Source: Mustelus asterias
Taxonomy: Eukaryota
Direction of reading: 5' to 3'
Length of the DNA: 64,000 bases
Assembly (NCBI RefSeq): GCF_964213995.1
Contig: NW_027590138.1
Location: forward strand, 1,240,001 to 1,304,000
A program made the translations under genes and the position numbers. Below the pieces are notes generated by a model that did not search any database, was not told the origin of the DNA, and worked only from the letters and a program-made list of their open reading frames with translations. This document shows, piece after piece, positions 1 through 64,000 of this stretch; position 1 is the first letter of the stretch, and each line of letters starts with the position of its first letter.

Positions 1-629
1 GAAAGATATCAGAAGCATTGGCATCAGAGAAAAATCTCCCAGTTGAGGAAATCCCCGGGGAGCGGGGGTGATGTCACTGTGCAATTGTAAGTATGCGATG
101 AGATCACAGACAGGAACACAGAATACCTGGGTCTGTGCAAACCAGTGATCACCACACATTATGGAGGATGTGAGGCTCCTTGACAGGGTGCAGAGGAGAT
201 TTATCAAAATGGTTTCAGGGATGAGGAATTATAGTTACAATGTTAGGCTGGATAACTTGGGGTTATTTCTATGATTCTTGGGGTTATTTCTATGATTCTA
301 TGAACTTGGGGTTGTTCTCCTTGGAGCAAAGTAGATTGATAGAGGTGTACAAGGGTACATGGAGGTGTCAAAGTTTACATGCTCTGTTTACACGTGTACA
401 AGCCCTGACTATGGGTCATCCAGTCTCGAAACGTTGGTTCTATTCTCTCTCCACAGATGCTGTCAGATCTGCTGAGATTTTCCAGCATTTATTGTTTTTA
501 TTTTCCTTTCTTTTTCCTTCTCTGCCACCGCTCTGCCTCATCAATAAGACATTGGGACTCAGGGTTGATGCAGTTTGATGGACAAGTTGTCTCCATTCTG
601 AACACTGGGGAACAAGCCCCTCCCACTGA

Positions 630-1060
630 TTGACAACATTGCCCTCTACAAACATGGCGGCCGCACGTGCGCACTGCTGCATATTGCCCCCAATAAAGAT
701 GGCGAACGTTAACCCGGGACGAACACGAGGAGCTGCAGCCCTTCTCGGTACAAACTGGGTCCGAGAAGTTCTCTTCCGCGGTTTGCGGCTGACACAACAT
801 GCTTACGCAGCGTTTCCACCCACCTGGACGATCCATTGCTCTCTCCGTACCTCCAGTCACCTCTAACAGATTTCCGAGTCCAAAACAAAAGTCGTTTCCC
901 ATCGCCATTACTCACACTGCGCATGCTCCAGTCAAAGCTGGCCCCGCCCCTCTTTCGCTCCCATTGGTTGGAGGACCGACCGCTCCACGTCGGTCCTCCA
1001 GCACTGTCCCCTCTTCCCATTGGTCCGCGCTGCCGTCAATCAGCCGGGCATTGTGACGGT
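630..1060 (-). promoter_or_regulatory. CpG-rich ZNF promoter cassette / probable non-coding first exon
   Basis: YY1-like ACATGGCGG and AAGATGGCG, NRF1-like TGCGCATGCTC (~918), GC box GGCCCCGCCCC, ATTGG boxes, possible minus-strand donor GTAAGC (~806). Confidence 0.7.
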
Positions 1061-1145
1061 GATTTGCTGCTTGTCCAATAATAACAGGAAGAAGTTTAAC
1101 AACACCAGGTTAAAGTCCAACAGGTTTATTTGGTAGCAAACGTCA

Positions 1146-1186
1146 CACAAGCTTTCGGAGCCTCAAGCCCCTTCTTCAGGTGAGTG
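1146..1186 (-). ncRNA. Hammerhead motif in the inverted Penelope repeat
   Basis: Reverse complement reads CACCTGAAGAAGGGGCTTGAGGCTCCGAAAGCTTGTG. Confidence 0.7.
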
Positions 1187-1297
1187 GGAATTCTGTTCAC
1201 AAACAGGGCTTATAAAGACACAGACTCAATTGACAGAATAATGGTTGGAATGCGAATCCTTGCAGCTAATCAAGTCTTAAAGGTACAAACAATGTGA

Positions 1298-2160
1298 GTG
1301 CAGAGCTTCCACTCTAAACACGTTAAAGAAGCCATCCCCTACGGACAAGCCCTCCGTATACACAGGATCTGCTCGGATGAGGAGGATCGCAACAGACACC
1401 TCCAGATGCTGAAAGATGCCCTCATAAGAACAGGATATAGCGCTCAACTCATTGATCGACAGTTCCGACGCGCCACAGCGAAAAACCGCACCGACCTCCT
1501 CAGAAGACAAACACGGGACACGGTGGACAGAGTACCCTTTGTCGTCCAGTACTTCATCGGAGCGGAGAAGCTACGGCATCTCCTCTGGAGCCTTCAACAT
1601 GTCATTGATGAAGACGAACATCTCGCCAAGGCCATCCCCACACCCCCACTTCTTGCCTTCAAACAACCGCACAACCTCAAACAGACCATTGTCCGCAGCA
1701 AACTACCCAGCCTTCAGGAGAACAGTGACCACGACACCACACAACCCTGCCACAGCAACCTCTGCAACACGTGCTGGATCATCGACACAGATGCCATCAT
1801 CTCACGTGAGAACACCATCCACCAGGTACACGGTACATACTCTTGCAACTCGGCCAACGTTGTCTACCTGATACGCTGCAGGAAAGTATGTCCCGAGGCA
1901 TGGTACATTGGGGAAACCATGCAGACACTGCGACAACGGATGAATGAACATCGCTCGACAATCACCAGGCAAGACTGTTCTCTTCCTGTTGGGGAGCACT
2001 TGAGCGGTCACGGGCATTCAGCCTCTGATCTTCGGGTAAGCGTTCTCCAAGGCTGCCTTCACGACACATGACAGCGCAGAGTCGCTGAGCAGAAACTGAT
2101 AGCCAAGTTCCGCACACGAGGACGGCCTCAACCGGGATATTGGGTTCATGACACACTATC
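1298..2160 (+). pseudogene. Penelope RT/GIY-YIG C-terminal fragment
   Basis: GIY-YIG motif; premature TGA at 2069 where the copy at 63730 has CGG/CGA and reads through. Confidence 0.85.
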
Positions 2161-2369
2161 TGTACTCCCCACAGCTTGCCTGGACTTGCAGAGTCTCACT
2201 GGCTGTCCTGTCTGGAGACAATACACATCTCTTTAGCCTGTCTTGATGCTCTCTCCACTCGCATTGTTTGTACCTTTAAGACTTGATTAGCTGTAAGTAT
2301 TCGCATTCCAACCACTATTCTGTAAATTGAGTTTGTGTCTTTATATGCCCTGTTTGTGAACAGAATTCC

Positions 2370-2411
2370 CACTCACCTGAAGAAGGAGCTTAAGGCTCCG
2401 AAAGCTTGTGG
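2370..2411 (+). ncRNA. Minimal hammerhead ribozyme motif in Penelope terminal repeat
   Basis: CAC-CTGAAGA-A-GGAGC ttaag GCTCC-GAAA-GC-TT-GTG: conserved core, stem II, palindromic AAGCTT stem III, CAC/GTG stem I. Confidence 0.75.
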
Positions 2412-4599
2412 CTTTTTCTACCAAATAAACCTGTTGGACTTTAACCTGGTGTTGTTAAACTTCTTACTGTGTTTACCCCAGTCCAACGCCGGCATCTCCA
2501 CATTAGCAATAACAGAGTCTCAGTGTAACAATGACACACACAGGCTCCAATACAATCAGAGTGGAGATGGGGCACAGAGACAACACAGCAAAGCACTGAC
2601 TTACTCTGAGTGTAACAAATACAATGTTTGTTCAAATAATAAGAGTCACGTTGCAGTATGTTAGCGAACACAGCATTGGATCCAATGTAATGGTAATACA
2701 GTCAGTATCTCGTGCACCATAACCAAAGTTTCGGTTTCATTTGATAGTGTGAGTGAGTCATGGTCTATTGATATAATGTATTTAGATTCCGGTGTGTGTT
2801 ACTCTGCCACTGTCATTATCAGACAATAGCCTGTCTGTTATTCCAATTCTGCTGTATTTTACAACTGCAGTTTCAGTGTCTCTGAGGTCATTTTAACTGC
2901 AGGTAATCTGACATTAATGGAGACAAGAGGCCCAACAAACATTTGATTATAATAGGAGGACAAAGTGTAAGGGAACAATGATATTTTAAGGTGTCTGTGT
3001 TGTGGTGAGTGTCACTGGGAGGTGAGTGATAAAATACAAGTGGAAACATCATGACAGAGACATGTGACTGACTCGGCCTGACTGAGAGCTGTTATACTCG
3101 AGGCGAGAATAATGAGGACATGGGGAACTCCAGGGATTTCTGATATCTGAGGTGTATCTGTTAGAGGAACTGAAAATAATCAGTTCTTCCTCATGGTTAT
3201 CTCCAGTTCTCAAGTTACACAGACACACAGGAAAGAGATCTGACAGCTCATCAAACCCAATATTTTAATCTTCTGTTTGAGACACATTATAATCGAAAAG
3301 ATCAAATATTAAAACCTGAGGAGAGAAACATTCAGAATGTCACAAGGATGAGTGAACTGTCTAATTAATCCCATTCACCATAACTTTGCCAATTTATCCT
3401 CTGCAAGTATTTATCCAATTCCCTTTGAAAGCTACTATCAAACTTGCTTCTAGCACCTGTCAGTTAGTGCATTCCAGATCATATGAAGTTATTGTGTAAC
3501 AAATTCTCCTTATCACCCCCTCCAGTTCTGTTGTCAATTAAATTAAATCTCTGTGTCCTCTGCTTACAGACCTTCCTGCACGGAGGAAATCGATTCTCTC
3601 CATCGACAAACCCTCGTGCTCCTGGGAGATAATTTCTCTCCATTGACACTATCATAAATTATTTGTCATTTTAAACACCTCTATTAAATCTCCCAGCACA
3701 TTCCCCAACCTAAGATGGATAACCCATGTTTCTCCTGCCCTGAAGAATTATATGGACTCAAAATGTTAACTCTGAACAGATGCCGCTGGACCTGCCGGGT
3801 TTTTCTGCTTTTCTCCCTGTCATTCCTTCCATAATCAATCAGAAACTCTTCATGATTTTGAACATCTTGATCAAATAGGAACAATCAGACCCTGAGAAAG
3901 ATACAGAGGGAGAGACAGAAAGAAAAATTGAGAGATTTTAAAAAGCAGAAAGATGAGGTGGTCAAAGATAAAAGCTGAGAAACAGAGGAAACAAGCAATA
4001 CAGAGAGAATGCTCTGTATGTAAGGGAGCAGGCTATCAGTTCCCAGCTGTGGGAAGCAGAGGGAACTCAGTAACTGATCCACAGACACAGCTGGTTATAT
4101 CTGCGAATGGAAACTCTGAACAGAAATAACTGGCTCATTTGTAAATGTCACCACAATGTGACCTGTGTGACTCTGCCCTGACTCTCTGGACAGATACAGG
4201 CCGCATTGACAGATGTTCTCACCAGATTGTGGTCCCTGGATTTATTTTCTGCTCAGAAGTGAGATGTGCGTTTTTGAACCGGCAGCAGAGAAGCAGGAAG
4301 TTGTGTTACCTGAGAATGAAACAGCCGGCGTCAGTTTGATGTTATCACCGTGAACAGTCTTCCTGCCTGTGAGGGTGAACTCACTCTGACAGCATCAAGA
4401 ACAACCACACAGATTGCTGCCGCTCTCAGCATTACATTCACCTCCATTCCCATTTTAAACAATAAAGAAAGGAGATTATTTGGATTTTTAACACATTCAC
4501 TGAATTGGGAGATGGACTGAGGGTCATCACTGGGAGAAATGAGGAGGAATTAGAGAACAAATGAGTTTTCCCAAAGAGGGTTATTAGAAAAGAGGAGAT

Positions 4600-5045
4600 T
4601 TAAAGTGAGTCAGGGCCTGTCAGAGGAAGTGGGAGAGAGAAACAGAGAGGATTGAATCTCCATCAATTAGATGTTTTCTCAGACAGCGAAGAGAGATGAA
4701 GTTTGTTTGTGCCTTTTCAGAGAGAGGTAACGAGAGAGAGAAAACAATGAATAAGTTTAAGCAGATCTGAAATAGGAAGGTTAAATGAGTGAGTGTTTGA
4801 AAGAAAGATAGAGAGACATTAAGTGATGAACACAGTATCTGAGAGGGAAGAGGTTAAGTGAATGAGAGAGGAGCGAGGTTAGAATGTAAGAGAGATGGAA
4901 GGTAACGTGTGAGTGAATGCCTGGAGAAAGAGAGAGAGAGAGATGTTCAGTGAGTGTTAGAGAGATGAGAGATGTTAAGTGATTGAGTTTCTGAAAGAGA
5001 GGAGATGTTGAGTGAGTGAATGTCTAAAAGAGAGGAGAGCAGGTT
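4600..5045. repeat. AG-rich low-complexity tract (paralog ~32780-33225)
   Basis: Degenerate GAGAGA / GTGAGTGA / GTTAAGTG units. Confidence 0.7.
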
Positions 5046-5952
5046 CACACCCAGGGGTCACTGAGAATGATCAAAATAAGGAGATCACCCAGAAAACTAC
5101 CAACAGGAAACTTCAGCTGAACACATCACTCATTCTTAAATGGTCAGTCAGGGCTCTGATGCTGCTCAGCTTCTCTCTGTTCTGTTTATAATGGTTAAAG
5201 GCTGATAGGAGTGAGGTTTATTTAATAGGATAGTGTATGGGAAGCACACATCAACAAAACTGAGAATTCGTGGACACACACTGCAGCTCCTTCTCTATCT
5301 GGGAATCAAATTGTTGTCTAATTGTCCCAGCAGTTAACAGGGTCCTTTGAACTTCTCCAGCTGCTACTTTAATGCAGACTTCAACCAATTTATTTGACGC
5401 CAGTTTCTGGTCAATAAACCAGGACTGACACACACACATTAAAATGTTTTACACTTTTTTTCATTCTAAGTCTGGAAACCTAAACCTGCCGTTTCACTCT
5501 CAGTCAGGAATAGATCCCAGTTTTACACCAATCTTTGTCAGCACGTTTCCCGCATTCACCGTTGTTCTTCCTGACTCTAAACACAGTTGTAAAGGAGCTT
5601 CTGTTCTGTGTCTGGGAGCTCTGAACCATGGAAAAGAACGACTGGGACACATTTCTTACACACCTCAGGATTCACCCACACGGGGACTTTGCTGTCAGTG
5701 AAAAGTGACGAAAAAGACCAAAGTGCTGTGTGACCCTCTCAGCGAGACCCTGAAGGACTGTGTCTAGAATGAAGTTCTGTTCCTACTGTATGATCCTCCC
5801 TCAGATTGCCCTTTCTGAGCTCCAGCCTGGTGACGTTAAACACTCAAATGGAAAAGACAAAAATCTACAACAATGATTCAATCAAATGTCTATTTCACAT
5901 TTATTCAGAATATCAAACCTCAACAGAAGAAAAAAGTCAGAGAGAACATGAT

Positions 5953-7099
5953 TCAGACCTGGATATGATTAACAGCATCAATAAGTGTAGAATCCAAACC
6001 TTGCAGTCGTTTGTGAACTCGCCGGTGTGTTAGCAGGTGGGATGACTGAATAAATCCCTTTCCACAGACATTACAGGTGAATGGCCTCTCCCCAGTGTGA
6101 ACTCGCTGGTGTTTCAGAAGATAAGATAAATGAGAAAATCCCTTCCCACAGACAGAGCAGGTAAATGGCCTCTCCCCACTGTGAACTCTCTGATGTGTCA
6201 GCAGGTTGGATGACTGACTGAATCCCTTCCCACACATGGAGCAGGTGAACGGCCTCTCCCCAGTGTGAACTCGCTGGTGATTCAATAGGTTGGATGAACG
6301 AGTGAATCCCTTCCCACACACGGAGCAAGTGAATGGCCTCTCCTCACTGTGAACCTGCTGGTGTGTCAGAAGGTTGTATGAACGGGTGAATCTCTTCCCA
6401 CATTCAGAGCAGGTGAACGGTCGATCCCCTGTATGGAGCTGCTGGTGTATCAGAAGGTTGGATGAATTAATGAATCCCTTCCCACAGTCTGAGCAGGTGA
6501 AGGGCCTCTCCCCAGTGTGAATTCTCTGGTGGTTCAATAGGGCAGGTGGACGGCTGAATCCCTTCCCACACACACAGCAGGTGAATGGCCTCTCCCCATT
6601 GTGAGTATATTGGTGCGTCAGCAGATCCTTTTTGTTTTTAAAGCTCTTCGCACAGTGGGAACAATTAAAAAGTTTGTTATCAGAGTGAACAAGTTGATGT
6701 GTCTGCAGGTGGGATGACTGAATGAATCCTTTCCCACACAGAGCAGGTGAATGGTCTCTCCCCAGTGTGAATACGTTGGTGCGCCAGCAGATCTTTTTTG
6801 CATTTAAAACTCTTCTCACAGTCAGAACATGTAAACATTCTCTCATCTGTGTGAACAGGTTGGTGTGTCACAATGTGGGATGAGCGAGTGAATCCCTTCC
6901 CACACACAGGGCAGGTGAACGGCCTCTCCCCAGTGTGAACCCGTCGGTGAGTCAGAAGGTTGTATGAATGGGTGAATCCCTTCCCACAAACAGAGCAGGT
7001 GAACGGTCTCTCCCCAGTGTGACTGCGCCGATGAACTTCCAGTTGTGATGGGAAACCGAATCCTTTCCCGCACTCCACACATTTCCACGGTTTCTCCAT
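5953..7099 (-). pseudogene. ZNF-A: 13 C2H2 fingers, frameshifted in finger 5
   Basis: ORFs 6680-7099 and 5953-6846 join if a CA is restored at ~6737 (TTCCCACACAGAGC versus TTCCCACACACAGAGC in the paralog at 35090); TGERP linkers; acceptor TTACAG|GATATT near 7451. Confidence 0.85.
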
Positions 7100-7939
7100 G
7101 GTGCCCTTGTGTTTCTCCAGGTTGGATGATCAGTTCAAGCCACATCCACACACACAACATACACGTAGTTTCACCCTGCTGTGAACTGTGATGTTTTTTC
7201 AGGCTGTGTAACTGGTTAAAGCTCTTTCCACATTCAGTTCACTGGAACACTCTCACTCGGGTGTGTGTTTGTCTCGATGCTTTTCCGGTCATACTGATGT
7301 TTAATTTATTTGCCCACAGGCAGAACAGACAAATATTTCTCTTTCTATATTCAAAGACCGATGATATTCAGCTCCGAAGGAACTGAATGACTTTGTCAGA
7401 TGTGATGTCCGGTTTGAGTTTTCTGTCTGCCAATCTTTCACTTCCAATATCCTGTAAAAACAGTTTAGAAAAGTTATCACTGTCAGAACACGATACAAAC
7501 TCTGAACAGACAATTCTAGTTTCTCTGGAACATTTTTTCCTTTCTTGTTCCCCCAAATCAGTAAATCCCCGTCCCACACACTCTCCCTCCTCCCTGGGCT
7601 GAAATCCAAACCCATCTCACCATTTCTTTCCTCCACTCCCAGTTTTCTCTCTCCCTCTCCTCTGTCTGGATTCAGTTCTCCAGCTCCTGTCTGCAGACTG
7701 ACAATAAAACCAATGGGTCTTACTGGGGGTGTTGGGGCCTCCAGCGGGTGTTTGTGAATCCTCCCCGCCCACCTCCCAGGGTTTCCTTCCTTCCCAGAGA
7801 TCAGAGTCCTCATTGATTTGAGGCCAAAGTGTAACCTCTTATTTATTGTCCCCCTCCCCCATCCTCTGATGTGAACCATCCTCCAGTGGCTGAGCCAGGA
7901 TGGGGCCGTTAACCTGGGCCTGTTCCCGGGAGGGAGGGA

Positions 7940-8620
7940 GGGAGGGAGAAGCCCCGCAGCTGCAAACCAGGGAGCTGACAATGATTCTGAAGGGTTTGCG
8001 GATCCACAAAGTGTTTCCAAATCCTCCCAGCCACCGCCTAACGCTGACTCCGCTTCTCCGGGACAAACAAGCGCCAAGGACAGCAATGACACTGCGCATG
8101 CTCCACATCACAATGCCCGGGCACTGATTGACGGCAGCTCCGGACCAATAGGAAGAGGGGGCGGGGCTGGGGGACCGAACGGGAGCGGCTGGTCCTCCAA
8201 CCAATCGGAGTGAATGAGGGGCGGGACTGGAGGACCGAATGGGAGCGGCTGGTCCTCCAACCAATCGGAATGAATGAGGGGCGGGACCTGAAGCATGCGC
8301 AGTGCGGGTGAACCAGATAAACCTGTTGGACTTTAACCTGGTGTTGTTTGACTTGTTGCTGTGTTTACCCCAGTCCAACGCCGGCATCTCCACATCACTG
8401 CGGGTAATGGCGACGGACGGCCGGTTTTAGTTTGGAAGCGAGATCAATACGAGGTAGAGGGCGGCGTGCGGGGAATGATAAATGTGGCGGGTGGGTCGAG
8501 AGGCTTTGTAAACATGTTGTTCAAACCCAAACCCCGGAAATGAACTTCCCGGTTCCCCCCCTTTGTACCAAATGGAGCGGCAGCTTGTAGTGTTAGACCC
8601 GGGCTGACTGCCGCCATTGA
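7940..8620. promoter_or_regulatory. Bidirectional CpG promoter cassette upstream of ZNF-A
   Basis: TGCGCATGCTC (8094), GCATGCGCA (8293), repeated CCAAT + GGGGCGGG modules, ETS CCGGAAAT, CGCCAT; inverted homolog of 690-1060. Confidence 0.75.
8310..8398 (+). mobile_element. Penelope 3'-terminal fragment inserted in the promoter
   Basis: ATAAACCTGTTGGACTTTAACCTGGTGTTG...GGCATCTCCACATCA flanked by TGCGGGT duplication. Confidence 0.8.
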
Positions 8621-8669
8621 GGCTGCATGTGGGAGGTCGGCAGGGATTGTGATCGGAGAGTGAAGCCCC

Positions 8670-8836
8670 GACGTCACAATGGAATGGCTGAGGGTGTGAC
8701 GTCACAATGGAATGGGTGAGGGTGTGACGTCACAATGGAATGGGTGAGGGTGTGACGTCACCATGGAATGGGTGAGGGTGTGACGTCACAATGGAATGGG
8801 TGAGGGTGTGAGGTCACAATGGAATGGGTGAGGGTT
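8670..8836. repeat. 28-bp minisatellite x6 containing CRE palindromes
   Basis: Unit GACGTCACAATGGAATGGGTGAGGGTGT; four perfect GTGACGTCAC sites. Confidence 0.92.
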
Positions 8837-8879
8837 CCAGATGAGCTGAGACTGGGCTGGAGTCGGGCGATGGCACTGA

Positions 8880-9043
8880 CATGTGGCACAGTGGTTAGTG
8901 CAGCTGCCTAACAGCGCCAGGGACCCGGGTTCAATTCCAGCCTCGGGTCACTGTCTGTGCAGAGTTTCTACATTCTCCCCGTGTCTGTGTGGGTTTCTTC
9001 CGGATGTTCCGGTTTTCCTTCCACAGTCCAAAGATGTGCCGGT
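8880..9043 (+). mobile_element. HE1-like V-SINE, 5' half
   Basis: A box TGGCACAGTGG, B box GGTTCAATTCC, V-core TTCTCCCCGTGTCTG; cut off by a Penelope fragment. Confidence 0.8.
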
Positions 9044-9420
9044 GTTGGACTGGGGTAAGCACAGTAAGTAATCTCACAACACCAGGTTAAAATCCAACAG
9101 GTTTATTTGGTAGCACAAGCCACAAGCTTTCAGAGCACTGCCCCTTCATCAGGTGAGTGGGAGTTCTGTTCACAAACAGGGCATATAAAGACACAAACTC
9201 AATTTACAAGATAATGGTTGGAATACGAGTCTTTAAACGTAATCAAGTCTTAAAGGTACAGACAATGTGAGTGGAGAGAGGGTTAAGCACAGGTTAAAGA
9301 GATGTGTATTGTATCCAGCCAGGACAGTTAGTGAGATTTTGCAAGCCCAGGCAAGTCGTGGGGGTTCCAGATAGTGTGACATGAACCCAAGATCCCGGTT
9401 GAGGCCGTCCTCATGTGTGA
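9044..9420 (-). mobile_element. Penelope 3' end with hammerhead motif (9121-9157)
   Basis: Reverse complement of ~2115-2485; HEDGLNRDLGFMSHYL; CTGATGA...GAAAGCTT on the minus strand. Confidence 0.85.
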
Positions 9421-9679
9421 TTGACAGATCCATGCTCACTGCTTCTTGCCCTGGATGCAGAGAGCTGAAAATTTCCATGCAGGATGCCAGACAGATAAAT
9501 GTCTACATTACTGGAGTAAAAATGTGTGGAATATACAGACCGAATTCACTTCATTTCCTTCAGTTGCTGCAAGTCCCCAACTTCCCCCAGAATGAGAAAA
9601 GAAATGGAAAGGGGGAAACATTGATTTCCTCCCAGATGTTGAACAGAGGAGGGAGTTTCACTCTGAAGCTCATTGGACA

Positions 9680-10124
9680 ACTTCCGCATTGTGACGTCAC
9701 AATAGTGTCCTGCCTGAATCAGCCAATAGGAATCACTCTGCTTCGCGGTGACGTCTCCGGGTTCCAGTTCTCAGGCCCGGGCGCGCGGACCCAGGAGCCC
9801 CGCCCCCACCCATTGTTCCCCTCCCCCTACACCTCCTTGAACCAAGGTTTCCAGGCAACCGGCTGACGGCTCCAGCAAGAGCGAGAAGCCGCTCAGTGAG
9901 CTCTCCCTCCCCCCGGCCCAGGACGACACATGTGCGAGGGAGAGGGGAAGCTGCGCATGTGCGGGGGAGAACCCACCCTCTGATCTTCAGGCTGAGGTGT
10001 TGACCAATGGGAAGAGTTGGAGGACCGGAAGGACTCTGGTCTTCCAGCCAATCAGAGTGTGGGCTTTGTGTGAATGAAGATTGATCTTCAGACAGACTCA
10101 AACTTCCTCCTGTCTCAAACATCT
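9680..10124 (+). promoter_or_regulatory. Promoter and non-coding first exon of ZNF-B
   Basis: CRE ATTGTGACGTCACAAT, CCAAT boxes, GC box, NRF1-like TGCGCATGTGCG; donor CT|GTGAGT at 10125; acceptor TTTCAG|GATATT at 11796. Confidence 0.7.
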
Positions 10125-10269
10125 GTGAGTAAAACACTTTCTCTTCAACCCCCTTTCCATTTCTTTTCTCATTCTGGGGGAAATTGGGGACTTGCAGCAA
10201 CTGAAGTGAAAGGAAGTGAATCCAGTGAGGGTGCAGACTCTGGAAAGGTTGGTCCAGGTTTCTCGCTCT

Positions 10270-11470
10270 CTCGAACCAGAAAATGATCCATTTCTGCCCA
10301 CTGTTTGCTGTTAGCCAATCTTCTATCCACGCCAATATGTTATCCCCACAGCATGAACTTTTATTTGCTGCAATAACCTTTGATGTGGCACCTCATCAAA
10401 TGTCTTCTGGAAATCTGAGTACAGCACATCCACCGGTTTCCCTTTATCCAATGCCCGATGGGGAATTTTAGAAAATTGAACAACACATCAACGATCTCAC
10501 TCTGTTAAGACCCGAGAATGAAGCCCAGCAGGACCCGAGGACTCATCAGCCCACAGCTCCAACAGTTTGCTGAGGACCACTTCCCTGGGAATTGTGCTTT
10601 TTCAGAGTTCATCCCACACTTCTGTTTTCTGATTTCCAGCTGTTTCTGAGTTTTAACTGTATCCTCTATTGTGAACACCGAGGCAAAATACTTGTTCAAT
10701 TCATCTCCCAGCTCCTTATTTTTCATTATCAATTCCTGGACTCACTTTCTATTAGACAGTTAAGAAATGAGGTGGAGCAAGTGACTGAAGTGTCAGTCAG
10801 GGAGCACTATTGGGAGCACCAATAGTTTCAAAATAGTTCAGGAAAAAGATAGGACAGGTCCACAGGTCAAGGCCCTAAACTGGAGCAGGGCCACTTTTGT
10901 GGGCATTAGGCAGGATCGAGCAGATGTCGATTAGGTGAGTTTGTTTGAAGGGAAAGGAATGACTGGCAAATGGGAGGTTTTAAAAGTGTGATATCAAGAA
11001 TCCAGGGGCAGTATATTCCTGTTAAGATGAAGGGAAAGAATGGTAAATTTAAGGATCTCTGGCAGACAAGGGACATTGAGGCTCTGGTCAGGTAAAAGAA
11101 GGAAGCATACATTGGGTTTAGGCAATCGGGGACAAGTGAATCACTCTGACTGTAAAAAGTGTAAGAAAATACTGAGGAGGGAAATCAGGAGGACAAAAAG
11201 AGGGTATGATATGGATCTGGCAGGTAAGATTAAAGAAAATTCCAAGAGGTTCTATAGCTATATTAAGAGTAAGACGGTGGCTAGAGAGAGAATAGATCCC
11301 CTTAAAAATCAGTATGGCCATCTGTGTGTGGAGCTACAGGAGATGGGTGAGATTTTTAATGAATACTTCTCCTCTGTGTTTACTGCGGAGAGCACCATGG
11401 GGGCTAAAGAAATAAGGGAAACAAGTGGTGATGTCTTGGGCACACGCTCGTTACTTGGGAGGAGGTATCT
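10270..11470. mobile_element. Old CR1 LINE fragments in the ZNF-B intron
   Basis: Minus strand LNKYFASVFT and AWIEDWL; plus strand KENSKRFYSYIKSK...NEYFSSVFT. Confidence 0.75.
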
Positions 11471-11481
11471 GTAGCCTTATA

Positions 11482-11666
11482 AAAGCAAATTACTGCGGAT
11501 GCTGGCGTCTGAAGCCAAGGGAGAAAATGCTGGAAAATCTCAGCAGGTCTAGCAGCATCTGTAAGGAGAGAAAAGAGCTGATGTTTCTTGACGAAATGAC
11601 CCTTTGTCAAAGCTCTGAAACATCAGTTCTTTTCTCTCCATCCAGGTGCTGCCAGACCTGCTGAGA
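11482..11666. mobile_element. Palindromic remnant of a second Penelope-type terminus
   Basis: Inverted arms CTCAGCAGGTCT..CAGCATCTG / CAGGTGCTGCCAGACCTGCTGAG; related pieces at ~405-500, 22185-22332, 44810-45040 and 59385-59495. Confidence 0.55.
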
Positions 11667-12147
11667 ATGGGGAGAGAGTGTGTGGGATGGAGATTTACAG
11701 CTTTTGGGGAATGAGAGAGGAAAGAATGTTCCATAGAAATTGTTCTGAATTTCTATCCTGTACTGACACTGATGACTTTTGGAAACTCATTTTCAGGATA
11801 TTGAAAGAGGAATCACAGGCCGAAATCTCAAACGTCATGTCTCGGCGTGACAGAATCGTGTTCCTTGGGACCTCAATATCATCGGACTTTGAATCCAGAA
11901 GGAGAAATGATTGTCCAGTCTGTCGATTTGAAAAGATTTGAAATGTCAGTGTGAGTGAAAAAGCATCAACACACTGCCACACTTGAGTGAGAGTGTTCCA
12001 ATGCACTGACTAAAGAGCTTTAACCAGTTACACAGTCTGAATAAATATCACACCATTCACAGCGGGTAGAGACTGTAATCTTGTCCTGTGTGTGGACGAA
12101 GTTTCAACTGATTGTCCACCCAAGAGTGAGGCAAGGAAACCTGCACC

Positions 12148-12822
12148 ATGGAGAAACCATGGAAATGTGGGGACTGTGGGAAGGGATACAGAGCCCCATG
12201 TCTGCTGGAAGCTCATCGGCGCAGCCACACTGGGGAGAGGCTGTTCATCTGCCCTCAGTGTGAGAAGGGATTTAATCAGTTCTCCAGCTTACGGACACAC
12301 CAACGAGTTCACACTGGGGAGAGACCATTCACCTGCTCTCAATGTGGGAAGGGATTCATTCAGTCATCCCACCTGCGGACACACCAGCGAGTTCACACTG
12401 GGGAGAGGCCATTCACCTGCTCTCAGTGTGGGAAGGGATTCACTCAGTTATCCAGCCTGCAGACACACCAGCGAGTTCACACTGGGGAGAGGCCATTCAC
12501 CTGCTCTCAGTGTGGGAAGGGATTCACTCAGTTATCCAGCCTGCAGACACACCAGCGAGTTCACACTGGGGAGAGGCCGTTCACCTGCTCTCAGTGTGGG
12601 AAGGGATTCACTCGGTTACCCGACCTGCGGACACACCAGCGAGTTCACACAGGGGAGAAACCATTCACCTGCTCTCAGTGTGGGAAGGGCTTCACTCGGT
12701 CATCCACCCTGCGGACACATCAGCCAGTTCACACTGGGGAGAGGCCATTCACCTGCTCTCAGTGTGGGAAGGGTTTCAGCGTTTCATCCCGGCTGCTGAG
12801 ACACCAGCGAGTTCACGAGTGA
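12148..12822 (+). CDS. ZNF-B: 8-finger C2H2 zinc-finger protein (224 aa), no effector domain seen
   Basis: Intact ORF, ACCATGG start context, eight CxxC-x12-H-x3-H fingers with TGERP linkers; fingers 4 and 5 identical. Confidence 0.85.
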
Positions 12823-13069
12823 TGACAGGGGTTGGATTCTGCTGTTATTGTTTCTGCTCTCAGTTGCATCCAGGATTGCATTTTGTTCATTCTCACAGTT
12901 GGTCAATGGGAAGGGTCAGAGGGTTTCTTTGTGCTGGACTGGCCGGTCTCAGCCTCCAGTGGGCTGATGCTCTTTGAACCTTTTTGTGAATACCTGGTTT
13001 CAAATGTCACAAGGATCACAGAGTGACAGGGTGTTAGGAAGTTTAGAGATATTGAGTCAGAAGAAAACA

Positions 13070-14120
13070 GAGGTTGGCAGTGCAAAGATACATTTCTGAA
13101 TGGAGGGCTGTGACAAGTGACGTTCCTCAGGGATCAGTGCTGGGACTTTTGCTGTTTGTAATATATATAAATGATTTGGAGGAAAATGTAACTGGTTTGA
13201 TTGGTAAGTTTGTGGACGACACAAAGGTTGGTGGAATTGCGGATAGCGATGGGGACTGGCAGAGGATACAGCAGGATATAGATCAGTTGGAGACTTGGGC
13301 AGAGAGATGGCAGATGAAGTTTAATCCGGACAAATGTGAGGTAATGCATTTTGGAAGGTCTAATACAGATGGGAAATATACAGTCAATGGAGAACCCTTC
13401 AGAGTATTCATAGGCAGAGGGATCTGGGTGTACAGGTGCACAGGTTATTGAAAGTGGCAATGAGGTGGAGAAGATAATCAAGAAGGCATACGGCATGCTT
13501 GCCTTCTTCGGCCGGGGCATTGAGTTTAAAAATTGGTAAGTCATGTTGCAGCTTTATAGAACCTTAGTTAGACCGCACGTGGAATCTAGTGTTCATTTCT
13601 GGTCACCACACTACCAGAAGGAAGTGGGGGCTTTGGAGAGGGTATGGAAAATATTTACCAGGATGTTGCCTGGTAGCATTAGCTATGAGGAGAGGTTGGA
13701 GAAACTTGGTTTGTTCTCACTGGAACAACGGAGGTTGAGGGGGGCGACCTGATAGAAGTCTACAAGATTATGAGGGTCATGGACAGAGTGGATAATCAGA
13801 CGCTTTTTCCCAGGGTGGAAGAGTCAATTACGAGAGGCATAGGTTTAAGGTGCGAGGGGCAAGGTTTAAAGGAGATGTACAAGGCAGGTTTTTTACACAG
13901 AGCGTGGTGGGTGCCTGGAACCCGTTGCCGGGGAAGGTAGTGGAAGCAGATACGGCAGTGACTTTTAAGATGTGTCTTGACAAATATATGAATAGCATAG
14001 GAACAGAGGGATATGGTCCCCGGAAAGGTAGGGGGTTTTAGTTCAGACGGGCAGCATGGTTGCTCCAGGCTTGGAGGGCCAAAGGGCTTGTTCCTGTGCT
14101 GTAATTTTCTTTGTTCTTCA
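13070..14120 (+). mobile_element. CR1 LINE 3' part (RT C-terminus), degenerate
   Basis: VPQGSVLG..FVIYINDL..KFVDDTK..WQMKFNPDKC; absent from the inverted paralog at ~23795. Confidence 0.9.
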
Positions 14121-14124
14121 TTCT

Positions 14125-14470
14125 GTTTGGAACATCCCAAATGCCCATCCAATTTCCTTTTTAATTGTTTATTGTCGCTACTTCCTCCACCCTCGTAGGC
14201 AGCGAGTTCCAGGTCATCACCATTCACTGCATCAGAATATTCTTCCTCACATCTCCACCGCCCCCCCCCCCCCCCCCCCGCCCCCCACTCCCCCTCTCTT
14301 GCATCTCTGACCCAAAACAAGAAATCTGTGTCCCCCCTCGTCCTTGTCCCATCAGCTAATGGGAACAGCTTTTCTTTGTCCACCTTATCTAAACCTGTCA
14401 GAACCTTGTCCACCTCTATCAAATCTCCCCTCAACCTCCTTTGCTCCAAGGAAAACAACACCAGCCTGAC
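14125..14470 (-). mobile_element. Older CR1 3' fragment (paralog 23490-23780)
   Basis: LFSLEQRRLRGDLIEV. Confidence 0.75.
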
Positions 14471-14890
14471 ATTGACAATAAAGAACAAACTAACAGAATA
14501 TGTTACTGTCTGAAATCAAATGGGAATGTTTAATTTCTGTTTTCAAGATATTGTGAATATATTGTCCTGGACAATAAAGGAATTGGAATAACTCACCTTG
14601 GGTGTGGTTGAATGGAATATGTCAATCTGATATCCACCTACAGTCTAGTGAAAGTCTGGAATATGTAGCTGGAACTCCCTTCCTAACAGCACTGTGGGTG
14701 TACGTACACCTCAGGCATTGCAGCAGTTCAAGAAGGCACCCTTGGGGTTGGGGTTGACCATGGCCAAGGCAGCTACATACAGCCACATATTCTGTTATAA
14801 TTGAAGGACTGCAGATTGAATGTGAGGCATTGTGGGACTGGACTATCTTGACCATATTCCTGTGACTGCCCGGAAACACGTGTCTATTTT

Positions 14891-16328
14891 AAAGAACAAA
14901 GAACAATACAGCACAGGAACAGGCCCTTCGGCCCTCCAAGCCTGCACCGATCATGTGTTCCTAACTAGACCATCCGTTTGTATCCCTCTATTCCCAGTCT
15001 GTTCATATGGTTATCATTAAAATACGTCCCCTGCATATCTGTATTGAACCTTGCCCCCCCTTACCTTGAACTTGTGACCCCTTCTGTTTGTCGTTTCTGA
15101 CCTGGGAAAAAGCTTCCAACTGTTCACCCTATCTATGCCCTTCATAATTTTATAAACTTCTATTAGGCCGCCCCTCCACCTCTGTTTTTCCAGGGAGAAC
15201 AACCCTAGTTTACTCAATCTCTCCTCATAGCTAATACCCTCCATACCAGGCAACATCCTGGTTAACCTTTTCTGCACTCTCTCCAAAGCCTCCACGTCCT
15301 TCTGGTAGTGTGGCGACCAGAACTGGACGCAGTATTCCAAATGCGGCCGAACCAACGTTCTATACATCTGCACCATCAGACCCCAACTTTTATACTCTAT
15401 GCCCCGTCCAATAAAAGCAAGCATGCCATATGCCTTCTTCACCACCCTTTCCACCTGTGTTGCCACCTTTAAGGTTCTGTGGACTTGCACATCCAGATCC
15501 TTCTGCGTGTCTATACTCCTGATGGTTCTGCCATTTATTGTATAGCTCCCCCCTGCATTAGATCTACCAAAATGCATCACTTCGCATTTATCTGGATTAA
15601 GTTCCATCTGCCATTTCTCCGCCCAATTTTCCAGCCTATCTATGTCCTGCTGTATTCTCTGACAATGTTCATCACAATCCACAACTCCAGCAATCATTGT
15701 GTCGTCCGCAAACTTACTAATCAGACTTGCTACATCTTCTTCCAAATCATTTATATATATCACAAACAGCAGAGGTCCCAATACAGAGCCCTGCGGAACA
15801 CCACTAGTCACAGACCTCCAATCAGAAAAAGACCCCTCCGCTGCTACCCTCTGTCTTCTATGGCCAAACCAGTTCTGTACCCATCTAGCGAGCTCACCTT
15901 TGATCCCGTGAGATTTAACCTTTTGCACCAGCCTGCCATGAGGGACCTTGTCAAATGCTTTACTAAAATCCATGTAGACGACATCCACGGCCCTTCCCTC
16001 GTCAGTCATTTTTGTCACCGCCTCAAAAAACTCAACCAAATTTGTGAGGCATGACCTCCCTCGCACAAAACCATGTTGTCTATTGCTAATGAGATTATTC
16101 AGTTCTAAATGTGTACAGATCCTATCTCTAAGAATCTTCTCCAACAATTTCCCTACCACGGACGTCAAGCTCACTGGCCTATGATTACCCGGGTTATCCT
16201 TGCTACCCTTCTTAAATAACGGGACCACATTTGCTATTCTCCAATCCTCTGGGACCTCACCTGTGTCCAATGAAGAAACAAAGATTTCTGTTAGAGGCCC
16301 AGCAATTTCATCTCTTGTCTCTCTCAGT
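14891..16328 (-). mobile_element. CR1 LINE, 5'-truncated, with long open RT ORF (15017-16354)
   Basis: VPEDWRIANVVPLFKKG, RPVSLTS, DFSKAFDKV, GVPQGSVLGP, FADD; (TTGTTCT) tail; flanked by ~220-bp direct repeats. Confidence 0.95.
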
Positions 16329-18489
16329 AACTGGAAGTCCCTCCCTAACAGCACTGTGGGTGTACGTACACCTCAGGCATTGCAGCAGTTCAAGAAGGCA
16401 CCCTTGGGGTTGACCATGGCCAAGGCAGCTACATACAGCCACATATTGTGTTATAATTGAAGAACTGCAGATTGAATGTGAGGCATTGTGGGACTGGACT
16501 ATCTTGACCATATTCCTGTGACTGCCCGGAAACTCATGTGTCTATTTTAGTTTAAAATTGAGGATTTCTGGGAATAATGTCTCAGATGGTGGCCAGATTA
16601 TCAAATTCAGTTCTCTCAAATAATTCATAGACAAAGAAACAAGTATCTCCAAGAGAAAACTGTCACCTCATTCATCTCATCTCGACTTCCCTTTCACTCA
16701 AATCTTCATAAACACCCAAATGTATGGATTCCTTTAAACTGCACTTTCAGGAGTTCTCGAGAATCTTTAGAGTTAAATAAATCATTAAATATTCTCATAA
16801 TATCTTTTAACAGAAACCAAACATTTCTGTTTGATTCCAGGCATTATCAACTTTGTTCTTTCCCTTAAACACCAGGTAATTTCCATTTTAAATGCTTGAA
16901 ATAGCAACTCATGTCAGATATTTATCAATTCCAATATCAAAAGCAGGCTTGTTGGCTTTCTGAAAAGTAAAGTCTTTTATTCTCTGCTTTAATTCTCAAA
17001 ACTGCTGCCTTCACTCGGATTGTTTGTGAGTGAAACCGTCATCACCTGTTTAAAAAAACCCCATAAACAATCCATCTGGCTCTGGCCAAGATCCCAGTGA
17101 GTTAATATGTCCAATCACAGGTTACATTAAAAAACAAAGGCTGTGTGGAGATTTATAAAAATCAGCTGTCTGCTGAAAGGGTTAACTTCTCTGTGGAACC
17201 GAGAGAGGCGGGGAGTGGGCAGAGGAAACTTGGCAATTGTGTCAATTTACATAATTTAAAAAACTTCTCTCATGTTATTTTCTTCGATTTTGTTCAAATT
17301 TCATCTCTTTTATCTCTCCTTTTTTGAACACCAATTTCAATTTTCAATATTTGCTACTTAATCAAAGTTGAAAGAAATACTTTGTGAAATGTGTTGTTAA
17401 CTGAATCTCAACAATTTTAACTCAAATGTTTTGGAAAGTTGGAACTGGTTTGCTGCCAAACTGCAGCCTTATCTTTGTGTTTTGGGAGCAAATTGTCCTT
17501 CACAATTCTAACCTTGAACAAGTTAATTTCAAACCCAAATACATTCCTTTCACATTTTAGCACAGTCTGAATTTATTTCAAACAGAAACTCACGGCTGTT
17601 CAAATTAAATTAATTTTTATTCCCTTTCCAAACTAATTCTTCGAATCGATGATGCTTTCAAACAACGCCCTGCCTCAACAATTATGACTCAAATGTACGG
17701 TATTCCTTCAACTGGGCAAACCAACTTGGAGTAAGCGTTGTGGATCATGACGGTGCAAAGGTCATGGCTACCCTCACACACCTGCATTCCCTTATCACAC
17801 AGGAGAGGGGGGAGTGCTTTCAGTGATTCTTTTTTTTGGAGAAAACAACTACATCTGCTCGCTGGTGACTGATTTGTGTCTCAGGTTGTTTGATGTTAGC
17901 TAAACACAGGGAGTGTTCTGTCTCAGGGAGGTGTCACTTTGTGGCTGAGTTAACTTTCTCAAAGTCCCCATGGCATTTTCTCACTCTTCACTTGATCTGA
18001 TATTTTCTGACTGTAAATCAATATCTTGTTCCAGGGTTTGGCCGAACAGCAGTAGATTTTTCTGAGCTCCACTCACCCTATCATCTGCCCCCTGTTCCCA
18101 ATGTAACTGATTGTCCTGGTCAGACGTGCTCTCCTGCCAGCAATCAGCTCCATTCTGCAGCTTATCCACCAGTTCCCTCAACTCTTTATATTTTGTACTC
18201 AGCTGGGAGGCAACAGGTTTCCAATGTAACTGGAAATTAATTTATTCTGGACTTTTTCCAACTCACTATTTCCTTTCTGAATCTCTTTAGAAAACCTATC
18301 AAGGACCCGCTCGTAATCTCCGTCACATTCTTCTCCACCTCCCAGTGGATCAGTTGCTCCTGATGCCCTTGGCTCCGTTGTCAAACTGTCAGTCACATTG
18401 TAGCAGATGCCAAAGCCATTGTTGTATTTGTTTTTTTGAGGCAGCAGTGCGAACCACTGTGCCACTGGATGGAATGCTGGCACAGTGGA

Positions 18490-18685
18490 GAGAAACATAG
18501 AAACTAGAAGCAGGAGTAGGCCATTCGGCCCTTTGAGCCTGCTCCACCATTCATCTTGGTCATGGCTGATCATCGAATTCAATATCCTCATTCCCCAATT
18601 CCTTCCATATCCCTTGATCCCTTTAGTCCCAAGAGCTATATTTCATATCTTCTTGAAATCAGATAATGTTTTGGCCTCAACTATA
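18490..18685 (-). mobile_element. CR1 3' end fragment
   Basis: AAACATAGAAACTAGAAGCAGGAGTAGGCCATTCGGCCC tail. Confidence 0.75.
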
Positions 18686-18687
18686 GG

Positions 18688-19036
18688 GTGGCATGGTGGC
18701 ACAGTGGTCAGCGCAGCTGCCTCACAGTGCCAGGGACCCGGGCTTAATTCCAGCCTTGGGTGAGTGTCCATGTGGACTTTCCATGTTCTCCCCATGTTTG
18801 CGTGGGTTTCCTCCGGGTGCTCCGGTTTCCTCCAACAGACCAAAGATGTGCGGGTTAGGTGGATTTGCAATGCTAATTTCCCTCTTAGTGTCCCAAGATG
18901 TGCAGATTAGATAGGTTAGCCATGGTAAATGTGTAAGTTACAGGGAGAGAGGGCCTGGGTAAGGTGCTCTGTTAGAGACTCGGTGCAGACTTGATGGGCC
19001 GAATGGTCCCTTCTGCACTGGAGGGATTCTATGATT
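18688..19036 (+). mobile_element. HE1-like SINE, full length
   Basis: tRNA-like head, V-core, CR1-type tail ATTCTATGATTC. Confidence 0.88.
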
Positions 19037-19631
19037 CAATGAACACAGGAATGGTCAGAATTATTTCACATGTCCCAAATTTTAAATAACCATTACAATT
19101 AAAACTCTCTCATTCTCACATGTGTGAGTTTGAATCCGGATTAAAATTCCCACAAGTTTAGCACAGTATCCTGGAATCATGTCTCTGGCCAGTGAATGTG
19201 GTTCTAGGTTCACAACTTTTGTGAAAAAAAGCTTCATTAATTACACGTCCTTTATTTAAATCTGTTTGATTTAAATCACAGACAGAAAACCTCAAAACTT
19301 GAAGCATTCAACCCACAAATATCATCCACACAAACAGAGAAACTTAGCATGTGCTTTACAACAATAACTGAAATTAATTCCTTAAGCGTTCTTGTGGTTC
19401 TGTTTCTGAACTTCCAGAAATGCCTTTAATTAAAGACTCAAGAGAAGGTTAATTCTCCAGAAAGATAAACCTTAACAAATGTAGCCCAAAACAATGATAA
19501 AACACATCGACAAACATCCACATAAAACAAATGAAACACACAGATTCTCACAGCTCGTAAATTTCAAATGAATCCTCAGCATTCTCTCTCGCAGCTATAG
19601 CTTCTTAAAGCGACAGAGCACTACAAACGTT

Positions 19632-20570
19632 TCACAATATACATTAATGATTTGGAAGATGGAACTGAAGGCACTGTTGCTAAGTTTGCAGATGATACAA
19701 AGATATGTAGAGGGACAGGTAGTATTGAAGGAGCAGGGGGGCTGCAGAAGGACTTTGATGGGCCAGGAGAGTGGGCAAAGAAGTGGCAGATGGAGTACAA
19801 TGTGGAAAAGTGTGAGATTATGCACTTGGGTAGGAGGAATGGAGGCATAGACTATTTCCTAAATGGGGAAATGCTTTGGAAATCAGAAGCACAAAGGGAC
19901 TTGGGAGTCATTGATCAAGATTCTCTTAAGGCTAATGTGCAGGTTTAGTTGGCAGTTAGGAAGGCAAATGCAATGTTATCATTCATGTCAAGAGGGCTAG
20001 AATACAACAGCAGGGATGTACGCCTGAGACAGTATGAGGCTCTGGTCAGACACATTTGGAGTATTCGGAGCAGTTTTGGGCCGCACATCTAAGGAAGGAT
20101 ATTCTGGTCTTAGAAAGGGTCCGGAGAAGGTTCACAAGAATGATCCCTGGAATGAAGAGCTGGTCGTATGAGGAACGGTTGAGGGCTGTGGGCCTGTACT
20201 CATTGGAGTTTAGAAGGATGAGGGGGTACTTATTAAAACTTACAGGATACTGCGAGGCCTGGATAGAGTGGACGTGGAGAGGATGTTTCCACTGGTAGGA
20301 AAAACTAGAACCAGAGGGTACAACCTCAGGCTAAAGGGATGATCCTTTAAAACAGAGATGAGGAGGAATTTCTTCAGCCAGAGAGTGGTGAATCTGTGGA
20401 ACTCTTTGCCGCAGAAGGCTGTGGAGGTCAGTTCATTGAGTGTCTGTAAGACAGAGATAGATAGGTTCTTGATTATTAAGGGGATTATTCAGGGGTTATG
20501 GGGAAAAGGTAGGAGAATGGGGATGAGAAAAATATCAGCCATGATTGAATAGCGGAGAAGACTCGATGGG
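19632..20570 (+). mobile_element. CR1 LINE 3' part, degenerate
   Basis: KFADDTK, WQMEYNVEKC, FFSQRVVNLWNSLP. Confidence 0.9.
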
Positions 20571-22692
20571 TCTGGTGGCCTATTTCTGCTCCTATGTCTT
20601 ATGGTCTAAGCTCACAACTCCTTGATTAAAATAAGACACAAGATCCTTCATTCCCCTTCATTGTAACTTAACCTTTTTTTAGCCAACTTCCAAGGCCTGA
20701 TTTTATAGGAAACATCTAGTCTTTGTTGATTTAAAATCCCAAACATGTTGCCAGCTGCAAAATCTTTGTTCTTTATCTGGGGTCGAGGTGACAACAATAT
20801 AAAATTCTCACAGTTCTTCCAAATTCCTCCAGGCTCCGCTTAAAATTTCCACATTTAACTGGTTCCCATAAATCCTCAATCAAAAACTAAAATAGACACA
20901 TGAGTTTCCAGGTGATTTACAAAGAAATGAACTGTCTGCTGAAAGGGTTAACTTTTCTACAGAACCTAAAGGGGTCGGGAGTGAACAGAAAAAACTTGGC
21001 ACACAATTACTTCACTTTACATGTGATGGGGGTTTTTCTCAGAGGCGAAGTATTGAGCTGAACCCAGTTAATACAAAGATTTGCAAAAGACAGTATACTG
21101 GTTAAAGACATTCTTTATTGACCAACACGCGCTGGGAGAAAGGCAGCTGGGCAGTCCAACTCCTTTCTAAAGTTACAATACATTGGCCGTGTAGTTATAC
21201 TATTTTGAAAGTTCATTTCACCCACCCACTCTGTCATCCTAACTGGATGCTCCAATCATGTTCGTGCACAATATTTACCTTGGCCAATAACATCCGATCT
21301 TCTGGAAGAATGGGAATTCATTGGTCTGCAGAATCTGGAAGTTCCTGCCCACTGTTACTTTGCAACTTTCACTTACGTAGGTCCATAGGGTTCAAAGGTT
21401 GCTTTCTAACTGACTCTCAGCAACTTCTATTACAAAGGTTATAGGGTTCAAAAGTTCCTTTCCACTGTCTGCTGAGCCATCCCTTATAACTCATACTGAT
21501 AAAAACTGTGCTCTGTGGCTTCACTGTTCACTGTTCTGACAGAACGTGGACTGTCTCACTCAGCTTTTATCCCATTATGCTTTAGGGCAGTCTGCAGTTT
21601 GGCCAAGGTATACATTTCAGTACAAAAAGTACATATTTAAATCTGAAATACATGTTTAAATTCTCTACCAGTGGTTATATGTGTCTCTATGCAGACAGTA
21701 CCTTTGTATAATATAAATAAGGCACATTGTGATCCTTATTCTACGTTAGTCTAAGTCAGTCCACCCTGTTTCAATAGCCTTTATTAGTTTTTAATCTCAA
21801 GGTATTCTGAACCCCTCTAACAAAATAACTTTAAAAAACTTAAAGTTTATAATTAGTCTCAAGTAAGCTTACATTAACACTGCAATGAAGTTACTGTGAA
21901 AAATCCCCTCTCTAACAACAAAAGAAACTTGATTTTAAACTTCATCTATTAATTTTTTTGTTATATTCTCAACCTATTTTAATTTGATCAGTTTTTGTTA
22001 GGGATGGGTAATTTCTGTTCTTTATAAACTGGTTCACTCATTTTGTTAATTCTACATGGGCTCGGAGAATCAGAACCCAGACTCTATCATCCATTTCCTT
22101 TTTCTCCTTTTATCACCACTTTCTCTCTGTTTTGCAGGAGGATCGTGGGGATTCCAATCAGACCGAATCATTTGTTATAAAAGTAAAACAAAAACAGAAA
22201 ATGCTGGAAAATCCCAGCAGATCTGACAGCATCTGTAGGGAGAGAATAGAGCCAACGTTTCAAGTCTGGATGACCCTTCATGAGAGCTCCTATGAAGTGT
22301 CATCCAGTCTCAAAATGTTGGCTCTATTCTCAAATCATTTTATCGGTAAGTTTCTTGTTCTTAGTTTCCAAAACACAGGTAAGAAATCTGTCTGGTGCCC
22401 ACTCGAGCTCTGATTTGTCACTGGCCATGCTTGGGTTGGATTATAACCATTAGAATCCACTCTTAGAGGTCCATTTTTCAGTCCAGTGCTACTTGGAGTA
22501 TACCGTCACTTCACCGACTACCGGTCACAAGTCCCTCACAGTTCTTATCACAAATTTATGATAAAATAATATAAACATGCCTGAAAACGCTTCACTTCTT
22601 AGCTACCTATCACTGTTTATTGATTAGTCAGCCCCTTTTTTACAGATTCCAGGATCTCAGCTGCTGAACACCAGCTGGTCCCGCAATAATCT

Positions 22693-23005
22693 CATAGAAT
22701 CTCTACAGTGCAGAAGGAGGCCATTCGGCCCATCAAGTCTGCACCAACCACAATCCCACCAACCCTATCCCCATAACCCCATTCATTTACCCTAGCTAGT
22801 CCCCCTGACACTAAGGGGCAATTTAGCATGGCCAATCCACCTAACCCGCATTTCTTTGTACTGTGGGAGGAAACCGGAGCACCCGGAGGAAACCTACACA
22901 GACACGGGGAGAATGTGCAAACTCCACACAGACAGTGACCCAAGCTGGGAATCGAACCCGGGTTCCTGGCGCTGTGAGGCAGCAGTGCTGACCACTGTGC
23001 CGCCC
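22693..23005 (-). mobile_element. HE1-like SINE
   Basis: Reverse-complement head GGCACAGTGG / GGTTCGATTCC, V-core, tail CATAGAATC. Confidence 0.9.
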
Positions 23006-24033
23006 CAGTTTAATTCTAACTCATTCTGAGTAAATATTCTCACCAGGTCCTCTGTTGGGGCCCTGCTGAGCAGCTTTAATGTTCTGTGATTGCAGAAACT
23101 GAGCAGTCACAGGAATGTGGTTAAGATAGTCCAGTCCCACAATGCCTCACATTCAATCTGCTGTCCTTCAATTATAACAGAATATGTGGCTGTATGTAGC
23201 TGCCTCGGACATGGTCAACCCCAACACTGCCTTCCTGAACTGCTACAATGCCTGAGGTGTAGGTACACCCACAGTGCGGTTAGGGAGGGATTTCCAGCTA
23301 CACATTCCAGACTTTCACGAGACTGTAGGTGGATATCAGATTGATATATTCCATTCAACCACACCCAAGGTGAGTTATTCCAATTCCCTTATTGTCCAGG
23401 ACAATATATTCACAATATCTTTAAAACATTCCCATGTGATTTCAGGTACGAACATATTCTGTTAGTTTGTTCTTTATTGTCGATGTCAGGCTGGGGTTGT
23501 TCCCCTTGGAGCAAAGTACGTTGAAGGGAGATTTGATAGAGGTGGACAAGATTCTGACAGGTTTAGATAAGGTGGACAAAGAAAAGCTGTTCCCATTCGC
23601 TGATGGGACAAGGACGAGGGGGACACAGATTTATGGTTTTGGGTCAGAGAGGAAGGGGGGATGTGAGGAAGAATATTTTGATGCAGCGAATGGTAATGAC
23701 CTGGAACTCGCTGCCTACGAGGGTGGAGGAAGTGGAGACAATAAACAATTACAAAGGAAATTGGATGGGCATTTGGGGGAGTTTCAAACAAAAATAGCGA
23801 CTCTTAACTTCCCAACATCCTGTCACTCTGTGATCCGTGTGAAATTTGAAACCGGGTATTCGCAACAAGACTCAAAGAGCATCAGCCCACTGGAGGCAAA
23901 GTCATGAGACCGGCCAGTCCAGCAGAAAGAAACCCTCCGACCCTCCCCATTGACCAACTGTGAGAATGAACAAAATGCAGTCCTGGGTGTAATTGAGAGC
24001 AGAAACAATAACAGCAGAATCCAAACCCTGGAA

Positions 24034-25380
24034 TCACTCGTGAACTTGTTGGTGTCTCAGCAGGTGGGATGAAAGACTGAATCTTTTCTCACACACAGAG
24101 CAGCTGAATGGTCTCTCCCAAGTATGAACTCGCTGGTGTATCCGCAGGTGGGAGGACCGAGTGAATCCCTTCCCACACAGAGAGCAGGTGAACGGTCTCT
24201 CCCCAGTGTGAACTCGCTGGTGCCTCAGCAGCCTGGATGAATCACAGAATCCCTTCCCACACTGACAGCAGGTGAATGGCCTCTCCCCAGTGTGAACTCG
24301 TTGGTGTATCTGCAGGCTGGATAATCGAGTAAATCCCTTCCCACACTGAGGGCAGGTGAACGGTCTCTCCCCAGTGTGAACTCGCTGGTGTGTCAGCAGG
24401 CTGGATGACTGAATGAATCCCTTCCCACACTGAGAGCAGGTGAATGGCCTCTCCCCAGTGTGAACTCGCTGATGTATCTGCAGCTGGGATGACTGAGTGA
24501 ATCCCTCCCCACATTGAGAGCAGGTGAATGGTCTCTCCCCAGTGTGAACTTGCTGGTGTATCTGCAGGTGGGATGACTGAGTGAATCCCTTCCCACACTG
24601 AGAGCAGGTGAATGGCCTCTCCCCAGTGTGAACTCGCTGGTGTCTCCGCAGGTGGGATGACAGAGTGAATCCCTTCCCACACTGAGAGCAGGTGAATGGC
24701 CTCTCTCCAGTGTGAACTCGCTGGTGTGCCCGCAGGTTGAATGACTGAGTGAAACCCTTCCCACACTGAGAGCAGGTGAATGGCCTCTCCCCAGTGTGAA
24801 CTCGCTGGTGTGTCCGCAGGTTGGATAATCGGGTAAATCCCTTCCCACACTGAGAGCAGGTGAACGGTCTCTCCCCAGTGTGAACTCGCTGGTGTGTCTG
24901 CAGGCTGGATGACTGAGTGAATCCCTTCCCACACTGAGAGCAGGTGAATGGCCTCTCCCCAGTGTGAACTCGCTGATGTATCTGCAGCTGGGATGACTGA
25001 GTGAATCCCTCCCCACATTGTGAGCAGGTGAATGGCCTCTCCCCAGTGTGAACTCGCTGGTGTATCTGTAGGTGGGATGACTGAGTGAATCCCTTCCCAC
25101 ACTGAGAGCAGGTGAATGGCCTCTCCCCAGTGTGAACTCGCTGGTGTCTCCGCAGGTGGGATGAGTGAGTGAATCCCTTCCCACACTGAGAGCATGTGAA
25201 TGGTCTCTCCCCAGTGTGAACTCGCTGATGTGACTGCAGGTTGAATGACCGAGTGAATCCCTTCCCACACTGAGAGCAGGTAAATGGCCTCTCCCCAATG
25301 TGGCTGCGCCGATGAGCTTCCAGCAGAGATGGGGATCTGTACCTCCTCCCACAGTCCCCACATTTCGACGGTTTCTCCAT
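24034..25380 (-). CDS. ZNF-C: 16-finger C2H2 zinc-finger protein
   Basis: Intact ORF from ACCATGGAG (MEKP); 16 canonical fingers; acceptor TTATAG|GATATT at 25731; donor GTGAGT near 27694. Confidence 0.88.
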
Positions 25381-27049
25381 GGTGCAGGTGTCCTTGCTGC
25401 TCTCTTTGGTGGACAATCAGTTGAAGCCTCGTCCACACACAGAACACGGGTACAGTCTCTCCCCGCTGTGAATGGTGTGATATTTATTCAGACTGTGTAA
25501 CTGGTTAAAGCTCTTTAGTCAGTGCACTGGAACACTCTCACTCAAGTGTGGCAGTGTGTTGCTGCTTTTCCAGTCACACTGATGTTTGAAATCTTTTCAA
25601 ATCAACAGACTGGACAATCATTTCTCCTTCTAGATTCAAAGTCCGATGATATTCAGCTCCCAAGGAATATGACTCTGTCAGATCTCGACGTGATGTTTGA
25701 GATTTCGGCCTGTGATTCCTCTTTCAATATCCTATAAAACGAGTTTACAAAAGTCATCAGTGTCAGTACAGGATAGAAATTCAGAACAGACAATTCTAGT
25801 TTCTATGGAACATTCTTTCCTCTCTCATTCCCCAAAAAGCTGTAAGTCTCCATCCCACACACTCTCCCTCCATTCTCACTCTGCTGTATCGAATATTCAC
25901 CCTCCCAATTCTCCTGAAGGTGCTGATTGAGGCTGATTGACAGATCCATGCTCACTGCTTCCTGTCCTGGACACAGAGACCAGAACAAATAGGAGCTGCA
26001 GTCGGCCATTTGGCCCATCGAGCCTTTTAAACTATTCAGTGAGATAATTCGTTCATCTACCTCAGCATCATTCTCCCCACACTAAACCCATATCCCTTGA
26101 TATCCTCAATATCTAGAAACCAATCAATCTCTCTCTTGAAAATAGTTGATGACTGAGGCTTCACTGTCCTCAGGGGTTGAGAATTCCAAATCTTTACCAC
26201 ATCCTTGAGTGAAGAAATCCCCCCACGTATTAGCTTTTGCTCCATCTTCTTGTCTGTTCCCCATAACTCTTGACACCCTTGTCAGTCAAAGATCTGTCTA
26301 ACTGGAATATATTCAATGATCCTCAGCCTCCACTGGTCCCTGTGGAAGAGAAATCCGAAAGACTAACAACCCTCTGAGGGAAGAGATGTCTGGAAATCTA
26401 TAACGTAGCTACAGTTCCATATTACAAGATATTCAGATCCCAAGGAATATGACTCTGTCTAGATGTGACGGTTGAGAGTTTTGCCTGTGATTCCTCGTTC
26501 AAAATCCTGTGAAATGAGTTTGCAAAAGTCATCACAGTCAGTACAGGATAGAAATTCAGAGCAGACAATTCTAGTTTCTATGGAACATTCTTTCCTACTT
26601 CATTCCCAAAAAGTTGTAAATCTCCATCCATATCTATGGATTCTATTTAAAAATGAAAGTGGATGGGCACTTGAAGGAAATAAACTTTCAGGAGAATGGG
26701 GATATAGAGGGGGAATGGGACTGGAATGTTATACAGGGAGTCAGCATGGACTCGAGTTACCGAATGGATTCCTTCTGTGCTGTAATGACTTTATGACTGG
26801 AAATGTATAACATCGCTACAGCATTATATTGTAATGCAAGAAATAATAATTAATGTATTTTATTACAGAAACATAAATAATGTATCTAATCTGGGTACCT
26901 TATAACAAAACTAGACATATCTCCGTCCTATATTAACATACTGTCCCCTTAAATGCCATCCATCCCCTGGGGAAAGCTGCCCTTTAATGTGAACATGAGG
27001 AAAAAGACCATCCTTTTAGACAGACAAATAAATGTGTCAAACTGAGGGA

Positions 27050-27530
27050 GCAAAGGATGTTCACCAGGCTGATTCAGGGAATCACGGAACTGATGTATGA
27101 GGAGAGATTGACGAGGTTAGGATTGTTTTCATTGGAGTTCAGATGAATGAGGGGGTATCTCATAGAGACTTATAAAATTCTAACAGGTCGAGACAGGATA
27201 GATGCAGGGAGGATGTTCCTGATGGAGTCCAGAACCGGGGGTCACAGTCTGAGGATTCAGGGTAGACCATTTAGGACGGAGGTGAGGAGACATTTCTTCA
27301 CCCAAAGAGTGGTCACCCTGTGGAATTTATTACCACAGGAAGTAGTTGGTGCCAAAACATTGAATGTATTCAAGAGGCGGCTGGATATAGCACTTGGGGC
27401 GAATGGGATCACAGGTTATGGGGAAAAAGCAGGATTAGGCTACTCAGTTGGATGATCAGCCATGATCGTAATGAATGGCGGAGCAGGCTCAAAGGGCCAA
27501 ATGGCCTCCTCCTATCTTCTATGTTTCTAT
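27050..27530 (+). mobile_element. CR1 3' fragment
   Basis: MRGYLIETYKIL..FFTQRVVTLWN. Confidence 0.85.
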
Positions 27531-27704
27531 ATCAATGTCTTCCAGAGAGAGAGAGAGGGAGACCTGGGCCAACCTTTCCAGAGTCTGCAGCCTCCCTGGA
27601 TTCACTTCCTTTCCCTTCAGTTGTTGCAAGTCCCCAATTTCCCCCAGAATGAGAAAAGAAATGGAAAGGGGGAGAAAAGAAAGTGTTTTACTCACAGATG
27701 TTGC

Positions 27705-28440
27705 CCTCTTTTAGGTCAAAACAAATAAACAAACTCAAGTTAAATCAGGACAAAGTAAAAGGGGCAGCTCCCCAAAAGGAGGAGGAACAGCCTGAACAGA
27801 AATCAAAGTACAAAGGAAACTTAAAAACATCAAATTAAAATGTGATTATTAGGGTCAATAATGCACCCCAACCCATGCAGTGCCCAACGGGCACGGAAGG
27901 CGTCAACCGCGCCCGTGGACACCGCATGCTCCCTCTCCAGGGACACCCAGCCGCGAACGTAGCTGCGGTAGAGGGGAAGACAGTCAGGATGGACGGCCCC
28001 CTCGATCGCCCGGTGCCTGGACATGTAAATGGCGCATTTCGCCAATCCCAGGAGCAGGTTCACGAGGAGGTCGCCATCCCGACCCCAACAAAAAGAGAGT
28101 GCAACCTAAGACACAAAACATAGACATGGTCCACGGACTCCACAAGGCCACAGAAGGGGCAAGCTTCATAGCCCGTGAACCAGTGAATCCTACGGTTGTG
28201 CGGAACTGCTGCATGCATCACCCTTCACCCCAGGTCCCCGATGTAATTGGGGCAATCCCTCCATAGAGGGACCTCTACGGAAACAAGGCCCGCCAAGGTG
28301 TATCTGCGCGACAGGCGAGGAGGCGGCAGTGGAAGGTGTGCAGCAGCAGCCCGCACAGGAAACGCCTCCGCGCGGTAGAAAAAGACACAGAGGTGGAGAG
28401 AATGTTTATCCTCCTACCCTGACCTTGACCCGGGAGCCGT
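27705..28440 (-). mobile_element. Tx1/L1-like ORF2 C-terminal fragment
   Basis: LLLGLAKCAIYMSR...VSLEREHAVSTGAVDAFRARW followed by a T-rich 3' UTR; GC-rich. Confidence 0.6.
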
Positions 28441-28529
28441 AAAGGTTGGTGAGAGTCGTAGCGGACATGCCAAATTTCCTTAGTCTTCTGGGAAAGTTGG
28501 TGGGGCTTACTTATCTACAGTGTAATTTT

Positions 28530-28913
28530 TCGTTAGAGAGAAGAAGGTTAAGAGGTGACTTAATAGAGGCGTACAAGATGATCAGAGGATTAGATAGGGT
28601 GGACAGTGAGAGCCTTTTTCCTCGGATGGTGATAGCTAGCACGAGGGGACATAGCTTTAAATTGAGGGGTGATAGATATAGGACAGATGTCAGAGGTAGG
28701 TTCTTCACTCAGAGAGTAGTAAGGGCGTGGAATGCCCTGCCTACAGCAGTAGTGGACTCACCAACATTAAGGGCATTTAAATGGTCATTGGGGATAAACA
28801 TATGGATGGTATTGGAATAGTGTAGATGAGAGGGGCTTTGGATTGGTTTCACAGGTCGGCGCAACATTGAGGGCTGAAGGGCCTGTACTGCGCTGTAATG
28901 TTCTATGTTCTAT
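28530..28913 (+). mobile_element. CR1 3' end
   Basis: SLERRRLRGDLIEAYK..FFTQRVVRAWNALP; TTCTATG tail. Confidence 0.88.
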
Positions 28914-29084
28914 GCTGTCAGATCTGCAGAGATTTTCCAGCATTTTCTGTTTTTATTTCCCTTTCTTTTTCCTTCTCTGTCACCGCTCTGTCTCATCAAT
29001 AAGACATTGGGACTCAGAGGGTTGATGCAGTTTGATGGACAAGTTGTCTCCATTCTGAACACTGGGGAACAAGCGCCTCCCACT

Positions 29085-29490
29085 CATTGACAACATTGCC
29101 CTCTACAAACATGGCGGCCGCACGTGCGCACTGCTCCATATTGCCCCCAATAAAGATGGCGAACGTTAACCCGGGACGAACACGAGGAGCTGCAGCCCCG
29201 CTCGGTACAAACTGGGTCCGGGAAGCTCTCTTCCGCGGTTTGCGGCTTACACAACATGCTTACGTAGCGTTTCCACCCACCTGGGCGATCCATTGCTCTC
29301 TCCGTACCGCCAATCACCTCGAACAGATTTCCGAGCCCAAAACAAAAGCCGTTTTCCATCGCCATTACTCACACTGCGCATGCTCGAGTTAAAGTTGGCC
29401 CCGCCCCTCGTTCGCTCCTATTGGTTGCACTGCCCCCTCTTCCCATTGGCCCGCGTTGCCGTCAATCAGCCGGGCATTGTGACGGTGACT
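29085..29490 (-). promoter_or_regulatory. ZNF promoter cassette (duplicate of 630-1060)
   Basis: YY1, NRF1, GC-box and CCAAT motifs retained. Confidence 0.7.
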
Positions 29491-29524
29491 TGCTGCTTGT
29501 CCAATAATCACAGTGACAGAGTCT

Positions 29525-30140
29525 CAGTGTAACAATGACACACACAGGCTCCAATACAATCAGAGTGGGGATGGAGCACAGAGACAACACAGCAAAGCAC
29601 TGACTTACTCTGAGTGTAACAATGACACACACAGGCTCCAATACAATCAGAGTGGGGATGGAGCACAGAGACAACACAGCAAAGCACTGACTTACTCTGA
29701 GTGTAACAATGACACACACAGGCTCCAATACAATCAGAGTGGGGGTGGAGCACAGAGACAACACAGCAAAGCACTGACTTACTCTGAGTGTAACAGTGAC
29801 ACACACAGGCTCCAATACAATCAGAGTGGGGATGGAGCACAGAGACAACACAGCAAAGCACTGACTTACTCTGAGTGTAACAGTGACACACACAGGCTCC
29901 AATACAATCAGAGTGGGGATGGAGCACAGAGACAACACAGCAAAGCACTGACTTACTCTGAGTGTAACAATGACACACACAGGCTCCAATACAATCAGAG
30001 TGGGGATGGAGCACAGAGACAACACAGCAAAGCACTGACTTACTCTGAGTGTAACAATGACACACACAGACTCCAATACAATCAGAGTGGAGATGGGGCA
30101 CAGAGACAACACAGCAAAGCACTGACTTACTCTGAGTGCA
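29525..30140. repeat. 87-bp tandem repeat x7
   Basis: Unit TGAGTGTAACAATGACACACACAGGCTCC...CACTGACTTACTC; one unit at the paralogous site ~2520-2610. Confidence 0.95.
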
Positions 30141-30391
30141 ACAAATACAATGTTTGTTCAAATAATAAGAGTCACGTTGCAGTATGTTAGCGAACACAGC
30201 ATTAGATCCAATGTAATGGTAATACAGTCAGTATCTAGTGCACCATAACCAAAGTTTAGGTTTCATTTGATAGTGTGAGTGAGTCATGGTCTATTGATAT
30301 AATGTATTTAGATTCCGGTGTGTGTTACTCTGCCACTGTCAGTATCAAACAATAACCTGTCTGTTATTCCAATTCTGCTGTATTTTACAAC

Positions 30392-30607
30392 GTCGATGGT
30401 TGTCATGATGTGGAGATGCTGGCGTTGGACTGGGGTGAACACAATAAGAGTTTTAACAACACCAGGTTAAAGTCCAACAGGTTTATTTGGTAGCAAATAC
30501 CATTAGCTTTCGGAGCGCTGACGAAGGAGCAGCACTCCGAAAGATAATGGTATTTGCTACCAAATAAACCTGTTGGACTTTAACCTGGTGTTGTTAAAAC
30601 TCTTACT
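30392..30607. mobile_element. Palindromic Penelope mini-insertion with central hammerhead-like core
   Basis: ~70-bp inverted arms around CTGACGAAGGAGCAGCACTCCGAAA; duplicated target CTGTATTTTACAAC; absent from copy 1 (~2855). Confidence 0.85.
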
Positions 30608-31908
30608 GTATTTTACAACTGCAGCTCCTGGGGCTGATTGGAGTCTGGTATAATAATCACAAAGGTCGGTTTCAGTGTCTCTGAGGTCATTTTAACTGCA
30701 GGTAATCTGACATTAAGGGAGACAAGAGGCCCAACAAACATTTGATTATAATAGGAGGACAAAGTGTAAGGGAACAATGATATTTTAAGGTGTCTGTGTT
30801 ATGGTGAGTGTTACTGGGAGGTGAGTGATAAAATACAAGTGGAAACATCACGACAGATACATGTGACTGATTCGGCCTGACTGAGAGCTGTTATACTCGA
30901 GGCGAGAATAATGAGGACATGGGGAACTCCAGGGATTTCTGATATCTGAGGTGTATCTGTTCGAGGAACTGAAAATAATCAGTTCCTCCTCATGGTTATC
31001 TCCAGTTCTCAAGTTACACAGACACACAGGAAAGAGATCTGACAGCTCATCAAACACAATATTTTAATCTTCTGTTTGAGACACATTATAATCGAAAAGA
31101 TCAAATATTAAAACCTGAGGAGAGAAACATTCAGAATGTCACAAAGATGAGTGAACTGTCCAATTAATCCCATTCTCCATAACTCTGCCAATTTACCTTC
31201 TGCAAGTATTTATCCAATTCCCTTTGAAAGTTACTAGTAAACCTGTTTCTAGCACCTGTCAGTTTGTGCATTCCAGATCATATGAAGTTATTGTGTAAAA
31301 CATTCTCCTTATCACCCCCTCCAATTCTGTTGTCAATTAAATTAAATCTCTGTATCCTCTGCTTACAGACCTTCCTGCACCAAGGAAATCGATTCTCTCC
31401 ATCGACAGACCCTCCTGCTCCTGGGAGATAATTTCTCTCCATTGATACTATCATTAATCATTTGTCATTTTAAACACCTCTATTAAATCTCCCCATCACA
31501 TTCCCTGATCTAAGATGGATAACCCATGTTTTTCCTGCCCTGAAGAATAAATGGACTCAAAATGTTAACTCTCTGAACAGATGCCGCCGGACCTGCCGGG
31601 TTTTTCTGCTTTTCTCCCTGTTTATCCCTCTATAATCAATCAGAAACTCTTCATGATTTTGAACATCTTGATCAAATAGGAACACACAGAGCCTGAGAGA
31701 GGTACAGAGGGAGAGACAGAAAGACTGAGAGAAAAATTGAGAAAGATTTTAAAAAGCAGGAAGATGAGGCGGTCAAAGATAAAAGCTGAGAAACAGAGGA
31801 AACAAGCAATACAGAGAGAATGATATAGAATATAAGGGAGCAGGCTATCAGTTCCCAGCTATGGGGAGCAGAGTCGGCATCTCCACGTCAGAGCAGAGGG
31901 AACTCAGT

Positions 31909-32249
31909 GGGCGGCACAGTAGCACAGTGGTTAGCACTGCTGCTTCACAGCTCCAGGGACCTGGGTTCGATTCCGGCTCGGGTCACTGTCTGTGTGGAGT
32001 TTGCACATTCTCCTCGTGTCTGCGTGGGTTTCCTCCGGGTGCTCCAGTTTCCTCCCACAGTCCAAAGATGTGTGGGTTAGGCTGATTGGCCATGCTAAAT
32101 TTGCCCCTTAGTTTTCTGAGATGTGTAGGTTAGAGGGATTAGCGGGTAAAAATATGGAGGGATATGGGGGTAGGGCCTGGGTGGGATTGTGGTCGGTACA
32201 GACTCGATGGGCCAAATGGCCTCTTTCTGCACTGTAGGGTTTCTATGAT
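31909..32249 (+). mobile_element. HE1-like SINE, full length, inserted after the duplication
   Basis: Head, core and tail intact; TCAGT duplication; empty site at ~4068. Confidence 0.92.
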
Positions 32250-34135
32250 TCAGTAACTGATCCACAGACACAGCTGGTTATATCTGCAAATGGAAACTCT
32301 GAACAGAAATAACTGGCTCATTTGTAAATGTCACCACAATGTGATCTGTGTGACTCTGCCCTGACTCTGTGGACAGATATAGGTCACATTGACAGATGTT
32401 CTCACCAGATTGTTGTCCCTGGATTTATTTTCTGCTTAGAACTGAGATGTGAGGTTTGGAACCGGCAGCAGAGAAACAGGAAGTTGTGTTACCTGAGAGT
32501 GAAACAGCCGGTGTCAGTTTGATGTTATCACCATGAACAGTCTTCCTGTCTGTGAGGGTGAACTCACTCTGACAGCATCAAGAACAACCACACAGATTGC
32601 TGCCGGTCTCAGCATTACATTCAGCTCCATTCCCATTTTAAACAATAAAGAAAGGAGATTATTATGGATTTTTAACACATTCACTGAATTGGGAGATGGA
32701 CTGAGGGTCATCAGTGGGAGAAATGAGGAGGAATTAGAGAACAAATGAGTTTTCCCAAAGAGGGTTATTAGAAAAGAGGAGATTTAAAGTGAGTCAGGGC
32801 CTGTCAGAGGCAGTGGGAGAGAGAAACAGAGAGGATTGAATCTCCATCAATTACATGTTTTCTCAGGCAGCGAAGAGAGATGAAGTGTGTTTGTGCTTTT
32901 TCAGAGAGAGGTAATGAGAGAGAGAAAACAATGAACAAGTATAAGCAGATCTGAAATAGGAAGGTTAAATGAGTGAGTGTTTGAAAGAAAGATAGAGAGA
33001 CATTAAGTGACGAAGACAGTTTCTGAGAGGAGAGAGGTTAAGTGAAAATGAGAGAGGAGCGAGGTTAGAGTGTAAGAGAGGTGGAAGGTGAGGTAAGTGT
33101 GAGTGAATGCCTGGAGAGAGAGAGAGACGTTCAGTGAGTGTGAGAGAGATGAGAGATGTTGAGTGATTGAGTTTCTGAGAGAGAGGAGATGTTAAGTGAG
33201 TGAATGTCTGAAAGAGAGGAGAGCAGGTTCACACCCAGGGGTCACTGAGGATGATCAAAATAAGGAGATCACCCAGAAAACTACCAACAGGAAACTTCAG
33301 CTGAACACATCACTCATTCTTAAATGATCAGTCAGGGCTCTGGTGCTGCTCAGCTTCTCTCTGTTCTGTTCATAATGGTTAAAGGCTGATAGGAGTGAGG
33401 TTTATTTAAAAGGATAGTGTATGGGAAGCACACAACAAAACTGAGAATTCTTGGACACACACTGCAGCTCCTTCTCTATCTGGGAATCAAATTGTTGTCT
33501 AATTGTCCCAGCAGTTAACAGGCTCCTTTGAACTTCTCCAGCTGCTACTTTGATGCAGACTTCAACCAATTTATTTGAAGCCAGTTTCTGTTCAATAAAC
33601 CAGGACTGACACACACACACATTAAAACGTTTTAGACTTTTTTTCATTTTTAGTCTGGAAACCTAAACCTGCCGTTTCACTCTCAGTCAGGAATAGATCC
33701 CAGTTTTACACCAATCTTTGACAGCACGTTTCCAGCATTCACCATTGTTCTTCCTGACTCTAAACACAGTTGTAAAGGAGCTTCTTTTCCGTGTCTAGGA
33801 GCTCGGAACCATGGAAAAGAGCGACTGGGACACATTTTTTTCACACCTCAGGATTCACCCACGCGGGGACTTTGCTGTCAGTGGAAAGTGACGAAAAAGA
33901 CCAAAGTGCTGTGTGTCCCTCTCAGCGTGACCCTGAAGGACTGGGTCAAGAATGAAGTTCTGTTCCTACTGTATGATCCTCCCTCAGATTGCCCTTTCTG
34001 AGCTCCAGCCTGGTGACGTTAAACACTCAAATGGAAAAGACAAAAATCTACAACAATGATTCAATCAAATGTCTATTTCACATTTATTCAGAATATCAAA
34101 CCTCAACAGAAGAAAAAAGTCAGAGTGAACATGAT

Positions 34136-35460
34136 TCAGACCTGGATATGATTAACAGCATCGATAAGTGTAGAATCCAAACCTTGCAGTCCCTTGTGAA
34201 CTCGCCGGTGTGTTAGCAGGTGGGATGACTGAATAAATCCCTTTCCACAGACATTACAGGTGAACGGCCTCTCCCCAGTGTGAACTCGCTGGTGTTTCAG
34301 AAGATAAGATAAATGAGAAAATCCCTTCCCACAAACAGAGCAGGTAAATGGCCTCTCCCCACTGTGAACTCTCTGATGTGTCAGCACGTTGGATGACTGA
34401 CTGAATCCCTTCCCACACGTGGAGCAGGTGAACGGCCTTTCCCCAGTGTGAACTCGCTGGTGATTCAATAAGTTGGATGAACGAGTGAATCCCTTCCCAC
34501 AAACGGAGCAAGTGAATGGCCTTTCCTCACTGTGAACCTGCTGGTGTGTCAGAAGGTTGTATGAACGGGTGAATCCCTTCCCACACACGGAGCAAGTGAA
34601 TGGCCTCTCCTCACTGTGAACCTGCTGGTGTGTCAGAAGGTTGTATGAATGGGTGAATCCCTTCCCACAGTCTGAGCAGGTGAACGGTCGATCCCCTGTA
34701 TGGAACTGCTGGTGTATCAGAAGGTTGGATGAATTAATAAATCCCTTCCCACAGTCTGAGCAGGTCATAGAAATCATAGAAACCCTACAGTGCAGAAGGA
34801 GGCCATTCGGCCCATCGAGTCTGCACCGACCACAATCCCACCCAGGCCCTACCCCCACAAGGGCCTCTCCCCAGTGTGAATTCTCTGGTGGTTCAGTAGG
34901 GCAGATGGGCAGCTGAATCCCTTCCCACACACACAGCAGGTGAATGGCCTCTCCCCAGTGTGAGTATATTGGTGCGTCAGCAGATCCTTTTTGTTTTTAA
35001 AGCTCTTCGCACAGTCAGAACAATTAAAAAGTTTGTTATCAGAGTGAACAAGTTGATGTGTCTGCAAGTGGGATGACTGAATGAATCCTTTCCCACACAC
35101 AGAGCAGGTGAACGGTCTCTCCCCAGTGTGAATTCGTTGGTGTGTCAGCAGATCTTTTTTGCATTTAAAACTCTTCTCACAGTCAGAACATGTAAACAGT
35201 TTCTCATCAGTGTGAACAAGTTGGTGTGTCACAATGTGGGATGAGCGAGTGAATCCCTTCCCACACACAGGGCAGGTGAACGGCCTCTCCCCAGTGTGAA
35301 CCCGTTGGTGAGTCAGAAGATTGTATGAATGGGTGAATCCCTTCCCACAGACGGAGCAGGTGAACGGTCTCTCCCCAGTGTGACTGCGCCGATGAACTTC
35401 CAATTGTGATGGGAAACCGAATCCCTTCCCACAATCCACACATTCCCACGGTTTCTCCAT
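34136..35460 (-). pseudogene. ZNF-A' (14 fingers), disrupted by a SINE tail insertion
   Basis: Paralog of ZNF-A with one extra duplicated finger; a 93-bp insert at 34766-34858 shifts the frame (HTGERPLWG*). Confidence 0.88.
34766..34858 (-). mobile_element. HE1 SINE 3' fragment inside ZNF coding sequence
   Basis: CATAGAAATCATAGAAACCCTACAGTGCAGAAGGAGGCCATTCGGCCC; empty site at ~6499. Confidence 0.9.
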
Positions 35461-36042
35461 GGTGCTGGTGTCCTTGTGCTTCTCCAAGTTGGATGATCAG
35501 TTAAAGCCTGGTCCACACACACAACATACAGATAGTTTCACCCTGCTGTGAAAAGTGTTATGTTTCTTCAGGCTGTGTAACTGTTTAAAGATCTTTCCAC
35601 AGTCAGTTCGCTGGAACACTCTCACTCGGGTGTGGGTTTGTCCCGATACTTTTCCGGTCACACTGATGTTAAATTTCTTTGCCCACAGGCAGAACAGACA
35701 AATATTTCTCCTTCCACATTCAAAGGCCGATGATATTCAGCTCCTAAGAACTGAATAACTTTGTCAGATGTGATGTCCGGTTTGAGTTTTCCGACTGCCG
35801 TTCCTTCACTTCGAATATCCTGTAAAAAAGTTTAGAAAAGTCATCACTGTCAGAACTGGATAAAAATTCTGAACAATTCCAGTTTCTCTGGAACATTTTT
35901 TCCTCTCTTGTTCCCCCAAATCTGTAAATCCCCGTCCCACACACTCTCCCTCCTCCCTGGGCTGAAATCCAAACCCATCTCCACCATTTCTTTCCTCCAC
36001 TCCCAGTTTTCTCCCTCCCTCTCCTCTGTCTGGGTTCAGTTC

Positions 36043-36244
36043 ATGATGTGGTTTTAAGACTTGATGAGCTGTAAGTATTCGCATTCCAACCATTATTCTG
36101 TAAATTGAGTTTGTGTCTTTATATGCCCTGTTTGTGAACAGAATTCCCACTCACCTGATGAAGGAGCAGCGCTCCGAAAGCTTGTGGCTTTTGCGACCAA
36201 ATAAACCTGTTGTACTTTAACCTGGTGTTGTTAAACTTCTTACT
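36043..36244 (+). mobile_element. Penelope terminal fragment with hammerhead motif (36148-36187)
   Basis: CAC-CTGATGA-A-GGAGC agc GCTCC-GAAAGCTT-GTG; duplicated target CTGGGTTCAGTTC; empty site at ~7672. Confidence 0.88.
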
Positions 36245-36519
36245 GGGTTCAGTTCTCCAGCTCCTGTCTGCAGACTGACAATAAAACCAATGGGTCTTAT
36301 TGGGGGTGTTGGGGCCTCCAGCGGGTGTTTGAGAATCCTCCCCGCCCACCTCCCAGGGTTTCCTTCCTTCCCAGAGATCAGAACCCTCATTGATTTGAGG
36401 CCAAAGTGTAACCTCTTATTTATTGTCCCCCTCCCCCATCCTCTGATGTGAACCATCCTCCAGTGGCTGAGCCAGGATGGGGCCGTTAACCTGGGCCTGT
36501 TCCCGGGAGGGAGGGAGGG

Positions 36520-36830
36520 AGAAGCCCCGCAGCTGCAAACCAGGGAGCTGACAATGATTCTGAAGGGTTTGCGGATCCACAAAGTGTTTCCAAATCCTCC
36601 CAGCCACCGCCTAACGCTGACTCCGCTTCTCCGGGACAAACAAGCGCCAAGGCCAGCAATGACAATGCGCATGCTCCACATCACAATGCCCGGGCACTGA
36701 TTGACGGCAGCTCCGGACCAATAGGAAGAGGGGGCGGGGCTGGAGGACCGAGCGGGAGCGGCTGGTCCTCCAACCAATCAGAGTGAATGAGAGGCGGGGC
36801 TGAGCCCGGATCTCCCTCATTGGCTGAAAC
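36520..36830. promoter_or_regulatory. Promoter cassette upstream of ZNF-A'
   Basis: TGCGCATGCTC, CCAAT and GGGGCGGGG modules. Confidence 0.7.
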
Positions 36831-37904
36831 TCTGCATCATTGTGAAAGCTGCTTTGTGTCAAACTCCAGGAGAAAACTGGACCTTTCTGTTTGTGGCTTC
36901 AAACAGATGAGCGGAAAGGAAGGGATCTGGAAAGCAGCAGACACCAGGTTATTCTGGGAGAAATAGGATCTCTGCAATGTCAGGTTTCACACAGCACACG
37001 GGCAGCCTGTGGTTTCACCCTGGATGGAGAATCTCCGAATTGCATCATTCAAATCACTCCATGGAATTCTCAGGAACCACATTGTTTGTTTGGAGAGGAA
37101 GGCTTGTAGTACAGTTAATGAAAAGCAGCACACAGCTAAACACAGAGGCCCACACACTCTCTCCCGCAGTCACACACAAACGGACATCTTCTCAACGCAC
37201 AGAAACCCACGTATATCAACAGGTACATGCACAGAGGATATACGCAGATTTACTCCATGATACACACATGGATACACTTACTCACACACAAATATACACA
37301 CGGGACACTTACTGTCTTTTGGGGCGGACAACGCTCACCCATCTGTCTAATATTCGGGATAAAGCCACAAAGTTCAAGAAATTTCGGGAAAAATGACCCT
37401 CCAAGGACAACGAGCAGTCTTGACCATCCAATATTCGACCTTCTTCTCTGAAACAGAATCTTACATTCAGCACAGAAACAACAACAAACACTAACATTAA
37501 ACATTCCGTTCCCACCCTATGTTATCAGGCCCATTTGGAGAAAGTAGACAATGCAGAATATCTCAGGATAATTGCAGCCACTAATTTTCCTTTTGTAATT
37601 ACAGAAATGCTCATCCTCTCATATTGATCATCTAGTTGTTGAAGGAAATAGTGATCGTCTCGTTATTGAAGGAAATTCTAAGACAGGTTAGAAGGAGAAA
37701 AAAAATCTAATGTTATTGTAACTGTGCAGTCCAATATTCCCTTGGCCCTAATCCTTGCTGCTCTAATCTGATAGGATTAGATATATTGCACAATACCTAG
37801 CAGGTGCCATTGACATTGTACATCTTCACTATCAATAATACTCCTAACTTAGTATCATCCACAAACTTACTAACCATGCATTGTACATTCACATCCAAAT
37901 TTGT

Positions 37905-38178
37905 TTTGATTTGATTGGATTTATTATTGTCAAATATATACAGTGAAAAGTATTGTTTCTTGCGCGCTATACAGACAAAGCATAACATTCATGGAGAAGG
38001 AAAGGAGAGAGTGCAGAATGTAGTGTTACAGTCATAGCTAGGGTGTAGAGAAAGATCAACTTAGTGCGAGGTAAGTCCATTCAAAAATCTGATGGCAGCA
38101 GAGAAGAAGCTGTTCTTGAGTCGGTTGGTATGTGACTTCAAGATTTTATATCTTTTTCCCGACAGAAGAAGGTGGAAG
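37905..38178 (-). mobile_element. Rex1-like LINE 3' end (continues at 40012-40140)
   Basis: Reverse complement of 39735-40010 including the (ATCAA)n tail. Confidence 0.85.
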
Positions 38179-40011
38179 GTGGACACTGACCTTCACAAGA
38201 AAGCCAGATACGATCGAAGGAGATCCATCAAAGATGCCAAAAGACAATACCTGACCAAGTTAGAGTCCCAGGCTAGCCACACCAAACCCAATTATGGCAA
38301 GGTCTGCAAGACATAACAGTCTACAAAATGAAGGCATGTAAAATTGCCGGCTCCAACGCACCCCTCCCTGATGAGATCAATGCATTCTATGTCCGTTTTG
38401 AGAAAGTGGTCAGCAAGTGCATGCCCTCCACCCTGGAAGCCCTGGATGAACCTGTATCTGGGGTCACCACTTCAGATGTCAGAGCAGCTTTCTTGAAGGT
38501 CAACCCACGGAAAGCAACTGACCCAGGTGGGGTACCCGGAAATGCACTCAGATCATGCATGGATTAGCTGGCAGAGGTATTCACAGACATCTTCAACCTC
38601 TCTTTACAAGAATCTGAGGTCCCTATCTGCTTCAAGAAGATGACCATAATCCCGGTACTTAAGAAAAATCAAGCAGCATGCCTTAATGACTATCGGCCGG
38701 TGGCTCTGACATCCATCATTATCAAGTGCTTCGAAAGGTTAGTCATGGCACAAATCAATTCCAGCCTCCCAGACTACCTGGATCCACTACAGTTTGCCTA
38801 CCACTGCAACAGGTCCACAGCAGATGCCATTTCCCTGGCCTTGCACTCAACCCTGGAACACAGAGATAACAAGGACACCTATGTCAGACTCCTATTTATT
38901 GACTACAGCTCAGCCTTCAACACTATTATTCCCAAGAAACTCCTCTCCAAACTCCATGGCCTGGGCCTCGGCACCTCCTTCTCCGACTGGATCCTGAACT
39001 TCCTAACTCATAGACCACAATCAGTAAGGATAGGTAACAGCACCTACTCCATGATCATCCTCAACACTGGTGCCCCACAAGGTTGTGTTCTCAGCCCCCT
39101 ACTATACTCCTGATACACCTATGACTGTGCGGAAAAATTCCCCTCCAATTCAATTTTCAAGTTTGATGATGACACCACCGTAGTGGGATAGATCTCAAAC
39201 AATGACAAGACAGAGTACAGGAATGAGATAGAGAATCTGGTGAACTGGTGCGGCAACAAAAATCTCTCCCTCAATTTCAACAAAACAAAGGAGATTGTCA
39301 TCAACTTCAGGAAGCGTAAATGAAAACATGCTCCTTTCTACATCAATGGGGATGAAGTAGAAAGGGTCGAGAACTTCAAGTTTTTAGGTGTCCAGATCAC
39401 CAACAATCTGTCCTGGTCCCCCCATGCCGACACTATAGTTAAGAAAGCCCACCAGCGCCTCTACTTTCTCAGAAGACTAAGGAAATTTGGCATGTCAGCT
39501 ACGACTCTCACCAACTTTAACAGATGCACCATAGAAAGCATTCTTTCTGCTGTATCACAGCTTGGTATGGCTCCTGCTCTGCCCAACACCGCAAGGAACT
39601 ACAAAAGGTCGTGAATGTAGCCCAATCCATCACGCAAACCAGCCTCCCATCCATTGACTCTGTCTGCACTTCCTGCTGCCTCGGCAAAGCAGCCAGCATA
39701 ATTAAGGACCCCACGCATCGCAGACATTCTCTCTTCCACCTTCTTCCTTTGGGAAAAAGATACAAAAGTCTGAGGTCACGTACCAACCGACTCAAGAACA
39801 GCTTCTTCCCCACTGCTGTCAGGCTTTTGAATGGACTTACCTTGCATTAAGTTGATCTTTCTCTACACCCTAGCTATGACCGTAACACTACATTCTGCAC
39901 TCTCTCCTTTCCTTCTCTATGAACGGCATGCTTTGGCTGTATAGCGTGCAAGAAACAATACTTTTCACTGTATGTTAATACATGCGACAAAAAAAGATCA
40001 AATCAAATCAA
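38179..40011 (+). mobile_element. Rex1/Babar-like LINE, 5'-truncated and degenerate
   Basis: [51 protein letters not shown]; (ATCAA)n tail. Confidence 0.9.
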
Positions 40012-41494
40012 AGAGGGTATGCCCGTGGTGCGTGGGGTCTTTAATTATGCTGCTGCTTTGCCAAGGCAGCGGGAAGTGTAGGCATGGATGGGAGGCTGGT
40101 TTGCGTGATGGATTGGGCTACATTCACAACCTTTTGTAGCTTCTTCCTGTATTGGGTGAATAACAAGGCTCCCAACACCGACCCCTGAGGCACGCCACGA
40201 GTCATAGGCCTCCAAGGATATGAAATACATTCAGGGCCAGAAAGGAGAAGTTTGTTTTTCAGAGTGGAGGGAAGCTTTCAGCAGTGTGACCCCCAGGGCT
40301 CAGTGTTGGCACCATTGCTCTCATTGATACATATTCATACCTGGACTTGGAACACAGGACAGAACTTCAATTTTTTCACAGGATTCAAAACTCAGATATA
40401 CGGGAAATAGTGAGGAGGATAATAAAACTTCAGGAGAACACAGAGAGATTGGAAGAAATGGAAATATAGATGGAGAGGTTAATAACAAACTTCAGGAGGA
40501 CAGAGACTGGGGAAAATGGAGATGTAGGAAACAGTGAGGAGAACAGTAACAAACTTCAGAAGGTCAGAGAGACTGGCAAACCTGGCTGACATATAGCAGA
40601 TAGAACGTATATATCATACTGCTTGGAACATCTTACATCCTTAACAACTCTGGGAACATTGTCTGTATGATCAGGATGGTGCTACATAAAGCCAATGGGA
40701 AATTGATTTAGAAATAGTCTAGGGAAGAAAGCAATAGGGGAAACAGCAGTGAGAGAAACAGCAGTGAGAAAGGACACATGAACACAAGACTGAGGTTGGT
40801 TGACTGCTGGAGCAGTAAAAAAACTGGGTGACATGAAATATCGATCATTAATAGTACTGGAATAAATGTGTCTTGAAGACAATTAGCTAAAAAAATGATT
40901 AAAATACATGTGCGATGTAATAAACATGGAATATACAAACAAAGTGCATTTATTGTGTTTTCCTAGCTGAGGGTGCCAAAGGGTCTGCAGTTTCACAATC
41001 AACACTGTTACGGAATGTTTTACACCATTTTTCAGTGCCATTGATTTATGTCGGTAAAATCTGTGCATTTCTGTGTTGATTATATGGGAATAACAGCAAT
41101 GTTTTGGGATTAAATTGGAGACACGACTATCAAAATGTCAGCAATCAGCTATTTTAATATAGGGACAGTTAACACTCCTTTGAAACGTTTTGATTGTTGT
41201 TCAGGTGCTATAAAAATGCAAGTAATTTCCTGTAGAAAAAGACTGAATTCCCTGTCTGAGCTCAGAACAGATGATACAGTCACACAGCAGATTGACCACT
41301 CAGCAGCTGAATGTGGGAAGAGAAGCACTCGATCATCCCATTTACTGACAGAACAGCTGTTGGAGAGAGACCACTCACATATTTCACGTTAGTGAGCTCG
41401 TTTTGTTATTTTCCCAACTGTTCACACTCCAGATTAAGGCTTTCATGCATGGACAGCATATTCTTACGGGAGAGACGCTGTTTAAATGTTTCAA

Positions 41495-41795
41495 GTTTAA
41501 AGTTTGTTTATTAGTGTCACAAGTAGGCTAACATCAACACTGCAATGTAGTTACTGTGAAAATCCCCTAGTCGCCACACTCCAGCGCCTGTTCAGGTGCA
41601 CTGAGGGAGAATTTAGAATGGCCAATGCACCTAATCAGCACGTCTTTTGGACTGTGGGAGGAAACCAGAGCACCCAGAGGAAACCCACGCAGACACAGGG
41701 AGAACATGCAAACTCCACACAGACAGTGACCCAAGCCAGGAATTGAACCTGGGCCCCTGGTGCTGTCAGGCAGCAGTGCTAACCACTGTCCCATG
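41495..41795 (-). mobile_element. V-SINE with alternative 3' tail
   Basis: HE1-type head/core followed by GTGTGGCGACTAGGGGATTTTCACAGTAAC...CCTACTTGTGACACTAATAAA. Confidence 0.82.
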
Positions 41796-42019
41796 TATAG
41801 GTAGAGATTCACTTGTTAATCATACCTGCCGAAATATTAGTGAGTTCATTTGTGACTATCATGGATGTTTAGAATTATTTCCACCGTTTTGGTGATTCTC
41901 GATTTCTGACAGTTCCAAGCCCCCTTCTTTGAACTTGGATAATGGACCTTGCATTTTAATTTCTATGTTCCCTAATTTTATTAATGGTCCTTCAGCCCCG
42001 TTTTTCACATTATAATCAA

Positions 42020-43400
42020 AGAGAAATCTCTCCAACTCGATTTTCAAGTTTGCTAATGAACCACAGTAAAGCCAAAGAAAAGCCAAGCAGCGTGCCTTAA
42101 TGACTATCATCCAGTGGTTCTGATATCCATCATTATGAAATACTTTGAAAGGTTAGTCATGGCACGAATCAATTCCAGCCTCCCAGACTGCCTGGATCCA
42201 CTACAGTTTGCCTCGCACCGCAGCAGGTCCACAGCAGACGTCATCTCCCTGGCCATGCACTTAACCCTGGAACACCTAGATAACAAACACACCGATGTCA
42301 GACTCCTATTTATTGACAGCTCAGCCTTCAACAACATTATTCCAACAAAACTCATCTCCAAACTCTGTGGCCTGGGCCTCGGCTCCTCCCTCTGCGATTG
42401 GATCCTGAACTTCCCAACCCATAGACCACAATTAGTAATGATAGGCAACAACACCTCCTCCAAGATCATCCTCAACACCGGTGCCCCACAAGGCTGTGTT
42501 CTCAGCCCCCTATTACACTTCTGATACATCTGTGACTGTGTGGTCAAATTTCCCTCCAACTCGATTTTCAAGTTTGCTGACGACACCACCGGATGGTGGG
42601 TCGGATCTCAAACAATGATGAGACAGAATACCGGAATGAGATAGAGAATCTGGTGAACTGGTGCGGCAACAATAATCTCTCCCTCAATGTCAACAAAATG
42701 AAGAAGATTGTCATTGACTTCAGAAAGTGTAGAGGAGAATATGCCCCTGTCTACAGCAACAGGGACGACGTAGAAAGGGTCGAGATCTTCAAGTTTTTAG
42801 GTGATCGGATCACCAACCTGTCCTGGTCCAACACTATAGTGAAGAAAGCCCACCAACTCCTCTACTTTCTCAGAAGACTAAGGAAATTTGGCATGTCAGC
42901 TATGACTCTCATCAACTTTTACAGATGCATCATAGAAGTCATTCTTTCTGGTTGCATTACAGCTTGGCATGGCTCCTGCTCTGCCCAAGACCACAAGAAA
43001 CTACCAAAGATCGTGAATTAAGCTCAATCCATCACGCAAACCAGTCTCCCATCCATTGACTCTGTCTACACTTCTGGCAAAGCAGCCAGCATAATTAATA
43101 GCCCCACGCACTCCGGACATTCTCTTCTCTTCCACCTTCTTCCGTCAGGAAAAAGATACAAAAGTCTGCAGTCACATACCAACCGACTCAAGAACAGCTT
43201 CTTCCCTGCTGCCATCAGACTTTTGAATAGGCCTACCTTGTCTTAAGTTGATCCTTCTCTGCATCCTAGCTATGACTGTAACACTACATTCTGCATCCTC
43301 TCCTTTCCTTCTCTATGTATGATATGCTTTGTCTATATAGCGCAAGAAAGAATACTTTTCACTGGATACTAATACATGTGGGAATAATAAATCAAATCAA
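42020..43400 (+). mobile_element. Rex1-like LINE, second copy
   Basis: [32 protein letters not shown]; (ATCAA) tail. Confidence 0.9.
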
Positions 43401-43439
43401 AAAACTATTTGTTCTGTTCAATGGCGGGGTGTTTACCCA

Positions 43440-43790
43440 GCATCGCTAGCGGCGGTGAATGTCTCCTATCAACACGAGAGCACCGCGCAGGCGCAGTACT
43501 GCCCCTTGTCTGGAGCATGCGCATTGGGAGTGCTCGGGAAAGGAAGTTGCTTCTTTCTTGTCTCTGCAACGGGTAAGGTAGCGGCGTGTCCGAGCGATCG
43601 TAGGGCGCAGGGGGGTGATCGGAAAAGCTTTATAAATACCAAGTGAAAGCATTAAACCCCGAATAAGAAGCTCGAGGCCAGCCCCGCGGTTGTCCGGAAT
43701 CACACTGCTTCCAGCCGTTACAGACCCTGGTTAAACAGCCGCCATCTTGAGAGGGGGCAGTGTGCAGCGGTGCGCATGCGTGGACAGCCC
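43440..43790 (+). promoter_or_regulatory. CpG promoter and first exon of ZNF-D
   Basis: NRF1-like GCGCAGGCGCA, GCATGCGCA, TGCGCATGCG; ETS GGAAGT; YY1 CGCCATCTT; donor GG|GTAAGG at 43573; acceptor TCACAG|GATTG at 45396. Confidence 0.72.
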
Positions 43791-43929
43791 TGTCAGCAGG
43801 AGGAGAGAATGTTGCTCAGAGTCTGACAGCTCAGAAAGAATGATCCTGTCTGTGCCAGCCAGCAAACAGCTAGCTCGCATTTTCCAGCACTTGATCCATG
43901 GCCTCGTGTGCTGTGGTGTTTCAAAAGCC

Positions 43930-44530
43930 GTCTACATTGAATACAGGAGTTGGGACGTCTTGTTGAATTTGTACAAGACATTGGTAAGGCCACACTTGGA
44001 ATACTGTGTACAGTTCTGGTCACCCTATTATAGAAAGGATATCATTAAACAAAAAAGAGTGCAGAAAAGATTTACTAGGATTCCAATGGGACTTGATGGT
44101 TTGAGTTATCAGGAGAGCTGGATAGACTGGGATTTTTTTCTCTGGAGTGTCGGAGGCTGAGAGGTGACCTTATAGAGGTCTATAAAATAATGAGGGGCAT
44201 AGATCAGCTAGATAGTCAACATCTTTTCCCAAAGGTAAAACTAGAGGGCATAGGTTTAAGGTGAGAGGGGAGAGATACAAAAGTGTCCAGAGGGACAATT
44301 TGTTTCACTCAGAGGGTGGTGAGTGTCTGGAACAAGCTGCCAGAGGTAGTAGTAGAGACAGGTACAATTTTGTCTGTTAAAAAGCGTTTAGACAGTTACG
44401 TGGATAAGATGGCTGTAGAGGGATATGGACCAAACGTGGGTAATTGGGACTAGCTTAGTGGTTTAAAAAAAGGGCGGCATGGATGAGTTAGGTTCCTGTT
44501 TCCATGCTGTAAACCTCTATGACTCAATGA
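43930..44530 (+). mobile_element. CR1 3' fragment
   Basis: LYKTLVRPHLEYCVQFWSP. Confidence 0.88.
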
Positions 44531-44596
44531 CATACTTTTTACTTGTGAGATTTCCTGCCTCTACCACCTTTCCTCTGTTTCTCTCTCCACAGATTC

Positions 44597-44807
44597 TGAC
44601 CAGAATTCTCTGGCCATTCATGCCGTGGGATTCTGCATACCTGCTGGCAGCACACCCCCCGCCCATGGGTATCCCACTGGCATGGGGTGATGTTCATGGG
44701 AATTCCCATCGACAGCAGTGGGACCAGAGAATCCTGCTGCTAGCAAACATCGCGTCTTTTCCCGTCCGCGGGAAACACACTGCTGGGAGGCCGGGGAATC
44801 TTACCCA
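44597..44807. mobile_element. Possible MITE-like element
   Basis: GC-rich insert with imperfect terminal inverted repeats (GAATTCTCTGGCC / GGCCGGGGAATC) splitting a CTCTCCACAGAT|..CTGACCTGCTGAG repeat tail. Confidence 0.5.
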
Positions 44808-45503
44808 CTGTCTGACCTGCTGAGTATTTCCAGCATTTTTTGTGTTTATTTCAGATATCCAGCAGCTGCAATATTTTGCTGGTATTTTATTGTAGGCATT
44901 GCTCACAGAGCCAACTTTAGAAACAAGATTGACCAATTATGAAACAAAAACAAAGAGCTGGAAAATCTCAACAGGTCAGACAGCATCTGTGGAGATGGAG
45001 CCAAAGTTTGAAATGTTGGCTCTGTTCTCTCTCCACAGATCAGCTCCTCTGATCCTTCTTGGGGGTGGAGTTTGAGGGATTGGAAGATTCTGTCAAGGTT
45101 CTGGTTAGTGATGGGTAAATAAAATCCCTATACTTCACCTCCTGCCTCTCCAACATCTTTCTCTCTCCTCCCATAGATCCAATCGTCATGTGTAGACCCA
45201 CACTGGTTGGCACCTCCCTTCCCTGAAGGGCATTGGTGAACCAGTTGGGTTTTTGTGAAAATTGAGCAGTTTTCATGATCACTTTTTCCTCCTGCTGGCC
45301 CCACAAATTACCACATTCATTCAGCTCAATTTCTCAACCTGCCTTTATGTTTTTGTGAACTCTCTCTCACTCCCTTTTTTTTGTTTTAAATCACAGGATT
45401 GTAGAAGAGGAGGATTTACAAGCGGAAAACTCAAATCAAACATCACACCAGAATCTGAGAATCGTCCAATTTGTCATAACCTGAATATCATAGGACTTTC
45501 AAC

Positions 45504-48500
45504 ATGGAAGGAAAAAGCACCATTCACAGTGGAGAGAAACTGTACACGTGTTCTGTGTGTGGACAAAGATTCAGCCAATCATCTGCCCTTTTGAAACACC
45601 AGCGAGCTCACACTGGAGGGAGGCTGTTCATTTGCAGTGTTTGTGGGAAAGGATTTACTCCATCATTTACCCTTCTCAGACACCAGCGAGTTCACACTGG
45701 GGAGAGGCCATTTACCTGCTCTGTGTGTGGGAAGGGATTCACTCAGTTATCCTGCCTGCTAACACACCAACACACTCACACTGGGGAGAGGCTGTTCACC
45801 TGCTCGGAATGTGGGAAGGGATTCATTAATTCAACTAATTTGCTGACACACCAGCGAGTTCACACTGGAGAGAGGCCTTTCACCTGCCCTGCATGTGGCA
45901 AAGGATTCATGAATTCATCCAACCTGCAGAGACACCAACGAGTTCACACTGGGGATACTCCCTGTGTGGGAAGGGATTCACTCAATCATCCCATCTGCAG
46001 AGACACCAGCGAATTCACACTGGGGAGAGGCCATTTACCTGTTCTGATTGTGGGAAGGGATTCACTCAGTTATCCCACTGGCTAAGACACCAGCGAGTTC
46101 ACACGGGGGAAAGGCCATTCACCTGCTCCGAGTGTGGAAAGGGATTCACTCAAGCAAATGACCTACTGAGACACAAACGAGTTCACACTGGGGAGAAGCC
46201 ATTCATCTGCTCTGTGTGTGGAAAGGGGTTCACTCAATCAAATGACCTGCTCAGACACGATCGAGTGCACACTGGGGAGAGACCATTTACCTGCTCTGAG
46301 TGTGGGAAGGGATTCACTCGGTCATCCAACCTATTGGATCACCAGAGAATTCACACTGGGGAGAGACTATTTATCTGCTCTGAGTGTGGGAAGGGATTCA
46401 CTACCTCATCCAGCTGGCAGGGGCACAAGCGAGTTCACACTGAAGCAAGAACTTTGACCTGCACCGAGCCTGGGAAGGGAGTCACAATCTCATCCAGCCA
46501 GCAAGGACACCGGAGAGTTCAGACTGAGGGAAGTCCAGTTACCTGTACTGAGTCTGGAAAGAGAGTCATTCAGTCATCCAACCAGCAGGGACACCGGAGA
46601 GTTCAGACTGAGGAAAGTCCCGTTACCTGCACTGAGGGACGTTCAGTTATCTGCACTGAGGAAAGTTCAGTTACCTGCACTGAGGGAAGTTCAGTTACCT
46701 GCACTGAGGGAAGTCCAGTTACCTGCACTGAGGAAAGTCCCGTTACCTGCACTGAGGGACGTTCAGTTACCTGTACTGAGGAAAGTTCAGTTACCTCTAC
46801 TGAGGAAAGTTCAGTTACCTGCACTGAGGGACGTTCAGTTACCTGTACTGAGGAAAGTTCAGTTACCTGCACTGAGGGAAGTTCAGTTACCTGTACTGAG
46901 GAAAGTTCAGTTACCTGTACTGAGGGAAGTTCAGTTACCTGCACTGAGGGAAGTTCAGTTACCTGTACTGAGGAAAGTTCAGTTACCTGCACTGAGGAAA
47001 GTTCAGTTACCTGCACTGAGGGACGTTCAGTTACCTGTACTGAGGGAAGTTCAGTTACCTGCACTGAGGGAAGTTCAGTTACCTGCACTGAGGGACGTTC
47101 AGTTACCTGCACTGAGGGAAGTTCAGTTACCTGCACTGAGGGACGTTCAGTTACCTGTACTGAGGGAAGTTCAGTTACCTGCACTGAGGGAAGTTCAGTT
47201 ACCTGCACTGAGGGAAGTTCAGTTACCTGTACTGAGGAAAGTTCAGTTACCTGCACTGAGGGACGTTCAGTTACCTGCACTGAGGGAAGTTCAGTTACCT
47301 GTACTGAGGGACGTTCAGTTACCTGCACTGAGGGAAGTTCAGTTACCTGCACTGAGGGACGTTCAGTTACCTGCACTGAGGGGCGTTCAGTTACCTGCAC
47401 TGAGGGGCGTTCAGTTACCTGCACTGAGGGAAGTTCAGTTACCTGCACTGAGGGACGTTCAGTTACCTGCACTGAGGGGCGTTCAGTTACCTGCACTGAG
47501 GGGCGTTCAGTTACCTGCACTGAGGGAAGTTCAGTTACCTGTACTGAGGGACGTTCAGTTACCTGTACTGAGGGAAGTTCAGTTACCTGTACTGAGGGAA
47601 GTTCAGTTACCTGTACTGAGGGAAGTTCAGTTACCTGTACTGAGGGAAGTTCAGTTACCTGTACTGAGGGAAGTTCAGTTACCTGCACTGAGGGAAGACC
47701 AGTTACCTGTACTGAGGGAAGTTCAGTTACCTGCACTGAGGGAAGTTCAGTTACCTGCACTGAGGGAAGACCAGTTACCTGTACTGAGGGAAGTTCAGTT
47801 ACCTGCACTGAGGAAAGTTCAGTTACCTGCACTGAGGGAAGACCAGTTACCTGCTCTGAGTCTGGGAAGGGAGTCATTCAGTCATCCAGCCAGCAGAGAT
47901 GCCACAGAGTTCGCATTGAGGAAAGTCCAGTTACCTGCACAGAGTCTGGGAAGGGATTCATTCCATTATCTAATCTGCTGACAGACGAGCGAGACGACAC
48001 CGATGAAAGACCTTTGAAATGTCCAGACAGTGGGACTTGTTTTCAAAGTTCTGTGGAATTGGTGTCCCATCAATGTGTTCACACTGACGAGAGACTATTC
48101 AGGTGCTCTCACTGTGGGGCTGCGTTCATGCGATCGTCTGACCTCACTGAACACCAATGCACTCACTCTGGGGAAAGGCTCCTCACTTTGCCCAGGTGTG
48201 GAAAGGGATTCACTCAGTCATCCAACCTGCTGACACGCCAGCAAGGTCGCAATGTGAAGAGGCAGTTCACTTGTCCCGAGTGTGGGAAGGGATTTACCCA
48301 GTCAACCAACCTGCTGAGACACCAGCGAGTCCACACTAGGGAGAGGCCATTCCTCTGCTCCGAGTGTGGGAAGGGATTCACTGAGTTATGCAACCTGATG
48401 ACACACCAACGGGTTCACACTGGGGAGAGGCCCTTCCTCTGCTCAGAGTGTGGGAAGGGTTTTATTAATTCCACCAACATGCTGCGACACCAGCGAGTTC

Positions 48501-48784
48501 ACACTGGAGAGAGGCCGTTCACCTGCCTCAATTGTGGGAAGAAATTCACTCAGTTACCACATCTACAGAGACACCAGCGAGTTCACTCAGGGGAGAGGCC
48601 ATTCCCCTGCACTGTGTGTGAGAAGGGATTCGCTCAGTTATCACACCTGGTAAGACACCAACGAGTTCACACTGGGGAGAAACCATTCACCTGCTCCCAG
48701 TGTGGGAAGGAATTCACCCAGTCAAATGACTTGCTGAGACACCAGCGACTTCACACTGAGGAGAGACCATCCATGTGGCTCTGA
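45504..48784 (+). CDS. ZNF-D: ~24 finger units with internal (VTCTEGSS)52 repeat; frameshift near 45955
   Basis: ORF 45504 gives five fingers; a ~13-bp linker deletion (GGGGA^TACTCC) shifts into the 963-aa ORF 45893-48784, which starts at a real ATG; degenerate fingers continue to ~49170. Confidence 0.7.
46607..47854 (+). repeat. 24-bp coding minisatellite x52
   Basis: Unit ACTGAGGGAAGTTCAGTTACCTGC; 1248 bp = 52 x 24, in frame throughout. Confidence 0.97.
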
Positions 48785-49379
48785 GTGTGGGAAGAGATTC
48801 ACTCAGTTATCCAGTCTGCTGAAACACCAGAGAGTTCACACTAGGGAGGTGCTGTCCATCTGCTCTGCATGAGAAAACGGATTCTCTCAGTCATCCTGCC
48901 TGCTTCGATTCACCAGTAATTTCACATTGTGCAAAACCCTTTAAATGCCGGGACTGTGGGAAGTACAATAAATGTTCCTGGGAACTGCAACATCTACATG
49001 TTCATACTGATCAGATACCGTTCAGGTGCTTTCACTGCGGATGCGTCCAAGAAATCATTTCAACTTACAGTACACCAGAACTTTCACAGTGCGGAGAGCC
49101 TCCACCTGCCTTGAATGTGGGAAGGAATTTGCTTATTTATCCCATGTGCTGAGATACCAGCGAGTTCACAATTAACTACAGTGATCAGACTTTGCTGTTG
49201 ATCATGTTCAGGATTGAATTATGTTCATTGGGGTCTGTTTCTGTTGACGTTAGTAAACCCCACCCTAGTTGTAGGGGCTGATCCTCTTGCTAAAAGTCAA
49301 ATAAATCAACTTTGCATCTAATAAGCTTGTACTCTTTTTACTATCTCCGACATCAAGTCAGAAGGTCTCTCCCCTCCCC

Positions 49380-49570
49380 CGTCTCCTCCATCCTCACCTC
49401 CAACAAAAAGTGTGAGGAGCTCATGGAGCTTCTCTGTCACTAAGATTGAGACAATCTGATCAGCTGCCTCTGCTGCTTCCCTCCCTTCCACTGGCCCATT
49501 GGGCTGAACGGCTTCTCCAGTTTCCCCTTGTCTGAGCCCTGAACCCACATCTTCCCCCAGTTTCTCTCTC
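49380..49570 (+). mobile_element. Old L2-like fragment downstream of ZNF-D (paralogs ~53890-53980 and ~58710-59120)
   Basis: Degenerate EELM.FFVTKIETIRSAAS reading. Confidence 0.55.
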
Positions 49571-50049
49571 ATATCCCTTCATGCCCATCTTGTCCATCAG
49601 ACCCACCGTGTGCTCAAAGGGCTGAATGGCCATCCTCTGTGCTGTAACAATTGGCCATCAACCCCAAATTGCTGATCGCCAAACTTACCCACATAAACTG
49701 GGATTGTTCTCACTTTCCAGGTGTTACCCTGACTCCATTAAATATTTGAAATGGGAAACTAGCAAACAATGGTGTGTGGGTTTGTTACTGACATATTGAC
49801 AGAGGTTGATTGTCAGGATGGACATGAACAATCATCACACGGTGTGAATGGTCGGAGCTGGAACTTGGGCTTTGTACCCTATGGTGAAATTTTTCAGAGT
49901 GAGGTAGGGGGAGGGGGTGGGGGGCGGGGAGGAAGGAAAGTGGGGTTGGGGTTATAATCAGATCAGCCATGATCATATTGAATGATGTAATAGCCTCGAA
50001 AAGCTGGGTGGCCTGCTCCTAATTCGTATGTGCATATGTACTTTTTCAG

Positions 50050-50342
50050 AGAATCCCTACAATGCAGAAGGAGGCCATTCTGCCCATCGAGTCTGCACCG
50101 ACCACAATCCCAACTAGGCCCTATCCCCACTTACCCATGCTAATCCCCCTGACACTAGGCTCAATTTAGAATGGCCAATCAACCTAACCTGCACATCTAT
50201 GGACTGTGGGAGGAAACCGGAGCATCCAGAGGAAACGCACGCAGACACGGTGAGAATATGTAAACTCCATACGGACAATGACCCAAGGACTGAATTGAAC
50301 ACGGGTCCCTGGTGCTGTGAGACAGCAGTCTTAACCACTGTG
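50050..50342 (-). mobile_element. HE1-like SINE
   Basis: V-core and CR1-type tail on the minus strand. Confidence 0.85.
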
Positions 50343-50479
50343 ATGACCTATGGTAGGATCTCATCCTCACTTTCCCACATTCAAACAAAGACTAACTGAG
50401 AGTCCATCTGTAATGGCAGCCAGATTGTCCACAATCCCCCGCGCTGTAGAAACTGTTCTATCTGCCGCAGGCTGGCCGG

Positions 50480-50700
50480 GTGGATGGCGCATGCTCGGTC
50501 ATTGACAGGTCACAATACCCGAGTGATTGATGGCAGCTCCGGACCAATAGCAAGAGGGGGCGGGGCTGGAGTACCGAGCGGGAGCGGCTGGTCCTCCAAC
50601 CAGAGTAAATGAGGGGCGGGGCTGAGCTCTGCATCATTGTGAAAGCTGCTTTGTGTCAAACTCCAGGAGAAAACTGGACCTTTCTGTTTGTGGCTTCAAA
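50480..50700. promoter_or_regulatory. Orphan copy of the promoter cassette
   Basis: GCGCATGCTC, GGACCAATAG..GGGGCGGGGC, GGTCCTCCAACCA; continues into sequence shared with 36830-36908. Confidence 0.65.
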
Positions 50701-51024
50701 CAGATGGAGCCCTGTGGGTGTGGAGCAAACAGATGGAGCCCTGTGGGTGCGGAGCAAACAGATGGAGCCCTGTGGGTGCGGAGCAAACAGATGGAGCCCT
50801 GTGGGTGCGGTGCAAACAGATGGAGCCCTGTGGGTGCGGAGCAAACAGATGGAGCCCTGTGAGTGCGGAGCAAACAGATGGAGCCCTGTGGGTGCGGAGC
50901 AAACAGATGGAGCCCTGTGGGTGCGGAGCAAACAGATGGAGCCCTGTGGGTGCGGAGCAAACAGATGGAGCCCTGTGGGTGCGGAGCAAACAGATGGAGC
51001 CCTGTGGGTGCGGAGCAAACAGAT
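50698..51024. repeat. 29-bp tandem repeat x11
   Basis: Unit AAACAGATGGAGCCCTGTGGGTGCGGAGC, head-to-tail without spacers. Confidence 0.95.
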
Positions 51025-51224
51025 CAACATTCGTTACTGAGATAGATTCATTCAACACAGACAGCAGGGATTAATTCAGGAAATTACACAGTGCAGTGAG
51101 AAAGGAAATTCAGTGCCAGGTTTGAGGAGCTGGGACTTGCAATCGAAGGTTTGAAAAAAGAAAAAAACTGGAGTAAGGAAGGAGAAAATGACAATAAACT
51201 GAAGATGAATTTACATTCCTGGGT

Positions 51225-51450
51225 GTCCTTTATCCCTAATTTTAATCACTCCACCATTGGTAGCCGTGTTTTCAGCTGCCTGGACCCCAAACTCTGGAAT
51301 TTCCTCCCTGAACCTCTCCGTCTTTCCACTTCACTTTCCTCCTTAAAGACTCTCCTTATAACTGATCTCTTTGACCAAGACTTTGGATCATCCGACCCAA
51401 TATGTCCTTATGGTTCTGTGAAACTGCTTAGGACATTTTATTAAGTGAAA
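51225..51450 (+). mobile_element. L2-like 3' fragment
   Basis: IGSRVFSCLDPKLWNFLP..SSLKTLL. Confidence 0.65.
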
Positions 51451-51815
51451 AGCTCACTACAACTAAAAGTGAGATCTGATCACTTGCTGAGTGAGTCTGT
51501 GTAAATATAGCTCAGATAGACACAGCTTGTGTCAGAGTTTAGTGAGATCTGATCACTTACTGAGTGAGTGAATCTGTGTAAATGTAACTCAGACACAACT
51601 TCTGTCATAATTCAGTGATATTTAATCACTTACTGTGTGATATACATATATATCAATTGCATGGCTATGTCAAAACATATATCCGGATATATGAATTAGG
51701 AGCAGGAGTCGGCCACTCAGCCTGGTCTGCCATTCAATAAGATCATGTCTGGTCTGATTGTAACCTCAACTCCATAAACCCACCAACCCCAATATCCTTT
51801 CACCCCCTTATTTAT

Positions 51816-53055
51816 TGTTACGATCCTTGACCAGACCCCAGGATACAAGGAGAAATCCAGTTAAAATAGATAATATTTGAGACAAGACATTTAAGTATTA
51901 TAGAATCCCTACAGTGCAGAAGGGGGCCATTTGGCCCATCGAGTCTACACCAATCACAATCCCACCCAGGCCCTATCCCCGTAACCCCACTAGCTCTGCT
52001 AGACCCCTGACACTAAGAGGCAATTTAGTATGGACAATCCACCTAACCTGCACATTTTTGGATTATGGGAGGAAACCAGAACACCCGGAGGAAACCCACC
52101 AGACATGGGGAGAACGTGCAAACTGCACACAGACAGTGACCCAAGGCTGGAATCGAACCTGGATCCCTGGCACTGTGAGGCAGCAGTGCTAACCACTGTG
52201 CCACCGTGCCGCCCATGTTTAGCAAATGAATAAAGGCACAAGATTCCACAGATTCAGAACAAACAAAATAAACTTTACTATGCAAGGTAGGAGAGGTAAA
52301 AAATTTACAATATGTATTTTATTCTCTGACATTCATGGTAAATGAGGTACATGTGAATTAACAAACTGTGGCCGGACACATCACACTGTAAAATAAAATG
52401 ACAGATGCAATCAAAATCAATTCCATGGATTTCTCCACGACCTTTCCAGACATCAGACCCGCTGCGAGTCAACCAATCTCACGAAAGCTTTACCTTTCTC
52501 ATGAGGGTTTTCCAACAGCATCTTTGAATATCTCTCCATGGAATTGTCTCTAAACATTAGCCCCAGTCAGATGCTTTTAATAATTGCCCACCTCAGAGAG
52601 TTTCAATCTCAGCTCCTGAAATTCTTTCTCCCTGGATTCCGGAGTACACTCAAACACCAGCTTTCAAACATATTTTGAGATCTCTTGTCGTGCCAAGCAG
52701 AATATCGCTACTCCAAAGGGACACCTTTGCCCCAATGGCCCTCTTTACTTAAAGTCTGCTCCCCACAGTCTTTCTCCAACTTTTTAGACTCAACTTTACT
52801 GGGACCTCAGCCTATCTCTGTGGTATTTCTTGGCTATCAAACTCCCTGAAGCTGCATCAAGAAGTACTGATCACTGACCCTTGAAATGATCTGGTGACCC
52901 CCCAACACTCACAGAAGGTTCCACTCTTGTTACCAGGCAGCAACCAATGTAACAAGCATTGAAACATCTATCTTAAGGTTACAATCTCCAGATGTTTAAC
53001 AATCTCCAGATGTTTAATTTAGAAGCCAGGAACACAATTAATTAAATTCCGGACA
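51816..53055. mobile_element. Probable solo LTR (contains a SINE at 51900-52215)
   Basis: TGT...ACA ends, 4-bp TTAT duplication, splits a CR1 3' sequence (CCCCTTATTTAT|CAAGAATCTATC). Confidence 0.65.
51900..52215 (-). mobile_element. HE1-like SINE
   Basis: Full head GGGCGGCACGGTGGCACAGTGG on the minus strand, core and tail. Confidence 0.9.
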
Positions 53056-54075
53056 TTATCAAGAATCTATCTACCTCTGTTTTGAAAATATGCAAAGACT
53101 CTGCGTCTACTGCCTTTTGAGGAATAGAGTTCCAAACGACTCACGATCCATTGAGAGAGAAAAAAGTCTCCTAATCTCTGTCTTAAATAAAAAACTCTAC
53201 ATTTTTATATGGTGACTCCTAGTTCTAGATTGTCCAACAATAGGCAACATTCTCTCCACATCCGCTCTGTCAAGTTGTCTTTTACACTTCTAAACTCCAG
53301 CTCAGAGAAGCTGAGTCTGTCCAACCTTTCCTTTTGCAGGATATTAGAGAGTGAGGATTTGCAGACAGAAAACTCAAACAAAAATCTTAACAAGATCTTA
53401 CAGCAGGGGCTCCCGAACCATGAACTGTGTTCCCTGGTGAGGCCACGGGCTGAGGTATTGGTGTCGTGACCTTTGGGGCAGCAATGGTAGTTGTGGGGCA
53501 GAGATTCAGCTTGGACAGTCCTGCTTTGAGGCTCCATGACCTGCATGCAAGTGTTCTTGCTGCTGGTTCACGTGTCCAGAGAATGAAGTCTCAGGCCTGA
53601 GGCCCCATCACTGCCTCTGTCATAAAGACCAGTGAACAAGTGACTGCTGCACCACCCCTCACTGCTCTCTCAACTCGTTCCTCCCAGCATTTCCACAATT
53701 CTTACCAACTCTGCCCTGCCCCCACAACTCTTACACCACCCCCACCCCAGTCTCACTCTGATGTCTGTGTTCTGTGGACGAGGTTTCAACTAATCACCCG
53801 ATCTGGAGAGAAAAAGGAAACCCTGCAAAGAATCTGGAAAAGGCTGAGAGATCAGATCTAAGACAGGAGAATGTCAGAGACAGATTGGCCCGGTGGACTA
53901 GTGGAAGGGAGAGAAGCAGCAGAGGCAGCTGTTCAAATTGTCTCAATCTTAGTGACAAAGAAGCTCCATGAGCTCCTCACAGAGGAAGAGCCGTTCAAAA
54001 TGAGATATTCAAAAGATTCAATACGCTGTGCATTTAACACAAAGCTGATTTACTTGACTTTTATCCATAATAAAA

Positions 54076-54390
54076 GGGACGGCACAGTGGTTAGCACTGC
54101 TGCCTCACAGCACCAGAGACCCGAGTTCAATTCTGGCCTTGGGTGACTGTGTGGAGTCTACACGTTCTCCCTGTGTCTGCGTGGCTTTCCTCTGGATGCT
54201 CCGGTTTCCTCCCACAGTCCAAAGGTGTGTGGATTAGGTGGATTGGCCATGCTAAATTGCCCCTTAGTGTCAGGGGGATTAGCAGGGTAAATATATGAAT
54301 TTACGGGGATAGGACCTGGGTGGGATTGTTGTCAGTGCAGGCTCGATGGGCCGAATGGCCTCCTTCTGCACAGTAGGAATTCTATGACTC
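54076..54390 (+). mobile_element. HE1-like SINE
   Basis: Head, V-core, ATTCTATGA tail. Confidence 0.88.
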
Positions 54391-54489
54391 TCTGATTCTT
54401 TAAACATTAAGCACTCCAACTGGAGCTGGGATTTATTAATATCAACTGAAACAGATCTCAGTGAACTCTGTTCAGTCACTACTGTAGTT

Positions 54490-55135
<646 letters not shown>

Positions 55136-55270
55136 TTTCTGCCCAGTGTGACTTGTGTTTCAACAGGTCAGACGATTGGCAGAAGCCATTTCACCCACTG
55201 TCAGAATGAACATGGTTCAGTCCTGGATGTGATTAACAGCAGCAATAACAGCAGAATCCAACCCCTGTCA

Positions 55271-55859
55271 TCACTTGTGAATTCGCTGGTGTCTCAGCAG
55301 GTGGGATGACCAAGTGAATCCCTTCCCGCACACGGAGCAGGTGAATGGTTTCTCCCCAGAGTGAATTCGCTGGTGTGTCTGCAGGCTGGAGAACTGAGTG
55401 AATCCCTTCCCACACACGGTGCAGGTGAACAGCTTCTCCCCGGTGTGAACTCGCTGGTGTGTCAGCAGGGTGGATGAGTGAGTAAATCTCTTCTCACACT
55501 CTGAGCAGGTGAACGGCCGCTCCCCAGTGTGAACTCGCCAGTGTGCCAGCAGGGTGGAGGAGTCTTTAAATCCCTTCCCACAGTCAGAGCAAATGAACGG
55601 CCTCTCCCCAGTGTGAACTCGCTGGTGTCTCAGCAGAAGGGATGGATTAGTGAATCCCTTCCCACATTGAGAGCAGGTGAATGGCCTCTCGACTGTGAAC
55701 CTGTTGGTGTGTCAGCAGTGTGGACGACTGAGCAAATCCCTTCCCACACTTGGAGCAGATGAATGGTCTCTCCCCAGTGTGACTGCGTCGATGAGTTTCC
55801 AGCTCAGACGGGGACCTGAATCCCTTCTCACAGTCCCCACATTTCCACGGTTTCTCCAT
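55271..55859 (-). pseudogene. ZNF-E: 7 fingers, frameshift near 55690
   Basis: ACCATGGAGAAACCG start; linker deletion (HSREAI); acceptor TTACAG|GATATT at 56157. Confidence 0.8.
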
Positions 55860-56690
55860 GGTGCGGGTGTCCTTGTGACTCTCCAGGTTAAACAATAAGT
55901 TAAATCTCACATGGAACACGTGTACAGTTTCTTCCCGTTGTGAATGGCGATGTTTTTTCAGGCTGTGTAACAGGTTAAAGCTCTTTCCACACTCAGTTCA
56001 CTGGAACACTCTCAATCAGGTGTGTGTGTGTCTCGGTGCTTTTCCAGTCACAATGATGTTAGAATGGCCGAAGGTTTCACATCCTAGTGAATTGAGTGGC
56101 TCAGATCTTGATGTTTGTTTTGAGATTTCTGTCTCAAAATTCTCCCCTTCTAATATCCTGTAAAAGGAGTTCACAAAAGTCACCACTATTAGTGTAGGAT
56201 AAAAATTCAGAACAGACAGTTTTAGTTTCTCTGGAACAATCTACCTCTCATTCCCCCAAAACTGTAAATCTGTCTATTTTTCCTCCATTCTCAGTCTGCT
56301 GTCCCTCCAACGCTCCTGAAGATGCTAATTCATGTTGATTGACAGATCAATACATAATGCTTCCTGTCCTCAACACAGAGACCATAACATCATGGAAAGT
56401 AGGAGGAATAGACCATTCGGCCCATTGAGCCTGCTGTTCCATTCAATAAGATGATGGTTGATCCGATTGTGCCCTTAACTCCACGTTCCCGCCTGTCGGC
56501 CATAACTCTTGTGGATAACAATCTGCCTAACTCAGCCTGACGCAGCCTCCACTGCTCCCTGGGGAAAATAATTCCAAAGACTCCCTGAGGGAAGAAATTT
56601 CTCCTCGTCTCCATTCGAAATGAGAAACCCTTTATATTTGGCATTCTGCCCATGTGGGGAAATAACCTCTCTTCATCTGTCAAGCTACCT

Positions 56691-57005
56691 TGGGCAGCAC
56701 GGTGGCACAGTGGTTAACACTGCTGCCTCACAGCGCCAGGGATCCGGGTTCAATTCCCGGCTTGGGTCACTGTCTGTGCGGATTCTGCACATTCCCCCCG
56801 TGTCTGTGCGGGTTTCTTCCAGATGCTCCCATTTCATCGCACAGTCCAAAAGACGTGCTGGTTAGGTGCACTGGCCAAACTAAATTCTCCCTCAATGTAC
56901 CCGAACAGGCACTGGAGTGTGGCGACTAGAGGATTTTCACAGTCACTTCTTTGCAGTGTTAACGTAAGCCTACTTGTGACACGAATAAATAAAATTTAAA
57001 GTTAA
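56691..57005 (+). mobile_element. V-SINE with alternative 3' tail
   Basis: Same tail as 41495-41795. Confidence 0.85.
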
Positions 57006-57177
57006 AAAGATTACCCCTCATTCTTCTAAACTCCAATGAGTACAGGCTCAACCGTTCCCAATAACACAACACCTTCCCAGGTATTAGACTGGTGATCCAG
57101 TATAACGTGGGAAAATGTGAACTTGTCCACTCAGACAGAAAGAACAGAAAAAGCAGCAGCTTATTTAAATGAATTGC

Positions 57178-58132
57178 AGAACAAAGAACAATACAGCACA
57201 GGAACAGGCCCTTCGGCCCTCCAAGCCTGCACCGATCATGTGTTCCTAACGAGACCATCCGTTTGTATCCCTCTATTCCCAGTCTGTTCCTGTGGTTGTC
57301 TAGATAAGTCTTAAATGATCCTCGCGTGTCTGCCTCAACCACCTTGCTTGGTAGTGCATTCCAGGCCCCCACCACCCTCTGTGTAAAATACGTCCCCCAC
57401 ATATCTGTATTGAACCTTGCCCCCCTTCCCTTGAACTTGTGACCCCTTGTGTTTGTCATTTCTGACCTGGGAAAAAGCTTCCAACTGTTCACCCTATCTA
57501 TGCCCTTCATAATTTTATAAACTTCTATTAGGTCGCCCCTCAACCTCTGTCTTTCCAGGGAGAACAACCCTAGTTTACTCAATCTCTCCTCATAGCTAAT
57601 ACCCTCCATACCAGGCAACATCCTGGTAAGCCTTTTCTGCACTCTCTCCAAAGCCTCCACGTCCTTCTGATAGTGTGGCGACCAGAACTGGACACAGAAT
57701 TCCAAATGTGGCCGAACCAACGTTCTATATAACTGCAACATCATATGCTAACTTTTATATTCTATGCCCCGTCCAATAAAGGCAAGCATGCCATATGCCT
57801 TCTTCACCACCTTTTCCACCTGTGCTGTCACCTTTAAGGATCTGTGGACTTGCACACCCAGGTCCCTCTGCGTGTCTGTACTCCTGATGGTTCTGCCATT
57901 TATTGTATAGCTCCCTCCTGCATTAGATCTACCAAAATGCATCACTTCGCATTTATCTGGATTAAATTCCATCTGCCATTTCTCCGCCCAATTTTCCAGC
58001 CTATCTATATCCTGCTGTATTCTCTGACAATGTTCATCACTATCCGCAACCCCAGCAGTCTTTGTGTCGTCCGCAAACTTACTAATCAGACCAGCTACAT
58101 CTTCTTCCAAATCATTTATATACATCACAAAC
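57178..58132 (-). mobile_element. CR1 3' part, same subfamily as 14891-16328
   Basis: YINDLEEDVAGLISKFADD..LYRTLVRPHLE; near-identical 3' UTR. Confidence 0.92.
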
Positions 58133-58767
58133 AGAACTCTGAGGTACAGAGCAATCTGGGTGCCTTGGCAGGGGAATCACAAGTTAGTTTCCAGGTGCAG
58201 GGTTAATACTCAGGTCCATGAACTCCACCACCGTGCACCCCACAAACTGTGTCACCTTCATCAGTGATACTATCCTGCTCTCTGACCACAGTCTGAACCA
58301 GACCAATTGCAATCTTCCTTTCCTATTTGACCTCAAGTTGAGCTATTGGCTACATACCCTTACCGTCTCTAATATTACTGTTTCCACCTCTGTAAGACAA
58401 TTAGATCCATCCTGCCTCAGTTCATTTGCTGCTGAACTTCTCATCTTGCCTTTGTTACTTTCAGATTTGACTATTCCAACGCTCTTCTGACCGATCCCCC
58501 ATCTTCCATTCTCCATAAACTTACCCTCCTCCAGAACTCTCTGGATGGTTGGCAGTTTAGTGGGAAAGAGTGAATAGAACGGAAGGTGGGTTTCATGGAC
58601 AAGATTAGCTCTTGAAGGGATATGGGGAGATGGAGAGAAACTGAAGAAAGAAGTCAGTTTAAGGCCTGGGCTGGGCAGATCTTCAGAACAATTTTGAACT
58701 TCCGGGGTAGTGGAAGGGAGGAAAGCAGCAGAGGCAGCTGATCAGATTGTCTCAATCTTAGTGACAA

Positions 58768-59105
58768 TGGGGCAGCACAGAGGCAGAGTGGTAGCATTGC
58801 TGCCTCACAGCGCCAGAGACCCAGGTTCAATTCCAGACCAGGTGGGCAGTTTGCACGTTCTCCTGAAGTCTGTGGGGGTTACCAATGGGTGCTCTGCTTT
58901 CCTACCACAGTCCAAAGATGTGCAGGTTAGGTGGCTTGGCCATGCTAAATTGCCCCTTAGTGTCTAAAGATATGTGGGTTGGGCGTATTGGCCATGATGG
59001 ATGCATGGGGATAGGGCCGAGGTAATATGCTCTGTTGGAGAGTTGGTGCAGACTGAATGGGCCGAATGGCCTCTTTCCACATTGCAGGGATTCTATGATT
59101 CCATG
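58768..59105 (+). mobile_element. HE1-like SINE, diverged
   Basis: Head, core, ATTCTATGATTCCATG tail. Confidence 0.8.
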
Positions 59106-59589
59106 AGCTCCTCACACTCGTTGCTTTGGCAAGAATGAAGGAGACTGGGGATACTGAGGATGTTTTAAAAAGAGCTAACTTGTGTTAGAGATATTAAAAT
59201 TATTAACCACACTGGCTGTTCCAACACAAAGCTGATTTATTTGACTTTTATCCAGAATATTAACACATATGATAGGGATCAAGTTTATCAACATCAGCAG
59301 AAACAGAACACAAAGGTATTTTTTAAGACAAATGATAGAAAAATATCAGGAAGGTCAATGCAATAAGAAGATTGGATTAAGTAAACACAAATTACTGTGG
59401 ATGCTTGAAATCTGAAATAAAACAGAAAATTTGGGAAAATCTCAGCAGGTTTGGCAGCATCTGTGGAAAGAGAAACAGAGTTAACGTTTCAAGTCTGTAC
59501 AGATCAGGTAAGAATGGCAGATTTCCCTCCCTCAAGGACACTAATGAACCAAAGATCCAATTTCTGGACTGTCAAATTGAGATTAGGGA

Positions 59590-60140
59590 AGGGGATCAGA
59601 GTGAAGGTGTAAAGATTATGGGTGAAGACTTGAAGAATATGAGTAGCTTCAAGTTCCTGGGGTCAGTGATGGGAGGAGATGGAAATTTGGAAATGAAGAA
59701 ACAGATTAGCTCTGGCTGCAGTAATTGGAAGATGTGCAGTGGAATATTCTGTGATAGAAAATTATCACTGAACTTGAAAAGGAAGAATCTACAATCACAG
59801 AAAGTAGTTGAGGCCAAAACATTGTGTGATTTCAAGAAGAAATTAGATATAGCTCTTGGGACTAAAGGGATCAGGATATTGAATTCGATGATCAGCCATG
59901 ATCATAATGAATGGCGCAGCAGGATCGAAGGGCCGAACGGCCTACTCCTGTTTCTAGTTTTTATGTTTCTATGTAGTGGAGAAGAGATTGAAATGGTCTG
60001 GACATCTGTTATGGAGAGTGAGGGAGGAAATGTGGTGAGGGGAGTGATGGACATGGGACTGTCAGGAAGAAGGAGAGGAGGAATGTCTAAGACCAGATGG
60101 AAAGATGCGGTGGACAGAGACAGAAATATAATGGGATTGG
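59590..60140 (+). mobile_element. RTE-like LINE C-terminal remnant interrupted by a CR1 tail (~59790-59975)
   Basis: FKFLGSV..GIFCDRKLSLNLK and GRRRGGMSKTRWKDAV. Confidence 0.65.
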
Positions 60141-60278
60141 GAGAGGGATGGTGACTGACAGGAGGAGATGGTGAAGCAGCTTTGTGGTGATTCCAAGTAA
60201 AATGGGAAGAGGAGGAAGAAAAACACCCAGATCCCAGTGAACATGGATGTGGTTAACAGCAAAACCAAATTGTGGTAG

Positions 60279-61399
60279 TTACTCGTGAACTGGCTGGTGT
60301 CTCAGCAGATTGGATAACTCGATGAATCCTTTCCCCACACTGGGAACAGGTGAATGCCTCTCCCCAGTGTGAATTCGCTGGTGCCTCTGCAGGTTGGCTG
60401 ACTGAGTGAATCCCTTCCCACATTTAGGGCAGGTGAATGGCCTTTCTCCAGTATGTGTGCGCTGGTGTTTCAGCAGGGTGGATAAATCAGTGAATCCCTT
60501 CCCACACTCGGAGCAGGTGAATGGTCTCTCCCCGGTGTGAATTCGTTGGTGAACAGTCAGGTTTGTTGATCTCCTGAACCCAGTCCCGCAGTCAGTGCAC
60601 TTGAATGGTCTCTCGTCCGTGTGAACGCGTTGATGGGACATCAGTTGGCTGGAACTTTTATAGCACTTCCCACAGTCTGGGCATTTAAAAGGTCTCTCGT
60701 CAGTGTGAACTCGCTGGTGTGTCAGCAAGTCAGATGGCCGAGTGAATCTCTTCCCACATTCTGAGCAGGTGAATGGCTTCTCCGCAGTGTGAGTCATTGT
60801 GTGTAAATGCAGGCTGCCGGACTGAGTGAATCCCTTCCCACACTCAGAGCAGGTGAACGGTCTCTCCCCAGTGTGAACCTGCCGGTGAACCAAGAGGTTG
60901 GATAATTGAATGAATCCCTTCCCACACTCGGAGCAGGTATATGGTCTCTCTCCAGAGTGAACTCGCTGGTGTGTCTGTCGGTGGGATGACCGAGTGAAAC
61001 TCTTCCCACACACGGAACAGGTGAATGGCTTTTCCCCAGTGTGATCACGTTGGTGTGTCAGCAGGTGGGATGACTGAGTGAATCTCTTCCCACACTGAGA
61101 GCAGGTGAATGGCCTCTCCCCAGTGTGAACACGCCGGTGATTCAGCAAGGTTGCCGACCGAGTGAATCCCTTCCCACACTCGGGGCAGGTGAACGGTCTC
61201 TCCCCACTATGAAGTCGCTGGTGATTCTGCAGGGCAGATGAATGAGTGAATTCCTTCCCACAGTCCCCACATTTCCACACCTTCTCCCTGTTGTGACTGC
61301 GCTTGTGTCTCGACAGGCCAGCTGACTGGCTGAAGCCTCGCCCACACACAGAACACTGTACAGTTTCTCTCCACTGTCAACGGTGCTTCTTTCTTCCAT
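60279..61399 (-). pseudogene. ZNF-F: 12-13 fingers, 1-bp deletion shortly after the MEERST start
   Basis: CTGTACAGTGTTCT versus CTGTACACGTGTTCT in ZNF-D; 356-codon open finger array follows; acceptor TTTCACAG|GG at 61508. Confidence 0.75.
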
Positions 61400-62805
61400 G
61401 TTCAAAATCCGATGAAATTCAGGTTATGATAAATTAGGTGACCCCGTCAGATTTTGATGTGATGTTTGATTTCAGTTTCCTGACTGCAAATCCTCCCCTT
61501 CTAAAGCCCTGTGAAATTGATTTAAAACAGAAAAAAGGGAGTGAGAGAGAACCCACAAGAACACAAAGGCAGATTGTGAAATTGAGCTGAATGAATCTGG
61601 TAATTTGTGGGGCAGGCACTAGGAAAACGTGACCATGGAAACTGCTGGATTGTCACAAAAATCAGACAGGTTCAGTAATATCCTTCAGGGAAGAGAACCT
61701 GCCATCTGTTCTGTGCCTTCACAAGACTCTGGACACAATGGGTGAAGAGAGACAGAGTGATATATATACACATAATATATACATACACACGAGAGAGATT
61801 GCCCCAATACAAACTTCACTCCCTAACCGCGCTATCCTTCTCCCGAGCAACTATCTGAAGTGAAATTAATTTCACAACATTACTGCCATCCTTTACCCAA
61901 AACTGAGCTTCCGACCCTGTACCTCTAGACTTAACCACCCCATCTCTGAAATCTCCTCCATCACACAACCCCGTGAGATATCTGTACTGATCTAATTGTG
62001 GCATCATGAGTGTTCCACATTTCAATCACACCAACACTGTGAAAAAGTGTGTGTAACTGGAAAATACAGATCAACATCCACAACCAACACCCGCCCCGAT
62101 ACAAGTCACTCTTAATTGGTCAATCGCTGCTTCAAGGCTCGGTTCTGGGACAAACGCCTGCAACAAAATAATAGCAAAATACTGTGGTTGCTGAAAATCT
62201 GAAATAAAAAGAGCAAATACTGAAAATACTTAACTTGTTAGCAAGTAACTGTGGCAAGAGAACAGAGTTAAAATATCTGAGTGTGCAGAATCAATATGGG
62301 TATACAATCAGGATCAAGCGTAGGCCATTCAGCCCCTCAAGCCTGTTCCACCATTTAATAAGATCATGGCTAATCTGATAGTAACTTCAAATCTTCAATT
62401 CCAGGGAATTATGGTGCAGATTTGATGTTTAATATCAGCCAATGAGCAAAAGAGAAATGATCTCCAGTGCAGGAAAAAGAATTCCTGACCATTGGGAGAT
62501 AAAGATGGTACATCAGAAGCACATAGCTGAGGGATGGGAAAAGGTGAAAGCTTCATCTAGACACAGTTGCAAGAAAATAACAGTAAAGTACCAAACACGG
62601 TTAAAATAAATCTACTACTAGAAAATAGAGAGTCAAACAATGACAGAGGTAATCAGAGAGGGCAGAGGTGAAACAGAGCAATGGATGGATATGGATTCAG
62701 ATCCAAAGAAAGAGTCAGACCAGCCTGAGAGATAGAACAGAGCACAAATAACAGAGCATGGCACTAAAAGCACTGGATTGTAGATGAATGCTCAATAATA
62801 CTCAC

Positions 62806-62898
62806 TTCTGGAACTATTTGAAAACCTCCTGCTGCAGCTGGAAAGATATCAGAAGCATTGGAATCAGAGAAATCACAGACTTCAAATCTTCCAACTCC
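62806..62898 (-). other. Candidate 93-bp internal exon upstream of ZNF-F
   Basis: CTCCTTTTACAG acceptor and GTGAGT donor; homologous sequence at positions 1-30. Confidence 0.45.
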
Positions 62899-63355
62899 CT
62901 GTAAAAGGAGATTACAAGAGTCATGTGTCAACTGTGGTTAGAAAATAAGAGATAAACATTTTTCTTGGTTTGCGATTGCTCCCCTTTTAACCCCCTGTAA
63001 AAGGGTGCAGGATTATGTAAAATGGGATACGCTTACATTGGAAGTAATTCAGACAAGGTTCACTAAGCTGATTCCAGGCATGAAGTGTTTTTTTTAAATG
63101 AGGAAACATTGGGTAGGGTGTACATATACTCATTAGATTTTAGATAAATGTTGTAACTGAAGCATATAAGATTCTGTGGGTGCTTGGCAGGATAAGTGCT
63201 GCAAGGATGTTTCGCCTCAGAGGGAAATGTGGAACTGCAGAGACAGTTTAAAAGGAAGGGTTGAAGACAGAGATGAGGAGAAATCGCTTCGCTCAGGAGG
63301 TCCAGTAGCCTGTGCAATTCTCTCCTTCAGTGAGCAATGGAAGCTGGCTCATTGG

Positions 63356-64000
63356 CAGCAACCTCTGCAAGACGTGCCGGACACAGCAACCTCTGCAAGA
63401 CGTGCCGGACACAGCAACCTCTGCAAGACGTGCCGGATCATCGACACAGATGCCATCATCTCACGTGAGAACACCATCCACCAGGTACATGGTACATACT
63501 CTTGCAACTCGGCCAACGTTGTCTACCTGATACGCTGCAAGAAAGGATGTCCCGAGGCATGGTACATTGGGGAAACTATGCAGACGCTGCGACAACGGAT
63601 GAATGAACACCGCTCGACAATCACCAGGCAAGACTGTTCTCTTCCTGTTGGGGAGCACTTCAGCGGTCACGGGCATTCGGCCTCTGATATTCGGGTAAGC
63701 GTTCTCCAAGGCGGCCTTCGCGACACACGACGGCGCATAGTCGCTGAGCAGAAACTGATAGCCAAGTTCCGCACACACGAGGACGGCCTCAACCGGGATA
63801 TTGGGTTCATGGCACACTATTTGTAACCCCCACAGAGTTTCACTGGCTGTCTTGTCTGGAGACAATACACATCTTTTTAGCCTGTCTTGATGCTCTCTCC
63901 ACTCACATTGTTTTGTTTCTTAAAGACTTGATTAGTTGTAAGTATTCGCATTCCAACCATTATTCATGTAAATTGAGTTTGTGTCTTTATATGCTCTGTT
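63356..64000 (+). mobile_element. Penelope 3' part (GIY-YIG), runs off the window
   Basis: NVVYLIRCKKGCPEAWYIGET...EDGLNRD, open to the stop at 63826. Confidence 0.92.

Follow-up and report, generated by a model that had tools for sequence, protein, structure and literature searches.

The window, by which we mean the whole 64,000-nt stretch of DNA that was analysed, contains a cluster of tandem C2H2 zinc finger (ZNF) genes amid retroelement remnants. Five of its seven finger-array loci are disrupted; the two intact ones are the genes at 12.1-12.8 kb and 24.0-25.4 kb. A segmental duplication (2870-6582 and 30669-34765, about 94% identity) includes a ZNF gene whose two copies have been broken differently, one having lost 2 nt from a TG run near 6740 and the other carrying an insertion of ~90 nt near 34850. 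The insertion lies within a finger linker (34770-34860, minus strand) and resembles the 3' tail of a shark LINE/SINE. Two further disrupted loci occur on the minus strand, at 54500-56000 (a 2-nt loss in finger 3, with further stops at 55.7 kb) and at 60279-61460 (a 1-nt loss right after the start, at 61.4 kb). Retroelement-remnant open reading frames (ORFs) are found at 1298-2071, 15017-16372, 38568-39113, 42060-42524 and 63170-63826; we take them to resemble Penelope-type GIY-YIG endonuclease and LINE reverse transcriptase. Minisatellites other than the one described below include those at 8158-8287 (60 x 2.2), 8670-8835 (28 x 5.9), 29522-30144 (87 x 7.2) and 50697-51024 (29 x 11.3). The 87-bp array has open frames of 231-239 codons and no recognisable gene. 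No tRNA or Rfam match was obtained in the 64,000-nt window.

One of the disrupted loci, on the plus strand, carries a 24-bp repeat within its finger array. The host gene is a tandem C2H2 ZNF with 17 matches to the C-x2-C-x12-H-x3-H pattern at 84-nt spacing (28 residues) and TGEKP-type linkers, and Pfam PF00096 is above cut-off in both of its frames. Its features are as follows.

45375..45396, plus strand: probable splice acceptor of the single finger-coding exon, judged from a T-rich tract ending in CAG
45504..46085, plus strand: natural frame of this allele (193 aa), fingers 1-5 and a frameshifted tail
45893..48784, plus strand: 963-aa ORF, with an ATG off-frame inside finger 5, entering the finger frame after the deletion
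45945..46015, plus strand: finger 6, 71 nt in place of the normal 84, net 13-nt deletion after about 45955
46040..46438, plus strand: fingers 7-11, all four Zn ligands each, Pfam zf-C2H2
46436..46606, plus strand: fingers 12-13, degenerate, lacking the second Cys and the last His
46607..47854, plus strand: minisatellite, 52 x 24 bp, the unit being the linker and first Cys of degenerate finger 14
47855..48271, plus strand: the remaining part of finger 14, then fingers 15-18; degenerate, no stop and no frameshift
48272..48754, plus strand: fingers 19-24, all four Zn ligands each, several like fingers 3-8
48752..49166, plus strand: older truncation and five decayed fingers, now an untranslated tail with 6 indels and 2 stops

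The start of the gene is placed at ATG 45504, which has a strong context (A at -3, G at +4) and an N-terminal leader like those with which named shark ZNFs open. The stretch 45156-45520, within which the probable splice acceptor lies, shares 78% identity with its counterpart in the paralog at 61756-61383. The older truncation consists of one added nucleotide near 48776. Fingers 20, 21, 23 and 24 (48356-48754) are closest, or tied for closest, to fingers 3, 4, 7 and 8 (45717-46186), with their order conserved, which suggests an old internal duplication of a finger block.

No single open frame runs from the family start across the whole finger array. Finger 6 has lost its first Cys codon together with a net 13 nt, and Tandem Repeats Finder (TRF) reports a period of 71 there. 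A short inverted repeat with 4-bp arms lies at the lesion (45952-45962), and a templated repair insertion could be conceived in place of a clean deletion plus a Cys-to-Tyr change. The frame from 45504 stops at 46085, upstream of the repeat, so this haplotype should not translate it and the array should be silent. An earlier note on this DNA had claimed a 963-aa protein containing the repeat. The ORF itself is open from 45893 to 48784, as stated there, but it is not the gene's own frame; it exists because finger 6 is 71 nt long rather than 84, and the stop at 46085 argues against the claimed product.

It is nevertheless conceivable that this allele makes the 963-aa protein from ATG 45893, through leaky scanning, from a transcription start inside the gene or by splicing around the lesion. 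The frame remains open for 963 codons and encodes 13 Pfam zf-C2H2 stretches, and an mRNA whose premature stop lies in its last exon may escape decay. However, ATG 45893 is weak, with T at both -3 and +4, and sits behind both the strong ATG 45504 and ATG 45809, and the first ~23 residues of the product would be off-frame finger sequence. No GTRAG donor was present among the nine GT sites listed before the finger-6 lesion in a crude motif look. The next Met of the ORF is residue 746, beyond the array, so re-initiation cannot take in the repeat. We regard production of this protein as very improbable.

The repeat consists of 52 phased 24-bp units at 46607-47854 with zero indels, exactly as the earlier note had described it, and was scored by TRF as period 24, 52.2 copies, 93% matches, 0% indels and score 2074. 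The peptide description given there, (VTCTEGSS)52, is right in the number of units and their length of eight residues, but the array is heterogeneous: TEGSSVTC makes up only 22 of the 52 units, followed by TEGRSVTC (14), TEESSVTC (8), the residual TEGRPVTC that had been pointed out (3) and others (5). The regularities attributed to it were borne out, with Cys ending 51 of 52 units, one every eight residues, and Thr-Cys-Thr at 49 of 52 unit junctions. Since Thr-Cys is the end of the finger's own linker and the next Thr is the first residue of the following copy, the tripeptide is a by-product of duplication. The conceptual product has 416 aa (25% Thr, 20% Ser, 15% Glu, 12% Cys) and a net charge of -45. 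The open frame of the array was rejected as a sign of coding. Three of its six frames are stop-free, so that openness is no evidence of coding; four other minisatellites of the window have 3, 5, 0 and 4 stop-free frames out of 6, and the probability of no stop among the nine changes in the array is 0.52.

At the DNA level there are 13 unit types, and the array shows the minisatellite features of head-to-tail units within 10-100 bp and interspersed variants. The longest exactly repeated run is four units, and of six variants tested, two lie preferentially toward one end (p = 0.003, 0.002). Such heterogeneity and end bias are more readily explained by a genuine, evolving minisatellite than by an assembly artefact. 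An error of assembly or consensus in the array length or in the 13-nt deletion would agree with the 1-2 nt frameshifts of several neighbouring ZNF genes, one of them in a TG run. It is at odds with the 13 unit types, the exact runs of at most four units and the positional order of the variants; a loss of 13 nt in non-homopolymer sequence is, in our judgement, untypical of read errors, and one neighbour is broken by a real mutation, the ~90-nt insertion. We therefore consider such an error improbable.

The proposed origin of the unit from a finger linker was upheld. With the linker of intact finger 10, the consensus unit shares 18 of 24 nt and the final unit of the array 20 of 24. The distance from 46604 to 48080 is 1476 nt, which equals 51 x 24 + 3 x 84, so that exactly one linker has been replaced by the array. 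Derivation of the array from a C2H2 finger linker is thus solid as read from the DNA. The suggested ACTGAG slippage microhomology was also found, as two copies 24 nt apart in unexpanded finger 13, at 46523; apart from the array, the window has no other pair of this kind. Finger 13 adjoins the array and keeps one unexpanded 24-nt unit between its copies. At the 3' junction of the array itself, the second copy reads TCTGAG, matching at 5 of 6 positions. In the minisatellite origin model of Haber and Louis, flanking direct repeats of 5-10 bp serve as the start (PMC3389668). The present locus resembles the minisatellites treated in that model in that the neighbouring unexpanded finger carries a 6-bp direct repeat at a distance of 24 nt and the array has interspersed unit variants and end-biased types. 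It differs from them, as far as they are described there, in that the seed is a protein-coding piece of a finger and the unit is in frame (PMC3389668).

Relatives of the host gene were found among shark and ray cluster ZNFs. The best named matches to the region following the array come from Heterodontus, Mustelus, Amblyraja, Narcine and Heptranchias at 42-58% identity, which makes a cartilaginous fish the most likely source of the DNA, and include genes named zinc finger protein 850-, 721- or 271-like (Heterodontus francisci, Mustelus asterias, Amblyraja radiata). These genes share with the host the N-terminal leader and arrays of 28-residue fingers, but in the 15 named ZNFs from sharks and rays that were inspected, neither the repeat nor the CxE[S/P]GK dead fingers occur, and no orthologue was identified among them. 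The dead fingers together with the first units were matched by none of 180 candidates of 529-1686 aa and none of 680 candidates of 30-528 aa. As read from these three sets (0/180, 0/680 and 0/15), the array would be lineage-restricted. In a phmmer search of 1.84 billion representatives, the best 150 of 6986 matches were, as judged for the unnamed ones from the match table, generic poly-finger proteins of 27-45% identity, in which the best stretch ended at query residue 66-80 (in one case at 99/105). The best result of an ESM Atlas search (0.87, recognition 712) gave no usable lead, and nothing on shark ZNF clusters was found in the literature covered. Many long NCBI shark "zinc finger" models (P0010, P0012, P0016, P0151, P0152 and others) contain non-finger inserts of 300-800 residues that resemble retroelement or random sequence linking separate finger exons, so public models of shark ZNF clusters are probably chimeric.

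The degenerate fingers around the array bear on whether the stretch was once translated. Six of the seven fingers 12-18 lack at least one ligand, finger 17 being the one that retains its set. Mean differences to the nearest intact finger are 19.9 for fingers 12-18 versus 13.5 for intact fingers, a class assigned after inspection of the fingers. All eight degenerate units contain 0 gaps and 0 stops over 159 substitutions. A simulation with substitutions only gave P = 0.09-0.41 for the absence of stops in the degenerate block, which is not significant, and the stop-free block was dropped as coding evidence in its own right; the case for past coding therefore rests on comparison with the gene's own 3' tail, and on few events. 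The tail was used as a matched control, against the same 420-nt paralog reference as fingers 14-18. It differs from this reference by 120 substitutions, 2 stops and 5 indels beyond the truncating one (4 of them frame-breaking), whereas fingers 14-18 differ by 110 substitutions and one compensated 3-nt gap pair, with no frame break and no stop. For 4-6 lesions to land without exception in the tail, the probability is 0.001-0.012. Derived changes are common to fingers 12-15, which are therefore not fully independent. Degenerate fingers free of lesions, set against six lesions in an equally diverged tail, suggest that the stretch was long translated as a spacer. The spacer role proposed in the earlier note is thus supported as a historical one by the decayed fingers around the array, which acquired neither stops nor frameshifts. 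In the past, fingers 12-18 were probably a relaxed yet translated spacer between fingers 1-11 and fingers 19-24.

The relative ages of the deletion and the array were estimated from the same locus. Fingers 7-11 and 19-24, 3' of the deletion, retain 44 of 44 ligands, which bounds divergence since the lesion at about 2-3%, and the 13-nt deletion looks recent. Variants born within the array show 3.8% pairwise diversity, or about 1.9% per lineage (6 mutations in 24 sites). The array is probably older than the deletion and would have grown while coding; the data lean this way and are no proof of it, since a depth of ~1.9% per lineage falls within the 2-3% bound on time since the deletion, and minisatellites may mutate faster than their flanks, which weakens the order of events. 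At the variant sites of the array, 3 of 9 changes are synonymous versus 25% expected (p = 0.40, nine sites having little power), so the variants look neutral, with no sign of selection.

Alternatively, the array may have expanded only after the death of the gene, as a never-translated pseudogene minisatellite whose 24-nt period is simply the spacing of the direct repeat. The neutral variation, the frameshift upstream of the array and the overlapping age estimates are all consistent with this, and the window has further minisatellites, with periods of 28, 29, 33, 60 and 87. A diversity of 3.8% and 13 positionally structured unit types, however, need time, and the fingers behind the lesion have suffered only 0-1 ligand losses. 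We consider expansion after gene death unlikely, though it is the strongest of the alternatives.

The earlier note had further read the repeat as a new domain, with an antifreeze-like solenoid or a metal/redox module as its possible form. The alternation of Val/Cys and Thr in the unit could suit a two-sided beta-solenoid, and AlphaFold2 gave an all-beta model for 16 units (pLDDT 85.0, pTM 0.73). The antisense nonsense frame of the array DNA, used as a control, reached pLDDT 79.8, so the structure-prediction check barely separates sense from antisense and does not bear out the solenoid reading. AlphaFold2 is also reported to have predicted beta-solenoids for 32 of 78 perfect repeats of random sequence (PMC11795689). 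None of 72 Foldseek matches reached E<=0.001. VIA-align returned a list of generic beta-helices with identities of 0-18%, in which adhesins and ice-binding proteins were tied at Z 11-13 with 0-11% identity. Two of the ice-binding proteins were 3ult, at Z 12.7 with an rmsd of 8.2 (114 aligned), and 3p4g, at Z 11.6 with an rmsd of 2.2 (126 aligned). Beetle antifreeze proteins were absent among the Foldseek and VIA-align matches listed, and a beta-helical fold is still compatible with these results. A PDB sequence search with the array returned 3 matches at E<=10 (best E = 0.57), with no antifreeze protein among them.

Metallothioneins have clustered Cys (CC, CxC, CxxC) and about 30% Cys, in contrast to the single Cys per eight residues and 12% Cys of the array. 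No metallothionein family was among the array's four Pfam matches at E<=0.1, none of which had a stretch passing alone. The cupin and CopK matches were likewise discarded as summed repeat noise. The beetle proteins TmAFP and DhbAFP are described as secreted, with 8-12 kDa, 6-11 repeats and a 28-residue signal peptide, and their repeat, TCTxSxNCxxAx, has 12 residues and two disulfide-linked Cys (PMC8038014). With these proteins, so far as that source describes them, the array shares a regular Thr-Cys-Thr tripeptide (PMC8038014), but it is built of 52 copies of an 8-residue, one-Cys unit inside a ZNF and has an unrelated ancestor. The mismatch between the 8-residue one-Cys unit and the 12-residue two-Cys beetle repeat counts against the suggested antifreeze-like role. 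The remark that the protein lacks a signal peptide was correct, since on inspection each of the two possible N-termini consists of finger sequence, in or out of frame.

Intact alleles of this species or of related ones might still produce a selected domain, whether a Thr-ladder beta-solenoid or a Cys metal/redox module. Past translation of the stretch, the 52 units without indel or stop, and the alignment of the all-beta model with beta-helical proteins including 3ult and 3p4g speak in its favour. Against these stand the nearly equal confidence of the antisense control, the solenoids called for random repeats, the Foldseek search with nothing at E<=0.001, the generic VIA-align list, the neutral-looking variants with no purifying selection seen, the failure of the searches above to find a homologue, and a nuclear-type host with no signal peptide and a broken allele. 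We hold such a domain to be a long shot. The corresponding model, in which intact alleles would express a ZNF of ~1,100 residues with the 416-residue repeat as a newborn solenoid or metal-binding domain and a length-variable spacer between finger blocks, is in our view just as doubtful.

The reading that we favour, with somewhat better than even confidence, is that of a minisatellite in a relaxed, once-translated spacer of a recently broken cartilaginous-fish ZNF gene. The host would have been a cluster-type C2H2 gene with, at one time, about 29 fingers. Fingers 12-18 would have shed Zn ligands while keeping their frame, as the matched test suggests, because fingers 19-24 behind them were still needed. 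Substitutions in this relaxed, translated spacer would then have created the 6-bp direct repeat 24 nt apart, and slippage or unequal exchange, a mechanism that we infer from the linker origin seen in the sequence, would have duplicated the linker unit, with later amplification to 52 copies. The unit length is a multiple of three, so growth kept the frame and would have been tolerated. The product would have been at most an acidic low-complexity tether with no selected sequence. Finally, the recent 13-nt deletion in finger 6 would have halted translation at 193 aa and silenced the repeat.

Several elements of this history are already known, namely degenerate fingers in arrays, whole-finger coding minisatellites as in PRDM9, and minisatellites seeded by direct repeats. 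The PRDM9 unit is 84 bp long. As in the present gene, it belongs to a minisatellite within a C2H2 finger array, but as portrayed in the source cited each PRDM9 unit is a whole functional finger (PMC3890296). In ZNF443, 4 of 19 fingers are reported to be degenerate, and such arrays, as presented in that report, resemble the present one in having ligand-less fingers in frame among intact ones (PMC2667407). The gene described here differs from PRDM9 in that its unit comprises 8 of the 28 codons of a dead finger, with one ligand, neutral variation and a broken ORF, and from degenerate-finger arrays in that one degenerate linker has been amplified 52-fold. No published amplification of a sub-finger linker was found in the literature covered, which fell short of most subscription papers.

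The locus serves as an example of two traps in the interpretation of such sequences. A long ORF can arise where an off-frame ATG precedes a frameshift, and AlphaFold2 can assign a confident solenoid to any repeat that is close to perfect. It also offers a case in which the birth of a repeat within a gene can be traced, from finger decay under frame constraint through a short direct repeat to a 52-fold in-frame amplification, with the unexpanded ancestor unit still beside the array. Translation of an intact allele into a repeat that folds or binds metal would make the locus far more important, as a new domain born from the linker of a transcription factor.
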